DNA of 64,000 bases from Pseudomonadota bacterium (GTDB lineage Bacteria; Myxococcota; JACRCW01; JAFGSX01), in NCBI GenBank assembly GCA_043821645.1, contig JBDRCO010000094.1, forward strand, positions 32,001-96,000, in the 5' to 3' direction. Both the position numbers and the translations under genes were made by a program. Below, in pieces: positions 1 through 64,000 of this stretch. The stretch's first letter is position 1, and every line of letters begins with the position of its first letter. Under the pieces are notes generated by a model that was not told the DNA's origin, searched no databases, and saw nothing but the letters and a program-made list of their open reading frames with translations.

Positions 1-1736
1 TCCTTGTCCGCGTTGATCATGGATGCCAGTGCGCCGGTGGAGTGCACCAGGAGGCGGGCCGCCACGTTGCCCAGCAGGGGGTACAGGCTGCACGCCTCGT
101 CGGTGGCCGCGTGCTGGTAGTCGGGACGGCAGGCATCGTCGAGCAAGAAGCGTCCGGCATCGTAGTTGGGATCCAGGGGCAGCGGTGCGTCGAAGCTGCC
201 CAGGGTGTACCGCGTACCGTTCATGGTGAGGGTGCCGTGCATGCGGTTCTCGTCGTCATCGACCTTGCCGTTGGTGGCATCCAGGTCGGAGCCGGCCACG
301 CTCAGCGCGAAGGCATTGCCATCAACGGTGAGCATCAGGTCCACGTCGTCGAGCCGCACGGCCTCGACGCTGGCCGCCGAGCTCTTCTTGGCACAGGCGT
401 GCAGGGCCGTGTCCATGGCCACCACGACGCTGATCCGCCCCGACATCTTGCCCGAGCGCAGACGCAGCTCGTAAGGCAGGTCACTGCGCTGGATGCGGAA
501 GTCCGAGAAACGCAACTCCAGGCTCACCACGGAGGGTTGGCGGTGCTGTGGGATGATGGGTTTGTCACGGTTGCCGGTGTTCCAGCCCTCGACCTCCTTG
601 GAGCCAGTGGCGGACACCGAGCCTTCGACGATGTACTGCACGCCGTTGCAGGTCTCCTTGAGCACCGTAGGCTGGTCCCAGCTCAGGGTGCAGGGAGGCT
701 CGAGGGTGCGCCGCACGCGGCCGTCCTGGCGCCCGATCTCGCCACTGACCTGCTGGCCGTCGGTGGCCGGGGCGCTGGAGAAGCCGCAGCGGGTATCCTC
801 GTCGTACGCGTCGGCGAGGCGGCCAAAGGCGGCGATGGCCAGCCGCGCCAGGCCCTCGGCCAGGTCCTCGTCGAGGGACTGGCATTCGTAGCTCAGGGGC
901 TGGGCGAGGTCCTCCTTGCAGGCCATGGCGGCCTCGAAGGTGCTGCGCTTGTAGTCCGGATCCAGGCCGTCCGTGTCGTCGACGGTGGGGACCTGCACGA
1001 TGCTGTCCCACATCGTGAGCTGGCCCTTGAGATCGTTCTCGCGCGAGCCCCAGCGCCCGACCTGGGCGCCGAAGTCAGAGGTCGGCACCTCGGCAGGAAA
1101 CACGCCGTCGCCCGAGTCCACCTCGAGCACGCCGTTCTCGTACTGGATGTGCTCGAGGGTGAGGTCCGTGGTCGACACCGCGCACACACCCAGGCTGGCA
1201 CTCACCCCGAGGTGGGGCAGCGCGTGCACTCGCAACTTGCCGGCCTCCATGGTCAGGCCATTATCTGCGGCCGATGAGCGAACCTGGTAGCTGGCAAAGG
1301 CCAGGCTCAGCTCCATCTCGGCGGCGTCTGCCGCGCCGGGAATGACAGGCTTGGCCGGGTTGCCGGTGAGGTGCCCGCGAATGGTCTGGGTGCCGCTGAG
1401 GGTGACCTTGCCCGCGGCCTTGGTCTCGACCCCGTTGCAGTCCGTCGACACGGTGTGCAGATCACCGAAATCGAGCACGCAGTTGTCGATGCGCAGCGTC
1501 AGCGTCCCTTCGTGGCCCACCTCGCCGTCCAGCACGGCACTGCTGGCTGCAGCCTCGCTGGCGAAGCCGCAGCGCGTGTCCGCCGCCACCAGCGAGATGG
1601 CCGTGCCCACGTTTCGAACCGTGAGCCGGGCCACCCCCATGGCGACCGGTTCCGGGAACAGCTTCTCGCACTGGCAGGAGAACAGCGGGAGCACCGCCAG
1701 CAGCGCGCCTGCCCCGATCCCATCGCGATGTTTCAT
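1..1736 (-). CDS. Cys-rich putative lipoprotein with ~262-aa tandem repeats (3' end runs off the window; absent from the ORF track)
   Basis: Manual translation from ATG 1736 (MKHRDGIGAGALLAVLPLFSCQC, lipobox-like LFSC) is open to position 1. DTRCGF, CNGV, TGNxxKPxIP and LDPxY each recur in two units; a third unit starts near 62. Confidence 0.8.
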   Translation of the reverse strand, partial: MKHRDGIGAGALLAVLPLFSCQCEKLFPEPVAMGVARLTVRNVGTAISLVAADTRCGFASEAAASSAVLDGEVGHEGTLTLRIDNCVLDFGDLHTVSTDCNGVETKAAGKVTLSGTQTIRGHLTGNPAKPVIPGAADAAEMELSLAFASYQVRSSAADNGLTMEAGKLRVHALPHLGVSASLGVCAVSTTDLTLEHIQYENGVLEVDSGDGVFPAEVPTSDFGAQVGRWGSRENDLKGQLTMWDSIVQVPTVDDTDGLDPDYKRSTFEAAMACKEDLAQPLSYECQSLDEDLAEGLARLAIAAFGRLADAYDEDTRCGFSSAPATDGQQVSGEIGRQDGRVRRTLEPPCTLSWDQPTVLKETCNGVQYIVEGSVSATGSKEVEGWNTGNRDKPIIPQHRQPSVVSLELRFSDFRIQRSDLPYELRLRSGKMSGRISVVVAMDTALHACAKKSSAASVEAVRLDDVDLMLTVDGNAFALSVAGSDLDATNGKVDDDENRMHGTLTMNGTRYTLGSFDAPLPLDPNYDAGRFLLDDACRPDYQHAATDEACSLYPLLGNVAARLLVHSTGALASMINADK

Positions 1737-1870
1737 CGAATCCCCCGATACAGATCCGTTGCCACGCTAGCCCCAGAGACGCGGTTCAGCAACTGGCGCC
1801 AGGAAGGTCGCCGAAGAACGCTGGCGGGAGTCCCCGAGCTGGATGCGAGCGGAGTGGAAGGCCCTGCAGC

Positions 1871-2746
1871 TCAGCCGGCGAGCGCGGCCTTGAGCGTGTC
1901 GCCGAGGTCCGCCGGGGTTCTGGCGACCTTGACCCCACAGGCGGTCAGGGCCTGGATCTTCTCGCCAGCCGTGCCCTTGCCACCGGCGATGATGGCGCCG
2001 GCGTGACCCATGCGGCGGCCCGGAGGCGCGGTGGACCCCGCCACGAAGGCGGCCACGGGCTTGGTCATGTGATCGCGGACGTACTCGGCGGCCTTCTCCT
2101 CGGCACTGCCGCCGATCTCGCCGATCATCAGCACGGCGTCGGTGTCGGGGTCGGCCTGGAACAGGGTCAAGGCGTCGACGAAGTTGGTGCCGTTGACCGG
2201 GTCGCCGCCGATGCCGATGCAGGTGGACTGGCCGATGCCAAGAGCGGTGAGCTGGCCCACGGCCTCGTAGGTCAGGGTGCCCGAGCGCGACACCACGCCG
2301 ACGCGGCCCGGCTTGTGGATGGGGCCCGGCATGATGCCGATCTTGCACTCCCCGGGGGTGATGATGCCCGGACAGTTGGGACCGATGAGACGGGTCGGCG
2401 AGCCCTGCATGGCGCGCTTGACCCGCACCATGTCCAAAACGGGGATGCCCTCGGTGATGGCGACGACGAGGGGCAGGTCTGCCGCCACCGCCTCGAGGAT
2501 GGCGTCGGCGCAGAAGGCCGCCGGCACGAAGATCACGGCCACGTTGGCGCCGGTCTGCTTGACGGCGTCGGCCACGGTGTCGAACACCGGCACCTTGTCG
2601 TCGAACTTCTGGCCGCCCTTGCCCGGGGTCACGCCGGCCACGACCTGGGTGCCATATTCGATCATCTGCCGTGCGTGGAAGGCGCCGGCCTCGCCGGTGA
2701 TGCCCTGGACCAGCAGCTTGGTCTGCTTGTTGACGAGAATGCTCAT
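1871..2746 (-). CDS. sucD: Succinyl-CoA synthetase alpha subunit
   Basis: [33 protein letters not shown] and the phospho-His motif RMGHAGA. Confidence 0.98.
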
Positions 2747-2797
2747 GATGTGCTCCTGCGGCTCACAGCCCGGATGCGGTTGGGTTGAAGACGGCGA

Positions 2798-3958
<1,161 letters not shown>

Positions 3959-4043
3959 GTGCTGGATCCGCTTTTTGTCCCGGTCGGCCGGGAGGGTTGA
4001 TCCAAGGACCCGCAGGCGGCCCACCTCGCTGCCATGGCGTCGC

Positions 4044-4072
4044 GTGATAGCGCAGTGCGCAACGAACTTCAA
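4044..4072 (-). promoter_or_regulatory. Putative sigma70-type promoter of sucCD
   Basis: Minus strand TTGAAG-N17-TATCAC, about 85 nt upstream of the sucC start. Confidence 0.45.
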
Positions 4073-4140
4073 GGCGCGAGTCCGCTGAGAAAACCGAGCG
4101 ATGTCTGACTCAAGCGGACTGAATCCTGACGCAGAGGAGA

Positions 4141-4267
4141 TTCGATGGTTTTTATCGCTATAAACTTTTTTTATCGAAATTTTATATACAGGAGGGGTCG
4201 CAAAAACCGCTGACTCAATGCGTCAATAAATTAATACTTGCGCCGAGTTACGCGATCGCTGTAAAAC
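4141..4267. promoter_or_regulatory. AT-rich divergent regulatory region with dyad motifs and a putative promoter for the 4296 gene
   Basis: Strongly AT-rich against the GC-rich background. CGAT-N7-ATCG (4143-4157), repeated TTTTTATCG, TGAC-N7-GTCA (4211-4225), TTGCGC-N18-TAAAAC (4238-4267). Confidence 0.45.
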
Positions 4268-4295
4268 CAGGCTCGCTTTTTGGCCGGGGGAGATC

Positions 4296-4631
4296 ATGTC
4301 CGCTGCACTGCTTGAAATCGAGCCGCAAACCCAGCGCCGCGACCACACCGTGGCATTCCTGCGCAGCGTGCGCTCGGGCGAGGCTTCGCCAGGTGCGCAC
4401 GCGGACCAGCTCGGCACGCGGCATGTCGAAAACGACCACGTGCAGGTCTGGTCCACGCTGCAGGACGAGGCCCTGCGCGCGCACGCCGCCTTTGTCTCCG
4501 CAGCGCGTGGCGCAGCACTGGCCCGCCATCGCGGCGAGGACCTGCGCGCCGAATCCCTGACCCGCCTGGCGCGCAAGCAGCACCAGCGCTGGATCCATGC
4601 CAGCCGCGTGATGGCCCTGTACGAGCACTGA
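4296..4631 (+). CDS. Hypothetical protein (111 aa)
   Basis: GGGGAG SD before the ATG, fills the gap before pstS, plausible helical composition; no family recognised. Confidence 0.55.
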   Translation: MSAALLEIEPQTQRRDHTVAFLRSVRSGEASPGAHADQLGTRHVENDHVQVWSTLQDEALRAHAAFVSAARGAALARHRGEDLRAESLTRLARKQHQRWIHASRVMALYEH

Positions 4632-4773
4632 GTCTCCCGTCATTCCTTCGATGGTCCGCAATACCGAGAGCCAACCGACCTCGTGAGCCCTGTTTCCCGC
4701 TGCCAAACCTGAGCCCATTGCACGCGCCGCACACGTGACGTATGGGTACGCAGGGTGCTGATGAGGAAGGCAC

Positions 4774-5985
4774 ATGGTCCTGGGTGCACGTCACAACTGG
4801 CCTCTTCTTGCCGCGGCTTGCCTGCTGCTGCAGTCGTGTGAGGAGGACCCGGGCACCGGCGAGGTGAGCAAGCAACCCGAGAGGATCCGCTCCACCGTGG
4901 TGGTGCTGCGCGGAGCTGGCGCCACCTTTCCCAAGCCCATCTACACCAAGTGGGGCCTGACCTACTTCGAGCTGAAGCGCGTCAAGCTGGATTACCAGGC
5001 ACTGGGTTCGGATGCCGGGGTCAAGGCCATCAGCGAGGGCCACGTGGACTTCGGAGCCTCGGACATCCCGCTGGCGGTGGCGGATCTCGAGAGGCTTGGC
5101 CTGCTGCAGTTCCCCATGATCGCTGGCGCGATCGTCCCGGTGGTGCACCTGCCTGGCATCGCGTCAGGCCAGCTCCTGCTCACCGCGGAACTCATCGCAC
5201 AGATTTACCTGGGCAAGATCCGGCGCTGGAACGATCCGGCCCTGGTCCAGGCCAATCCGAGCCTGGTCCTGCCAGACCAGGACATCATCGCGGTGTTTCG
5301 CGCCGACGCCTCGGGCTCGACCTGGTTGCTGTCCAGCCTGCTCACCGAGCTTTCACCCCAGTGGAAAGCCTCGATGGGTGTGGGCTCGACCCTGAACTGG
5401 CCCACCGGCGTGGGCGCCCAGGGCAGCGAGCAGATGGCCAGGTTCATCCATCGCTTCGACTACACCATTGGCTACGTGCAGCTGTCGCTGGCCAAGGCCG
5501 AGGGTCTGAGCTGGACCCGCATGAAGAATCGCCGCGGCGCCGTGGTGGAGCCTGAGGACAGGGCGGTGCAGGTGGCCGCGATGCACGCCATCACCACCTC
5601 GAGCGAGCGACTTCGCGTGGCACCGGTCGAACAACTCGACGCCCAGGCCTGGCCCCTGACCACCGCGTCCTACCTGCTAATCCGGCGCGAGGTACGCAAT
5701 CCGGATCGCGCGCGCCGCATGCTGGAGTTTTTTGCCTGGTGCCTGGACGAGGGTCGGCCCCTGGCCCAGGCGCTGCACTACGTCGCCGTGCCCGAGCCTC
5801 TGGTCGCGGCGACGCAGCGGCTGTGGGGCGAGTACCTGCGCGCCGACGGTGAGGCCCTGTGGCCTCCACCTTTGGCGGCGTCCCGGCCCGGGCCAAGCTC
5901 GCAGCCTGCCGCCGCGGCGCAGGAGAGTGGTCCTTCGCCTGACGAGATCGAGGATGCAGCGACCCCGGGGGACCGCGGGCGCTGA
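4774..5985 (+). CDS. pstS: Phosphate ABC transporter substrate-binding lipoprotein PstS
   Basis: GAGATFPKPIY, DFGASD, RADASGST, IGYVQLS; lipoprotein-like signal; Pro/Ala-rich tail. Confidence 0.9.
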   Translation: MVLGARHNWPLLAAACLLLQSCEEDPGTGEVSKQPERIRSTVVVLRGAGATFPKPIYTKWGLTYFELKRVKLDYQALGSDAGVKAISEGHVDFGASDIPLAVADLERLGLLQFPMIAGAIVPVVHLPGIASGQLLLTAELIAQIYLGKIRRWNDPALVQANPSLVLPDQDIIAVFRADASGSTWLLSSLLTELSPQWKASMGVGSTLNWPTGVGAQGSEQMARFIHRFDYTIGYVQLSLAKAEGLSWTRMKNRRGAVVEPEDRAVQVAAMHAITTSSERLRVAPVEQLDAQAWPLTTASYLLIRREVRNPDRARRMLEFFAWCLDEGRPLAQALHYVAVPEPLVAATQRLWGEYLRADGEALWPPPLAASRPGPSSQPAAAAQESGPSPDEIEDAATPGDRGR

Positions 5986-6016
5986 GTGTGGGTTCGGCGC
6001 GTGAAGGAGTGTGATC

Positions 6017-6661
6017 ATGATGCTGCCCTTTACCCGGACACGAGAGCTCGAGAGCCAGATCGATGAGTTCCTCGACATCGTGATCAAGGGAGTGCTGGCG
6101 CAGAAGCAGGCCATCACCTGCTACCTCAAGTGCGACCTTGAAGAGTTTGCCACGCACGTCAGCGTGGTGAGCAAGTTGGAGAACCAGGCCGACGACATCC
6201 GCAAGCGCACCGAGACCACCCTGTACGCCCAGGCGCTGATCCCGGAGTCCCGGGGCGACGTGCTGGCTCTGCTCGAGAACACCGACAACGTCATCGACAC
6301 CGCCAAGAAGGTGCTGCAGCGCTTCGAGGTCGAGCGGCCAGTCATCCCTGCCGAATACCACGACACGATTCTGATGCTCGTCGATAGCTGCGCCCACGCC
6401 GTCGACAACCTGGTCGGAGCCGCCCGCGCCTTCTTCCGCGACACCGGCGCGGTGCGCGACTACATCAACAAGGTCGACTACTACGAGAAGGAAGCGGACC
6501 GCGCGGGCCTCAAGCTCAAGCGACAGATCTTCGGCTCGAACATCGAGCTGTACAGCAAGATGCACCTGCGTTTCTTCGTCGATCAGATCGAGTCCTTGTC
6601 GGACATCGCCGAGAACGTGGCCGAGCGCCTGGCCATCGCCAGCATCAAGCGCTCGCTGTGA
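6017..6661 (+). CDS. DUF47 / PhoU-like phosphate transport accessory protein
   Basis: Paired helical motifs LENQADDIR and YEKEADR, SDIAENVAERL; directly upstream of a PiT gene, the usual context. Start may be 6011-6020. Confidence 0.9.
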   Translation: MMLPFTRTRELESQIDEFLDIVIKGVLAQKQAITCYLKCDLEEFATHVSVVSKLENQADDIRKRTETTLYAQALIPESRGDVLALLENTDNVIDTAKKVLQRFEVERPVIPAEYHDTILMLVDSCAHAVDNLVGAARAFFRDTGAVRDYINKVDYYEKEADRAGLKLKRQIFGSNIELYSKMHLRFFVDQIESLSDIAENVAERLAIASIKRSL

Positions 6662-6674
6662 GGACGACCCCGCG

Positions 6675-8171
6675 ATGTTCTTTTTCTTCATCCTGAGCGG
6701 GCTGTTTTTGGGCTGGTCCCTGGGTGCCAATGATGCGGCCAACGTCTACGGCACGGCCGTGGGCACCCGCATGATCAAGTTCCGCACCGCCGCTACTGTG
6801 TGCAGCATCTTCCTCATCCTGGGAGCCGTGCAAGGCGGCGCAGGCGCAGCCCACACCCTGGGCAAGCTCGGCTCAGTCAACCAGCTCGCCGGTGCGTTCA
6901 CGGTGGCCCTCGCCGCGGCCATCACCGTGGCCTGGATGACCAAGCTCAAGCTCCCGGTGTCGACGTCACAGGCCATCGTCGGCGCCATCATTGGCTGGAA
7001 CCTGTTCGCCGGTGCCCAGACCGACGTCGGCTCGCTGACCAAGATCGTCAGCTCGTGGGTGATCTGCCCGCTGCTGTCGGCGGTGTTCGCGATCCTGCTG
7101 TTCGAGGTGGCCGAGGTGGGTCTGCGCCACCTCAAGGTACACCTGTTTCACATCGACGCCTGGACCCGCTGGGGCCTGTTCGTCGTCGGAGCCTTTGCCT
7201 CGTACAGCCTGGGCGCCAACAACATCGCCAACGTGATGGGTGTGTTCGTCAATTCCACGCCCTTCGGCCCCATCAGCTTTTACGGACTGCTCACCCTGAG
7301 CCCCGCGCAGCAGCTCTTTGCACTGGGCGGCGTGGCCATCGCGGTCGGAGTGTTCACCTACTCCAAGAAAGTCATGCTGACCGTGGGCAACGATCTGTTT
7401 CGCATGTCGCCCATCGCCGCCCTGGTCGTGGTCCTGGCCCAGGCCATCGTGCTGTTCCTGTTCGCCAGCGAGGATCTCGAGGCCTGGCTGATCAACCACG
7501 GTCTGCCCTCGGTGCCCCTGGTGCCGGTGTCGAGCTCGCAGGCAGTCATCGGCGCGGTCATCGGCATCGGCATCGCCAAGGGCGGGCGCAACATCCGCTT
7601 CCGGGTGCTGGGCCGCATCGCCGTGGGCTGGGTGACGACGCCGGTGATCTCGGGCTTCATCGGACTCGTGCTACTGTTCATCGTGCAAAACGTGTTCTCG
7701 CAGCACGTACACACACCGGTGCCGCACCTGCTCGACGTCGAGGTGGTGGTCAAGCTCAAGGACAAGGACCTGTACAGCGACGCCCTCGAGGACCTGCTCG
7801 GACGCCGCTTCGAGACCGCGGCGAGCTTGCGCCGGGAACTGGCAGTGCGCCTGCCCGAGGACCCGCGGCGAGGTGAGATCCTCAAGTACACCGAGGTCGC
7901 CAGCCTGACCGTCGACATCGAGAAGCTGGCGCCCCTGGACGACGGGCAGTGGTTCAGCGAGGAGCAGCTACGCACGGTGTTCCGGCTGCACGGCCGCACC
8001 TACATGCACCCGTGGCAGCTCCGCGACGCCCTGGCCGAGCGCTCCACCGAATGGCGGCTGCTCGCGGACACCAAGCGCAACAAGCGCTTCAACAAGGAAC
8101 TCAAGGCCAAGCTCGACTACCTGGCCCAGGTGTTTGCGGCCGAACCGCCAAAGTCCCCGTCCTCACGATAG
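6675..8171 (+). CDS. PiT-family inorganic phosphate transporter with C-terminal soluble extension
   Basis: Signature motifs GANDAAN and GANNIAN, PVSTSQAIVG and PVSSSQAVIG; multiple TM segments. Confidence 0.93.
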   Translation: MFFFFILSGLFLGWSLGANDAANVYGTAVGTRMIKFRTAATVCSIFLILGAVQGGAGAAHTLGKLGSVNQLAGAFTVALAAAITVAWMTKLKLPVSTSQAIVGAIIGWNLFAGAQTDVGSLTKIVSSWVICPLLSAVFAILLFEVAEVGLRHLKVHLFHIDAWTRWGLFVVGAFASYSLGANNIANVMGVFVNSTPFGPISFYGLLTLSPAQQLFALGGVAIAVGVFTYSKKVMLTVGNDLFRMSPIAALVVVLAQAIVLFLFASEDLEAWLINHGLPSVPLVPVSSSQAVIGAVIGIGIAKGGRNIRFRVLGRIAVGWVTTPVISGFIGLVLLFIVQNVFSQHVHTPVPHLLDVEVVVKLKDKDLYSDALEDLLGRRFETAASLRRELAVRLPEDPRRGEILKYTEVASLTVDIEKLAPLDDGQWFSEEQLRTVFRLHGRTYMHPWQLRDALAERSTEWRLLADTKRNKRFNKELKAKLDYLAQVFAAEPPKSPSSR

Positions 8172-8235
8172 ATCTTGGAACGTGCCGGGCGTGGCCAGAG
8201 GTCCGACCAAAGCCCGACAGCGTGAGGTTCCCGCC

Positions 8236-9528
8236 ATGACGACCACGCGACGGCTCTCGCGCTCGACCACCCGGCAGCCCCGGCGGGTGGACTCGCCCTC
8301 TAAACCCCCGACCGGGCCGGTGACGGGAAGCGGGTCCTCGATCACGCCGACCACGATCGAGAGCCCGAACCTGGGTCCGGCCGACGGCAGCAGCGGCCGC
8401 TTCGTCGAGGCCGAGCGCGAGCGCGGGGGACAGCCCAGGACCAGCACCCCCCATCACTCCAGCACGACCGTGGGCGGCCTGGACGAGGATCCCCTGCGCA
8501 CCCGGGCCGAGCAGACCCTGGCCCTGTACGCGCCTGGCGCTGCGGCCCAGCCCCGGGCTGCCCAGCGCGTGCTGTTCTGGGTTGGCGAGCTGCACACCGC
8601 GCTGTCGACGGCGGCGAGCCAGCCTGACCTGGCCAAGGGTGCCATGCACCGCGACATGCGCACCGCGGCGTTCATGCTCGAGGCCAGCCTGCGTCTGTAC
8701 CGCGACAAGTACGGCAAGCCCCTGGACGAGGCGCGCAAGGACGTCAAGAAGCTCGAGGACCTGCTGGGCGCCCTGGGTCACGCCCAGGACATGCAGAAGG
8801 CCGGCGTCGGCTGTTCCGAGCTCCCCGCCGAGGCCAGGGCCTACCTGGACAGGCAGGTGGCCAAGGAAACCGAGAAGCTGCTCGAGCTGCTGGGCTCGGG
8901 CTGGCTCCCGGGCGCACAGGGCACGGTGCCCGTGCTCGACGACGTCGTGGAGACGGTGCTGCACACCGACTGGAAGAAGGGCGATGGCGATCGCAAGGCC
9001 ATCCGCAAGGCCCTGGGCCGCCAGCTCGACGAGGTGGCCGCGGGGGGCCTCGACATGAACGAGCTGCAAGAAGGCCTGCACGAGCTGCGGCGGCAACTGC
9101 GCTGGGTCCCGATCTACGGCATGGCGCTCAAAGGCGCGGTGGTGCTCGACGACACGCTGCTCCCCGAACCGCGCTACGCTGCCCTGCGCGACGACCCGGT
9201 GGCCAGCTCGCCCTTTGCTGCGCTGCCCACCTCGGCCCAGGACAAGCATCCGCTGCGGCTGTCGCGCACCGTGTTCCTGCGCAGCACCCAGCTCATCGAC
9301 GAACTCGGCACGATCAAGGACCAGGGCGAGTCCATCGAGGGCCTCGCCAAGGCCCTGCGCAAGGCCGATGTGGTCGAGGGGCTCGAGGCCTCGGAGCAGG
9401 AGGCGGCGCGCCTGCTCGGGCTGGACCCTCACGCCATGGACGCCGTCAAGGCCCGGGCGACCCTGCTCTACCCCGAGGTGCGCCGGGTCGCCGAGCTGTT
9501 TGCCGCGGATCTGCGCGCGCAGGACTGA
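8236..9528 (+). CDS. CHAD-domain-like (polyphosphate-binding) protein with disordered N-terminus
   Basis: MHRDMRTAAFMLEASLRLY, KKLEDLLGALGHAQD, LHELRRQLRW, LIDELGTIKD resemble the duplicated CHAD helical motifs. ATG 8236 follows GAGG. Confidence 0.65.
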   Translation: MTTTRRLSRSTTRQPRRVDSPSKPPTGPVTGSGSSITPTTIESPNLGPADGSSGRFVEAERERGGQPRTSTPHHSSTTVGGLDEDPLRTRAEQTLALYAPGAAAQPRAAQRVLFWVGELHTALSTAASQPDLAKGAMHRDMRTAAFMLEASLRLYRDKYGKPLDEARKDVKKLEDLLGALGHAQDMQKAGVGCSELPAEARAYLDRQVAKETEKLLELLGSGWLPGAQGTVPVLDDVVETVLHTDWKKGDGDRKAIRKALGRQLDEVAAGGLDMNELQEGLHELRRQLRWVPIYGMALKGAVVLDDTLLPEPRYAALRDDPVASSPFAALPTSAQDKHPLRLSRTVFLRSTQLIDELGTIKDQGESIEGLAKALRKADVVEGLEASEQEAARLLGLDPHAMDAVKARATLLYPEVRRVAELFAADLRAQD

Positions 9529-9586
9529 GTGTCCGAAACGTCGCCCCGCGGGTCGATGAGACGTCTCGACACCTCCCCGAAGTGCC

Positions 9587-10675
9587 TCAAGCTCGCCCAG
9601 CCGGCGCCTGTTCAAGCTGCTTGATGAGCTGCTCGAAATGTTCCTTGTCGTTGGCCTTGAGGTAGGCCTCCTCGGGGCGCACCTCGCCCTCGCGCACCAG
9701 GGTGAGCAGGGCGTCGTCCATGGTCTGCATGCCCTGAGCGCGGCTGGACTGGATCAGCGAGAACAGCTTGGAGGTGCTGCCCTCGCGGATGATGTTGGCC
9801 AGGGCCGGCACCCGCACCAGGATCTCGTTGGCCGCACGGCGTCCCCGCCCGTCGGCGGTGGGTAGCAGGAGCTGCGCCACGATGCCTGCCAGGGACTCGG
9901 ACAGGGATAGCCGGATCTGGTCCTGCTGCTCGGCCGGGAAGGCGTCGATGAGGCGATCGATGGTCTTGGCGGCGCTGTTGGTGTGCAGTGTGCCGAACAC
10001 CAGGGCTCCCATCTCTGCCGCGGTGATGGCCAGGGCAATGGTCTCGAGATCGCGCATCTCGCCGACCAGGATCACGTCGGCATCCTGGCGGATGGCCGCG
10101 CGCAGAGCTCCACCGAAACCGTCGGTCTGCGAACCCACCTCGCGCTGCGAGAACACGCAGGTCTTGTTCTGGTGCACGAACTCGACCGGGTCCTCGATGG
10201 TGACGACGTGCATCGCGTAGGTCTTGTTGATCTCGTCGATGATGGCCGCCAGGGTGGTGGACTTGCCCGAACCGGTGGGACCGGTGACCAGGACCAGTCC
10301 ACTGTGCAGGTGCGCGAAGCTCCGCACCACCGGCGGCAGCTTGAGCTCGTCGAGGGTCAGGATGCGCTCGGGGATGGTCCGGAAGACGGCGCCGGCGCCG
10401 TGCTCCTGCACGAAGTAGTTCGCGCGGAAGCGCGCCACGCCCGGCAGGCCATAGGCGAAGTCGAGATCCTGATCGGCCAGGTAGCTGGCCCACTGATCGG
10501 GGCGGGTGATCTCTGCCAGCAGCTCGCGCAGCCCCTTGTCGTCGAGCGTGGACCAGCCATCGACCACCTGCAGGGCTCCCTTTTGACGGATCCGGGGTGG
10601 ACTGCCCGCCGCCAGGTGCAGGTCCGAGCCACTGCTTTCCTTCATCCGGGTCAGAAGCTCATCCAGCCTCGCCAC
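9587..10675 (-). CDS. pilT: PilT/PilU-family type IV pilus retraction ATPase
   Basis: SDLHL, Walker A GPTGSGKSTT, TIEDPVE, ILVGEMRD, GTLHT. GTG start at 10675 (VARLDELL). Confidence 0.9.
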   Translation of the reverse strand: MARLDELLTRMKESSGSDLHLAAGSPPRIRQKGALQVVDGWSTLDDKGLRELLAEITRPDQWASYLADQDLDFAYGLPGVARFRANYFVQEHGAGAVFRTIPERILTLDELKLPPVVRSFAHLHSGLVLVTGPTGSGKSTTLAAIIDEINKTYAMHVVTIEDPVEFVHQNKTCVFSQREVGSQTDGFGGALRAAIRQDADVILVGEMRDLETIALAITAAEMGALVFGTLHTNSAAKTIDRLIDAFPAEQQDQIRLSLSESLAGIVAQLLLPTADGRGRRAANEILVRVPALANIIREGSTSKLFSLIQSSRAQGMQTMDDALLTLVREGEVRPEEAYLKANDKEHFEQLIKQLEQAPAGRA

Positions 10676-10728
10676 GGGTGCCTCGCTTTCTGGGGCAGCC
10701 TGTCGTCGGCCCCGCCCCGGTGGCGCAC

Positions 10729-12402
10729 CTAGCCATCGAGCAGACGCGGATCTTCGCAGTGCTGCAGCGCCACCTCGCGCGTCACCACGCCCGCCTTCAC
10801 CAGTCGCGCCAGGGAATGTTCGAGCAGGCACATGCCCGTGGCCTGGCCCATCTGCATGGCCGAGCGCAGCTGGACAGTCCGGTTATCCCGGATCAGGTTG
10901 CCCACGGCCCGGGTGACCCGCAGCAGCTCGATGGCCGCCACCCGCCGCTTGCCGTCGGCAGTGGGAAGCAGGCGCTGCGAGACCACCGCCCGCAGCGACT
11001 CGGAGACCATGGTACGGATCTGCGACTGCTCCTCGGGCGGAAAGGCGCCGATGAGTCGCGTGATGGTGCGCGCGGCATTGCTGGTGTGCAGCGTCGACAG
11101 CACCAGGTGCCCGGTCTCGGCGGCGGTGAGTGCCAGGGAGATGGTCTCGAGATCGCGCAGCTCGCCGATGGCGATGACGTCGGGATCCTCGCGCAGGGCC
11201 GCGCGCAGGGCCCGGGCGAAGCTCTCGGTGTGGCGCTGCACCTGGCGCTGGTTCACCTGGGCACGCCTGGGCGGGTACAGGGTCTCAACCGGATCCTCGA
11301 TGGTCAGGATGTGGTCGGTGCGCTCCTCGTTGATGATGTCGAGCAACGCCGCCATGGTTGAGGACTTGCCGCAGCCTGCAGGCCCGGTGATGAGCACCAG
11401 ACCCTGGTGAAAGGTCGTCAGCCTGGCCAGGTCTCCGGGCAGCCCCAGCTCCTCGAGCCGGGGTGGCTGCAGCGGGATGCAGCGGAACACCCCGTCGTGC
11501 CCGTTCTGGCTGCGGTACAGGTTGCATCGAAACCGTCCCACCTCGTCGACGGTGTAGGCGAGGTCGAGCTGTCCGTGGGCATCGAGCAGTTCAAGTTGTG
11601 TGGGCGTGAGCGCTGCCCGCAGGGTCTGCGTCAGCCAGGCCGGTTCCAGGGCCTGGCCGTGGTCCGTGAGCGCGCCATTGATGCGCAGCTTGATGGCGCA
11701 GTTCGGATGCAAGTGCACGTCGCTGGCGCCGGCCCGGGCGGCGGCCGCCAGGATGGTATCGAGGGCCCCGCTGCGCAGGTGCGGGCGTCTGTCGAGCGCC
11801 GCACGAGGTGCTGCAGGGGCGCTGGCCGGGCTCGCCCCGGACGCTGCGGGTGGTTGCTCGGCTGTGGCATCCACCCCGTCGAGCTGCTGTTGCGCGGGGA
11901 CGGGGCGCGCCGCTGCAGGCGCCGGTGGTGCAGGAGCTGCCGGGCTGGACGAGGCTGCCGAGGGCTGGCGGAGGGGTGGCGATGATGGCTCCAGGGCCGG
12001 TGCCTCGTCGGAGCCCAGGATCACGGGTGGCTCGTCGAGATCGAGCATCACCTCTGCCACCGGAGGTATCGGTCTGGCCTGCTGCATGGCCGAGGCCGCG
12101 GCGCGCGCCAGTGCGGCGAAGGGATCGGGAGCCACCGGCGCGGCACTCGAGGAGACCGGAGCCGATGAGCGGCCATCCTCCCCGGCGCTCCATTCCTGCA
12201 TCTGGGCGGTGACCGCCCGCTGCACCTCGAGACAGGTCTTGAGCTGGTCCTCGCTCAGGAGCCCCAGGTCGACCAGGATCTCACCGAGACGCCGCGTGTT
12301 GCCGGGCCGGCCCTGCTCGGTCGTGGCCTGCGCCAGCTGGTCCATCGTGATGAAGCGCCGCCGGACCGCGATGCGGCCGAGCAGACCGGATTGCTGTGCC
12401 AT
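10729..12402 (-). CDS. PilT-like ATPase with N-terminal MshEN/GSPII-E-N-like domain and Pro/Ala linker
   Basis: N-terminal RRLGEILVDLGLLSEDQLKTCLEVQ; GPAGCGKSST, REDPDVIAIGELRD, TGHLVLSTLHT, AVGNLIRDN. Confidence 0.88.
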   Translation of the reverse strand: MAQQSGLLGRIAVRRRFITMDQLAQATTEQGRPGNTRRLGEILVDLGLLSEDQLKTCLEVQRAVTAQMQEWSAGEDGRSSAPVSSSAAPVAPDPFAALARAAASAMQQARPIPPVAEVMLDLDEPPVILGSDEAPALEPSSPPLRQPSAASSSPAAPAPPAPAAARPVPAQQQLDGVDATAEQPPAASGASPASAPAAPRAALDRRPHLRSGALDTILAAAARAGASDVHLHPNCAIKLRINGALTDHGQALEPAWLTQTLRAALTPTQLELLDAHGQLDLAYTVDEVGRFRCNLYRSQNGHDGVFRCIPLQPPRLEELGLPGDLARLTTFHQGLVLITGPAGCGKSSTMAALLDIINEERTDHILTIEDPVETLYPPRRAQVNQRQVQRHTESFARALRAALREDPDVIAIGELRDLETISLALTAAETGHLVLSTLHTSNAARTITRLIGAFPPEEQSQIRTMVSESLRAVVSQRLLPTADGKRRVAAIELLRVTRAVGNLIRDNRTVQLRSAMQMGQATGMCLLEHSLARLVKAGVVTREVALQHCEDPRLLDG

Positions 12403-12519
12403 GGCTCCCTGGTTACGGGGTCCGGGGGGTGGCGGTCAAGCCGCACCTGCGCCCCGCCCTGCCGTCGACGGAATCCCTGCGCGTGTCATGGAGCTATGCG
12501 CGTACCTGCACCTGCTCGC

Positions 12520-13038
12520 CTAGCGTGCAACCTCGAGCAGCTCGATGTCGAAGACCAGCATCCCCGACGGGGCGTTGGGGCGCATGGGCTTGTCCCCATA
12601 GGCAAGCTCAGCGGGGATCCAGAAGCGGGTCTTCTCGCCCTTGCTCATGAGCTGCACGCCCTCGGTCCAGCCCTTGATCACCCGGTTGAGGGGGAAGCGT
12701 GCAGGCTGGCCGCGCTTGACCGAGCTGTCAAACATGCGGCCGTCCCGGGTCCAGCCGCTGTAGTTGACGACGACTGTGTCCTCGGCCGTGGGCCGGGTCT
12801 GGCCATCGCCTGGACTCAGCACCTTGTAGGCGAGGCCGCTGGGCGTCACCTGGGCGTCAGCCGGGGCCGCCGCCACGTCGGGCGGGGCCGGCAGGTCGCC
12901 GGGCTTGGGAGCCAGCACCGGCAGCTTCTTGTGCTCGATGGGCTGCGCCGCAGGCGTGTCCTCGGCAGGAGCCGTGCGGGGCTTGCAGGCCAGTACCGTG
13001 AGCGTCGCGAGCAGGGTCACCAGCAATCTCGTGGTCAT
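12520..13038 (-). CDS. FKBP-type peptidyl-prolyl cis-trans isomerase (lipoprotein)
   Basis: TPSGLAY, VVVNYSGW, FDSS, VIKGWTEG, IPAELAYG, LVFDIELL; VLAC lipobox. Confidence 0.95.
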   Translation of the reverse strand: MTTRLLVTLLATLTVLACKPRTAPAEDTPAAQPIEHKKLPVLAPKPGDLPAPPDVAAAPADAQVTPSGLAYKVLSPGDGQTRPTAEDTVVVNYSGWTRDGRMFDSSVKRGQPARFPLNRVIKGWTEGVQLMSKGEKTRFWIPAELAYGDKPMRPNAPSGMLVFDIELLEVAR

Positions 13039-13243
13039 GATGCGATCTCCTGAGCAGCACGTTCCGCTGCGTGGCCGTGCATATAGCTTCGGAGCCTGCC
13101 GCAGGGCAAGCCATGTGAAGCGGCCGTGCGCGGTCCTTTACCATCGAGTGGCGCACTCGCTATCGTGGACTGCCCTGAGTGGTGGCGGACACGAGCAGCG
13201 CGAACGCCGCCCACGACGCCTGGCCCCAGAGGGAGGATGTACC

Positions 13244-14935
13244 ATGCACAAGCTCGTCGTCAGCAGCCCGTTCCTCGCGCTGCTCTGGGCCTGCCCGGAT
13301 CCTGGCTCCCTCCCTTTGGGACCGGAGGACCGCGACGCGGGTACGCTGGTCGAGGACGCAGGAGCAGACGCGGCCTACGTGCCCCTGCCGGCGGTGGACA
13401 GTGGGGTGGTGCCGCAGGTGGACTACCAGGATGGCGTCGAGGTTGAACTCGACGAGGGCCGGGTTCGTGGCGAGCTCGCCGACGACCTGCGCATCTTCCG
13501 GGGCATTCCCTTCGCGGAGCCGCCCGTGGGCGCACTGCGCTTCCGGCCACCGGTGCCGATCTCACCCTGGTCGGGCATTCGCGAGACCCGCGAGTTCGGC
13601 CCGGCCTGTCCGCAGGAGCCCCTGCCCACCATGTCGTCGCTGGACCACATGGACGAGGACTGCCTGAACGTCAATGTCTGGGCGCACACCGATGGCCGGA
13701 TCCGGCCCGTCATGGTGTGGATCTTCGGTGGCGCCTTCACCATTGGAGGCGGCGACTGGTCGGTGTACGAGGGCAGCGACCTCGCACGCAACGGTGACGT
13801 GGTGGTCATGACCTTCAACTACAGGCTGGGGGCCCTGGGTTACCTGGCCACCGAGACCCTGCAGGCGAGCGATCCCCTCGGCGCGTCAGGCACCCACGGC
13901 ATCCTCGACCAGATCGAGCTGCTGCGCTGGGTACGGCGCAATGCCCCGGCGTTTGGCGGCGATCCCTACAACGTCACCATCTTTGGCGAGTCTGCCGGCG
14001 GTATCTCGGTGTGTGCCTTGCTCGCTGCACCCCAGGCGCGTGGCCTGTTCCGACGTTCCATCTCGCAGAGCGGCGGTGGCTGCAACACCTTCACCTACCT
14101 CGACCGCGAGGCCATGCTCGGCCTGCCGCCGCTTCGCGAGACCAGCCGGCGCATCGTCGAGGAGGTGGGCTGTGGGTCGGCGGCCGACGAGGTGGCCTGC
14201 CTGCAATTGGTCCCGGCGCAGGATCTGGTGGCCGCCATCCCTACCCTCAGCCTGTTCACGGGACCCCTCAACCAGCGGTTGAGCTTCATGCCTGCCGTCG
14301 ACGGGGTGGTGATCCCCGAGATGCCCATTGCACGGCTGGTCCGCGAGGGCGCGGATCCGGATGTCTCCGCGATCTTTGGCAGCAATGCCGACGAGGCGGC
14401 GCTCTTTCTGGCCCTGGACACGGTGCCCTTCCGGGGCTCGTTCAGGAACAAGCTCGAGGAACTCATCCCCGACGAGGCCACGGTGGACGCGGTGATGGCC
14501 CTGTACCCCTGGCCCGAGTTCCTGCTTCCCAAGGACGCCTTCGAGGCCTTCCTGGGAGATGTGATCTTCAACTGCGGACCCCTGGCCGCGGCGAGCGCCG
14601 TCGGGGACAGAGGGCGGGTCTACTACTTCACGCAGGCCCCTTTGACCTTCTCGCTGCTCATGGGGACCATGCACGCCATTGACACCATCTACACCTTCAA
14701 CACCTTCGAGGCCTTCTTGGTGATCCCCAGCGCCGCCGACCGCGAGGTGTCGCGCATCGTGCAGCACGCGTGGAGCACCCTGGCTCGTACCGGCCGACCA
14801 GCCTTGACCGTGCCCTGGCCCGCCTACGCCCCGGGCCAGCCCAGCATCGCCCGCATCGCCCCAGAGCCCGAGCTGTTGCGGGCTTATCGCGGCGGACGCT
14901 GCGAGGCCCTGCGAGGCCTGGGGCTGGCGCCCTAG
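13244..14935 (+). CDS. Type-B carboxylesterase/lipase (lipoprotein)
   Basis: FRGIPFAEPP, EDCLNVNVW, FNYRLG, nucleophile elbow FGESAGG, GSNADE, MHAID. GGAGG SD before ATG 13244. Confidence 0.93.
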   Translation: MHKLVVSSPFLALLWACPDPGSLPLGPEDRDAGTLVEDAGADAAYVPLPAVDSGVVPQVDYQDGVEVELDEGRVRGELADDLRIFRGIPFAEPPVGALRFRPPVPISPWSGIRETREFGPACPQEPLPTMSSLDHMDEDCLNVNVWAHTDGRIRPVMVWIFGGAFTIGGGDWSVYEGSDLARNGDVVVMTFNYRLGALGYLATETLQASDPLGASGTHGILDQIELLRWVRRNAPAFGGDPYNVTIFGESAGGISVCALLAAPQARGLFRRSISQSGGGCNTFTYLDREAMLGLPPLRETSRRIVEEVGCGSAADEVACLQLVPAQDLVAAIPTLSLFTGPLNQRLSFMPAVDGVVIPEMPIARLVREGADPDVSAIFGSNADEAALFLALDTVPFRGSFRNKLEELIPDEATVDAVMALYPWPEFLLPKDAFEAFLGDVIFNCGPLAAASAVGDRGRVYYFTQAPLTFSLLMGTMHAIDTIYTFNTFEAFLVIPSAADREVSRIVQHAWSTLARTGRPALTVPWPAYAPGQPSIARIAPEPELLRAYRGGRCEALRGLGLAP

Positions 14936-15034
14936 GGACCCCTGGCTGCGCGCTTTTCCTCTGGCAAGGATTCCGTCGACACGAAGCGCAGTTAGCACCT
15001 TTGCAGGGGGCTCCGTTGCGTCGGGTGTTTTGCC

Positions 15035-15063
15035 TTGCGACCCATGACGCATTGGGCTATTCC
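15035..15063 (+). promoter_or_regulatory. Putative sigma70-type promoter of nuoJ-N
   Basis: TTGCGA-N17-TATTCC in the 300-nt gap upstream of nuoJ. Confidence 0.35.
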
Positions 15064-15237
15064 CCGACCCGCTTGCATGGCCTGGTCGACGTGAGGCCCC
15101 GGCACCGGACGTCGAGACGCGAGTTTGGCGCTGTGAACGGAGCGAAGCCGGCGGGTCGTGCAGGGCGCCCGGTTCATGGGGGAATGCGTCGTCACGGGTG
15201 ATCGCCTGGATCTCCTGCTCGACGCGGAGGGTCCGTG

Positions 15238-15804
15238 ATGGGCGAGCTGACACTCTCGGACATCGTGTTCTACTTCTTCGCACTGCTGGCTGTGGCCGGG
15301 GCTGCCGGAGTCGCCTTCAGCCGCAACATCGTCTACAGCGCGTTCTCGCTGCTGGCCGCCCTGTTCGGCGCCGCGGCCCTGTACGTGTTCCTGTCCGCCG
15401 ACCTCATCGCAGTGGTGCAGGTGCTGGTCTACATCGGTGGCGTGCTGGTGCTGATCCTCTTCGCCATCATGCTGACCAGCAAGATCGGCAATGCCCAGGG
15501 CAGCAACCTCAACGTCGGGGGACTGGCCGGTGGCGCCGTCTTTGCCCTGCTCAGCATCATCATGGTCTACGTCGCCGTGGCAACGCCCTGGGGCCAGGTC
15601 CGCGGCCCCGAGCTCCCCGTGCTGCGCGACGCGCCGCTGCAGCCCACCACGGCCGCCATTGGCAATGCCCTGCTCACCGACTTTCTGCTGCCCTTCGAGA
15701 TCGCCAGCGTGGTGCTGCTGGCCGCCCTGATCGGCGCGGTCATCATCGCCCGCAAGGAGATGCGCACGCTCACCCCGTCGACGGAAGGGGAGGTGAGAAA
15801 ATGA
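15238..15804 (+). CDS. nuoJ: NADH-quinone oxidoreductase subunit J
   Basis: QVLVYIGGVLVLILFAIML, LPFEIASVVLL. Confidence 0.95.
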   Translation: MGELTLSDIVFYFFALLAVAGAAGVAFSRNIVYSAFSLLAALFGAAALYVFLSADLIAVVQVLVYIGGVLVLILFAIMLTSKIGNAQGSNLNVGGLAGGAVFALLSIIMVYVAVATPWGQVRGPELPVLRDAPLQPTTAAIGNALLTDFLLPFEIASVVLLAALIGAVIIARKEMRTLTPSTEGEVRK

Positions 15805-16115
15805 GCCTGCATGTCGGATTGCCCCACGTGATGGTGGTGGCCGCCCTGCTGTTCACCTTCGGCCTGATCTGCGTGGTCACGCGCAAGAATGCCGTGGGCC
15901 TGCTCATGGGCGTCGAGCTCATCCTCAATGCCGCCAACCTCAACTTCGTGGCCTTCAGCCATCACCTGACCGGCACCATCGACGGTCATGTCATGGCCCT
16001 GTTCGGCATCATCCTGGCGGCGGCGGAGGCCTGCGTGGCGCTGGCCATCGTGCTGGCCATCTACCAGACCTTCCACACCATCGACACGACCGAAGCCACG
16101 ACGCTGAAGAACTGA
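15801..16115 (+). CDS. nuoK: NADH-quinone oxidoreductase subunit K
   Basis: LLMGVELILNAANLNFV, AAAEACVALAI. ATGA overlap with nuoJ; the real start lies inside the longer tracked ORF. Confidence 0.95.
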   Translation: MSLHVGLPHVMVVAALLFTFGLICVVTRKNAVGLLMGVELILNAANLNFVAFSHHLTGTIDGHVMALFGIILAAAEACVALAIVLAIYQTFHTIDTTEATTLKN

Positions 16116-16164
16116 CCACGTCCTGACGGTCGCGACGCCCTCGCGTCGACGGAGAGAAGACTCC

Positions 16165-18888
16165 ATGCATCACGACCTCAGCGAGCCCACGACCTCGTCG
16201 CTGTTGTTCTTGATCCCGCTGCTGCCGCTGCTCGGCGCGCTGGTCAACCTGACCCTGGGCAAGCACATCCAGGATCGCTTCGGCAAGGCCCCCATCCACT
16301 GGCTCGCCATCCTCATGCCCGGCCTGTCCGCGGTCATTGGCTGGACCGTGGTGCTGCCCGGGGTCATTCACAACAAGGCGGGCCTGTACCAGTACCTGTG
16401 GGACTGGGTCGTGGTCGGGATGTTCGACGCGCACCTGGCGTTTCACATCGACACCCTCAACTGCGTGATGGTGCTCATCGTCACCACCGTCGGCACGCTC
16501 ATCCACGTCTATGCCACCGGCTACATGGCCGAGGAGCCCAGCTACTGGCGCTTCTTCGGCTACCTGAACATCTTCATGTTCGCCATGCTGACCCTGGTGA
16601 TGGGCGACAACTTCCTGCTCATGTTCGTGGGCTGGGAGGGCGTGGGATTCGCCAGCTGGGCTCTCATCGGCTTTTGGTACCGCAACAAGGAGAACGCCGT
16701 CGCGGGTATGAAGGCCTTCGTGGTCAACCGCATCGGCGACTTCGCCTTCATCATCGGCATGGGCCTGCTGTTCTGGGGTTTCCAGGGCAGCTTCTCGAGC
16801 CCCCTGTCCCAGGGCGAGAGTGGCTACATGATGAGCCACGAGGCCACGGAACAGACCCGCGCCTTCGTCGCTGGCACGCCCGAGCACGACAAGCACCTGC
16901 TCGACACCGCGGCGGGCCATGCCGAGGCTCCGGTGGCGTCGATCACCTTCCGGGTGCTGCAAGCCCAGCTCGCGCAGACCGTCGACGGCAGCATGCCCGA
17001 CCGCGTGTGCGAGCATGGCCACTGCACCGACGAGGAGCGCCCCAAGACCCGCGGCGATCTGCTGGCGGAAAAGAAGGTCTGGGGCCTGCCCCTGCTGCTG
17101 CTGGTGTGCGTGCTGTTCTTCATTGGCGCCACTGGCAAGAGCGCCCAGCTGCCCCTGTACGTGTGGCTCCCCGACGCCATGGCGGGTCCCACTCCGGTGT
17201 CCGCCCTGATCCACGCCGCCACCATGGTGACCGCTGGCGTGTACATGATCGCGCGGCTCAATTTCCTGTATGCGCTGTCACCGGGCGCCATGACCGTGGT
17301 CGCCACCGTGGGCGCACTCACGGCGCTGTTCGCGGCCACCATCGGCTTCTTCCAGTACGACATCAAGAAGGTGCTGGCCTATTCGACGGTGAGCCAGCTC
17401 GGCTTCATGTTCATCGGCGTCGGCGTCGGAGCGTACTGGGCCGGTATCTTCCACCTGCTCACCCACGCCTGCTTCAAGGCCTGCCTGTTCCTCGGTTCCG
17501 GCTCGGTGATCATGGGCAGCCATCACAACCAGGACATGCGCTGGATGGGTGGACTCAAGAAATACATGCCCAAGACAGCCTTCACTTACTGGGCGGCCTG
17601 CGTCGCCATCGCTGGCTTCCCGCTGGGCGCGGGCTTCTATTCCAAGGACGAGATCCTGTGGAAGGCCTTCGACTCGGGCAACGTGCTGCTGCCTGGCGGT
17701 GGCCTGATGATCTGGCTGCTCGGCTTCATCGCGGCCACCGGCACCAGCTTCTACATGTGGCGCAGCTATTACGTGACCTTCACCGGCCAGAACCGTCATC
17801 ACGAGATGCCCGCCGACGTCGCCCACGCGCTGCACGCCAAGCACGATTCCGACATGGGTCTATTCTGGGACCCCGAAGCCAGGCTGATCGTGGCAGGCGC
17901 TGGCGACCACAGCGGTCACGGGCACGATGACCACGCACACGGCGATCAGGCCATCTCGACCCAGGCTGCGCACGCAGACCATGTTGCGCACGCAGGGGAG
18001 GGCCACGCCGCGTCCAGTCATGGGGACGGCGCCACCTTCGTGCCGCACGAATCACCCCTCAACGTCACCATCGTGTTGCAGATCCTGGCCGGGGCCTCGC
18101 TGCTGATCGGTGTCGTGCTGGGTTTCCCGGTGCTGTGGGCACATACCTTCCACCTGCCCATCCCCAACATGTTCGAGCACTGGATCCACCACACCATGGC
18201 GACGACGGAGAAGCTGGTGGACAGCGCGGGCTTCGGCACCGGCGTCGAGTGGTTGCTGGCGGGCGGCAGCGTCCTGGTGGCCACCATAGGCTGGCTGGGA
18301 GCACGCGCGCTGTACCGCAACCGTGGCCTGCCCATCGCCGACGCGAAGCTCGCGAATTTCGATGTGCACGGCAGCCTGCAGCGCCTGGCCGCACCGCGGG
18401 ACGCCATCCCCAGCGAGAGCGGTCTGGGCAAGCTGTTCGACGTCCTCGAGGCCGCCGTCGCATTCTGTTTCCGTCTCCTGGCGCGTCTGCTCCTCGGCAT
18501 CGGTGCGATGTTCGGTACCGGCTTCAGCCATGTCGTGCGGGGCGGCTGGAGGCTGGTGCTCGACAAGTATCGTGTCGACGAACTGTACGAGTGGCTGGTG
18601 GTCCGGCGCGTGGTCTGGCTGACGCGCTTCTTGTGGGACGTGGACAAGCTGGTCATCGACGGCGCCGTGCACCTGGCGGGATTCATGGGCAAGGTTGCGG
18701 GCTTCTTGTCCGGTGGCTTCGACAGGGTGTTCGTCGACGGAGCGGTCAATGGCCTGGCCGAGGTGGTGATGGCCACGGGCAACAGGTTGCGCCGGCTGCA
18801 GAACGGGCAGATCCAGAGCTACCTGCTGGGCATCGCGGGCGGCTCCATCGCCCTGGTGGTGCTCAATTATCTGATCTTCGGGAACTGA
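16165..18888 (+). CDS. nuoL: NADH-quinone oxidoreductase subunit L (long, with insertions)
   Basis: GWEGVG, NRIGD, GKSAQLPLYVWLPDAMAGPTPVSALIHAATMV, DIKKVLAYSTVSQLG. Confidence 0.97.
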   Translation: MHHDLSEPTTSSLLFLIPLLPLLGALVNLTLGKHIQDRFGKAPIHWLAILMPGLSAVIGWTVVLPGVIHNKAGLYQYLWDWVVVGMFDAHLAFHIDTLNCVMVLIVTTVGTLIHVYATGYMAEEPSYWRFFGYLNIFMFAMLTLVMGDNFLLMFVGWEGVGFASWALIGFWYRNKENAVAGMKAFVVNRIGDFAFIIGMGLLFWGFQGSFSSPLSQGESGYMMSHEATEQTRAFVAGTPEHDKHLLDTAAGHAEAPVASITFRVLQAQLAQTVDGSMPDRVCEHGHCTDEERPKTRGDLLAEKKVWGLPLLLLVCVLFFIGATGKSAQLPLYVWLPDAMAGPTPVSALIHAATMVTAGVYMIARLNFLYALSPGAMTVVATVGALTALFAATIGFFQYDIKKVLAYSTVSQLGFMFIGVGVGAYWAGIFHLLTHACFKACLFLGSGSVIMGSHHNQDMRWMGGLKKYMPKTAFTYWAACVAIAGFPLGAGFYSKDEILWKAFDSGNVLLPGGGLMIWLLGFIAATGTSFYMWRSYYVTFTGQNRHHEMPADVAHALHAKHDSDMGLFWDPEARLIVAGAGDHSGHGHDDHAHGDQAISTQAAHADHVAHAGEGHAASSHGDGATFVPHESPLNVTIVLQILAGASLLIGVVLGFPVLWAHTFHLPIPNMFEHWIHHTMATTEKLVDSAGFGTGVEWLLAGGSVLVATIGWLGARALYRNRGLPIADAKLANFDVHGSLQRLAAPRDAIPSESGLGKLFDVLEAAVAFCFRLLARLLLGIGAMFGTGFSHVVRGGWRLVLDKYRVDELYEWLVVRRVVWLTRFLWDVDKLVIDGAVHLAGFMGKVAGFLSGGFDRVFVDGAVNGLAEVVMATGNRLRRLQNGQIQSYLLGIAGGSIALVVLNYLIFGN

Positions 18889-18947
18889 CGACGGCAAGAA
18901 GGCCGGCGGCGCCTCGCACCCGTGCGTGACAAGGCGGAGCAGAAGTC

Positions 18948-20612
18948 ATGACAGATAAACTCTTGACCTGGATCGTCTTCCTCCCCCTCATCGGCATGGG
19001 CCTGGTGCTGCTGGTCACCGCCTTGATGCGCGACCCCGAGGCCAGGCGGGCGCGCGACAACGTGATCCGCTGGATCTCCTTCGCCTCGACCGTGGCCTCG
19101 GGCGCCCTGGCCCTGTACCTGTGGGTCCTGTTCGACGGCCAGAAGGGTGTGCAGTTCGAGCACCACTTCGTGTGGCTCCGCGCGTTCAACATCGAGTATC
19201 ACCTGGGCGTCGACGGCATCAGCGTGGCCATGGTGATCCTGAGCGGCATCGTCTTCATCATCGCCAGCATCGCGAGCTGGAGCATTGGCCAGGAAGACCG
19301 CGGCCCGGACCGCGCCGACCCGCACTACCACGCCGTGGCGACCAAGCCTGCGCCGGGCTACCACGTCATGCTGCTGCTGCTCCAGACCGGCGTCTACGGC
19401 AGCTTCCTGTCTCTCGACTTCTTCCTTTTTTACATCTTCTGGGAGCTCATGCTCCTGCCCATGTACTTCCTCATCGGCATCTGGGGCGGCCCGCGCAAGG
19501 AGTACGCGGCCATCAAGTTCTTCCTCTACACCCTGGCCGGCTCGGTGTTCATGCTGATCGCGATGATCACGCTGTACTACACCAGCGCCCCGGCGCACGG
19601 CGTGGCCCTCACCCTCGTCGACGGCACACCCGTCCACCACACCTTCAACATGCTGATGCTCAAGCAGCTGGGTGCGGCCGGACACTGGCAGAGCGCCGGC
19701 TTGCTGCTGGGTCTGCCCCTCGCCAAGGTGGTCTGGGTGTTCCTGTTCGTGGGCTTCGCCATCAAGGTGCCCATGTTCCCGTTCCACACCTGGTTGCCCG
19801 ACGCCCACGTCGAGGCGCCCACCGCGATCTCGGTCATCCTGGCCGGCATCCTGCTCAAGCTCGGCACCTACGGCATGCTGCGCATCAACTTCGGCATCCT
19901 GCCCTTCACCACGGATTGGGCCTCCCTGGGCATGGGAATCTTCGGCGCCATCGGCATCGTCTACGCGGCCCTGGTGTGCATGGCCCAGAAGGACCTCAAG
20001 AAGCTCATCGCCTACTCCTCGGTCAGCCACATGGGCTTCGTGCTGCTGGGCATGGGTGCCTTCACCCACCAGGGCATCGCCGGCGCCATGTACCAGATGT
20101 GGGCGCACGGTCTGGTCAGCCCCATGCTCTTCCTCCTCGTCGGTGTGGTCTACGATCGCGCCCACTCCCGCGAGATCGAGGGTTTCGGGGGGCTGGCGCG
20201 GCAGATGCCCGAATACTCGGGTCTGATCGGCATCGGCTTCTTTGCCTCCCTCGGCCTGCCAGGCCTGGCCGGTTTCATCGGTGAGGCGCTGGTGTTCGTC
20301 GGTGGCTTCGGCAAGCAGGGCGAGCTGGCCCTGTGGTTCCAGGTTCTCACGGCGGTGAGCGTGACCAGCGTGGTCATCACTGCGGGCTACTACCTGTGGG
20401 CCATGCAGCGCATGTTCCTGGGCCCGCTCAACACGAAGTACACCTGGATGCCCGACGTCACGTGGCGCGAGCGCCTGACCCTGTATCCCCTGGCCGCCCT
20501 GACCATCGTGTTCGGCGTGGCGCCGGGATTGATCTTCGATCTGGTGAACCCGACCCTGTTCAAGCTGGTGGATCAGCTCAACACCATCGCGACCCACGTC
20601 GCGTTGCGGTAG
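18948..20612 (+). CDS. nuoM: NADH-quinone oxidoreductase subunit M
   Basis: FWELMLLPMYFLIGIWGG, KVPMFPFHTWLPDAHVEAPT, IAYSSVSHMG. Confidence 0.97.
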   Translation: MTDKLLTWIVFLPLIGMGLVLLVTALMRDPEARRARDNVIRWISFASTVASGALALYLWVLFDGQKGVQFEHHFVWLRAFNIEYHLGVDGISVAMVILSGIVFIIASIASWSIGQEDRGPDRADPHYHAVATKPAPGYHVMLLLLQTGVYGSFLSLDFFLFYIFWELMLLPMYFLIGIWGGPRKEYAAIKFFLYTLAGSVFMLIAMITLYYTSAPAHGVALTLVDGTPVHHTFNMLMLKQLGAAGHWQSAGLLLGLPLAKVVWVFLFVGFAIKVPMFPFHTWLPDAHVEAPTAISVILAGILLKLGTYGMLRINFGILPFTTDWASLGMGIFGAIGIVYAALVCMAQKDLKKLIAYSSVSHMGFVLLGMGAFTHQGIAGAMYQMWAHGLVSPMLFLLVGVVYDRAHSREIEGFGGLARQMPEYSGLIGIGFFASLGLPGLAGFIGEALVFVGGFGKQGELALWFQVLTAVSVTSVVITAGYYLWAMQRMFLGPLNTKYTWMPDVTWRERLTLYPLAALTIVFGVAPGLIFDLVNPTLFKLVDQLNTIATHVALR

Positions 20613-20624
20613 CGGAGCTCGTCG

Positions 20625-22199
20625 ATGAATGCACTGACCGCACCGCAGAGCCTGGGCTACTTCGTGCCTGAGCTGGTGCTCGTCGCCACCGCCGTGGCCG
20701 TGTTCCTGGTCGATCTTTTCATTGCCGATCGCGACCGGCGCGAGGGTCCCGCCGCGCTGCTCAGCCTCGCCGGCCTGGCCACGGCCCTGGGTTTCGCGGC
20801 GGCGCAGTGGACCTGGCCGACCCAGGCCCTCTTTTCGGGCATGGTGGTGGTCGATCCCTTCTCGGTCTTCTTCAAGGTGCTGGTCCTCGCCGCCACCATC
20901 GCGGTGATCGTGTTCCTGTACCGGTCGAACGAGACCGTGCGCGACGCGGCGGGGGAGACCTATGGCCTGCTGCTGGTGCTGACCCTGAGCGCCATCCTGG
21001 TCGCGTCGTCGTCCAACCTGCTGATGATCTACCTCGCCTTCGAGGGCGTGTCCCTGGTCAGCTACATCCTGGCGGGCCTGTCCAAGCACAACAAAAAGGC
21101 CAGCGAGGCCGCGCTCAAGTACGTGGTCTACGGTGGTGTGGCGTCGGGCGTCATGCTGTTTGGCATGTCCTACCTGTTTGGCCTGACAGGCAGCCTGGAC
21201 CTCGTGATCATCCGCGAGCGGCTGCAGACCCTGACCACGGCCATGGCCGGCGGCCACGTGCTCGACCTGACCCTGGTCCTGGGTGTGGTCTTCATGCTCG
21301 CAGGCATCGGCTACAAGGTCGCGGCGGCGCCCTTTCACATGTGGTGCCCCGACGTCTACGAGGGTTCACCCACTCCGATCACCGCGTACTTCTCGGTGGT
21401 GCCCAAGGCCGCGGGTGTGGCCATCGTGATCCGCTTCTTCTACGTGGGACTTTCCCAGGCCGCCAGCGGAGGTCACTTCGACGCGGTGACCACGGTGCCC
21501 TGGGTCGCGCTGCTGGGCGTGATCGCAGCGGCCACCATGACCATGGGCAACTTCGGTGCGCTGTGGCAGACCAACCTCAAGCGCCTGCTCGCCTACTCCT
21601 CCATCTCTCATGCCGGCTACATGCTGATGGGCATCGTGGTGCTCGGCGCCAACGGGCTCAGCGCGGTGCTGTTCTACATGGCGGTGTACACCGTCATGAA
21701 CCTGGGAGCCTTCTTCTGCGTGATCGCCGTGCGCAACGCCACCGGCGAGGAAGACCTGGCTGGTGTGCGCGGTCTGGGCTACCGCGAACCCATCTTGGCC
21801 GCGTCGCTGACGGTGTTCATGCTCTCGCTCACCGGCTTGCCCCCCTTGGCGGGCTTCATCGGAAAGTACTTCCTGTTCGCCAGCGTGCTCGAGCACACGG
21901 GCGTGTGGTACGACATCCTCGTCGTCGTGGCGGTGATCAACTCGGCGGTGTCACTGTTCTACTACGCCAAGGTGCTGCGAGAGATGTACCTGTCTCAGCC
22001 CGTCGAGCGCACGCCCCTGCGCATCCCACTGGTGCACCTGTTGACCATCGTCGTGTTCGCGGTCTTCATCCTCGTCATGGGCTTCGTGTCCTTTGGCATC
22101 AGCAGCCTCAAGAGCACGACGGACCGCTCGCTGATCTTCGCAGGTCAGCCGGCTCCGGACGCACCGGTGGCCCAGATCCTCGACCTCGACGCACGCTGA
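20625..22199 (+). CDS. nuoN: NADH-quinone oxidoreductase subunit N
   Basis: EAALKY, KVAAAPFHMWCPDVYEGSP, KRLLAYSSISHAGY. Confidence 0.97.
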   Translation: MNALTAPQSLGYFVPELVLVATAVAVFLVDLFIADRDRREGPAALLSLAGLATALGFAAAQWTWPTQALFSGMVVVDPFSVFFKVLVLAATIAVIVFLYRSNETVRDAAGETYGLLLVLTLSAILVASSSNLLMIYLAFEGVSLVSYILAGLSKHNKKASEAALKYVVYGGVASGVMLFGMSYLFGLTGSLDLVIIRERLQTLTTAMAGGHVLDLTLVLGVVFMLAGIGYKVAAAPFHMWCPDVYEGSPTPITAYFSVVPKAAGVAIVIRFFYVGLSQAASGGHFDAVTTVPWVALLGVIAAATMTMGNFGALWQTNLKRLLAYSSISHAGYMLMGIVVLGANGLSAVLFYMAVYTVMNLGAFFCVIAVRNATGEEDLAGVRGLGYREPILAASLTVFMLSLTGLPPLAGFIGKYFLFASVLEHTGVWYDILVVVAVINSAVSLFYYAKVLREMYLSQPVERTPLRIPLVHLLTIVVFAVFILVMGFVSFGISSLKSTTDRSLIFAGQPAPDAPVAQILDLDAR

Positions 22200-22212
22200 C
22201 CGCTCCCTGCCC

Positions 22213-22803
22213 ATGATGATCCTGGCTGTACGCACGGACGAGCTGAACAGACAGATCCCACCCCAGCCCTTCAGGGCCCTGCCCCGGGAGGAGATCGATC
22301 GCCTACATGCCTCGGTCGAGGTGCACGCTGTCCCGAGCCAGCAGGTGCAAGAAGACAGCGCCTGGATCGTGCTGGCGAGCTTCACGCTCCTGCACTTCAA
22401 CTACTCGTGGTTCACCTGCGCGCGGGAACCCGGGGCTGTCGACGTCTTGCAGCAGGGGGAGCGCAGCCTCGGCCTGGCCGGATTTCTCGAAGCTGCAGAC
22501 GACCCGCCCCTGTTCCTGGACGCTGCCATGTCCGGAGCGACGCGGGCCGTGGTGGAGGCGCGGGTCGTGATACCACCCAGGATGGAGCTGCGACTGGCAG
22601 GTCTGCTCAGAAGCCCTGCTGGCCACCCGGCTCCCGGAAGACTAGCTCTGGTTCATGTCGTGCGCCTGCGCCAACCCGGCATCGAGGCTTGCACCGGTGC
22701 CCTTCGCGGCATTCTGTTTGCCGGCAACACGGAGCTGCAGCAGAGCCGCACGCAGTTCGACCCCTGGAGCCAGGTCCTGATCGACCACCTGCAGGCCCTG
22801 TGA
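22213..22803 (+). CDS. Degenerate NUDIX-family phosphoesterase-like protein (COG4112-like)
   Basis: QEDSAW...SLGLAGFL...LAGLLRS...RLALVH...FDPWSQVL parallels this family (EEDPxFKQ, SIGIGGH, GLINDD, FETWS), but no REXXEE Nudix box is present. Confidence 0.55.
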   Translation: MMILAVRTDELNRQIPPQPFRALPREEIDRLHASVEVHAVPSQQVQEDSAWIVLASFTLLHFNYSWFTCAREPGAVDVLQQGERSLGLAGFLEAADDPPLFLDAAMSGATRAVVEARVVIPPRMELRLAGLLRSPAGHPAPGRLALVHVVRLRQPGIEACTGALRGILFAGNTELQQSRTQFDPWSQVLIDHLQAL

Positions 22804-22903
22804 TTCTCGCTGCCGGCTACTGCACGCAACACCCTGGACGCTAGATCGGGCATTGGGCAGGCGAGGTCCGGCGCCACAGCGCTTGCCCGCAAGAGGTCCG
22901 CAC

Positions 22904-23404
22904 ATGAGCACGTCCCTCAAGATCTCGCCCTGCCTGTGGTTCGACGACAGGGCCGAGGACGCAGCCCGCTTCTACGTGTCCGTCTTCGCCGACTCCTCGA
23001 TCGACGACATCGCGCACTATTCGAGCGAGGGCTTCGAGGTGCACGGCCATCCCGAGGGCAAGGTGATGACCGTGAAGTTCACCTTGGGGGGCCAACCCTT
23101 CCTTGCGCTCAATGGAGGCCCCCAGTTCACCTTCAGCGAGGCCATCTCGTTTCAGGTGTTCTGCGACACCCAGGACGAGGTGGACCACTACTGGAATGCC
23201 CTCACCGACGGCGGCGAGGAGGGGCAGTGCGGCTGGCTCAAGGACAGGTTCGGCCTGTCCTGGCAGGTCGTGCCGAACCGGGTCGCCATCTGGCTGGGCG
23301 ACCACAAGAGTGGCGGCGCCGAGCGTGTGACCCGGGCTTTCATGCAGATGAAGAAGCTCGACATCGCGACCCTGGAGCGCGCTTTCACGGGCGAAGCCGT
23401 GTGA
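22904..23404 (+). CDS. VOC/glyoxalase family protein (PhnB / 3-dmu-9_3-mt-like)
   Basis: ISPCLWFDDRAEDAARFY, ALNGGPQF, CGWLKDRFGLSWQVVP, MQMKKLDI. Confidence 0.95.
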   Translation: MSTSLKISPCLWFDDRAEDAARFYVSVFADSSIDDIAHYSSEGFEVHGHPEGKVMTVKFTLGGQPFLALNGGPQFTFSEAISFQVFCDTQDEVDHYWNALTDGGEEGQCGWLKDRFGLSWQVVPNRVAIWLGDHKSGGAERVTRAFMQMKKLDIATLERAFTGEAV

Positions 23405-23476
23405 CCTCTCGCCTGCCCGTCCCATCCCCCACCTGACGGACGCCTGCGAACGGCAGCCGCGGGCTATGCTGTCTTC

Positions 23477-26104
23477 ATGAAAGCGCGTTCGAGCCTGTGT
23501 CCGGGTCGAGGCCTGGGGTGCATCGTGGTTCTCGCCGTGACGGCTTGCGGCGATCCTGTGAGTCCGCCTCCTGGCCGGGCAGAAGGCGGAGCCCGGATCG
23601 GAGATAGCGCGGGCCACCCCTGGGAACTCGATGGCGGCTCGACCGATGGGACCACGAGAGACAGCTCCGGGGTCGACCGGTTCCCCCTCGACACGGCAGC
23701 AGCACCGGACGCCCACACCGGAGCGGACACGGCGCCCCACCCGCTGGATGCGAGCGCGGCGGATCACGAGGCGGGCACGGTCTCGGGGGACGCCACCCTG
23801 GCAGGGCCGGATGTGAGCTCGACGGGCTTCGATGCGCCGGGGAGTGACGTCGCGGCCGGGGACCGTACTGCCGTCGACCAGGCCGCCCCGGATTCTGCAG
23901 TGGCGACGGGACCCTTCTCCATCGTGCTGCTGCCCGACACCCAGTACTACACCAACAAGCAGGCTGACGACGTCAACAATACCTACCGCAAGCAGGCTCG
24001 CTGGGTCCGCGATCACACCCTCGACGACAACATCCGCTTCACCATTCACCTCGGTGACATCACGGCCAACAACGGGGCGTCCCAGTGGACCTCGGCGGAT
24101 CACGCTCACGACATCCTCGATCTGGCCGGCATCCCTTACAGCGTGACGACGGGCAACCACGACTACCTGATCAGCGGCGACTTCGCCCGGGGCAACACCC
24201 TGTTCGATGACACCTTCGGCGCCGCGCGCTTTGCCGGGCGCCCCTGGTACGAGGGTGCCCTGGGCTCGAGCAACGCGAGCAACGTCAACCTGTTCGAGGT
24301 CGGCGAGCTGCGCTTCATGGTGCTGAGCCTCGAGTATGCGCCGCGCAAGGACCTGCTGTGTCGCGCCGAGCAGGCGATCGCGGCGCACCCCGACAGGCGC
24401 GTCATCATCGCCACCCACTGCTACCTGACCCACGGCGGGGTGTACTCCACGGGCTGCCCGGATCCGGCCTACGGCGCCATTGGCTCGGACGGCGAGACGG
24501 TGTGGAACGAGCTGGCCAGCCGCCACAGCAACGTGTTCCTGGTGGTGTCCGGCCACGTCGGAGAATCAGCTTACGTGCCGCGTCAGGGCAACGCGGGCAA
24601 CACGGTGCACCAGCTGGTTGTCGACTACCAGTTCGAGGCCGCCTGCACCGCCGCCAGCGCCAGCCAGTGCTCGAATCACTGCCGGGCGGGCACCTACACC
24701 GGCAACGGCTGGCTGCGCGAGATGGTGTTCGACCCGGCCAGCGACCAGGTGCACGCGCGGACGCTGACGGTCGAGGATGGAAATGCCTCCTTCTTCCCGG
24801 GTGGCCAGCCCAGGCTTTTCTGCAGCGAGCTGAACACCAACGGCGAGAACGCCTATGCCTCGGACCCGCTCGCACAGGACCACGATTTCACCTTTGCCCA
24901 GGACCTGGGACCCCTGCCCACCTACCAGCGCGAGGACCTCGGTTCGAGCGCCTTTCGCGATCGCACCGTGAACAGCGCCGGAACTGGAGACCAGCTGGTG
25001 CCGCGCGTCGCGGCCGCGGCCAGCGGCGACTTCGTGGTGGTGTGGGAGGACGACTCGTCGACGGCGGATGGCGCCGGCAATCACGACATCCTGGTGCGCG
25101 GCTTTCACGCCGGGGGCTGCGAGGCCTTCTCGGATCTTGTCGTCAACGTCGCCACCGCAGGCCAGCAGACCGCGCCGGCCGTAGCCATGGACGCGGTCGG
25201 GAACTTCGTGGTGGCCTGGGCCGATGACAACGACGGCAACGGCTCTTTTCAGATCTACGCGCGCGGCTTCGCGGCCGATGGCAGCCAGCGCTTTGCCACC
25301 TTCACCGTCAACAGCGCCGCGGCCGGTCAACAGATCGAACCCGCCGTCGCCATGGCGCCGGACGGTCGCTTCGTCGTGGCCTGGCAGGACTCACCGACCA
25401 GCAATGGGCTGTACCAGATCCGCATGCGTGGCTTCGAGGCCAACGGCAGCGAGCGCTTCACGGATCGCAGCGTGCACGCGGACAGCGCCGGGACGCGCCT
25501 GCACCCAAGCCTGGCCCTCGACGACAGCGCACGCCTTGTGGTGGCCTGGCAGGACGACTCCGATGGCAATGGCGTGTACCAGATCCACGCCCGCGGCTTT
25601 TTGGCCGATGCCAGCGAGCGCTTTGCCCTGCGCACGGTCAACAGCGTAGCCGCCGGGCAACAGCGCAAGCCCGTGGTCGCGGCCGATGCCAGCGGGGGCT
25701 TCGTGGTGGCGTGGGAGGACGATCAGGACGGAGACGGTCAGTTTCAGATCCTGGCCCGTGGTTTCACGTCCGCGGGGGCGGCTCGCCTGGCCGACTTCTC
25801 GGTGGCAGGCGACAGCTCAGGCCACCGCATCGCACCTGCCATCTCCATGCGCAGCGACGGGGCCTTCGCCGTCACCTGGCAGGACGACAGCGACGGCAAC
25901 GGCACCTACCAGATCCACGCTCGCGCCTTCTTGGCCGATGGCAGCCAGTGGAAGCCGCGCTGGACCGTCAACCACCAGAGTGCCGGGCAGCAGCGTGCAC
26001 CGCACCTCGCTTTGACCGGGGACGCCGTGGTGGTGGCGTGGGAAGACGACCTGGACGGCAATGGCGCCTACCAGCTTCTGGCCACGGGTGTGGACCTGCC
26101 CTGA
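23477..26104 (+). CDS. Secreted calcineurin-like metallophosphoesterase lipoprotein with C-terminal 7-repeat domain
   Basis: PDTQ, HLGDIT, GNHD, ATH and SGH metal motifs; VTAC lipobox; Asp/Ala-rich linker; seven ~55-aa repeats. Confidence 0.85.
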   Translation: MKARSSLCPGRGLGCIVVLAVTACGDPVSPPPGRAEGGARIGDSAGHPWELDGGSTDGTTRDSSGVDRFPLDTAAAPDAHTGADTAPHPLDASAADHEAGTVSGDATLAGPDVSSTGFDAPGSDVAAGDRTAVDQAAPDSAVATGPFSIVLLPDTQYYTNKQADDVNNTYRKQARWVRDHTLDDNIRFTIHLGDITANNGASQWTSADHAHDILDLAGIPYSVTTGNHDYLISGDFARGNTLFDDTFGAARFAGRPWYEGALGSSNASNVNLFEVGELRFMVLSLEYAPRKDLLCRAEQAIAAHPDRRVIIATHCYLTHGGVYSTGCPDPAYGAIGSDGETVWNELASRHSNVFLVVSGHVGESAYVPRQGNAGNTVHQLVVDYQFEAACTAASASQCSNHCRAGTYTGNGWLREMVFDPASDQVHARTLTVEDGNASFFPGGQPRLFCSELNTNGENAYASDPLAQDHDFTFAQDLGPLPTYQREDLGSSAFRDRTVNSAGTGDQLVPRVAAAASGDFVVVWEDDSSTADGAGNHDILVRGFHAGGCEAFSDLVVNVATAGQQTAPAVAMDAVGNFVVAWADDNDGNGSFQIYARGFAADGSQRFATFTVNSAAAGQQIEPAVAMAPDGRFVVAWQDSPTSNGLYQIRMRGFEANGSERFTDRSVHADSAGTRLHPSLALDDSARLVVAWQDDSDGNGVYQIHARGFLADASERFALRTVNSVAAGQQRKPVVAADASGGFVVAWEDDQDGDGQFQILARGFTSAGAARLADFSVAGDSSGHRIAPAISMRSDGAFAVTWQDDSDGNGTYQIHARAFLADGSQWKPRWTVNHQSAGQQRAPHLALTGDAVVVAWEDDLDGNGAYQLLATGVDLP
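24955..26101 (+). repeat. Seven ~55-aa intragenic tandem repeats (probable beta-propeller)
   Basis: Consensus VNxxxAGQQxxPxVAxxxxGxFVVAWxDDxDGNGxYQIxARGFxADG seen seven times. Confidence 0.85.
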
Positions 26105-26117
26105 GGGAGACGGTGCC

Positions 26118-26660
26118 TCACTCCGCCCACTGCACTCTCCAGCCGAAGCGACGGTCTCCCTCGCGCCAGCCCTCGGCCTGGGCGCTGCGCGCACCGCACA
26201 GCAGGGCGACGCCCTCGACGTAACCCGCCGTCTCCTCGAGAGTGGCGTCGGGAAAGTCCAGGTAGTCCTGCACCACCAGCCGCAGTCGTGGCTGGTCGGG
26301 CTCGCGCTCGACTGTCATGCGTCCGGCATCGTTGTAGGTGCCCCAGATGCGGGCGCTCTGACCGATGGCGAAGGGGATGCTGATCACGCGCAGGATGAGC
26401 CTGTACATGCCGCGCATGTTGTCTTCGGCTATCGCACGGCCCAGGCGTCGCAGGGAGCGGACATCCCCAGGGAACAGCACCGCGGCACCCGCTGCGAAGA
26501 TGCGCGCCACGACCTCGATGTCGACCCAGCTCACGGCCAGGGTGGCGTGGTAGGTGTCCACGTCGGCAGCTGAAAGCCGCGCCAGCAGCGCGTCCTCGAC
26601 GCCAGCGGCCTGCACCAGCTTGCGCACCGTGACAACGTTGCTGCCCTTGCTTCTTGGCAT
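26118..26660 (-). CDS. DUF2378-like (myxobacterial TIGR02265-like) protein
   Basis: SKG at the N-terminus, SWVD, LRRLGR, IWGTYNDAGR, GYVEGVALLCGAR, terminal WRVQW. Starts 3 nt after the giant gene's stop. Confidence 0.6.
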   Translation of the reverse strand: MPRSKGSNVVTVRKLVQAAGVEDALLARLSAADVDTYHATLAVSWVDIEVVARIFAAGAAVLFPGDVRSLRRLGRAIAEDNMRGMYRLILRVISIPFAIGQSARIWGTYNDAGRMTVEREPDQPRLRLVVQDYLDFPDATLEETAGYVEGVALLCGARSAQAEGWREGDRRFGWRVQWAE

Positions 26661-26663
26661 GTG

Positions 26664-29600
26664 TCACTCCTCGCCGGAGGGCACTGTGCCAGCCCTGCGA
26701 CGGCGTCGCCAGACAAGCAGCGAGAGGCCCAGCCCGAGAACAGCGAGCGGGACACTCCGGCCAGTGCTGGCGCAGCCACAGCCTTCCGCGGCAGTGGGCG
26801 ACTTTCCGCTGGCATCTCCTTGCCCGGTCGCGGTGCCTGAGCCGTCTGCTCCGATCGCCGCCCCCGTGTCTACCCCGGTTTCGCCGGACCCTGTGTCGAC
26901 GCGTCCTCCGTCGTCGAGGACGACGTCCGCGGCGCCCGCATCGAGCGCCGCATCCGTGGCCAGCGTGCCATCCAGGGCCGGGGCGTCCAGACCGAACGCG
27001 TCCGTGAATGTCGAAGCACCGTCCGCCACAACGGTGTCGACAGCGCCAGCGTCGAGCAGTGGCACATCGGCGACCGCTCCGTCCGGACTCTGGCCACCGG
27101 CGTCCACACCCGCATCCGGTACCGGAGCCGCCGTGGTGAACTGCACGAGCGCCCAGGGGCTCGTGCCGTACAGGTCCGCAGCGCGCACGCGCGCGTGGTA
27201 ATTCTGGCCCGTCACCAGCTCCGGGACGGCGTGCTGGACCGTGGCGCTGCCGCCCATTGGAATCTGGTCCACGTCGTGAATCAGGCCCACGAACTGATCG
27301 TCGGTGGCCACCTGCACCTGGTAGCTGAGCAGGTCACCGTCGAGGTCCAGGGATTGCTCCCACTCGAGGTTCAGGGGCAAGGACAGGTCCTGCGCCTGGT
27401 CCTGCGGCGACTGGATCACCGGCGCCTCGGGCGGGTGATTGTCGAGCGCCAGGTCGACCACGAAGCTCTCGTCGCCGCTCCAGGGGCCCCACACGTATCC
27501 GTCCCAGGCTCGGCAGCGCCAGAAGTAGGCGCCCGGTGCCAGTGGCCCCACGACCATGCTGGTGAGTGGGCTGCTCAGGTTCGCCACCCCTCCGACGCCG
27601 TCGTCGACCTCGCAGGCATAGGTGAGTGCGTCTCCGTCGTCGTCCGATGCGGCGCTGAAGCTCAGGCCCGGTCGGGCACCCGTATGAGCGCCTGCCACAG
27701 GCACCAGCAGGGTCGGCGCTGTGGGCGAGTGGTTGAGCACCACATCAAGGGGCAGCCGCAGCTCGAAGGGCGCTTCGATCGATGGACTCACCGTCGCCAC
27801 CAGCTCGTACAGGCCCGGTGCGTCGACGGTCAACTGCAGCGGGATCGCAGCCTGGCCACCCGCGGCCAGCGACAGGGCCGCGCTCTGAGGCGTGACATGC
27901 AGTGACGTGTCGGAGCTGGCGAGGGCCACTTGCACGCCTGTTCCCGCGGAAAAATCCAAGTTGTCCAGCACCAGCATGGCCGTGAAGGTCTCGCTGTGCC
28001 GTCCCGCCAGGGTCGCCGGTGAAAAGTGCCCGTACACGCCGCTCACTGCCACCGTGACCAAGCCTGTATCCGAGAACACCAGGGTCGGGTCGTCCGGCGG
28101 CCAACCCAGCACGGTCACCGGCCACGGGCCCTGTGTGAGGCCTGACAGACCCTCCACGTGGAGAGGAACGTCCACCCGGGTCACGCTGGTCAGGTCCACA
28201 TGGGTGCGTGCCAGCGAGGCGCTGAAGGCCAGCGGTCCAGTGACCGCGAGGTCCATCATGCCTGGTGGGTCAAACACCACGCGGTCGACGCGCACCGTGA
28301 ACTGCGCCTCGCCGGTACTGCTGACGACGCTGCGCGGGTCCAGGATGCGCAGCTTGGCGCCTGGCGTCTCGAGGATGACGTGGGCATCAAAGCTGTCAGT
28401 GATCAGGTTATTGTCGACGTCGGTCACCTTGAGCGTGTGGATGTAGTCGCCCACCAGGATGCCATTGGGGCTCATGCGTATGGGTACGCGCTTCTCGGCG
28501 CCGGGTCCCAGCACGTGGGGACCCGCGTTAAAAACGGGTCCCCAGTACGCCGGTCCACAGCAGCGAGACAGTGTGACCGTTCGCGTGGTCATGCCCGTGT
28601 TGCGAATCACGGCCGTCAGGGTGAAGGGCACGGTGCGGCCCGAGCGCACCACAGGCGGATCGGCCACCACCTCGACGCTGTCATCGTCGATGATGGTGAC
28701 AATGACCGCCGCTACAAGGTCGTATCGATACGGGGCAACCAGCTCTGAGATTTCGACACCGACGGGGTAGCGTCCGGCTGGCCCTCGCAAGGTGAAGGTG
28801 TAGCTGACCAGGCGATTGCCGTCGGTCATGTAGAAGTCCACCAGGCCCAGGCGCTCTTGGTGGGTACTGGTGATGTCTGCCAGGCCCTGGGTGCGCGTGT
28901 AGAAGGCGCGCCGAGTGTCGCCCGCCTGACGGGTGTACAGGACACTGAAGCTGACCTGTTCGCCATTGCGGCCCCGGATCTCGACAGGGTCGGGTGTGGC
29001 GACGATGCGGTAGCCGTGCACCCGAGCCGTGCCGACCACCGCGTCATTGCCAGCGAGGACGCTGCTGGCGACTATCTGGTAGCGCTGCAGTCCGTCGGGT
29101 GTGAAGTCCGAGGAGAACAGCACCAGGTCCACCGTGATGCTGCCCTGAGCCGGGACGGTCACCTGGGTGGGAATCTCCGCTCGGATCGAGGGATCGAGAC
29201 CCACGACAGCGAGGTCCACAGTGTCGGGCTGGTCACGGTGATTCCTCAGCGTGACCTTGACCGTGTGCCCGGCGCCGCGCTCGAGATCGACCAGGTCCGG
29301 GCTCAGGCTGACCAGGTGATCCACGACGGCGATGAGGGAATCCAAGGCCAGGGTCGTGCGGTCGACACCCTGCTGCAACTCGAGCGTCGATCCCGACGAC
29401 AGGGGCACGACGCTGCCAGGTTGCAGTCCGGTGAGCTGCTGCGCGTACTCGAAATGCTGCGCGGTGGCTGTGGCCTCGAAGGGCAGGAGCCAGGTGAGTG
29501 TGCCACTGCTGTAGGTGGGCCAGGGACCGACCACGGGCAAGGCCGAGGTCGTATCCACACCGCCTCCGAGGGTACCGTGGGTCAGGGTCAGGTCCAGTGA

Positions 29601-32600
29601 GGGCGGCGCGATGGACGGCACCATGGTCACCCGGATGACATGGTCCTCCTCGAAGTGCGTGGTCCACAGGTTGCCATCCGCGTCCGCCACCAGGTTGATG
29701 GGAGCCAGGAAGCCTCCCATCAACCACGTCCCCTCGCCCACCAGCTCGGTGCGGCCACTGCTGATGTCGGTGGGCCAGACCCGGATGTCGCCGGTCTCAG
29801 CATCGAGGGTGTACAGGTTTCCGGTCTCGTCGAACATCACACCGGCCACGTGGACATCGCTCAGCAGGGTCACGTTGGTCGGCGTGCCCATCGTGTTGAG
29901 TGACACCAGGCTGCGATGCCCCGTGTCGCACACGACCAGGTCCTGGGTACGGCGATCGATGGTGATGCAGGTCGGGTACTCGAACCCGGCCATGAAGACC
30001 TCGGCCAGGTCCGAGCGGCCGTCGAGGTCGCCATCGGGTTGCAGGGCGTACACCCACTTGCCCGGGTAGATGATGCCGAAGATGAAGGGGTCGTAGTACT
30101 CGGTGGCGTACAGCACGCCCGCGTCGTCGAACACCATCGAGATCGGGTTCTCGCCGACGATGGTGTCCACGGTGTTGCGAAAGTCGTAGTAGACCGAGAC
30201 CGACTCATCGGACAGGTCGACACGGGAGACCAGCTCGGGGTTTCCGGCGTTGACCGCGTACAGCGCTCCATCGGGCCCCACGGTCAGACCCGTGGGGGAC
30301 GACCCGACCTCGGCCAGCTGGGTCACCGCGAGCAGGGGCGAGATGCGATGCACGGTGAAGCCAGGCACGAAGCCCGCGCTCGTACTGCTGCGCTGGGTGC
30401 CGAAGGACGAGAAGTAGACGTTACCCGCCGCGTCCGCGGCCAGGCCATTGGGGCCCTCGGCATCGGCGGCGATGAGGCGAATCTCGACCGGGTTTCCCAC
30501 CCCGGGCAGCACGTTGAGCGGACGCCTCTCGACGTCGATGGCGGCGGTGATCACGGGATCGCCAGGTGGAAGCAAGGACGGGTTCACACGGGTCACCGCG
30601 CGTAGCGGCTGCCCGAGGCTGAGGGAGCGCGAGGCCTGCCCACCGGGAACCGGGCCCTGCCCGTCGGTACGCTCGAGGGCGATGGCCAGGGTAAACACGC
30701 CATCGGCCTCGTCAAAGGTCTGGACCCTGTCCAGCTCGAAGCGGTGCAGGGCCTGGGACACCGGCAGATGGATGGGTGTGGGCGAGACGCTCTGGTACAC
30801 GGTGCTGCCGTCGGGGCGGCTGAGGGTGAGGAAGGCCAGCATGTCCTGGGGCGCGTTGAGGGGGTTGAACAGGTCGGCAAACATACGCAATCGGGCCCCC
30901 GGAATGGCGAAGGCCGGAAGGCTTCCCAGTCCCACGACCTGCACCCACTCGCCGTTGGCGACGACGGTGGAGGTGGCGCGGCGGGACAGCTCGGGTGCTC
31001 CGTCGACGGTCGCGGTGACCGTGAAGCTGAAGGTGCCCGGTCCAGGCACATGCACGGTCAACGGCAGCGCATCGATGAGCGGGTCCGGTGTGACGGGCGA
31101 CGCCACGTTGGCAGCGATGCCGTCGACGCTCAGATGCAGTGTCGTGGGTGCGGACCCCAGGCGCTCCAGACGAAGGGCAAAGGCCACATCGCCGCCGGGT
31201 ATGGCCAGAGCGCCATCTGGATCGATGGCGATGCGGAAGTCGTGGGCACCGAGCGTGTTCAGGATGGCCGCGATGCGCCCAAACTGCAGTTCGACGGCGG
31301 CGAGATCGAGGTCAGCGCAGGTGTAGCCCGATACCAGCATGGCGTTGGCCAGGGCGCGTAGCTGCACGCGCACGTCGTCGAAGACGGGATCCCACAGCGC
31401 GCTGGCCAGGGTCCGCAGATCCTGGCTCAGGGCGTACACGTCCTTGGGCTGACAGCGCAGGTAGAGTCTGTGGTAAGGGTCGGCCGTCCCCTCGAGCACC
31501 GTCGCAACGCGCGTCTCACCCAGGCTGCGGGCGAGGTCGATGAGCTCGAGCAACCTGTCTGTCTCGGCGCCCACCGCTTCGAGCTGCACTCGGCTGTAGC
31601 CCAGAACGACCTCACCGTCGCGCGCCTCGATCACGACACCGTGCACAAGTCCCGGGCCCGCGTCGGGAGTGAGCGAGGTCTGCAGCGGGATGCGGCGCAC
31701 TTCACCCGGCGCCAGCGACAGCACCCGGGGTAGGCCAAGCAGCGGCATGTGCCGCGCCGTCGACGATGCCAGATGGACATCGCGGATGGCATTTCCTTTG
31801 GCCGTGATGGTCAGCGTGGCGTCCAGGGTCTCGCCCGAAACGCGCAACGCTCTGTCGGGATCCATGGTGAGGGTCACACCTAGCACCGCCGGGAAGGGAA
31901 TGGACGCGCTGCCCTGCGCCTGTGCCGCGCCGGTGCTGGCATCGAGGGTCAGCGTCAGGTCCGCGCCAGGTGTCGGCAATGGCAACTGGGGTCGGGCGGC
32001 GATGGCCACCGTGCCGCGCTCTCCCGGAGCCAGCTCCAGGCGATCGTTGCCGAGCACGAAATCCACACCCGCCGTCCCCGACGCCACGAGGTCAACGCTG
32101 GCGATCTGATCCCCGAGGTTGTCGACCTGCGCCATGAAAACGGTGGGCAGCGGCACACCATCAACCAGGGTTGTGAAAAGCGGCTCGTGGGCGAGACGGA
32201 CGACGAGCGGCGTTGCCGGCAGATCCCGGTACGCCTCCATCGCCTGTCCGACCTGGGTACCCGAGGCCTTGTCGCGCGCCCACACCTGGATGTGCTGAAC
32301 CTGGCCCGAAGCCTCCCGGGAAGGCGTCAGCACCAGGGCGCTGTCGTCGAGATCCACACGCCAGCCTGTGGGGGCCTCGACCCACAGCTCCACCTGCGCC
32401 GCCTCGCGTGCCAGTACTTGCGGCAGGGGCAGCGTGTTGGGGCCAGCCTGAAGGTGCAGGACCTCGGGAAGCGAGAGCAGCAGGGACGAGCTGGAGCTCG
32501 CTGCCAGCGGCGCGCCCAAGGCAGTACCGAGCGTTCCCTGCACACCGGCAAAGCCCCGGGCGCCGAGCTGCACCGTGGCGCCATCGACGTCGACCTCGAG

Positions 32601-35600
32601 CGTCGAGGTCTGGACCCACGCCTCTGCCGCACCCAGCTCCGCCGCCGTTGCCAGAAGCAGGAAGTGGCCTGGCGCGCTCTCGCCCTCGAGCACGCCGTCA
32701 AACTCGATGCTGCCACTGCACGAGGCCGTGAACGTGGCCAGGCGACCCGTGGTCAGGGAGTCGGTGCGCAGCAAGGCCCCCTGCCCCAGGGCCGCAACGG
32801 AACCTGGGCAGAAGATCTCGTGCGCCATGCCCCGCACCACGCCATCGCGGATCTGCAGCCCGTCCTCGAACAGCTGGCCCTGGGCGCTCAGCTCGCCCTG
32901 ACCCCACGCGACGGGGACATGCACCCGTAGCCCACTGGCCGCGCGCAGGCTCAGGGTGCCCGCCACGTGAAGCATGGTCCCGCTGGCCTGGGCTGGGAGC
33001 TCCGGCAGCGCAGCCACCTGCGCGCTGAGTGTCAGGTGGTCGACGGACAGCGGTCGCCGCAGCGGCCCGCTGGTGCCGGCATTGAAGTCTGGCAAGGGCG
33101 GGTCGATACCCAGGGCCATGATCTGCACCCGCGCCTCACCCACCGTCTTGCCCAGGCTCTGCCCCAGGTCAAAGCCGCCGATGAACTCCTCGACGCCGGG
33201 CGTCGGCGCCGCCGCTGCGAGCAAGGCAAAGATCAGGCTGCTGAGATCCCCCTGTGCCGCACCAGCCGCCGCGGCCGCCGCGCCAGCTTGACTGCCCGTC
33301 GCCCCACCCAGGGCCAGCCCGAGATTCATCCCCGTCGACACGGGGTCGAACTTGGTCAAGGTACTGTCGAGAACCTTGGCGAGTCCCTGCAGGGTGCCCG
33401 CGGAGAAGCCCGCCATGCCCCCGAACCACACGCCGAGGCCCTTGGTGAGCACCTTGTCGAGGAACGAGTACTCCACAGCCGCGCTGTGCCAGCCATTGGC
33501 GTCGACGGCCTGCACGTCTCCCGTTGCCAGGTCGAACTCGAGCCACACCATGGCGGCGACGCCGTTGAGCATGACAGGCTGCTCCGGAAGCAGCACCTGC
33601 ATCCCGCGAGCGATGGCGGCGCGCACGCCGGCGCGAACCCCATCGTCGATGGGCAACAGGTACAGGTCCAGCCAGTTGGAGGCATGGATGCTGCGAATCA
33701 GAACGCCCTGCTCCTCGGCGGCAGCGAACAGGGCGCGCGCAGAGATCACGTGGGCGTCGTCGACCAGGCGCAGCACCTCGCCCTCGAGGTTGGCCTCGAT
33801 GAAGCCGCGGGCCATGCGGAAGATCATGGCTGCAGACGCCGGAATGTCGTCGGGTGCCACAACCTGGAGCTCGTTGGCCGCGAGATCGACGACCGGCGCG
33901 GGTCCCTGCGAGGTCCCTCGCGCCCTCACCACGACGACGCGGGGCCTTGCCGGATACGCGCGTACCAGCATGAAGTCCTGGGCCCGCTGAGCCAGACGGC
34001 TGGAGAGATCCAGGTAACGGGCGCCGATGGAACCCACCAGCGCGTGCTGGGCCCGGCGACCCAGGTCCTGGAGATCCGCCAGCTGCGCCGACTGGGCGGG
34101 GTCCAGGGCGGCCCCATCCCCCAGTGCGCTCAGCGAGGCAATGATGTCGGATCGAGCTTGCAGCTGCTCCCGGTGACGCTGGGTGGATCCCAGCCAGCGC
34201 GCCGCCGCATGAGGCGCCTGCCACGACGAGGCGACTTGGATGCCCACCACGTCGAGCGGCCCCAGCGCGGCCAGGGGTTCATTGGCATCGAGCTGCAGGC
34301 TGACATCCTCTTCGCCCCCCAGGCGCACCGAAGCACCCAGGCGGTCCGCGATGGTGTGGTGCACGTGCTGGACCGTGCCACTGGGTGAGGTCACCGTGAC
34401 GTCGGCAAAGGCACCGGTGATCAGCTGATTGCCACCGGGAAAGCTGGTGGTGTGCTCCTGGTAGGCCTCGCCCTCGAGCACCACCTGACCATCGATCGTG
34501 AGCTGAGGCGTGTAGGTGTGCAGGTTGCTGCCGAAGACCAGGCCCTGCATGGAATTCGAGTGCACCAGATGCTGCAGGGCGAGCAGGCGGCCGACCAGCT
34601 GCACACTTGAAAAGCGCGCGCTCAGCGGCTGCTTCACGTCCGTCGCGGCCATGCCGAACATGGGGTTGAACAGCTCGACGGTGAGAGCCACGTCGACGTG
34701 GTGCCGCAGGGCATCGTCGATCGCGGCGAAGGTGCTTGTGGGAGATCCCGGCGCTGTGCCCAGGCACGGATCCACGTCGACCCAGCCGCTGCCGCGCTCG
34801 ACCTGAACCCAGACGTGATCGCGCGCCACCAACAGCAGCTCGGCATCGGTCGCCGGGTCTGCGAACAGCAGGTCGCGCAGCGCCTGCCTGTCCTGGGGGA
34901 TGAAGGTGTCCATGCCCAGGCCTGGCCAGGTCGCCTCGACCACGGCGGGATCGAGCAGCTGGTCGAGCAAGAACTCGGGGTCGCGCACCGGCGCCAGCAT
35001 GTTGTTGCGGGGTCGGAACATGCTGCGGATGAGTGCGGCAGCGGTGGCGTCGTCGACGCCGGCCCTGGCATAGCGTGCGGGAAGACCGACCGCCCGCAGC
35101 ATGGCGACGAGAAGGCTGGCCTGGTCCCAGGCATTGCCGGCCTCGCTCCACAAGGTGCCACGCGCCCCGCGCAGGGAGCCGCGGTAGGCCTCGTACTGCA
35201 CGTCGCGGCTGACGCGAGCGATGATGCGATCGGGGTCTCCTGCCAGCTCGGCGACGGCAGACAGGACCTCCGGGTCTGCGGCGTCCGCGTCGAGGGTGGG
35301 CTCAAGATACAGGTCCAGCGACGGGTCGTGGGTTGCCAGGCGCAGCGCCGGGGCCACGGCCTGGCGCGCCGTTCCTTGCACGGCCCTGACCTCGGCACCG
35401 AGATCGACCCCGTCTTCAATGGTCAGCTCGATACGTGCCGACTCGCCCGGCCAGAGGTCACCCAGACTCCAGCTCCACGCCTCGCCATCGGGCTGGGCGT
35501 CTGGCGTACTGGTCACGAGGGTGCCGCCCGCCTCGACCTGATCCCTCACCACGACACCCCTGGCCACCTCTGGACCGCTGTTGTGCACCACCAGCGAGAA

Positions 35601-35747
35601 GCGCACCTGTCCCAGGGCGTCGGCCCGGACGACAGCTGGCGCGGGCCAGATGGTGACGCTCTGTGCCCGCAGGGGCGAGGCCACGGCGAGCAGGGTGCCC
35701 AGCACCACCAGGCGCGAGGCCTGGTGGGGTCTGCACGAGGAACCCAT
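26664..35747 (-). CDS. Giant (~3030 aa) surface protein: DUF11-like + transglutaminase-like + Ig-like + NHL-like propeller + Fn3-like + MYXO-CTERM-type anchor
   Basis: 9-kb open frame; signal-like N-terminus; VHNSGPEVARGVVVRDQ; GNAWDQASLLVAMLRAVGLPARY...HVWVQV...WVDVDP; PxGLxxDxxGNxY repeats; YFWRCRAWDG and YHARVRAADLYG; C-terminal GCGC + TM + RRRRR. Start could also be 35765 or 35825. Confidence 0.85.
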   Translation of the reverse strand: MGSSCRPHQASRLVVLGTLLAVASPLRAQSVTIWPAPAVVRADALGQVRFSLVVHNSGPEVARGVVVRDQVEAGGTLVTSTPDAQPDGEAWSWSLGDLWPGESARIELTIEDGVDLGAEVRAVQGTARQAVAPALRLATHDPSLDLYLEPTLDADAADPEVLSAVAELAGDPDRIIARVSRDVQYEAYRGSLRGARGTLWSEAGNAWDQASLLVAMLRAVGLPARYARAGVDDATAAALIRSMFRPRNNMLAPVRDPEFLLDQLLDPAVVEATWPGLGMDTFIPQDRQALRDLLFADPATDAELLLVARDHVWVQVERGSGWVDVDPCLGTAPGSPTSTFAAIDDALRHHVDVALTVELFNPMFGMAATDVKQPLSARFSSVQLVGRLLALQHLVHSNSMQGLVFGSNLHTYTPQLTIDGQVVLEGEAYQEHTTSFPGGNQLITGAFADVTVTSPSGTVQHVHHTIADRLGASVRLGGEEDVSLQLDANEPLAALGPLDVVGIQVASSWQAPHAAARWLGSTQRHREQLQARSDIIASLSALGDGAALDPAQSAQLADLQDLGRRAQHALVGSIGARYLDLSSRLAQRAQDFMLVRAYPARPRVVVVRARGTSQGPAPVVDLAANELQVVAPDDIPASAAMIFRMARGFIEANLEGEVLRLVDDAHVISARALFAAAEEQGVLIRSIHASNWLDLYLLPIDDGVRAGVRAAIARGMQVLLPEQPVMLNGVAAMVWLEFDLATGDVQAVDANGWHSAAVEYSFLDKVLTKGLGVWFGGMAGFSAGTLQGLAKVLDSTLTKFDPVSTGMNLGLALGGATGSQAGAAAAAAGAAQGDLSSLIFALLAAAAPTPGVEEFIGGFDLGQSLGKTVGEARVQIMALGIDPPLPDFNAGTSGPLRRPLSVDHLTLSAQVAALPELPAQASGTMLHVAGTLSLRAASGLRVHVPVAWGQGELSAQGQLFEDGLQIRDGVVRGMAHEIFCPGSVAALGQGALLRTDSLTTGRLATFTASCSGSIEFDGVLEGESAPGHFLLLATAAELGAAEAWVQTSTLEVDVDGATVQLGARGFAGVQGTLGTALGAPLAASSSSSLLLSLPEVLHLQAGPNTLPLPQVLAREAAQVELWVEAPTGWRVDLDDSALVLTPSREASGQVQHIQVWARDKASGTQVGQAMEAYRDLPATPLVVRLAHEPLFTTLVDGVPLPTVFMAQVDNLGDQIASVDLVASGTAGVDFVLGNDRLELAPGERGTVAIAARPQLPLPTPGADLTLTLDASTGAAQAQGSASIPFPAVLGVTLTMDPDRALRVSGETLDATLTITAKGNAIRDVHLASSTARHMPLLGLPRVLSLAPGEVRRIPLQTSLTPDAGPGLVHGVVIEARDGEVVLGYSRVQLEAVGAETDRLLELIDLARSLGETRVATVLEGTADPYHRLYLRCQPKDVYALSQDLRTLASALWDPVFDDVRVQLRALANAMLVSGYTCADLDLAAVELQFGRIAAILNTLGAHDFRIAIDPDGALAIPGGDVAFALRLERLGSAPTTLHLSVDGIAANVASPVTPDPLIDALPLTVHVPGPGTFSFTVTATVDGAPELSRRATSTVVANGEWVQVVGLGSLPAFAIPGARLRMFADLFNPLNAPQDMLAFLTLSRPDGSTVYQSVSPTPIHLPVSQALHRFELDRVQTFDEADGVFTLAIALERTDGQGPVPGGQASRSLSLGQPLRAVTRVNPSLLPPGDPVITAAIDVERRPLNVLPGVGNPVEIRLIAADAEGPNGLAADAAGNVYFSSFGTQRSSTSAGFVPGFTVHRISPLLAVTQLAEVGSSPTGLTVGPDGALYAVNAGNPELVSRVDLSDESVSVYYDFRNTVDTIVGENPISMVFDDAGVLYATEYYDPFIFGIIYPGKWVYALQPDGDLDGRSDLAEVFMAGFEYPTCITIDRRTQDLVVCDTGHRSLVSLNTMGTPTNVTLLSDVHVAGVMFDETGNLYTLDAETGDIRVWPTDISSGRTELVGEGTWLMGGFLAPINLVADADGNLWTTHFEEDHVIRVTMVPSIAPPSLDLTLTHGTLGGGVDTTSALPVVGPWPTYSSGTLTWLLPFEATATAQHFEYAQQLTGLQPGSVVPLSSGSTLELQQGVDRTTLALDSLIAVVDHLVSLSPDLVDLERGAGHTVKVTLRNHRDQPDTVDLAVVGLDPSIRAEIPTQVTVPAQGSITVDLVLFSSDFTPDGLQRYQIVASSVLAGNDAVVGTARVHGYRIVATPDPVEIRGRNGEQVSFSVLYTRQAGDTRRAFYTRTQGLADITSTHQERLGLVDFYMTDGNRLVSYTFTLRGPAGRYPVGVEISELVAPYRYDLVAAVIVTIIDDDSVEVVADPPVVRSGRTVPFTLTAVIRNTGMTTRTVTLSRCCGPAYWGPVFNAGPHVLGPGAEKRVPIRMSPNGILVGDYIHTLKVTDVDNNLITDSFDAHVILETPGAKLRILDPRSVVSSTGEAQFTVRVDRVVFDPPGMMDLAVTGPLAFSASLARTHVDLTSVTRVDVPLHVEGLSGLTQGPWPVTVLGWPPDDPTLVFSDTGLVTVAVSGVYGHFSPATLAGRHSETFTAMLVLDNLDFSAGTGVQVALASSDTSLHVTPQSAALSLAAGGQAAIPLQLTVDAPGLYELVATVSPSIEAPFELRLPLDVVLNHSPTAPTLLVPVAGAHTGARPGLSFSAASDDDGDALTYACEVDDGVGGVANLSSPLTSMVVGPLAPGAYFWRCRAWDGYVWGPWSGDESFVVDLALDNHPPEAPVIQSPQDQAQDLSLPLNLEWEQSLDLDGDLLSYQVQVATDDQFVGLIHDVDQIPMGGSATVQHAVPELVTGQNYHARVRAADLYGTSPWALVQFTTAAPVPDAGVDAGGQSPDGAVADVPLLDAGAVDTVVADGASTFTDAFGLDAPALDGTLATDAALDAGAADVVLDDGGRVDTGSGETGVDTGAAIGADGSGTATGQGDASGKSPTAAEGCGCASTGRSVPLAVLGLGLSLLVWRRRRRAGTVPSGEE

Positions 35748-36052
35748 TGTCTCGCGAAAAAGCATCCAGCCCTGGCGACAGGGTCCCAGCAGTGGCATCG
35801 GTAACCTCTCTGAAGCTGACATCATCGCACGCCTGGTTTGAGGATCCCACGCAGCCCTGGTCGATCACGGTCATCGCCTGATGACCGCTGACGCCCCGTG
35901 GCCGAGGCCCCGCGCGCTCCAGGGAGGCTTATCTTAGCTATTTTGTCGGTATTAACCGTCGCATTTCGGCCTTTTTCCGATTTTCGCGAAGGGCTCTTGA
36001 TGGCAGCGTACGCGCGATGGTTTGAAAGCATTCACTATGTGCGAGGTTCGCC

Positions 36053-37420
36053 ATGAAACGTGCCCTCATCATCCTTGTCATCCTGGTCGTGGGTGCCCTG
36101 CTCTTCCCCGTGTCCAACCTGGTCGTGGGAGCCCCCCTGGTCAAGCTCGCGTCCGGGTCCGCAGACCCAGGTCTGGGCAAGGTGGCCTCGACGCTGGAGC
36201 AGAAGTGCACCAACTGCCACACCAGCAAGCCCGTGCTGCCCTTCTATGCCAGCTTCCCCGTGGCCAAGGGCATGATCGAAGCGGACATGCGGCAGGGCCT
36301 GCGCTTCCTCGACCTGGTAGGAGCGCTTTCCCCCGAGTCCGGTGCAGCGGTCAATCCCGCGGTGCTGGCCAAGCTCGAGTACACCGTGCAACGCGACGAG
36401 ATGCCGCCAGGCCGCTACCGCATGCTGCACTGGGACGGTGGCCTGAGCCAGGCCGAGAAGGACGCCCTGCTGGGCTGGATCCGTGAGGTCCGAAAATCAA
36501 ACTATGCGACAGCAGATGCACCGGCGAATCTGCAAGGTCAGGTGCTGCAGCCACTGCCTCTGGCCGTGGCGGTTGACGCCACCAAGGCTGCCCTGGGCGA
36601 CAGGCTGTACCACGACAAGCGCCTGTCCGGCGATGAGACCGTGAGCTGCGCCAGCTGCCACGACCTGGCCAAGGGCGGCACGGATCAGCTTGCCACCTCC
36701 ACCGGCATCCGGGAGCAGAAGGGCCCCATCAATGCGCCCACGGTGTTCAACGCCGGCTTCCAGGTGCTGCAGTTCTGGGATGGGCGAGCCAAGGACCTGC
36801 AGGAGCAAGCCGCCGGTCCCGTCGAGAACCCACTGGAGATGGGCGCCACCTGGGACGAGGTCATCGCCAAGCTGGGCCAGGACGAGGCCCTGGTCACGGA
36901 GTTCACCGCGGCCTACCCCGATGGCCTGAGCAAGGCCAACGTGACCCACGCCATCGCCGAGTTCGAGAAGACCCTGGTGACACCCAACTCGAAGTTCGAC
37001 AAGTACCTGCGCGGCGACCAGGCCGCCCTGGACGATGCCGAGAAGAAGGGCCACCAGGTCTTTGCCGACCGTGGCTGCACCAACTGTCACGTGGGAAGCC
37101 TGCTCGGCGGTGCCAGCTTCGAGCTGATGGGTCTGTGGAAGGACTACTTCAAGGTGCGCGGCAACGTGAACGACGCCGACAACGGCCGCTTCAGCGTGAC
37201 CAAGAAAGACAGCGACCTGCATCGCTTCAAGGTGCCCACCCTGCGCAACGTCGCCCTCACCCAGCCTTATTTCCACGACGGCAGCAAGGCCACGCTCGAG
37301 GAGGCGGTGCGCGACATGGGCACCTACCAGCTCGAGCAGCCCCTGCGTGACGACGAGGTGACCGCACTGGTGGCCTTCTTGAAAGCACAGACCGGCGAGC
37401 TCAACGGTAAGCCCCTGTAG
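36053..37420 (+). CDS. Tri-heme cytochrome c peroxidase (YhjA/Ccp-like, N-terminal heme-binding domain)
   Basis: Three CxxCH motifs (CTNCH, CASCH, CTNCH), INAPTVFN, QFWDGRA, NPLEMG, FKVPTLRNV, PYFHDG. Confidence 0.93.
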   Translation: MKRALIILVILVVGALLFPVSNLVVGAPLVKLASGSADPGLGKVASTLEQKCTNCHTSKPVLPFYASFPVAKGMIEADMRQGLRFLDLVGALSPESGAAVNPAVLAKLEYTVQRDEMPPGRYRMLHWDGGLSQAEKDALLGWIREVRKSNYATADAPANLQGQVLQPLPLAVAVDATKAALGDRLYHDKRLSGDETVSCASCHDLAKGGTDQLATSTGIREQKGPINAPTVFNAGFQVLQFWDGRAKDLQEQAAGPVENPLEMGATWDEVIAKLGQDEALVTEFTAAYPDGLSKANVTHAIAEFEKTLVTPNSKFDKYLRGDQAALDDAEKKGHQVFADRGCTNCHVGSLLGGASFELMGLWKDYFKVRGNVNDADNGRFSVTKKDSDLHRFKVPTLRNVALTQPYFHDGSKATLEEAVRDMGTYQLEQPLRDDEVTALVAFLKAQTGELNGKPL

Positions 37421-37501
37421 GGTTCCGCTCCCTCACCACGCTTCCCCGACAGTTGTTCTCCCCGGCAGCGCTGCCTGACCTCGCGGTGCACAAGACAGGT
37501 T

Positions 37502-39769
37502 TCAGTTGCCGCCGGTACCGACGGTCGTGTCGTAGCGCACACCCTCGGGCACGGGGACCGGCTGGTTCACGGTGACGCCGTGGTCACCCGAAGTGATCTG
37601 GCTCGAGTCCACTGCCACGAAGGCCGTGAAGGGCGACATCAGACCAAAGCTCAGAGCAGTGTCGCGGATGCCATCGACCAGTTCGATGACGGGGTCGGCG
37701 TAGCTGGCCCGGGTGGCCAGGTCCGCGATCTTGGTGCGCGCCCAGATCTGGGCCAGGGCTGGTCGGGAGTCCACGGCCTTGTCGGCGAGGACCACGTCGA
37801 ACTGCACAGGCTTGCCACCGGCGCGACCCTGGACGCTGAGGCGTGCCGGGGGATCTCCATCGAAGCGGCCGGTGAGGATCACGGGCCGACCCACGTGCAG
37901 ATCCGGGATACTGGACGGGTAGACCTCGCGCACGGTAGATGAGCCCCACTCCACGCGGATGTCGCTCATGGCCGGGTAGGCGATGCGCTCGTAGAAGGCA
38001 TCGACCTCCTGGTCGGCCGCGTCGTCGTCGAGACCGAGGTAGGCCACGGCGCCTCGTCCCAGCACGGCCATGCGCTCGAGCAGGTAGCGATTGGGCGAGG
38101 AGCCCACGCCGAAGCTGAAGATGCGCGCCGCGCCCAGCTTGAGGTGCACGGCAGACAAGATCTGTTCCTCGTTGCCGATGTAGCCATCGGTCATGAAGGA
38201 CACGATGCGCAGCTTGCCGTCCTGGTGCGGGAAGTCGAGGGCCGCGCGTATGCCCTCGATCATCTCGGTGCCACCCTCGCCGTTGAGCGACTCCAGGTAG
38301 CGCAGCCCCTTCTTCACGTTGTCGCGGGTGGCCAGCAAGGGCCGCGGGCCCAGAGCCGAGGCGTTGTTGGAGAAGCGGATGATCTGAAAGCTATCGCCGG
38401 GCTCCATGAGGTCGAGCACGCGCTTGACCGCGCGCTTGGCCTTGTTCAGGGGTACGCCGCTCATGCTGCCCGAACAGTCGAGGACAAAGATCATCTCGCG
38501 GTCGGTGCGCGGGATGCGCTTGAGCTCGGCCGGTGGCGCCAGCATCAGGGTGAAGAAACCGCCGCGCTCGTCGCGATGGGTCAGGAAGGCCTGCTTGATG
38601 GCATCACCCGCCACCTGGTAGCGCAGCACGAAGTCCTTGTTGGGGATCACGTTCTTCGTGGCCAGGACCACGACCTTCTCGCGCTCGGACTTGTCCTGGA
38701 CCTCGATCGCGTGCGTGCTCGAGGCCAGACCCTCGATCTTGAGTCCTGCATCGAGGTGAACACTCAGGCTGAGATCCGCGCCACTGCGCTGGTCTGGTCG
38801 CAGGTAGGGCACCTCGACAGGTTGGCCGGAGCTGCCCGACGCACCCGCAGGCACCGCGCCCACGCCATTGGTGTATCCAGGTGGGTTGTAGCGAGGCCCC
38901 ACGACCATGGGGTAGCTGAACACGAAGGCGCCATCGCGATAGGGCAAGGCGTTGAAGTAGGTGATGTCGATGGCTATGGCCTTGCCTGGTTCGATGTTGG
39001 CGACCTTCTGGGTGAAGATGTTGGGCCGCTCCTGGGTCAGCAGCGAAGCCACATGCCCGGCGGCGCGCGCTTCGCGGTAGATCTTCTCGGCCTCGGCGCG
39101 CTCGCGCACGATGCCGCGGATGCGACGATCGCCCACCACCATCACGAACTCACTCACTGCCGCGTCGTCTGGCAGCGGGAACACGTACACCGCCTCGATC
39201 TTGGCGTCGTAGGGATTGCGATAGGCCTGTACCACATGCACGGTGGCGATGTGGCCAGCGATGTCGGCCTTGACGTCGGTGTGCTGCAAGGGCAAGGGCA
39301 CGAAGCGGCCGTTTTCAAGCTCGGCGCGAAGTTCACCGGACCCGGGCTCGGTGGGATCTGGCGGCGCCACGTCGCCTTCTGGCTTGGCCTTGGCGATGAC
39401 CCACAGCTCTTCGCGGCCACTCGCAAGATCTGCCAGTACGCGACGCGCGGACCCCTCGTTGCGCAGGCGACGACGAGCTTCGAGGTACTGGCCATCGGGC
39501 TTCGTCAGGTCACCCTCGATGGTCCGGTCGTCGAAGTCGATGCGCGTCTTTTTCTTGTGCGAGACGCCATCCTGGGAGTCCCCACCCTCGGGGACGTCCT
39601 CGGCAAAGGCCTCGGCCGGATCCATGGGAGGGCCTGCCGACTCGGGCTCGTAGCCACGGCCGTAGTGCGCACACATGGCCAGGGACATCAGCAGGGCTGG
39701 CCCGGCCAGCAGGGCGAGCAGGCGGGGCAGCGTCTTCGGGGCCCGTGTTCTCGTCGACGGTCGGGTCAT
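37502..39769 (-). CDS. VIT + von Willebrand factor A domain protein, putative lipoprotein, with CglF/GltF-like segment
   Basis: ATG 39769 overlaps the upstream stop (ATGA). VIT: YRNPYDAKIEAVYVFPLPDDAAV, NIFTQKVANIEPG. MIDAS DCSGS...GGT...TDG. C-terminal GLMSPFTAFVAVD. Confidence 0.9.
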   Translation of the reverse strand: MTRPSTRTRAPKTLPRLLALLAGPALLMSLAMCAHYGRGYEPESAGPPMDPAEAFAEDVPEGGDSQDGVSHKKKTRIDFDDRTIEGDLTKPDGQYLEARRRLRNEGSARRVLADLASGREELWVIAKAKPEGDVAPPDPTEPGSGELRAELENGRFVPLPLQHTDVKADIAGHIATVHVVQAYRNPYDAKIEAVYVFPLPDDAAVSEFVMVVGDRRIRGIVRERAEAEKIYREARAAGHVASLLTQERPNIFTQKVANIEPGKAIAIDITYFNALPYRDGAFVFSYPMVVGPRYNPPGYTNGVGAVPAGASGSSGQPVEVPYLRPDQRSGADLSLSVHLDAGLKIEGLASSTHAIEVQDKSEREKVVVLATKNVIPNKDFVLRYQVAGDAIKQAFLTHRDERGGFFTLMLAPPAELKRIPRTDREMIFVLDCSGSMSGVPLNKAKRAVKRVLDLMEPGDSFQIIRFSNNASALGPRPLLATRDNVKKGLRYLESLNGEGGTEMIEGIRAALDFPHQDGKLRIVSFMTDGYIGNEEQILSAVHLKLGAARIFSFGVGSSPNRYLLERMAVLGRGAVAYLGLDDDAADQEVDAFYERIAYPAMSDIRVEWGSSTVREVYPSSIPDLHVGRPVILTGRFDGDPPARLSVQGRAGGKPVQFDVVLADKAVDSRPALAQIWARTKIADLATRASYADPVIELVDGIRDTALSFGLMSPFTAFVAVDSSQITSGDHGVTVNQPVPVPEGVRYDTTVGTGGN

Positions 39770-40197
39770 GGCTGGCTCCTGTGCTTGAGGTCGAAGCGGC
39801 ACGCGATGGGCCGACCCTCGCGATCCACGCTGGCGATCACCTTGAGTGAGAAGGTGGGCTCCGCGCCTGCCAGGCGCAGGTGCAGGGTCAGCAACCGTGG
39901 TGATGTCGAGGGAAGGTCCGCCGCCGTGCTGAAGGCTGCGACCACGATGCGGCCGTGCATCAGGGCCGCGGGATCGTAGTAGGGCGCGTCCGAGAAAGGC
40001 TTGGACTCGCCGCCCTCGACCCCGACGATCTGGGCGTCCCCATCCGCCACGAGCTCGAGCTGGTACGCGGCCAGGGGGGCTCCGTCGCAGTCCATGGTCA
40101 CGTCGAGGGGTGCAAAGCGAAGGCCCGAAGGCGATCCATCTTGGGCGCTCGCAGCAGATCCCAGGACCAGGCTCAGTATCAGCAGCGGGGTTCGCAT
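39766..40197 (-). CDS. Secreted single-domain cohesin-like protein
   Basis: Signal peptide (ASA-Q). Beta-strand pattern LDVTMD...LAAYQLEL...IVGVEGG...GRIVVAAF...RLLTLHLRL matches a cohesin-type sandwich. Coupled (TGATG) to the dockerin gene. Confidence 0.65.
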   Translation of the reverse strand: MRTPLLILSLVLGSAASAQDGSPSGLRFAPLDVTMDCDGAPLAAYQLELVADGDAQIVGVEGGESKPFSDAPYYDPAALMHGRIVVAAFSTAADLPSTSPRLLTLHLRLAGAEPTFSLKVIASVDREGRPIACRFDLKHRSQP

Positions 40198-40742
40198 CAG
40201 CGCCCTCCCCCACCCAGGGCCACAGCGCGTCGGGCGATGGCCTCGACATCGCTGGCGGTGATGACCTGGTCACCGTCGAGGTCGTGCAGCTTCAACGGGT
40301 CGCCGCGCTCCAGGCTGCGCGCCAGAAGCAGGGCGTCCACGATATTGACCTGCCCATCCGCATTGACGTCGCCAGCGATCCCGGGTGGCACTGCTGCCAC
40401 CTCGGCTGAACGGTGCATTGTCATGGGTACGCTGATGGCGACGACGAGCCCCGCGGCCGCGGCCACCGGCGCTGCCCAGCGCAGCACTCGAACGACGGTG
40501 CTTTGCTGCCTGTGTCTCGTGCGCGCCCGGCGGGCGCTGTCCTGGACCATCTCCAGCAGCATGGCCTCGCGGGCCACCGACAGCGGTATGGTTTCCGGTT
40601 GCGCCTGGGCATCGCGCAGACTCTGCAGACGAGCGAGCTGCTGCTGGCAGGTGGTGCAACTCTGCAGGTGCTGCATCACCTCCGCCGAGGCCTCGCGGGT
40701 TCTGGCCAACTCGAGCTCGAGCATGTCGGGGTGTGTGGTCAT
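40197..40742 (-). CDS. Zinc-finger (ZAS/zf-HC2) anti-sigma factor with TM helix and C-terminal dockerin domain
   Basis: H4...HLQSCTTC; TM WAAPVAAAAGLVVAISV; duplicated Ca-loops GDVNADGQVNIVDALLLAR and DLDGDQVITASDVEAIAR. Confidence 0.85.
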   Translation of the reverse strand: MTTHPDMLELELARTREASAEVMQHLQSCTTCQQQLARLQSLRDAQAQPETIPLSVAREAMLLEMVQDSARRARTRHRQQSTVVRVLRWAAPVAAAAGLVVAISVPMTMHRSAEVAAVPPGIAGDVNADGQVNIVDALLLARSLERGDPLKLHDLDGDQVITASDVEAIARRAVALGGGGR

Positions 40743-40751
40743 CGTGTGCTG

Positions 40752-40778
40752 TCAGCGCTGCTCAGCCGCAAAAGGTTC
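40752..40778 (-). promoter_or_regulatory. Putative ECF-sigma promoter of the anti-sigma/cohesin/VIT-vWA operon
   Basis: Minus strand GAACCT-N16-GCTGA, close to the RpoE/AlgU-type GAACTT-N16-TCTGA. Ends 9 nt before an ATG that has no SD. Confidence 0.5.
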
Positions 40779-40979
40779 ACGGCATACGGCGGCGACACGA
40801 ACTTTTTTTGTCCTTCGGGCGTAACGTGGCGTTTTGTTTGGCGATGGATGAACCGGTCGGGACTGCGCCCTTGGCCCGGACGAGCACCGCCAGGTGTGCC
40901 CCCTGGTGGCTTTGGCCTAAATAAGCGTGTTACGACGACCTACCCGGCCTCGCACAAGCGTTAGGACAGGGGACACCCC

Positions 40980-41522
40980 ATGCCGCGCCACATCGCCCTG
41001 CTTCGTGCCGTCAACGTGACCGGTCACAACAAGCTCGCCATGGCCGATCTCCGGACCATGGCCGAGTCCCTGGGGTTCGAGGACGTGCAGACGATCCTGC
41101 AAAGCGGCAACCTCGTGTTCTCGTGCGCTGGGCACACCACCGCCAGGCTCGAGGAGACGCTACAGGATGCGGCGCGCGCGCAGCTTGGACTGGACACGGA
41201 CTTCATGGTGCGCACGGTGCGTGAGTGGAGAGCCATCATCGACGGCAATCCCATGCCGGAGCAGGCCAGGGACGACCCAGCTCATCTACTCTTGCTCGTC
41301 CTCAAGGCCAAACCTGCCATGACGGAGGCTCGGTCTATCCAGAACTCCATCCCCGGCCGCGAGAAGCTTCACCTCGGCGAGCGCCACGCCTACATTCACT
41401 ATGCGGATGGCGTCGGCCGCTCCAAGCTCACCACGGCCTGGCTGGACAAGAAGCTCGGCACGCGCGGCACAGCCCGCAACTGGAACACGGTGCTCAAGCT
41501 GGCAGCCCTCGTCGGGGCTTGA
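40980..41522 (+). CDS. DUF1697 family protein
   Basis: IALLRAVNVTGHNKLAMADLR, VQTILQSGNLVF, GTARNWNTVLKL. Confidence 0.92.
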   Translation: MPRHIALLRAVNVTGHNKLAMADLRTMAESLGFEDVQTILQSGNLVFSCAGHTTARLEETLQDAARAQLGLDTDFMVRTVREWRAIIDGNPMPEQARDDPAHLLLLVLKAKPAMTEARSIQNSIPGREKLHLGERHAYIHYADGVGRSKLTTAWLDKKLGTRGTARNWNTVLKLAALVGA

Positions 41523-41537
41523 GCAAGCACCTGAGCG

Positions 41538-41592
41538 ACCGCCCACCCCTGTTGTCTGCAACAGTCGCGACGGAGTCCGGGCGTGGGCTGTC
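41538..41592. terminator. Long imperfect hairpin between convergent genes (possible bidirectional terminator)
   Basis: GACCGCCCACCCC pairs with GGGCGTGGGCTGTC, enclosing CTGTTG-tctg-CAACAG; no U-tract. Confidence 0.35.
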
Positions 41593-42130
41593 AGGGGGCC
41601 TCGGTTGTGAGCTGCAGCTTCTTCAAGGCGTTGTGCAGTCTGGACTTCACGGTACCCAGGGGCAGGTCGAGGGCCTGGGCAATCTCGTCGAGCGAAAAAT
41701 CCAGGGCGAAGCGCAGCCGCACCACCTCGCGATGGGTTTCGGGGAGTTCCTGGATCATGCGCTCGAAATCTCCCGCGGCGGGCGGCTCCCAGCGCAGGTC
41801 AGGCAGGTCGCGCCCGGCCAGGTGATCGTCCAGCCGCACCACCTTGCGCCGCTTGCGAAACAGCGAGATGCAGCGGTGCTTGATCACGGGGTAGAGGAAG
41901 GCGCGCAGACTGGCGCGCAGCACAAAGCCAGGAAAGCGAGCAAACAGTTCGACAAAGGCCTCCTGCATCACGTCCAGGGCGTCGTCGCGGTCTGCGGTGA
42001 AGCGAAAGGCGAGAGCCGAGGCCCAGTCGCGATGGCGCAGCATGATCTCGACAAAGGCAGCTTCCTCGCCGTGATTGGCGAGCCTTGCCAGCGCCTGCTC
42101 GTCGAGCTCTGCATGAGGCCGCGGGGTCAT
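41591..42130 (-). CDS. ECF RNA polymerase sigma factor
   Basis: Region 2 DALDVMQEAF; region 4 SLDEIAQALDLPLGTVKSRLHNA; 179 aa. Confidence 0.95.
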   Translation of the reverse strand: MTPRPHAELDEQALARLANHGEEAAFVEIMLRHRDWASALAFRFTADRDDALDVMQEAFVELFARFPGFVLRASLRAFLYPVIKHRCISLFRKRRKVVRLDDHLAGRDLPDLRWEPPAAGDFERMIQELPETHREVVRLRFALDFSLDEIAQALDLPLGTVKSRLHNALKKLQLTTEAP

Positions 42131-42203
42131 GGAGCAGAGGTCCTACCCCGGAGCCTGGGCCACAGCAACCAGGGACCGCCTCCCCGGGGCAGGGATGTCA
42201 CAC

Positions 42204-45200
42204 CTAGTGTCGCGTGAGCAGATGCCGCATGGCCGCCAGGTAGCGATCGCCAGAGGACAGGTAGAAGGCCAGGGCGCGCTCGAAGCGCTTGCCCACGAGG
42301 CCCTTGAGCAGCATCTCGGACACCAGGCGCTTGCGCGTGAGCACCTGCTGGGACAACCACAGGACCTGCTTCTCCTCGTCGGACATGTGCTGCGTGAACT
42401 GCCGCAGCGCGGTCTGGGCGCGCGGCTGGTACATCCAGAAGTAGAGCAGATCAAGGGCGTTGACGACGAGCAGGTGCAGCACGTCCTCGGCACGGTCCTT
42501 CAGCCTGTGCACGAGTTCCTTGGGGGCGTCGATCAGGTGAAGTACCTCCGCCTCGGGGAAGGCCATCTCCATGCGACCATGAGCGTCGAAGAGCTGCTCC
42601 AGCTTCTCGCGATAGTCCATGGTTCGATGGGACAGGTTGTGCTGACGATCCGCGGAGCCCTCGATGATCGCAGCGACCAGGTCAGAAGCTGCCTTGGAGA
42701 TGACGGCAGCCCACAGCTGCAGGCCGGCCTGGATATCGAGTTCGCTCAGCCCCGCCCTCCTGGCGAGGGTGAACAGCAACGCATTCAGGCCCACGGCGAC
42801 CGGGATGGAGATCACGGTGCGAAAGAAGTTGCCGACGATCGCCGCGAGCGGGAGCCCCCGGTAGGTGTTGTGGCTGGAGATGTAAATGCCGTTGGCCAGC
42901 GCCATCACCGAGTACAGCAACAGGGGGCCGGTCGTCGTGGTCACGCCCAGACTGCGCGAGAGCAGCAGGTCCTTGACCAAAAAGTCGAGCAGTGGCACCG
43001 AGAAGCCGGTGAACAGCAGCGAGTCCGCCACCCGGTTCCAGGAAACGAAGTCGTTCCAGTGCAGCAGCGATCGCGGACGCAGACCGCCGCCCCCGACGAT
43101 GGACTGCACGATGTTGCGCCCGCCGGTGATGGCGAACCAGATGACCGCACCGAACCAGGACAGCAGCCACCAGTCCTTGGTCAAAAAGAAAGTCAAAAAG
43201 GCCGGAATGAAGCCAAGGGTGATCTTGCCGATGTTGAGAAGTGCGCTGTTCAGCTGCGCCAGACCCGGGCCAGACGCGTTGTTCTCTCGGGCGCCCGCCA
43301 GACAGCTTGCCAGGCCATTGCCTGTCTCCTCGGCCAGACCTCCCAAGGACGCGATGTTGCCCTGCGCGCTGAGCGTGGTCGCGTTGTGGCCCACGCTCCA
43401 GGTGACCTGCCGCCCGTTGTCGACGAACCACACCGCAGACGAGCGCGGCCCTCGCGGCTGGCGCGGATCGCCGTGGGCACCGCGCGACTTCACGGTCTCG
43501 CTGATTTGCCTCTGCACCGTGGTGGTCACCGGAACAAGACTGAAACCATCGCGACGCAACTGCCGGCGTGCGCGCGGTGGAAGTGTCGACACGACGACGA
43601 GGCCCATACCCCGGGAGTGGCGCGAGCGGCCAATGGAGTCGCTCCCCAGGCGACTGTGTAGCCTGTTGGTGCGATAGCACTCGAGCAGCCCTGGGAGATC
43701 TCGCAGGATGCCGCGAAGGTTCTCGCACTGCTCCGCACTTCCCGCCCGCGGATCCTGCTCCAGCTCGTGCAGGAGGGTGCGCACCAGGCGCTTGGCCTCG
43801 ACCACGTTGCCACTGTTGAGCACGAGGCGCAGGTCATTGATCCGAGTACGGTGCTCGGTGCGTCCTTGCGCCCAGTCCTTGAGGTTGAAGATCTCTAGGT
43901 GGCTGACGTGGCCTCCGCCCTCATGCAGCACCTGCAGCACGTGCGCCGGCTCCAGGTTGGTCGGATTGAGGGTGATGCGCGACCGGCACGGCAAAGCACC
44001 GAGCCTGGCGATCATGGCTGCCGGTCCCAGGCGGAGAAGGTCAGGGACATCGTCACTCTCGCTGGGCCGGGAGGGATTGGATGCCGTCGGATTGATTTCA
44101 GGGCGCAGATAGCGCTCGACCAGGACCTCGGGGACCAGCTCATCCAACGACCTTATCAACGCAGCGAGGTGGTTCTTCTCCCCTCCCGTGGCCTCGTCAT
44201 GTTGCGCACACAATTCCTGCACGCGCGCACGGAGCAGTGGCAGCAGGGCGGCATGGACGAACTCGGCAAGGTGCACCAGCGAAGCCTGCGCGGGGCCGAC
44301 GAAGAGGGAGAAGGCCTCCTCATCCAGTGGCGGCAGCTCGATGCCGAACTCCTGGTTGAGGGCCGGCAGGTGGCGGGCATTGAAGCTGCGGAGCAGCTCG
44401 AGGATGGCGCGACGCTCGTACGCTGCGACCTCGCGCCCCTGGGCCATAAAGCGCTCGACCTCGGGCTCCTGCAAGAAGCTCACGAAGTCACGGCGGTTGA
44501 GGAAACCGCGCGGTGCCCACACCAGATGCGCGTAGCGATCCCGCAGTCGCGCCGACACCTCGACACCGATACGCACGTCGACGCCCATGATCTCGGCGGC
44601 CTCGAGCAGCTCGGCGGCGACCTCCGGGCGCACGTGGTTGTAGTAGATGACGCCGAGAAAGCGCAGACCCTTGATCCACGCGTCCATGATGAGGTGTGTC
44701 GGTGACTTGCGCCCCTTGGTGTTGGCGTCGTGCACATGATGGTCGAAGGCCAGCTGGTTCCAGGCCTCGGGCATCTCCAGCAGGTGATAGCGCCGCAGCT
44801 GGTTGCGGATGCGGCGCGGATTGCCCGACGAGGCCTCGCGAAAATCGTGAGCCAGCGCGAGCTGCCTGTCCTCGTCCCCCCGGGCACGCACCAGCTCCTT
44901 CATGATCTGCAACAGCACCCGCGCCACGTTCAGGCGAAGCTTCTGGCTGCTGTCGTGCATGACCTCGGCGCGAACCTCGCGCAGAGCCGCGATGCGCTCC
45001 TGCGCGGTTCCCTCGTGCAGGGTCTCCAGCAGGTCCACCATCGCAGCGGCCAGGCGCAACGACTTGGGAGCAGCCAGTTCCTTGATGCCGCGTGGATGCA
45101 GATACGGGTCAAACAGTCGGCGGATTAGGGCCGGGCCCTTGCCTCGCTTGGAGGCCCTCCCGACCATCTCCAGCATGCGCAGATCGCCGGCATCAAAGAG

Positions 45201-45224
45201 TAGGGGATTGCGCTGCGTGTTCAA
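42204..45224 (-). CDS. Large PHP-fold (metal-dependent phosphoesterase-like) protein with C-terminal membrane domain
   Basis: FDHHVHDANTKG, RIGVEVS, LGSDS, followed by several TM helices. TTG start with GGAG upstream. Confidence 0.7.
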   Translation of the reverse strand: MNTQRNPLLFDAGDLRMLEMVGRASKRGKGPALIRRLFDPYLHPRGIKELAAPKSLRLAAAMVDLLETLHEGTAQERIAALREVRAEVMHDSSQKLRLNVARVLLQIMKELVRARGDEDRQLALAHDFREASSGNPRRIRNQLRRYHLLEMPEAWNQLAFDHHVHDANTKGRKSPTHLIMDAWIKGLRFLGVIYYNHVRPEVAAELLEAAEIMGVDVRIGVEVSARLRDRYAHLVWAPRGFLNRRDFVSFLQEPEVERFMAQGREVAAYERRAILELLRSFNARHLPALNQEFGIELPPLDEEAFSLFVGPAQASLVHLAEFVHAALLPLLRARVQELCAQHDEATGGEKNHLAALIRSLDELVPEVLVERYLRPEINPTASNPSRPSESDDVPDLLRLGPAAMIARLGALPCRSRITLNPTNLEPAHVLQVLHEGGGHVSHLEIFNLKDWAQGRTEHRTRINDLRLVLNSGNVVEAKRLVRTLLHELEQDPRAGSAEQCENLRGILRDLPGLLECYRTNRLHSRLGSDSIGRSRHSRGMGLVVVSTLPPRARRQLRRDGFSLVPVTTTVQRQISETVKSRGAHGDPRQPRGPRSSAVWFVDNGRQVTWSVGHNATTLSAQGNIASLGGLAEETGNGLASCLAGARENNASGPGLAQLNSALLNIGKITLGFIPAFLTFFLTKDWWLLSWFGAVIWFAITGGRNIVQSIVGGGGLRPRSLLHWNDFVSWNRVADSLLFTGFSVPLLDFLVKDLLLSRSLGVTTTTGPLLLYSVMALANGIYISSHNTYRGLPLAAIVGNFFRTVISIPVAVGLNALLFTLARRAGLSELDIQAGLQLWAAVISKAASDLVAAIIEGSADRQHNLSHRTMDYREKLEQLFDAHGRMEMAFPEAEVLHLIDAPKELVHRLKDRAEDVLHLLVVNALDLLYFWMYQPRAQTALRQFTQHMSDEEKQVLWLSQQVLTRKRLVSEMLLKGLVGKRFERALAFYLSSGDRYLAAMRHLLTRH

Positions 45225-45360
45225 CGTCGGCCAGCTCCCGGAACAGGGACAGACCGTTAGAGATACACCCGTCGTACTGCACGTACAAGAATGGCTCCCC
45301 GGCGAGGACAGCCAGTCCCGTTGTCATTCTGGCCAACGACCTCGGCGCGCCTGCACTGCC

Positions 45361-47313
<1,953 letters not shown>

Positions 47314-47481
47314 GAGAGGTCCTTTCCCGTGATGCGAAAACCCACCCGATGCTGCCAGCGTGCGATACGTGGCAACGTCGTGTTAGATAGCCCGGATGTC
47401 GACACACGCACGTCAGGCGGCCGTCACCACGACGCGGTGCATCAGACAGGACTCTTGCGGCCAGCCGACCTGGGAGAGCTG

Positions 47482-49305
47482 ATGTCCTCGGCGAACACAT
47501 CGCGGCTGGTCCCGGTGGCAGTGGTTCTTGGCGCAGTGTGCGCTCTTGCAGGGACAGCTTTCGCGGCAGCACTGGTGGCCGAGGGCCAGCTGGGGGACTG
47601 GCTCCTGCGCATGGGCTGGTGGTCCTATCCGCTGCGCGGCCTGGCCCTGGTTCAGCTCGTGATCTCCATCGTGCTCGGCCTGCGCGCGCTCAAGCGACCG
47701 GTGCCGGCTTGGCAGTTCCTGATACTTCCCGATCTCTCCATCCTCGTCGGCGTCATCGGTACCTGGTCCGGGTTGCGCATGGGGTCGCAGGTCCTGGCTG
47801 CCGTTGCCCTGGAGCAGCGACTGCCCATCTGGGCCGCGGTGCGCGCCGAGGCAGGACTGGCCCTGGTGCTGGCCGTGCTGGTGGCGGCCCAGGGCTGCGT
47901 TGGCCTGACCCTGGCCTCCAGTCTCACAGCCTGGCAGCACCGTCGTCGGCAGCAGGACTCGACCACCTGGCCTCTGGCCCTGGCCGTGTTCACCAGCAGC
48001 GTGTTCATGTGTGTGGCGCTGGGTCTGCTCCTCACGAGCAACTTCGGCGACGCGGATGTCGGGCGCCTCGCCTGGCTGTTGCTGTGGGTACTCGGACTTG
48101 GCCTGGCCCTGGTCCCGGCGGCCCTCGGCAGCGCCTCCCTGCTCACATCGTCGCATGACGACGAGCGCGGCGCAGGCCTGGGGCTCGCCGTGCGGGCCGC
48201 TTACGGGGCCGGTCTGACCGTGGCGCTGCACGCTCTGGCACTCTGGCAAGGGCACGTTGCCTCAGCGCTGAGTGCCATGAGTGCAGTCGACACCTCCGAT
48301 TCCGCCGAGCTCGTCGCGCGCGTCCAGGTCGGTCTTGCACGGACCCTTGGTTCGACGAGCGGTGCAGCTCTCGCCGGCGCGGTGCTGGCCCTTGTTCTCG
48401 TTCTTCCAATGGCCATCAAGGTACGACCCACAGCCCGCCAGCTTCGCGCCACCGAGGCGGCCCTGCTGCTGCCAGGTCTCCCGCTGCTGGGAGTCTTGAT
48501 GCTTGGATCTTCGAGTAACGACCGGGGCACACAGGCCATGTCGGCAGTGCTGGAGCGAACGCCTCACGATGTGGACCTGCCTGTCCTCGACAGCGTCGAG
48601 GATCTGGCCTCGCAGGTCCCACTGGTGAGACTGACCACCCAGGGGCTGCGCGTGGACGGCGACCTCACACGGAAGCTCCCAGCGGCGGAGCCTGGTGAGG
48701 ACGGATCCTGTCCCTGGCTCCAGGTCGCTGCCCCCGCGAGTCTCGACATGGCGACGCTCCGCCCGCTTGCGCGAGGCCTGTACGAGACAGGGGCCTGCGA
48801 GCTCGCCCTGGTCGTTGAGCGCCCCGGAGCAGAGCAACGCAGCCATCATGGGACCCTGCCCTGGCCCGGCATCCCTTCCGCCTTGCGCCGCGACCTCGAC
48901 AACCTGGCGCAGCTGCGCTTCGAGCGCTGGGGTCTGATCCGAGTGCGCCTCGATCCGCTGCCCGCCGCAGCTCTCACCGCGGTGTGCCGCGTCGAGCTGA
49001 GCGGCCCGCAGACCAGCTTCACCGTGGACGCGGACAGCCGACACACCCCGCTTCGACGCATCGCCGGCGGCGAGGTGGATCCCGCAGAGCTGCAGGCGAT
49101 CTGGCGAACCTCGGTGCAGCGTGGTGCCTCGTGCTCGGCGCTCCGGGTGGTCACCGACGAAGGAACCACGCTGCGCGCCCTGCTCAGCGTTGTGGCTGCC
49201 ACCCAGGTGCAGCGCCCGACCAGCGACCTCGGCGCCGATCCTTTTGGTTACGATGCTGCAGCGCGCCTGACGTCCCTGTTCGCCTCGGTGCACTGGAATC
49301 CATGA
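47482..49305 (+). CDS. Polytopic membrane protein, possible divergent ExbB/TolQ-ExbD/TolR fusion
   Basis: GGAGAG SD before ATG 47482; about 8-9 TM segments then a soluble C-terminus. LVGVIGTWSGL...AEAGL resembles the TolQ/ExbB TM pair; VDLP...LRVDG and LRVVTDEGTTLRALLSVVAA resemble ExbD. Confidence 0.6.
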   Translation: MSSANTSRLVPVAVVLGAVCALAGTAFAAALVAEGQLGDWLLRMGWWSYPLRGLALVQLVISIVLGLRALKRPVPAWQFLILPDLSILVGVIGTWSGLRMGSQVLAAVALEQRLPIWAAVRAEAGLALVLAVLVAAQGCVGLTLASSLTAWQHRRRQQDSTTWPLALAVFTSSVFMCVALGLLLTSNFGDADVGRLAWLLLWVLGLGLALVPAALGSASLLTSSHDDERGAGLGLAVRAAYGAGLTVALHALALWQGHVASALSAMSAVDTSDSAELVARVQVGLARTLGSTSGAALAGAVLALVLVLPMAIKVRPTARQLRATEAALLLPGLPLLGVLMLGSSSNDRGTQAMSAVLERTPHDVDLPVLDSVEDLASQVPLVRLTTQGLRVDGDLTRKLPAAEPGEDGSCPWLQVAAPASLDMATLRPLARGLYETGACELALVVERPGAEQRSHHGTLPWPGIPSALRRDLDNLAQLRFERWGLIRVRLDPLPAAALTAVCRVELSGPQTSFTVDADSRHTPLRRIAGGEVDPAELQAIWRTSVQRGASCSALRVVTDEGTTLRALLSVVAATQVQRPTSDLGADPFGYDAAARLTSLFASVHWNP

Positions 49306-49436
49306 CCCGGCAATCGCAATTCTTGTGACCGGGCTTTGGCAAGACGCCGGATAGGCGCCACCTCCCACCACTGGTTCAATGCAGGCATTGGGGAGCTGCT
49401 CTCCTCACCCTTCTTCACCGGAGTGTGGAGGTTCAC

Positions 49437-50927
49437 GTGCGGACCTTCGTGTGGATCAGTGTGCTCGCTGCCACGACAGTTCCAGCAATGGCGCCCTCGC
49501 TGAGAGCTCAACCCGAGCTCAAGGCTTACTACAAGGACGACTTCATCCTCGAGGACGCAGGTAAGAATTTTCAGCTCAAGATCCGCGGCAACATGCACCT
49601 GGACGCTCGCGCCTACCAGTGTGAAGGAGAGTGCGGATCGCCGCACAGCCTGGACCTGCGGCGCGCGCGCATCGATCTGCAGGGGCGCGTGCACCAGTGG
49701 TTCGAGTTCCGCATCCAGCCCGAGTTCGCTGACAAGCCACACCTTCGCAACGCCTGGGTCGACGTCGGGCGCTACCCCTGGCTGCACCTGCGCGCGGGCC
49801 AGATGAAGGTGCCCTTCAGCAGCGCCTGGGCCACCCTCGACAACAACCTCAACTTCATCGAGCGCGGTAGCTCCACGCCCTTCTACACCTTCTTCGACCG
49901 CGGAGTGATGGTGTGGGGTGAGATCCTCGACGGCACCATCGTGCCCAGCCTGGGCATCTTCACCGGTGCCGGGAGTGAACTCGACGTCAACAGCGGGGAC
50001 ATCGACGATGCCAAGGACCTGGCTGGCCGTCTCTTCCTGCAACCCTTCAAGCCCCTGGGCCTGGCGCCCCTGAGTGGCCTGTTCCTGGTCGCGCAGGGTA
50101 CCTGGGGCCGCATGAGCGCGCCGACCACGCGCTACGAGACGGGCGGGATGCGTTCGGCCAACTACGAGTCTGCACTGTGGCGCTGGCGCACCGAACAAAC
50201 CCTGGGAAGCGATGGCCGGGTCACGGACAGTATCACTGCCACCGTCGACAGCCGCACCCGTTGGGGCCTCGAAGGTCACTACCTGCTCGGGCCCTTCGCC
50301 CTGTCCTGCGAGTATCTCGAGGTGCTGTACGACAACATCGTGGTCCACCACCAGCTTATCGAGGGATCATCGCGCAGGGTCAACGAGAAGATCTTCAACA
50401 CCGACGCCACCCTGCGCAGCTTCAGCGTCTTCGCGTCCTTTTTCATCACGGGCGAGAGCAAGAGCCTGAGCACTTGGGGCTGGAAGACGGCCCGTCCCAC
50501 CAGTTCTCTGGGGGAGGGCGGCTTGGGAGCGGTCGAGGTCCTGGCGCGGTACTCGCGAACCTGGACGGACCCGAAACTGTTCGAGGTGCACAAGGTCCAG
50601 GGCTTCGCCGCCGGCGACTCCGCGCTCCCCGATGGCTACGGCGCTGCTCTGCCCGGGGCCAGCAACCGGATCAAAGCAGCGGTGCTCGACGGGGCGTCCG
50701 AGGTCCATGAGTTCACCGGGGGATTGTCCTGGACCGTCAACCCCATGATCCGCTTGCAGCTCAACGATGTCTTCCTGTGGGCACCCGACATCGACCGCGA
50801 CGGCGATGGCAAGAACGACAACTGGATTCTCTCTGGCAACCGGTCAGACCGCTCGGACCTTGAACGCAAGAACACGCCCGTACCTTGGGAGAACGCGGTG
50901 ATGGCGCGCCTGATTCTCAAGATCTGA
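49437..50927 (+). CDS. Outer-membrane porin, OprO/OprP (anion/phosphate-selective) family-like
   Basis: Signal peptide; LRRARIDLQG, GQMKVPFS, NFIERG, VEVLARYS, terminal beta-strand. GTG 49437 follows GGAGG. Confidence 0.8.
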   Translation: MRTFVWISVLAATTVPAMAPSLRAQPELKAYYKDDFILEDAGKNFQLKIRGNMHLDARAYQCEGECGSPHSLDLRRARIDLQGRVHQWFEFRIQPEFADKPHLRNAWVDVGRYPWLHLRAGQMKVPFSSAWATLDNNLNFIERGSSTPFYTFFDRGVMVWGEILDGTIVPSLGIFTGAGSELDVNSGDIDDAKDLAGRLFLQPFKPLGLAPLSGLFLVAQGTWGRMSAPTTRYETGGMRSANYESALWRWRTEQTLGSDGRVTDSITATVDSRTRWGLEGHYLLGPFALSCEYLEVLYDNIVVHHQLIEGSSRRVNEKIFNTDATLRSFSVFASFFITGESKSLSTWGWKTARPTSSLGEGGLGAVEVLARYSRTWTDPKLFEVHKVQGFAAGDSALPDGYGAALPGASNRIKAAVLDGASEVHEFTGGLSWTVNPMIRLQLNDVFLWAPDIDRDGDGKNDNWILSGNRSDRSDLERKNTPVPWENAVMARLILKI

Positions 50928-50978
50928 ACAGGCTCGTCGAGAACCGCCGTTGCCCGGGGAGGAAGGAATGCTCGCCGT

Positions 50979-52700
50979 ATGACCCCAGCCCCACAGTGGC
51001 CCAGTGCCACACCTGAGCACGAGCGAGGCGGACGTTTCTTGCGCTGGCGCATCGTCGTCATCCTGCTGGCGGTCTCCTTGCTCCCGCTCGCGCTGGTCGG
51101 CGTGGGATCGACCCTGGTCTTTGGCGGACTGCTCGAGGAGCGCTCGCTGGAGTTGCAGCGGCAGGTGGTGCAGAGCCATGCCAGTGCCATCGAGCAATAC
51201 CTCCTCGAGCGACGCCGTGCCCTGGAGCTGGTGGCGCGCACACATTCCGCCGAGGAGCTCGCGAGCTCAGGCACCCTGCGGCATGTGTTCGAAGCCCTGA
51301 GCGCCAGCGTGCCCGGTGCCTTCGTCGACCTAGGCGTCATCGGCGAGGACGGCCAGCATCTGGCCTACGTGGGTCCCTACGACCTGTCGGACAAGAACTA
51401 CCGGGATGCGGCCTGGTTTCGCAGCGTGCTCGCCGGCGATGTCTACGTGAGCGACGTGTTTCTCGGCTACCGGCAGGTGCCGCACTTCATCCTGGCTGTG
51501 AAGCGCAGCGGTTCCGCCCGGACCTGGGTGCTGCGCGCGACACTCAACAGCGAGGACTTCGATGGCGTGGTGCGCAAGCAGGGTCTCAGCGACACCGCCG
51601 ATGCCTTCCTGGTCAACGAACAGGGCCAGTATCAGACCACCCCGCGCAACGGCCGCGTGCTCGACCTAGCGCCGATGGTGTCTCCCCTCCAGCATCAAGG
51701 ATTCCAGCAAGAGCGCGTCGCTGTCGGAGGCATACCCACGCTGCAAACCACCACCTGGCTGCACGGCAACCGCTGGATGCTGGTGGTGCGGGAGTCCGAG
51801 CGGACCATCCAGGCACCACTGCGCCGAGCCTCCCTCAATGGTGTGCTGGTGGTGTCGCTGGCCGTTCTGATCGTCGTCATCACCACCATCCTTGCCTCCT
51901 GGCACCTGCTGCAGCGGGTCGACCGGGCCAACGCCCAGCGCGATGCGATGTCCAGCGAACTCCTGCGTTCGGCCAAGCTGGCGTCGCTGGGGGAGCTGGC
52001 CACGGGTCTCGCTCACGAGATCAACAACCCCCTCGCCATCATCAGTGCCGAGCAGACCAACATCTCGGATGGTGTGCAGGACTTGACGCTGGACACAGAT
52101 ATCGAGAAGGGCCTGCTCGATTCGGTGCGGCGCTGTCGTCGCCAGATCGAGCGCTGCAGCAGCATCACAAGCAAGATGCTGCAGTTCGGCCGACGTGCCG
52201 ACGTGCACCTGAAGCCCACCCAGATCTCACCCCTGCTCGAAGAAACCGTGCGCCTGCTTCACCGTCAGGCCGCCGTGCGCAACGTGGATCTCGTTCTCCA
52301 GGCGGCGCCCGACCTCCCCGAGCTGCTCATCGACGGAACAGAACTGGAACAGGTTGTGGTCAACCTCATCAACAACGCGATGGACGCCATCGAGGGTGGC
52401 GGCACGGTCGAAGTGGAGGCTCGTAGGACGGGCAAGGAAGTTCGCCTCGCAGTCAAGGACAATGGCTGCGGCATACCGCGGGAACACCTGGACCGAGTGT
52501 TTCAACCCTTCTTCACCACCAAGCCAGTAGGACACGGCACCGGGCTTGGCCTCAGCGTCTGCTACGGCATCGTGCGCGGCTGGGGCGCGACCATCACGGC
52601 GTCCAGCGAGCCAGGCCGCGGTACCGAGATCACCATTCACGTGCCCGTGCCATCACCCCTGGAACTGCAGCAGGTGCACGGAGTGTCCCAACCGGCCTGA
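50979..52700 (+). CDS. Sensor histidine kinase with periplasmic Cache-like domain
   Basis: Two TM helices; LAHEINNPL, NLINNAMDA, DNGCGI, FQPFFTTK, GTGLGL. Confidence 0.95.
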   Translation: MTPAPQWPSATPEHERGGRFLRWRIVVILLAVSLLPLALVGVGSTLVFGGLLEERSLELQRQVVQSHASAIEQYLLERRRALELVARTHSAEELASSGTLRHVFEALSASVPGAFVDLGVIGEDGQHLAYVGPYDLSDKNYRDAAWFRSVLAGDVYVSDVFLGYRQVPHFILAVKRSGSARTWVLRATLNSEDFDGVVRKQGLSDTADAFLVNEQGQYQTTPRNGRVLDLAPMVSPLQHQGFQQERVAVGGIPTLQTTTWLHGNRWMLVVRESERTIQAPLRRASLNGVLVVSLAVLIVVITTILASWHLLQRVDRANAQRDAMSSELLRSAKLASLGELATGLAHEINNPLAIISAEQTNISDGVQDLTLDTDIEKGLLDSVRRCRRQIERCSSITSKMLQFGRRADVHLKPTQISPLLEETVRLLHRQAAVRNVDLVLQAAPDLPELLIDGTELEQVVVNLINNAMDAIEGGGTVEVEARRTGKEVRLAVKDNGCGIPREHLDRVFQPFFTTKPVGHGTGLGLSVCYGIVRGWGATITASSEPGRGTEITIHVPVPSPLELQQVHGVSQPA

Positions 52701-52719
52701 CAGGATTGCGGAGGACGAG

Positions 52720-53556
52720 ATGAAGACCGAACCCCTGATTCCCATCCTGATGGTGGACGATGAGGTGGATTTTCTCGACGCCACCAGCATGGCCCTGTCC
52801 CGTCGTGGTTTCTCCGTGATCACTGCAGTCGAAGGGAGCCAGGCGCTCGCGCTGCTCGCCCAGCATCGGGTCTCGGTCGTCATTCTCGACGTCCGCATGC
52901 CCGGCATGGACGGAGTCGAGCTCTGCGGTCGCCTCAAGATGCAGTACCCGGACCTCCCCGTGGTCCTGCTCACCGGGCACGGCAATGTCCAGCAGGCGTT
53001 TCAGACCTCGCGCGAGGGCGTGTTCGACTACCTGCTCAAACCCTGCGAGGTGGAGAAGCTCGCGGAGGTCGCGCGCAGAGCCGCGGCCCATCACGCACCA
53101 CATCCCACGGAACGCGAGGAGCTCGACACCCCCATCCGCCTGCTTTTCGTGGACGACGAGACAGACTTTCTGGAGTCCCTCTCCCCTGCCCTGGAGCGCC
53201 GCGGCATGGAGGTCACGCCGTCCGCCACCCCCGACCTCGCCCTCTCTTACGCAGCCAGCCAGATCTTCGACGTGGCCTTGGTCGACATGAAGATGCCTGG
53301 CATGGACGGCATGGAGCTGTCGAGGCGCCTGCGCCTCCACCAACCCCTCCTCGAAATCGTGGTGCTCACCGGCCACCCGACCATGGGACAGGCTTTCGAG
53401 GCCATCAAGCAGGGCGCCTTCGACTTCCTGATGAAGCCGCTCTCCGTGGAAGCCATTACCGCCAAGGTCAGGCAGGCGAATCGCCAGGCGCAGCGGAGGC
53501 GGGAAGCCGACCGGGAGGCTGGCGTGAAGCAGATCCTCGACAACAAGGCGCACTGA
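52720..53556 (+). CDS. Tandem receiver-domain (REC-REC) response regulator
   Basis: Two intact receivers (VDDE, DVRMPG / DMKMPG, TGH, KP); no output domain. Confidence 0.92.
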   Translation: MKTEPLIPILMVDDEVDFLDATSMALSRRGFSVITAVEGSQALALLAQHRVSVVILDVRMPGMDGVELCGRLKMQYPDLPVVLLTGHGNVQQAFQTSREGVFDYLLKPCEVEKLAEVARRAAAHHAPHPTEREELDTPIRLLFVDDETDFLESLSPALERRGMEVTPSATPDLALSYAASQIFDVALVDMKMPGMDGMELSRRLRLHQPLLEIVVLTGHPTMGQAFEAIKQGAFDFLMKPLSVEAITAKVRQANRQAQRRREADREAGVKQILDNKAH

Positions 53557-53583
53557 TCTCGCCCAGGCTCAGTGGAGGACACC

Positions 53584-55431
53584 ATGGCCGACATGCCCAG
53601 GACCAAGCCCACGGGCTACAACAAGTACGTCGACGTCAAGACCTTCGGCATCGCCGTCGCCGCGTTCGTGCTTGTGCTGATCCTGCCCGTACCCTCGAGC
53701 ATGCTCGACGTGGGCGTCGAGTACTCCCTCGGCAAGCAGATGGTGCAGGAGCAGCTCGCACGGGAGCTGTTCCACAAGCCTCTGGGCGAGGTGGAGCAAT
53801 GGCAGGCAGCCACGGCCCAGGCCCTCGAGCTGGGGATGATGCAGGGTGTCTCGGCCAAGGCGACCATGCTCAAGCGCGACCGCAAGGCACTCAAGAAGGC
53901 GGGACTCACCCTTTCCGAAGAGCACTTCAAGAAATATCAGGCGCTTCTCACTGGCCTCGATGACGCGCGCTTCAAGCAGCTCATGCTGGACGCACGAGAA
54001 CTCCGCAACACCAAGCTGACCTACGCCGAGCTCGACAGCAAGGACAAGGCCACCGCGGACAGGGCGGCACGCAACCTCAAGCTCTGCATTGCCATGGTGA
54101 TCTTCGTCGTCATCTGCTTCGTCACCGAGGCCATTCCATTGCCCGGGGTCGCCTTCTGCATGGGTCTGATCCTGGTCTTCGGAGGGGTCGTCACCCGGCA
54201 AGAAGTGGCCTCGATGATGTGGTCGGACGCGGTCTGGTTCATCATGGGGAGCCTGATGTTCGCCACCGCCTTCGTCGTCACGGGGGTGGACAAGCGCATC
54301 TGCCTGGTCCTGTTCCGGGCCCTGGCCAAACCCAGCGTCAAGGTCATCACCTTCATTCTGATCCTCGTCATCGCCCCCTGCGCTGCCTTCATCTCCGACC
54401 ACGCTTTGGCAGCCATGTTCTTGCCCATCGCCATCATCCTTTACAGCAACAGTCTCAGCGAGAAGGTGCCGCAGGACTCCGAGCTGGCCAAGATGCTGGT
54501 GATCTGCGTGGCCATGGCCTGCAATATCGGTGGCTTTGGCGCGCCATCAGGCGGGGCGCGTAATGTCATCATCATGACCTACCTCGAGGACATGTTCGGC
54601 ATCAGCATGAGCTATGGACGCTGGATGCTGTTCGGCATGCCCTTCGTGATCATCATGATGCCCGTGCTCTGGGTTCTGCTGAACTGGCGCTTCAAGCCCA
54701 GGATCCACGACCTGTCGCCCGCGCTCGCCACCTTGCGCAAGGACATCGATCGCATGGGCGGCTGGAGCCGCCAGCAGGTGATCGCACTGGCCATCTTCCT
54801 GATCATGCTGTTCGGGTGGATCACCGAGAGCAGCCTGCTCGAGCAATGGCTCGGCATTCGGCTCGGCATCGGCGTGCTCGCGGTGGCCGGCGCGGTCGCC
54901 TACCTGCTCACGGGCATCGTCAACTGGCGTGACTACCAGCAGAAAGTGGACTGGGGTGTGGTGTGGCTCTACGCCGGCGCCACGATCTTTGGCAAGGTGC
55001 TGGACCAGACCGGCGCTGCGTACTGGATGGCGCGCTCCATCGTCGAGGTCATGGCCAGCTTTGGCGTGGCCAGCGCGACAGCCTTGCTGGTGGTAGGAGG
55101 CTTCGTGACCGCGGGCATGACGCAGCTCATGGCAGATGGCCCTGCGGCTGCGGCCGTCGGTCCGGTGACCCTCAACATGGCTGCGGTGGCGGCACCTGGA
55201 TCCCAGCTCATCCCCTTCATGGGCCTCATCACTTCTTGTGCATCGTCCATGGCCTACCTGCTCATCATCGGCACGCCTCCCAATGCCATCGTCTATGCCA
55301 GCGGCTACCTCGAGCCGAGGGATTTCCTGCGCGTTGGCATTCCCTGTCTCCTCATTTCCATGACGGTCCTGCTCACGCTGGCCCTGCTGTACTGGCCACT
55401 TCTTGGATTCGCGGGGCTCAAGCCTTTTTAG
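53584..55431 (+). CDS. DASS/SLC13-family anion:Na+ symporter
   Basis: TEAIPLP, FISDHALAAM, ACNIGGFGAPSGGARN, VDWGV, IGTPPNAIVY; large hydrophilic insert after TM1. Confidence 0.92.
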   Translation: MADMPRTKPTGYNKYVDVKTFGIAVAAFVLVLILPVPSSMLDVGVEYSLGKQMVQEQLARELFHKPLGEVEQWQAATAQALELGMMQGVSAKATMLKRDRKALKKAGLTLSEEHFKKYQALLTGLDDARFKQLMLDARELRNTKLTYAELDSKDKATADRAARNLKLCIAMVIFVVICFVTEAIPLPGVAFCMGLILVFGGVVTRQEVASMMWSDAVWFIMGSLMFATAFVVTGVDKRICLVLFRALAKPSVKVITFILILVIAPCAAFISDHALAAMFLPIAIILYSNSLSEKVPQDSELAKMLVICVAMACNIGGFGAPSGGARNVIIMTYLEDMFGISMSYGRWMLFGMPFVIIMMPVLWVLLNWRFKPRIHDLSPALATLRKDIDRMGGWSRQQVIALAIFLIMLFGWITESSLLEQWLGIRLGIGVLAVAGAVAYLLTGIVNWRDYQQKVDWGVVWLYAGATIFGKVLDQTGAAYWMARSIVEVMASFGVASATALLVVGGFVTAGMTQLMADGPAAAAVGPVTLNMAAVAAPGSQLIPFMGLITSCASSMAYLLIIGTPPNAIVYASGYLEPRDFLRVGIPCLLISMTVLLTLALLYWPLLGFAGLKPF

Positions 55432-55449
55432 GCGAGGGTGGAGGATGTG

Positions 55450-56325
55450 ATGACGGATATCAGACTTCTCCTGATCGACGACGAGGATGAGTTCAGAGCC
55501 GCGACCTCTCAGGCTCTGACTCGACGTGGCTTCGTGGTGGTCGAGGCCGAGACAGGAGAGCACGGGTTGCAGCTGCTCGAACGCCAGCAGGTCGACGTCA
55601 TCGTGCTCGATCTGCGCATGCCTGGTCTCAGCGGCATCGACACGCTCGAACTCATGCGGCAGCGCGGTATGCATGCGCCCGTGATCATTCTCACGGGCCA
55701 TGGTGGCCTGGACGATGCCGTGGCCGGTATTCGCCTGGGCATCGTCGATTTCCTGCAGAAGCCCGTGGACATCGACAGGTTGGCTGCCCAAATCCGATCC
55801 ACCATGGGCCGCGGTGCCAGTTCACCGCTGCGCGAACGAAGCATCCGCGAACTCATGGTGCCCGCCTCTGCCTACCGCCGCGTCCTCGACGACGAGCCCT
55901 TGCGAGACGTCGCGCTGGAACTTCGCAACGCATTGTTCCGTACCGTCGAGGGCGAGGTCACCGAGCAGGGTCATCGCACCGTGCTGGTGTACGACAAGCA
56001 GGAGCACTTCGTGGGTGCCCTGCGTCTCAACGACGTGCTGCGCCAGGCCGTTCCCAGCTTTCTGCGAGACTCACCTTACGCGTCGTTCCTCACCGGTATG
56101 TTCCTGGCCCAGAGCAAGCTGATGGGCAATCTGCCAGTGCGGGAAGCACTTGGTGAGAAACTGGTCATCGACGTCGAAGCACCGCTGATGGAAGCGCTGC
56201 ACCTGATGACCAGCCGCTGCCTCATCAACCTGCCGGTGGTCGAGGCGGGCCAGGTGGTCGGCGTGCTCCGCGACAAGGACCTGTTGCTCGAGATCGCGTC
56301 CCCGTCGGGGTCACCATCAGAGTGA
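55450..56325 (+). CDS. Response regulator with receiver + CBS pair
   Basis: IDDE, DLRMPG, TGHG, KP followed by IRELMVP...LVYD...LPVVEAGQVVGVLRDKDLL. Confidence 0.9.
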   Translation: MTDIRLLLIDDEDEFRAATSQALTRRGFVVVEAETGEHGLQLLERQQVDVIVLDLRMPGLSGIDTLELMRQRGMHAPVIILTGHGGLDDAVAGIRLGIVDFLQKPVDIDRLAAQIRSTMGRGASSPLRERSIRELMVPASAYRRVLDDEPLRDVALELRNALFRTVEGEVTEQGHRTVLVYDKQEHFVGALRLNDVLRQAVPSFLRDSPYASFLTGMFLAQSKLMGNLPVREALGEKLVIDVEAPLMEALHLMTSRCLINLPVVEAGQVVGVLRDKDLLLEIASPSGSPSE

Positions 56326-56335
56326 TCGCACGCAC

Positions 56336-58348
56336 TCACCTCCGACGACGGCGACGACCTCGACCCGACCCAGAATGACTGTGGGCCCTTCTCACCAGCC
56401 CACCGGCGGAGAAGCGAAAGCTCCCTCCCGCCGTCGCCTGGGGCTCAAGATCCAGGGCCAGGGCCTCATAGCGTTCGCGAGACACCTGGCGTTCCTGGAA
56501 AATGAGACGCGCCCAGATATCCTGTTCGTTGGCCTGGCTCACCGCCTCCACCCGCAGCACATCGTGCCGCGCCACGGCCTTGTGCCAGGAAGACCTCGGT
56601 GACGACGGAGCGTGGCCTCTGAACGCCTCGGGTCCACGCTCGCGGTACCACAGCAGGCTGTGGGCTGTGGACAGTGCGCCCGCCCAGGGGTAGCGGCGCA
56701 GTGTCCAACCAATGGAGAGTTTTTCCAGGTCTTGCTCGAGTACCTGCTGCTCGTGCTCGCTGAGAAACGAGGACGGGGTGTAAAACAGACCAGTGCCCAG
56801 CTGGTCACCCGCTATCCTCCAGGTCTCCCGTAAACCGTACTCCTCGGGATAGCAGGCCACGCGGGAACCAGGTCCCAGGCTGAACTCTCCGCAAATGAAC
56901 AGCGCCGCGTGCTGCCGCAGGCGAGACAGGAGGTGAAGCGTTTGCTGTGCCTGGTCGAGGGTCTCGCCGGGAAAACCGGTGAAGGTCATGAGCTCGACCG
57001 CGACACCCGCTTGCCCCAGATTCTGGACCACGCGCTCGACGTCGGCGACCACCAGGCCCTTGTCGATCCGGGCCAGCACCTGAGCTGAACCCGACTCGAC
57101 GCCGAGACTCAAGGCGAGGGCGCCCCCCTCGACGAGTTCGTCGCAGCGCGCGCGAGTGAAGAAGCGCTCCGGTCTGACGTCGCTTGCCCATCGCAGGCCC
57201 TGCCCGCGCTCTCGCAAACCCATCGAGATCGCCAGCAGCGTTCTTGGCGCGATGCTGTCCTGGGAGAGATAGAACAGTTTCACGTCGTGACGCCGGGAGA
57301 GCTGCGCGAGATCCTCGACGACCCGTGCCACCGGCCTCTCCCGGTAGCAGCCCGTGCCCTCCCGGACCGGACCGTAGTGGCAAAAGGCACACCGTCCCCA
57401 GTAGCAGCCGCGGCTCGAATCGTAGGGGAGCACGAGCTCGGGCGACAGGTATGCGCCCAGGTCCAGGCCGTCGAGGTCCGGCGCTGGAGCAGCCTGTAGA
57501 TCGTCCAGCTCGCCCTCGAGGACAGGTCCGAGACTCGCCAGGCCATGCTTGCCGGCAACGCTGGTACAGATCTGCCGAACGGCCCGGATGCCCTCGCCCG
57601 CAACAGCCAGGTCAAAGGGCCCAAGAGCGCGCGCCCGTGCCGATGCGTCCAGCTGCAACAAGATCTGCGAGATCGCCGCACCACCGATGACAAGAGGCAG
57701 ATCTTTCCTGGCGCGGCGCAGGGCCAGTGCCAGGGCAAAGGCTGGCTGGACCTGGCTCATGAAGGCGACCGAGATGCCGACCCAGTCGAGGTCTGCCCGA
57801 GCCAGACGTGGCCCCAGCACGCCGTCATAAAACTCCCGGAAAGGATCGCGACCCGCTGCGGAGTCGGCGGCGATCGCGGACGCGTCCAGCAGCGAGAACG
57901 GAGTTCGGTACCAGGCAAAGTCGAGGTCGAGCGGGTGGTGCACAGCGCCAACCAGGTGCAAGGCTCCTTGCACCGTGGCCACGGCCGCTTCGTAGGCAGT
58001 GGCGTCGTAAAAATCCCGACCGGCCGCGCCATCGAGAACATTGAGTGCCCTGTCTATCCCCCGTGGTACGGCGTGTGCATCGCCGCGCGCTCTCCACAAG
58101 ATCGCGTACTCCCGCATCTGGGAATGATCCAGGCAAGCCATCTGGTCCAGGTCCGCGAGGCGCCGCTCGAGCTTCTCGCTCAAACCGCGCAGCCTCTCTG
58201 TGCCCAACAACCAGCGATAGCCTTCGGCATTGGCGTCGATGGGGAAAACTTGATGACCATCTTGTCGCAGCACCGCGGTCAGCAAGGGCACCGAGATATA
58301 GGGCGCTGTGGGATCCGCAGACGGTGGGTAGATCAGGCCAATGCGCAT
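56336..58348 (-). CDS. B12-binding-domain radical SAM protein
   Basis: MRIGLIYPP start; VGISV...VIGG; SRGCYWGRCAFC (CxxxCxxC); GVESGS; GFPGET. Confidence 0.9.
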   Translation of the reverse strand: MRIGLIYPPSADPTAPYISVPLLTAVLRQDGHQVFPIDANAEGYRWLLGTERLRGLSEKLERRLADLDQMACLDHSQMREYAILWRARGDAHAVPRGIDRALNVLDGAAGRDFYDATAYEAAVATVQGALHLVGAVHHPLDLDFAWYRTPFSLLDASAIAADSAAGRDPFREFYDGVLGPRLARADLDWVGISVAFMSQVQPAFALALALRRARKDLPLVIGGAAISQILLQLDASARARALGPFDLAVAGEGIRAVRQICTSVAGKHGLASLGPVLEGELDDLQAAPAPDLDGLDLGAYLSPELVLPYDSSRGCYWGRCAFCHYGPVREGTGCYRERPVARVVEDLAQLSRRHDVKLFYLSQDSIAPRTLLAISMGLRERGQGLRWASDVRPERFFTRARCDELVEGGALALSLGVESGSAQVLARIDKGLVVADVERVVQNLGQAGVAVELMTFTGFPGETLDQAQQTLHLLSRLRQHAALFICGEFSLGPGSRVACYPEEYGLRETWRIAGDQLGTGLFYTPSSFLSEHEQQVLEQDLEKLSIGWTLRRYPWAGALSTAHSLLWYRERGPEAFRGHAPSSPRSSWHKAVARHDVLRVEAVSQANEQDIWARLIFQERQVSRERYEALALDLEPQATAGGSFRFSAGGLVRRAHSHSGSGRGRRRRRR

Positions 58349-58358
58349 CACGGCCACT

Positions 58359-58832
58359 TCAGCGGGTGGGCGGCGCAACGGTCGCTGCGGGGGCACGACG
58401 CCACATGCGGCGGTGCGGGATACCCGCGTCCATGAACTCCTCGCCCCCAGCCACGAAGCCGAACTTCTCGTAGAAGGGGATGGCATGGGTCTGGGCGTCG
58501 AGGACGAGTTCCTGAAGCCCTCGCTCCCCGGCAAGCGAAATGAAGCGGTGCATCAGTAGCGCGCCCACGCCCTGGCCTCGCGCCTCGCGCAACACGGCCA
58601 TGCGGCCAATCTTGCCATGCGGGAACATGCGACCGGTACCCACTGGACGGCCCTGTGCATCCTCGACCAGGAGCTGCACACAACCCGCGTCCTCACCATC
58701 CCACTCCAGCTCCGGCGGCACCTTTTGCTCGTCGATGAACACCTGGCTCCGGATCGCGCGCAGCGTGTCCTGATCGCGGGTCCAGTCGGCGATCCGTACG
58801 CGGCAGACTCCGCCTTGCTTTGCGGCGCTCAT
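58359..58832 (-). CDS. GNAT N-acetyltransferase (ElaA/YjcF-like)
   Basis: IRSQVFIDEQKVP, IGRMAVLREARGQGVG, AQTHAIPFYEKFGF, DAGIPH. Confidence 0.93.
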   Translation of the reverse strand: MSAAKQGGVCRVRIADWTRDQDTLRAIRSQVFIDEQKVPPELEWDGEDAGCVQLLVEDAQGRPVGTGRMFPHGKIGRMAVLREARGQGVGALLMHRFISLAGERGLQELVLDAQTHAIPFYEKFGFVAGGEEFMDAGIPHRRMWRRAPAATVAPPTR

Positions 58833-59641
58833 CGTCCCTTGAACTCCGGCGCACGTTTCTGGGCGAAGGCCATCATGGCCTCCATCAGGTCCTCCGAGGC
58901 CAGGTGCGAGGCGTTCCACAACGCCACGTAGTCCAGCCACGGATCGTCGACGCTGGCCTGCTGGCGGGCCATGACCTGCTTGACACCCTGCACGGTCAGC
59001 GGAGGGTTGGCCGCGATGACCTGCGCCTGCGTGGCGACCGCCTGCATCATGGCGTCGGTGTCCGCGTGAACCGCGTTGAACAAACCCATGCGCTGCGCCT
59101 CCTCCGCCTCCACGTCACGACCGGTGAGCGCGAGCTCGCGCGCATGCCCCTGACCCACGATCGCCGGCAGACGCTGCAGCGAGCCCAGATCGGCGATGAT
59201 GGCCATGCGCGTCTCGCGCACGCTGACCCGCGTGCCCCGCGTCGCATGTCGAATGTCGCAGGCGCAGATGAGGTCGACGCCACCGCCAATGCACCAGCCT
59301 TGCACCGCCGCGATGGTGGGCTTGCACAGTCCGGCGAGGGCACGAAAGCCTCGCTGCAGCTCGAGGATGAGCTGGTACAGTTGCTGACGCTCGGCGGCCA
59401 GGCCACCCTGGAGCGCCGAGGTGAACCCCTCGCCCAGTCCACCCTTGAGATCCAGCCCCACCGAGAAGTCAGGTCCACGCGCCGCGAGCACCACCACTCG
59501 AATCCCGTGATCGTGCGCTAGTTCGTCGACCCGGAGAGGCAGTTCCGCGAAGAAGGCTTGCCCCATTGCGTTGCGCTGCGCCGCACGATCCAGCCACAGG
59601 GTCGCCACGGCGCCGTCCCGGGTGACGTCGAGTACGGTCAT
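58829..59641 (-). CDS. Crotonase-family enoyl-CoA hydratase/isomerase (dienoyl-CoA isomerase-like)
   Basis: FSVGLDL, KPTIAAVQGWCIGGGVDL, ADLGSLQRLP. AGGAG SD before ATG 59641. Confidence 0.92.
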   Translation of the reverse strand: MTVLDVTRDGAVATLWLDRAAQRNAMGQAFFAELPLRVDELAHDHGIRVVVLAARGPDFSVGLDLKGGLGEGFTSALQGGLAAERQQLYQLILELQRGFRALAGLCKPTIAAVQGWCIGGGVDLICACDIRHATRGTRVSVRETRMAIIADLGSLQRLPAIVGQGHARELALTGRDVEAEEAQRMGLFNAVHADTDAMMQAVATQAQVIAANPPLTVQGVKQVMARQQASVDDPWLDYVALWNASHLASEDLMEAMMAFAQKRAPEFKGR

Positions 59642-59692
59642 GTCCACTCCTGTTGAAGCTGCTGTGCGGCAGAAGTGCCAGCGACACGATGC

Positions 59693-60568
59693 TCAGACCA
59701 CGAAGTCCAGCATCTGCACGCGGGTCAGATAGTCGTCCAGGCGCAAGCTGAAATCGTCGATGAGGTGGTCAAGCTGCAGATCCACGCGGTCTCCGTCTTG
59801 GTCGACGACACTCCCGCTGACCGGGAACTCCTGCCCGCTCGCCACCAGGCACAGCACGCCGCTCAGACTGTCTCCCACCTTGAGCGCGCTGCCCGCAGGT
59901 TGCCTCATCAGGAAGTGGGTGCGGGACATCTCCAGGAGTTCGACCTGGCTATGATCGTCGAGGCGCAGGTGGGACGGCAGCTCCGGGGGCGGCGCCACGC
60001 GGTAGTTCACGCGACGATTCTTGCGGATCAGCTCCTCGAGTGTCTGGTGCAGGTTCTCGCTGATCGGTGTCTCGACGCTCTCGAGCACGAGGTCACGCGC
60101 CCGCTTCATGGCCTTCTGGGTGCGAATGATGTTACCACGCATGTCCTCGATCCGCGTCTGGTCGCGCCGGGTCTTGTCGGCAAGGATCTGCAGCATGGAC
60201 TGGTAAAACGGAGCCGCGACGTCGGCGTGCTGTTGCAGGTACTCCAGCAAGCGGCTGCTGGACACCTGCCAGATCGTCGACGCCAGCAACGCGCGTGCAG
60301 TGGTGTTGCGACGCAGACCGGTGATCGCCCCCAGCTCGCCGATGGGTGCCACGGGCAGGAGTCTGAAGCGCACATCCCCGTTCTCGTAGAGCCCCACCTC
60401 TCCCTCGGTCAACAGGTAGAGCGCCTCGGCCACGCTGCCCGCCGCAAAAATTTCCTGGCCCGCCTCGAGCCGCCGTCCCTCGAACAGATCGGCCAGGGCC
60501 TGCACATGCTGCTCTTGCATGGCCGTGAACAGCGGGATTTGCCGTAGAGTCGTGTGCTGGAGCGTCAT
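59693..60568 (-). CDS. Cyclic-nucleotide-binding domain + coiled coil + PilZ-like domain protein
   Basis: LRQIPLF, LYLLTEGEV, GELGAITGLRRNTTARA; then RRVNYRV and a beta-rich C-terminus. Confidence 0.75.
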   Translation of the reverse strand: MTLQHTTLRQIPLFTAMQEQHVQALADLFEGRRLEAGQEIFAAGSVAEALYLLTEGEVGLYENGDVRFRLLPVAPIGELGAITGLRRNTTARALLASTIWQVSSSRLLEYLQQHADVAAPFYQSMLQILADKTRRDQTRIEDMRGNIIRTQKAMKRARDLVLESVETPISENLHQTLEELIRKNRRVNYRVAPPPELPSHLRLDDHSQVELLEMSRTHFLMRQPAGSALKVGDSLSGVLCLVASGQEFPVSGSVVDQDGDRVDLQLDHLIDDFSLRLDDYLTRVQMLDFVV

Positions 60569-60741
60569 GGTGCGGCCTCCTCGCCGAGCACCAAGTCTAC
60601 CCAGGTCGGTGCCAGCTTGTCAGCATGGCCTTTGCACCGAAAGTCGAGATAAGAGCACGGACGATGCCGCTTCCCGTCGTCGGGCAGCGGGTCCTGAGGT
60701 AGGGTCTTTCGGGGTGCTGACCACCCCGGACAGGACTCCCG

Positions 60742-62658
60742 ATGGGACACATCCCGCTGCTGAGCGAAATTGTCGTCGTCGCCGTGGTGGCAGTCGTGGT
60801 CGTGCTGGTCCTCGCCCGGCTGCGCCTGCCAACGGTGCTCGGCCTGATCCTGGCGGGCACCGTGGTCGGTCCCGGCGGTCTGAGCCTGGTCGACGATCTG
60901 CACAACATCGAAGCCCTCGCCGAGGTCGGCGTGGTGCTGCTGCTGTTCACGGTCGGCCTGGAGTTTTCACTGCGTCGCCTTCGCCCCATCGCGCGCCTCA
61001 TCGTGGCCGGCGGCACTCTCCAGGTTGGAGCCAGCATCGCCCTCGCTGTTGGGGTCTCGCAACTCCTCGGCGCAACCACGAACCAGGGTGTGTTTCTGGG
61101 ATTCCTGGTCGCCCTGTCGTCGACCGCCATCGTGCTCAGAACGCTGGCGGACCGGGGCGAGCTCCAGGCTCCGCATGGCAGCTTCATCGTCGGTGTCCTC
61201 ATCTTCCAGGACCTCTGTGTGGTCCCCATGGTCCTGATCACCCCCCTGCTGACCACAGGCTCCGGGGCCGACATCGGCCTGCCCCTGGCCCTGGCGCTGG
61301 GCAAGGCCGTGGCCATCGTCGCGGTCGCTCTGCTGGTGGTGCGGCCCCTCGTGCCGCGTGTGCTCGCCATCGTCGACGCCCGGCGCTCGCGCGACATCTT
61401 CTTGCTCGCCGTGCTCAGCCTGTGTGCGGGCGTCGCCTGGTTGACCTCCCTCGCCGGGCTGTCCCTGGCTCTCGGCGCCTTCCTGGCTGGACTGGTGCTC
61501 GCGGACACCGATTTTCGCGAGCGCGCCCTGGGGGACGTGCTGCCGCTGCGCGATGTGTTCACCAGCCTTTTCTTCGTGTCCCTCGGCATGCTCTTCGACC
61601 CGCGTGTGCTCTTCGACAAGCCCCTGTTCGTCGGGCTGCTGCTCCTTGGCTTCGTCGGGGGCAAGGGTCTCATCGGGATGGTGGCAGCCCTGGTCATGCG
61701 CCTCCCCAGCCGCGTGGCCTGGCTTGCGGGCGTGGGCCTGGCGCAGTTCAGCGAGTTTGGCTTTGTCCTCGTCAAGCTGGGCGAGCAGAGCCAGACCATC
61801 GATGCGCAGACCTCGCAGGTCATCATCGCAGCTGGCGTGCTGAGCATGCTGGCCACACCCCTGCTCATCCGCAGTGCGCCACACATCACGGCCGGCGAAG
61901 CCCTGCTGCGCCCGCTGGCGCGGCTGCTCGGCGCGCGCTCCATCGACGAGCCCGCTGCGGAGCACGTGGCGTTGCAGGATCACGTGGTCATCGTTGGCTT
62001 TGGTGTCGCCGGTCGCTTGCTGGCCCGCGCTCTCCACCAGGTCGAGGTGCCCTACCTGATCCTCGAACTCAACGCGGAGACCGTCCGACGTGCCCGCGCG
62101 GCTGGCGAGCCTGCTTACTATGCGGACATCAGCAGCGTCGAGGCGCTGGATCACGCCCGCGTGCAGCATGCGCGAGCACTCGTGTTGCTGCTCAAGGACA
62201 CGGGCGCGGCGCTCCGCACCATCAGCCTGATGCGCGACCATGCGCCGGGCATCCCGGTGCTCGTGCGCACCCCCTACCTGGCATCGGTGCCCGAGCTGCT
62301 CGCTGCTGGAGCGGCGGACGTGGTCAGCGAGGAACTCTCCGCCGGCGTGGCCATCCTGCGACGCCTCCCCGCGCACCTGCCGCAAAACAGCCTGGCCACC
62401 CGGGTGCTGTCGCACATGCGCGTGGTCAGCGTCACCATCGCCGGTGGGGACTGGGCTGCCGGGCGCCGTCCAGAGATCCTGCCCCTGGGTGCCACGGCAC
62501 AGGTCCTCGCTGTGGCAGCGCGCGACCAGGTCAGCTACGTCAATCAGGTCGATCCCCGGGAGGCGCTGCACGCCGGCGACGTCGTGTTCGTGACCTGCGA
62601 GGATAAGGAAGCCGACCACATCACACAGGCCATCCGGACCGGGCCAGCTCCTCGCTAG
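60742..62658 (+). CDS. CPA2-family (Kef-type) cation:proton antiporter with RCK/TrkA domains
   Basis: AEVGVVLLLFTVGLEFS, LSSTAIV, LIFQDL, LAQFSEF, HVVIVGFGVAG. Confidence 0.93.
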   Translation: MGHIPLLSEIVVVAVVAVVVVLVLARLRLPTVLGLILAGTVVGPGGLSLVDDLHNIEALAEVGVVLLLFTVGLEFSLRRLRPIARLIVAGGTLQVGASIALAVGVSQLLGATTNQGVFLGFLVALSSTAIVLRTLADRGELQAPHGSFIVGVLIFQDLCVVPMVLITPLLTTGSGADIGLPLALALGKAVAIVAVALLVVRPLVPRVLAIVDARRSRDIFLLAVLSLCAGVAWLTSLAGLSLALGAFLAGLVLADTDFRERALGDVLPLRDVFTSLFFVSLGMLFDPRVLFDKPLFVGLLLLGFVGGKGLIGMVAALVMRLPSRVAWLAGVGLAQFSEFGFVLVKLGEQSQTIDAQTSQVIIAAGVLSMLATPLLIRSAPHITAGEALLRPLARLLGARSIDEPAAEHVALQDHVVIVGFGVAGRLLARALHQVEVPYLILELNAETVRRARAAGEPAYYADISSVEALDHARVQHARALVLLLKDTGAALRTISLMRDHAPGIPVLVRTPYLASVPELLAAGAADVVSEELSAGVAILRRLPAHLPQNSLATRVLSHMRVVSVTIAGGDWAAGRRPEILPLGATAQVLAVAARDQVSYVNQVDPREALHAGDVVFVTCEDKEADHITQAIRTGPAPR

Positions 62659-62771
62659 AAAGACATCCGGTCGCCATGACGGCGTGTGGTGAGTATAAAC
62701 AAAGCTGCGTCACAAGAGTGCGGCTTCACATCGGCCGGGAGGCAGTCCTCCCCGCCCGCGACCCGGCACGC

Positions 62772-64000
62772 TCAGGTCCTGAACCGACCAAGTTCAGCGC
62801 GAAGATCGTTGGCCTGCTGTTGCAGGGACTCGATCACCTCCTCGAGGTGACGGACCGACGTGTTCTGCTTGCCGCTGACGTCCTCGATGGCGCGCACGGC
62901 CAGCAGCACCTTGTCCGCGTTGAAGATCTGGCCCTTCTGACCCTCTCCCACCTGGCGCACCATCTCGTTGATGCGCTCGATGGACTCGATGACCTTGCGC
63001 GAACCCGTGGCCTGCTCCTGACTCGACGCGTAGACCTGGGTGTTGATCTGGTTCATCTTGCCCGTGCTCTGGATGATGAGCTCGGAGCCGCGTGCCTGCT
63101 CGGTAGAGGCGCGATTGATCTGGCCCACCGTGTCCGCGATGCGGTTCACCGCGGCGGTGATCACCTTGTTGCCCGAGGCCTGCTCGACGGTGGCACGGGC
63201 GATCTGCTGCACCATCTGCGTGGCTTCCCTCGCAGAGACCTGGATACCCTGCAGCGCCCTCGATGCCTCGCGCCCGAGTTGCACACCCTGCTGTACCGAC
63301 TCCATGCCGCGCTCCATGGCCTGGATCGCCTGTTGCGAGTCTCCCTGCACGTTGCGGATCAGCTCGGTGATCTCCTTGGTCGAGGTCTTGGTGCGATCCG
63401 CCAGGGCACGGATCTCCTCGGCGACGACGCTGAATCCTCGACCGTGCTCTCCAGCCTGGGCCGAGATGATGGCCGCATTGAGCGCCAGCAGGTTGGTCTG
63501 CTCCGTAATCTCGTCGATGACGTGCAGGATCTTGCCCACCTCGAGGATACGGCGGATCAACTGATCGATGGTGGTGCTGGTGGCGTCGAAGGACTGGCGG
63601 ATCATCTCCACGCCATCCAGGGTCTTCTGCAGCGCCTCGACCCCGAGATCTGCGTTGTCCGCCACGCGCTTGGATAGATCCGCCGTCTTGCCCGAATTGC
63701 GCTCCACCGCGGCGAGGGTCGTCTCCATCTGGGTCATCGAGGTCGAAGTGTCGCCCACCGCGGCATTGACCTGTTCGATGCTGCCCGCGATCTCGCGGAT
63801 CGAGAAAGCCATGCCGTCGATGGCGTTGGTGGTCTCGGACACGAAGCGCGCCATGGCCTCGGTATTGCGCACCGCCTGCTCGTTGACGGTGGCCATCTCG
63901 TGGATCGTGGCAGAGCCATGCTCGGCGCTCTCGTGCAGAACCTCGACGCTGTTCTGGGTACCCTGGATGGTGGACAGCATGTCCTGCATTAGCTGCGAGG
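62772..64000 (-). CDS. Methyl-accepting chemotaxis protein (5' part outside the window)
   Basis: [40 protein letters not shown] hairpin; frame is open to the window edge. Confidence 0.93.

Follow-up and report, generated by a model that had tools for sequence, protein, structure and literature searches.

The region between positions 37502 and 42130 of the window (the whole stretch of 64,000 nucleotides that was analyzed) raises the question of whether a dockerin and a cohesin can act as the outer part of a sigma/anti-sigma switch. A first-pass annotation had placed four minus-strand genes in this region, and the ORF check bore this out: the ORFs for an ECF sigma factor, an anti-sigma-like protein, a cohesin-fold protein, and a VIT-vWA protein all lay on the minus strand with a coding-type GC3 of 0.81–0.84, and the last three were joined by the start/stop overlaps that had been described, TGATG (1 nt) and ATGA (4 nt). 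A DUF1697 gene, which that annotation had missed, lies outside the module on the plus strand, between the sigma gene and the promoter (40980..41522; Pfam DUF1697, E = 2.8e-39; GC3 = 0.84). With the DUF1697 gene included, five genes occupy this interval, and the sigma and anti-sigma genes are not direct neighbors. The DUF1697 gene is missing from the corresponding position of a genome of the same family (G029), and a BLAST search with the DUF1697 protein and four other flank proteins returned no match among the ORFs of 80 related loci. All coordinates given below refer to the minus strand.

Domain composition of the four proteins

The protein encoded at 41591..42130 (179 aa) is an ECF (group 4) sigma-70 factor consisting of regions 2 and 4 alone, with matches to Pfam Sigma70_r2 (E = 7.5e-13) and r4_2 (E = 3.4e-16), no match for region 3, and a score of 78.1 bits against NCBIfam TIGR02937 (cut-off, 42.9). 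When the module sigma factor of locus L042 was compared with the source genome, the window sigma was the best match (58% identity, E = 1.7e-54; next match, 4.4e-17), and, judged by this similarity, sigma orthology holds despite the DUF1697 insertion.

The translation of the single-pass anti-sigma-like protein (40197..40742, 181 aa) contained HLQSCTTC, an HxxxCxxC motif of the zinc anti-sigma type, at residues 25–32 (40647..40670), a hydrophobic stretch predicted to form a transmembrane (TM) helix at residues ~89–107 (40422..40478), and two DxNxDG-type loops, exactly the combination that had been reported for it. The outer part of this membrane protein is a type I dockerin (PF00404) with a duplicated Ca-loop: Dockerin_1 matched residues 123–171 (40230..40376) with E = 2.1e-9 and 37.8 bits, above the cut-off of 22.9. 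The same domain was found in 47 of 48 members of the TM-dockerin family, most of which carry the two Ca-binding loops ~30 residues apart, and the family profile matched the solved dockerins 5lxv_B (9.4e-6) and 2jnk_A (7.5e-5). Basic residues precede the predicted helix on its N-terminal side, which according to the positive-inside rule suggests a cytoplasmic N-terminus and a periplasmic dockerin. The TM segment was kept in alignment A2, and Kyte-Doolittle hydropathy was 1.5–2.7 at the corresponding place in the orthologues of the loci, cut ORFs aside.

HxxxCxxC was confined to the window and loci L014 and L042, and was absent from the 75 other gene-bearing loci and from L086; it is a trait of the Myxococcota-like branch, not of the whole TM-dockerin family. 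Neither zf-HC2 nor RskA of Pfam matched the window protein at E ≤ 1. Its similarity to the NCBIfam anti-sigma model NF052375 (23.4 bits, E = 5.2e-5) lay below the cut-off of 100, and sub-threshold similarity to this model was found in 24 of the 48 family members. The cytoplasmic part of most members comprises only ~55 residues without HxxxCxxC. A class I anti-sigma domain would be expected to be longer, and this counts against a signaling function.

The secreted, stand-alone 143-aa protein encoded at 39766..40197 has an N-terminus that resembles a signal peptide in translation. It had been proposed to be a free cohesin, and the structural comparison upheld this view: the AF2 model is all-beta (pLDDT 84.8), and its top Foldseek matches were nearly all cohesins with a probability of 1.00, including 6kgf_A (TM 0.61), 2xdh (TM 0.61), and 1ohz_A (TM 0.60), at E-values of ~1e-3. 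The protein is thereby predicted to adopt the cohesin jelly-roll fold. Among the domains named in the first-pass annotation, Dockerin_1, VIT, VWA, and the ECF sigma regions were recovered by Pfam, but Cohesin and zf-HC2 were not at E ≤ 1. No other Pfam or NCBIfam model matched the 143-aa protein, only 5 of 48 family members matched Pfam Cohesin (PF00963), weakly (best E = 0.0043), and the family profile found no cohesin among the solved structures of the PDB at E ≤ 10. No additional domain was found in the cohesin-fold proteins. Homology to RseB/MucB was considered and rejected, given the cohesin fold and the lack of such a match in Pfam and NCBIfam. The resemblance to RseB would be functional only, and the RseB-like protector role that had been suggested is one possibility among several.

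The ATG at 39769 yields a 755-aa VIT-vWA protein (37502..39769), a probable lipoprotein whose putative lipobox (LAMC, Cys33) is atypical. VIT (E = 2.8e-35) and VWA (E ~1e-11) were both matched in Pfam, and Foldseek aligned the protein with ITIH1 (6fpy_B) at E = 1.5e-34 and a TM-score by target of 0.69. The MIDAS residues D431, S433, and S435 (DxSxS, 38465..38479), T501, and D528 were invariant in alignment A4; the protein is an ITIH-like VIT-vWA protein with a DxSxS...T...D MIDAS. Orthologues in other phyla shared 47–59% identity, many of them carrying an N-terminal signal or lipobox anchor, and by this measure the VIT-vWA protein is the best conserved component of the module. Membership in TIGR03788 ("marine proteobacterial sortase target") was rejected, because the score of 511.5 bits (E = 3.1e-153) was under the cut-off of 551.65 and no LPXTG was visible in the C-terminus. 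Profile positions 594–629, the last 36, where we take the sorting signal of TIGR03788 to be situated, were left unmatched.

Gene linkage and promoter across related loci

The linkage survey covered 80 related loci, mostly of Planctomycetota, and agreed with the proposal that the gene order is kept in other genomes. The TM-dockerin gene stood immediately 5' of the cohesin gene in 78 of the 80 loci, the remaining two being cut at a contig edge, the VIT-vWA gene lay downstream in 74 of the 76 testable loci, and a sigma gene was located upstream in 59/71, with the TM-dockerin gene at +1 after it and within 400 nt in 55/71. Start and stop codons that overlap or nearly abut recurred among the loci, and the family spans very different habitats and phyla. 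No fifth conserved gene was found among the 80 loci; the next same-strand cluster occurred in 10 of them. Twelve of the 71 testable loci had no sigma gene upstream, which counts against a signaling reading, and a few loci carry a two-component system instead: a histidine kinase occupies the place of the sigma in L010 and L019, preceded in L010 by a response regulator. An orthologous sigma was found elsewhere in two of the four genomes with loci linked to a two-component system. In G604 and G605, both MAGs with sigma-less loci, no orthologous sigma was found, the best matches reaching 31% identity.

An ECF-type promoter before the anti-sigma gene had been overlooked by the first-pass annotation. 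The motif search placed this promoter-like element (-35 TGAACCTTT, -10 GCTGAC) at 40750..40779, beginning 36 nt upstream of the anti-sigma start codon. A conserved motif, TGAACCTTT...GCTTAAC, occurred across phyla at ~-47 from the TM-dockerin start, and 41 of 74 loci carried the strict pattern upstream of the TM-dockerin gene, compared with an expectation of 0.0014 per 150 nt (background, 13 matches in 1.40 Mb). The -10 of the window deviates from the consensus, and its site scored 6.7 bits (rank 34) with a PWM fitted too closely to a single subclade. The -35 is identical to a -35 element published for ECF33. Searches of five whole genomes returned four matches, all before a TM-dockerin gene, and none in the controls; in the source genome, the relaxed pattern gave two matches, the second of which is a palindrome before recA. 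Because the motif is almost unique genome-wide, the three genes downstream of it (the trio) are likely the main target of the sigma factor. The promoter precedes the anti-sigma gene rather than the sigma gene, and the trio would therefore be the output of the sigma as well as its presumed sensor. Loci with a linked two-component system have retained the ECF-type promoter as well.

A candidate signaling circuit and its alternatives

The source genome (94.7% complete) contained a single Dockerin_1 match and a single cohesin-like gene, and Pfam Cohesin had no match in it. No CAZyme domain was present in the ten neighboring ORFs scanned. A cellulosome was rejected on these grounds, as the first-pass annotation had done. 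Its further suggestion that other dockerin or cohesin proteins compete for binding is unlikely in this organism because the genome holds one of each. Natural fusions join the TM-dockerin and the cohesin in P0260 and in the pair P0274/P0275, having arisen independently at least two times, and lend indirect support to the putative binding of the dockerin to its dedicated cohesin.

The reading that we favor, and to which we lean by a modest degree, is a self-contained, laterally spread envelope-signaling cassette in which a dockerin-bearing anti-sigma factor is plugged by a cohesin, with feedback on the trio. The ECF sigma would recognize the TGAACCTTT...GCTGAC promoter just 5' of the three translationally coupled genes, the products of which would be a single-pass anti-sigma with an entire periplasmic part formed by the dockerin, a dedicated secreted cohesin, and an ITIH-like lipoprotein of the VIT-vWA type whose metal-dependent adhesion site is intact. 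Sequestered by the N-terminus of the TM-dockerin protein, the sigma would be held at the membrane, the periplasmic dockerin would be plugged by the cohesin in a calcium-dependent manner, with or without the VIT-vWA protein, and plug occupancy would determine how stable or how active the anti-sigma is. Since the main target of the sigma would be the trio itself, the circuit would form a feedback loop that both monitors and re-establishes the condition of the envelope's cohesin/VIT-vWA complex, a direction and nature of the signal that we infer. The stricter proposal that dockerin occupancy by the cohesin, VIT-vWA-loaded or not, gates the sigma in a closed homeostatic loop, with a regulon that is essentially the sensor complex and a cassette in at least four phyla, falls slightly short of an even chance. 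The composition of the cassette across several phyla suggests that the cohesin-dockerin plug-and-socket is used for transmembrane signaling; if so, a device of cellulose-degrading machines would double as a signaling interface.

Cohesin-dockerin pairs are known for anchoring, and the TM-dockerin and cohesin proteins might merely hold the VIT-vWA protein, with the sigma or the two-component system as a simple transcriptional regulator, no signal passing via the dockerin, and a short N-terminus that is no true anti-sigma in most lineages. The persistence of an intact trio in the 12 loci without an adjacent sigma, some with a two-component system upstream, the cytoplasmic part of only ~55 aa in most members, and the conservation of VIT-vWA across phyla, the highest among the components, are consistent with such an assembly. 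We nevertheless consider it unlikely, because many VIT-vWA orthologues have an N-terminal anchor of their own, so that a second one is unneeded, and because the cohesin has no further domain for holding cargo. The frequent +1 position of the TM-dockerin gene after the sigma, the ZAS motif of the Myxococcota-like branch, the sub-threshold anti-sigma similarity in half of the members, and, for loci linked to a two-component system, the retained promoter and the orthologous sigma in two of four genomes also argue against it.

Cellulosomal dockerins fold calcium-dependently, and the cassette could thus sense divalent cations: at low periplasmic Ca2+ the dockerin would unfold, lose the cohesin, and be degraded, the sigma would be freed, and the MIDAS of VIT-vWA would act as a cation-dependent output or co-sensor. 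Two canonical Ca-loop motifs in nearly all members and the invariant MIDAS residues fit this idea, but it is improbable, as none of the data suggest that calcium is the signal under physiological conditions, the habitats and phyla of the family are very different, and no cation transporter occurs among the conserved neighbors. Least credible is the absence of any direct pair, the beta-sandwich being a non-binding cohesin look-alike and the genes being linked otherwise, for example by common export or co-regulation. The absence of a cohesin signal at the sequence level, TM-scores of just ~0.6, and modest Foldseek E-values would agree with this, whereas the almost exclusive cohesin matches, the strict adjacency and coupling of the TM-dockerin and cohesin genes, the two independent fusions of both domains in one chain, and the single-copy pair of the source genome argue against it.

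Comparison with known systems

The claim that no characterized system has this architecture agreed with a literature search, in which no description of an ECF sigma/dockerin anti-sigma/cohesin/VIT-vWA combination was found; the cassette is a real, uncharacterized form of ECF/anti-sigma signaling. Like RpoE-RseA-RseB of E. coli and AlgU-MucA-MucB, it combines an ECF sigma with a single-pass anti-sigma and, in the manner of RseB/MucB, a separate periplasmic protein that is expected to bind the outer domain of the anti-sigma and modulate its fate. In contrast to RseA-C/RseB, for which there were no Pfam matches, the cassette has a dockerin as the outer domain of the anti-sigma and a cohesin-fold protein as its partner. 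The cassette also differs from both systems in that VIT-vWA is an obligatory third component and in that the ECF promoter lies before the anti-sigma rather than the sigma gene.

Dockerin_1 with two Ca-loop repeats and the cohesin fold are shared with cellulosomal type I pairs (1ohz, 6kgf) and, for the cohesin, with the non-cellulosomal protein of A. fulgidus (2xdh). However, the cassette has no scaffoldin or enzyme-borne dockerin, the dockerin sits on an anti-sigma-like membrane protein, and the Pfam Cohesin model fails to detect its cohesin. SigI/RsgI of Clostridium thermocellum is likewise a sigma/anti-sigma pair tied to the cellulosome world, with RsgI sensing polysaccharides and signaling through autoproteolysis; in the account consulted, its switch involves no dockerin or cohesin, and its sigma belongs to the sigma-I family. 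The ECF226 and ECF289 anti-sigma factors are described as fusions to vWA and DUF3520 and thus resemble the cassette in placing a vWA domain in the extracytoplasmic sensing part of an ECF system (Casas-Pastor et al., 2021; PMC7826278). As far as that description extends, the cassette is distinct in that its VIT-vWA is a protein of its own and a cohesin-dockerin pair is interposed, and DUF3520 had no Pfam match among the cassette proteins. ITIH1 (6fpy) and TIGR03788 share the whole-length VIT-vWA fold with MIDAS, whereas the cassette protein has an N-terminal lipobox-like anchor and is encoded in a putatively sigma-controlled operon.

Genes of the window locus

The window has a G+C content of ~67% and contained all four minus-strand ORFs reported in the first-pass annotation, with GC3 values (0.81-0.84) as expected for real genes. 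The ECF sigma gene (41591-42130, minus strand) matched Pfam Sigma70_r2 and r4_2, as well as TIGR02937 (ECF superfamily) above the cut-off. The gene for the anti-sigma-like transmembrane (TM) dockerin protein of 181 aa (40197-40742, minus strand) scored 37.8 bits for Dockerin_1 against a cut-off of 22.9, and its translation included HLQSCTTC, a basic run followed by a hydrophobic segment, and two DxNxDG-type loops. The remaining genes encode a 143-aa protein (39766-40197, minus strand) with a signal-peptide-like N-terminus in translation, and a 755-aa VIT-vWA protein (ATG at 39769, minus strand) with matches to Pfam VIT (E 2.8e-35) and VWA. The translational overlaps that had been described, TGATG (1 nt) and ATGA (4 nt), were both seen. 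However, the annotation had overlooked a fifth gene, located on the plus strand between those for the sigma and the anti-sigma, which encodes a DUF1697 protein (40980-41522; E 2.8e-39) and lies on the sigma side of the module promoter.

Genome G029, from the same family, showed the order sigma, anti-sigma, cohesin, and two tandem VIT-vWA genes, with DUF1697 absent. This absence marks the DUF1697 gene as an insertion specific to the lineage, and both transcription units stay intact around it. When the module sigma of locus L042 was compared with the genome of the window, the window sigma was the best match (58% identity, E 1.7e-54; next match, 4.4e-17), and judged by this similarity, it is the sigma factor of the module. 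None of the flanking genes of the window recurred beside the module in other loci. A 1006-aa ORF (42204-45224, minus strand) with good GC3 and no Pfam match ended 73 nt upstream of the sigma gene and was not found beside the module elsewhere. A giant ORF of 3053 aa (26664-35825, minus strand) contained matches to DUF11, a transglutaminase-like core, and fn3.

The cohesin-fold protein and the conserved four-gene unit

The 143-aa protein had been described as a free cohesin, a claim that was upheld by its fold and not by sequence matching. The AF2 model (30 homologues) was all-beta with a pLDDT of 84.8, and a Foldseek search of the PDB returned cohesins almost exclusively, with a probability of 1.00; two carbohydrate-binding modules made up the remainder of the list. 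The best matches were 6kgf_A (TM 0.61), 2xdh (TM 0.61), and 1ohz_A (TM 0.60), among which 2xdh is an archaeal, non-cellulosomal cohesin. The protein had no match in Pfam or NCBIfam, PF00963 matched 5 of 48 family members (best E 0.0043), and the cohesin-family profile found none of the solved cohesins at E<=10. As modeled, the protein is thus a cohesin by fold and not by sequence, with the fold assigned from Foldseek alone.

The cohesin family is large: a word-indexed search yielded 266 matches, an exhaustive profile search yielded 1,320 clusters (50% identity), and nearly all members were single-domain proteins. Among contigs from one genome per species, 123 stretches encoded a cohesin relative, and 80 loci were retained, which were from Planctomycetota for the most part, with a few labelled Verrucomicrobiota, Myxococcota/"Deltaproteobacteria", or Aegiribacteria. 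The family profile placed a TM-dockerin gene immediately 5' of the cohesin gene in 78 of the 80 loci, and the other two were cut at a contig edge. Where the contig left enough space, a VIT-vWA gene followed the cohesin gene (74 of 76 loci) and a same-strand sigma gene preceded the module (59 of 71, within 400 nt in 55). All-against-all clustering of the 80 loci added no further conserved gene to these four; the most frequent same-strand cluster after them was present in 10/80. The neighborhood survey called for by the first-pass annotation thus bore out the linkage, and the conserved unit is exactly four genes.

The genome of the window (94.7% complete) contained one Dockerin_1 match, which is the anti-sigma gene, and one cohesin-like gene, with no match to Pfam Cohesin. 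Three Planctomycetota genomes contained 5-11 dockerins each. Three single chains that consist of an N-terminus, a TM segment, a dockerin, and a cohesin emerged from the exhaustive profile search and from using one of them, P0260 (356 aa), as a query; the others, P0274 (288 aa) and P0275 (306 aa), are a related pair from different sources. The junctions of P0260 and P0274/P0275 differ, which indicates at least two fusion events. Longer, fused cohesin relatives were absent from the word-index search. Another candidate fusion, P0282, was discarded because its gene call is probably frameshifted.

The VIT-vWA orthologues shared 47-59% identity across phyla, versus 23-35% for the anti-sigma proteins, and their MIDAS residues were invariant in the alignment. 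The VIT-vWA model (pLDDT 72) matched ITIH1 over ~600 residues (E 1.5e-34). The window protein was also similar to TIGR03788, but its score was below the cut-off and the C-terminal sorting region was missing. Many orthologues carried a lipobox-like Cys behind the signal peptide, and others had a different N-terminal hydrophobic anchor. In the window protein, the variable N-terminal linker contained a motif similar to CglF of adventurous gliding motility (39461-39592, minus strand, residues 60-103; NF033764 E 2.4e-14, below the cut-off). The last ~30 residues (PVPVP.GV.Y.TTV-type; 37502-37600, minus strand) were near-invariant across phyla with a pLDDT of <50, and this tail may be a binding peptide. 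The TIGR03788 match extends to residue 745, so the tail is a general family feature, which weakened its candidacy as a cohesin-binding element.

Promoter, anti-sigma-like protein, and proposed switch

The spacer between the sigma and anti-sigma genes contained a bipartite motif of ECF-promoter type, TGAAC(C/T)TTT, 15 nt, and CTTAAC (-10 read as GCTTAAC), which is followed by GGAG and usually started 47 nt 5' of the TM-dockerin start codon. Of 74 loci, 41 had a match to the strict pattern in the 150 nt 5' of this gene, and variants were visible in many of the others; as background, the remaining sequence of the loci, searched on both strands, yielded 13 matches in 1.40 Mb. The window site (40779-40750, minus strand) starts 36 nt before the ATG and has the -10 GCTGAC, versus GCTTAC at loci L014 and L042. 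Across five other genomes, there were four strict-pattern matches, one in each of four genomes and each just 5' of a TM-dockerin gene (reversed control, 0). One of these sites was at a locus with an upstream two-component system, and another preceded a partial copy in genome G301. A relaxed pattern matched twice in the 7.07-Mb genome of the window, at the window promoter and at a palindrome (TGAAC...GTTCA type; locus L090, G000:C20, 1500-1540) ~90 nt 5' of a gene with a RecA match (E 1e-139). This palindrome is presumably the SOS box of the lineage, and was taken for a chance match. Pattern counts were preferred over PWM scores because a redundant subclade (Sedimentisphaerales-like) had led to over-fitting of the PWM, and scores from two runs could not be compared.

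Since the promoter was nearly confined to TM-dockerin genes, the sigma factor probably acts mainly on the TM-dockerin, cohesin, and VIT-vWA genes. The sigma gene itself is outside this promoter, and no second site was seen before the sigma genes (median second-best PWM score, 0.4). A Gibbs sampler recovered a sigma-70-like TTGAAA-N17-TAAAC 5' of the sigma gene in one subclade (L018, L030, L032, L034, L039, L062, and relatives), which suggests that sigma transcription in this subclade is independent of its own activity. No motif shared by the regions 5' of the sigma genes emerged from bipartite k-mer counts or from a comparison of four such regions, and a simple scan for sigma-70 promoters and terminators across 37300-42400 of the window gave nothing above shuffles.

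The HxxxCxxC motif, together with an additional His at position 4, was present in the TM-dockerin proteins of the window, L014, and L042, and was absent from L086, a locus of the same phylum. The Planctomycetota proteins lacked ~20 residues including this motif and had ~55 cytoplasmic residues. The NCBIfam anti-sigma model NF052375 matched 24 of 48 family members, below its cut-off. No sigma gene was found upstream in 12 of 71 loci. In one subclade, two-component genes replace it (L010, 2171-4822; L019, 3330-5312), with a histidine kinase at both loci and an OmpR-type response regulator before it at L010; L003 and L013 contained upstream ORFs equal in size to these. The ECF-type promoter was kept at these loci. 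Among their four genomes, G607 harbored an orthologous sigma elsewhere (76% identity) with no anti-sigma gene after it, G606 harbored one in pieces, and none was found in G604 and G605.

Cohesin-dockerin pairs are regarded as the assembly glue of extracellular enzyme complexes. In the module, the predicted dockerin-cohesin contact would probably serve as the extracytoplasmic control point of a sigma/anti-sigma switch, and because the promoter drives the three downstream genes, the state of the cohesin/VIT-vWA complex would feed back on its own expression in a closed loop. This reading is favored, with some reserve, over a pure anchor or assembly role, which seems unlikely, and over direct sensing of Ca2+, which we consider rather improbable. 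The single-copy genes in the genome of the window and the natural fusions suggest that dockerin and cohesin are partners, and a module in which they form no direct pair is the least probable of these explanations. A conserved family that carries such a pair on an anti-sigma factor would add a role in signal transduction to cohesin-dockerin pairs, would extend the ECF repertoire by a novel module for extracytoplasmic sensing, and would provide bacterial ITIH-like VIT-vWA proteins with a first functional handle. The cassette appears orthogonal, given the rarity of the promoter pattern in the genomes searched; its small size, defined promoter, and apparent orthogonality make it directly testable with a reporter in a heterologous host, with possible use as a synthetic switch.

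A full-text literature search found no published description of the four-gene architecture. ECF catalogues, such as the group models of the ECF Hub, might already list the sigma group. Comparison was made with passages of PMC7826278 and its supplement, PMC6461901, and PMC7406223. The -35 conserved in group ECF33, TGAACCTTT in passages of the supplement, is the same as that of the module promoter. Passages of PMC7826278 describe ECF216 (Myxococcales) with a zinc-finger anti-sigma and "EF-hands" in its context and do not mention VIT/vWA, which makes this group only a lead for the window sigma; they also describe a dockerin in a kinase context for ECF217s1, and anti-sigma factors fused to vWA for ECF226 and ECF289. 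The "planctosome", as outlined in passages of PMC6461901, is a different proposal from the cassette.

Distribution and variant loci

Sampling of 301 genomes from the phylum of the window recovered the cohesin family in 3, including its own genome, versus 37 of 301 from the phylum of G301. In a quick VIT-vWA tree (FastTree only; 37 rows picked from 51 complete), the window sequence grouped with L014 (support 100), nested among sequences from Verrucomicrobiota and Planctomycetota. This pattern fits a lateral spread of the cassette and would not in itself prove a donor. The full module of G301 is at 0.71 Mb, and its partial second copy (G301:C1:5823168-5823896, minus strand) contained the promoter motif and a dockerin match, with the cohesin represented only by its N-terminal third. 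The VIT-vWA gene was duplicated in tandem at L085 of G029 (1706-6466) and at L073 (1471-6081). L086 (genome G283, 3894-7536) is a divergent variant from the phylum of the window that contained a sigma gene, a TM-dockerin gene without HxxxCxxC, and a cohesin gene, followed by a gene for a ~400-aa protein with weak similarity to VIT-vWA (E 1e-18).
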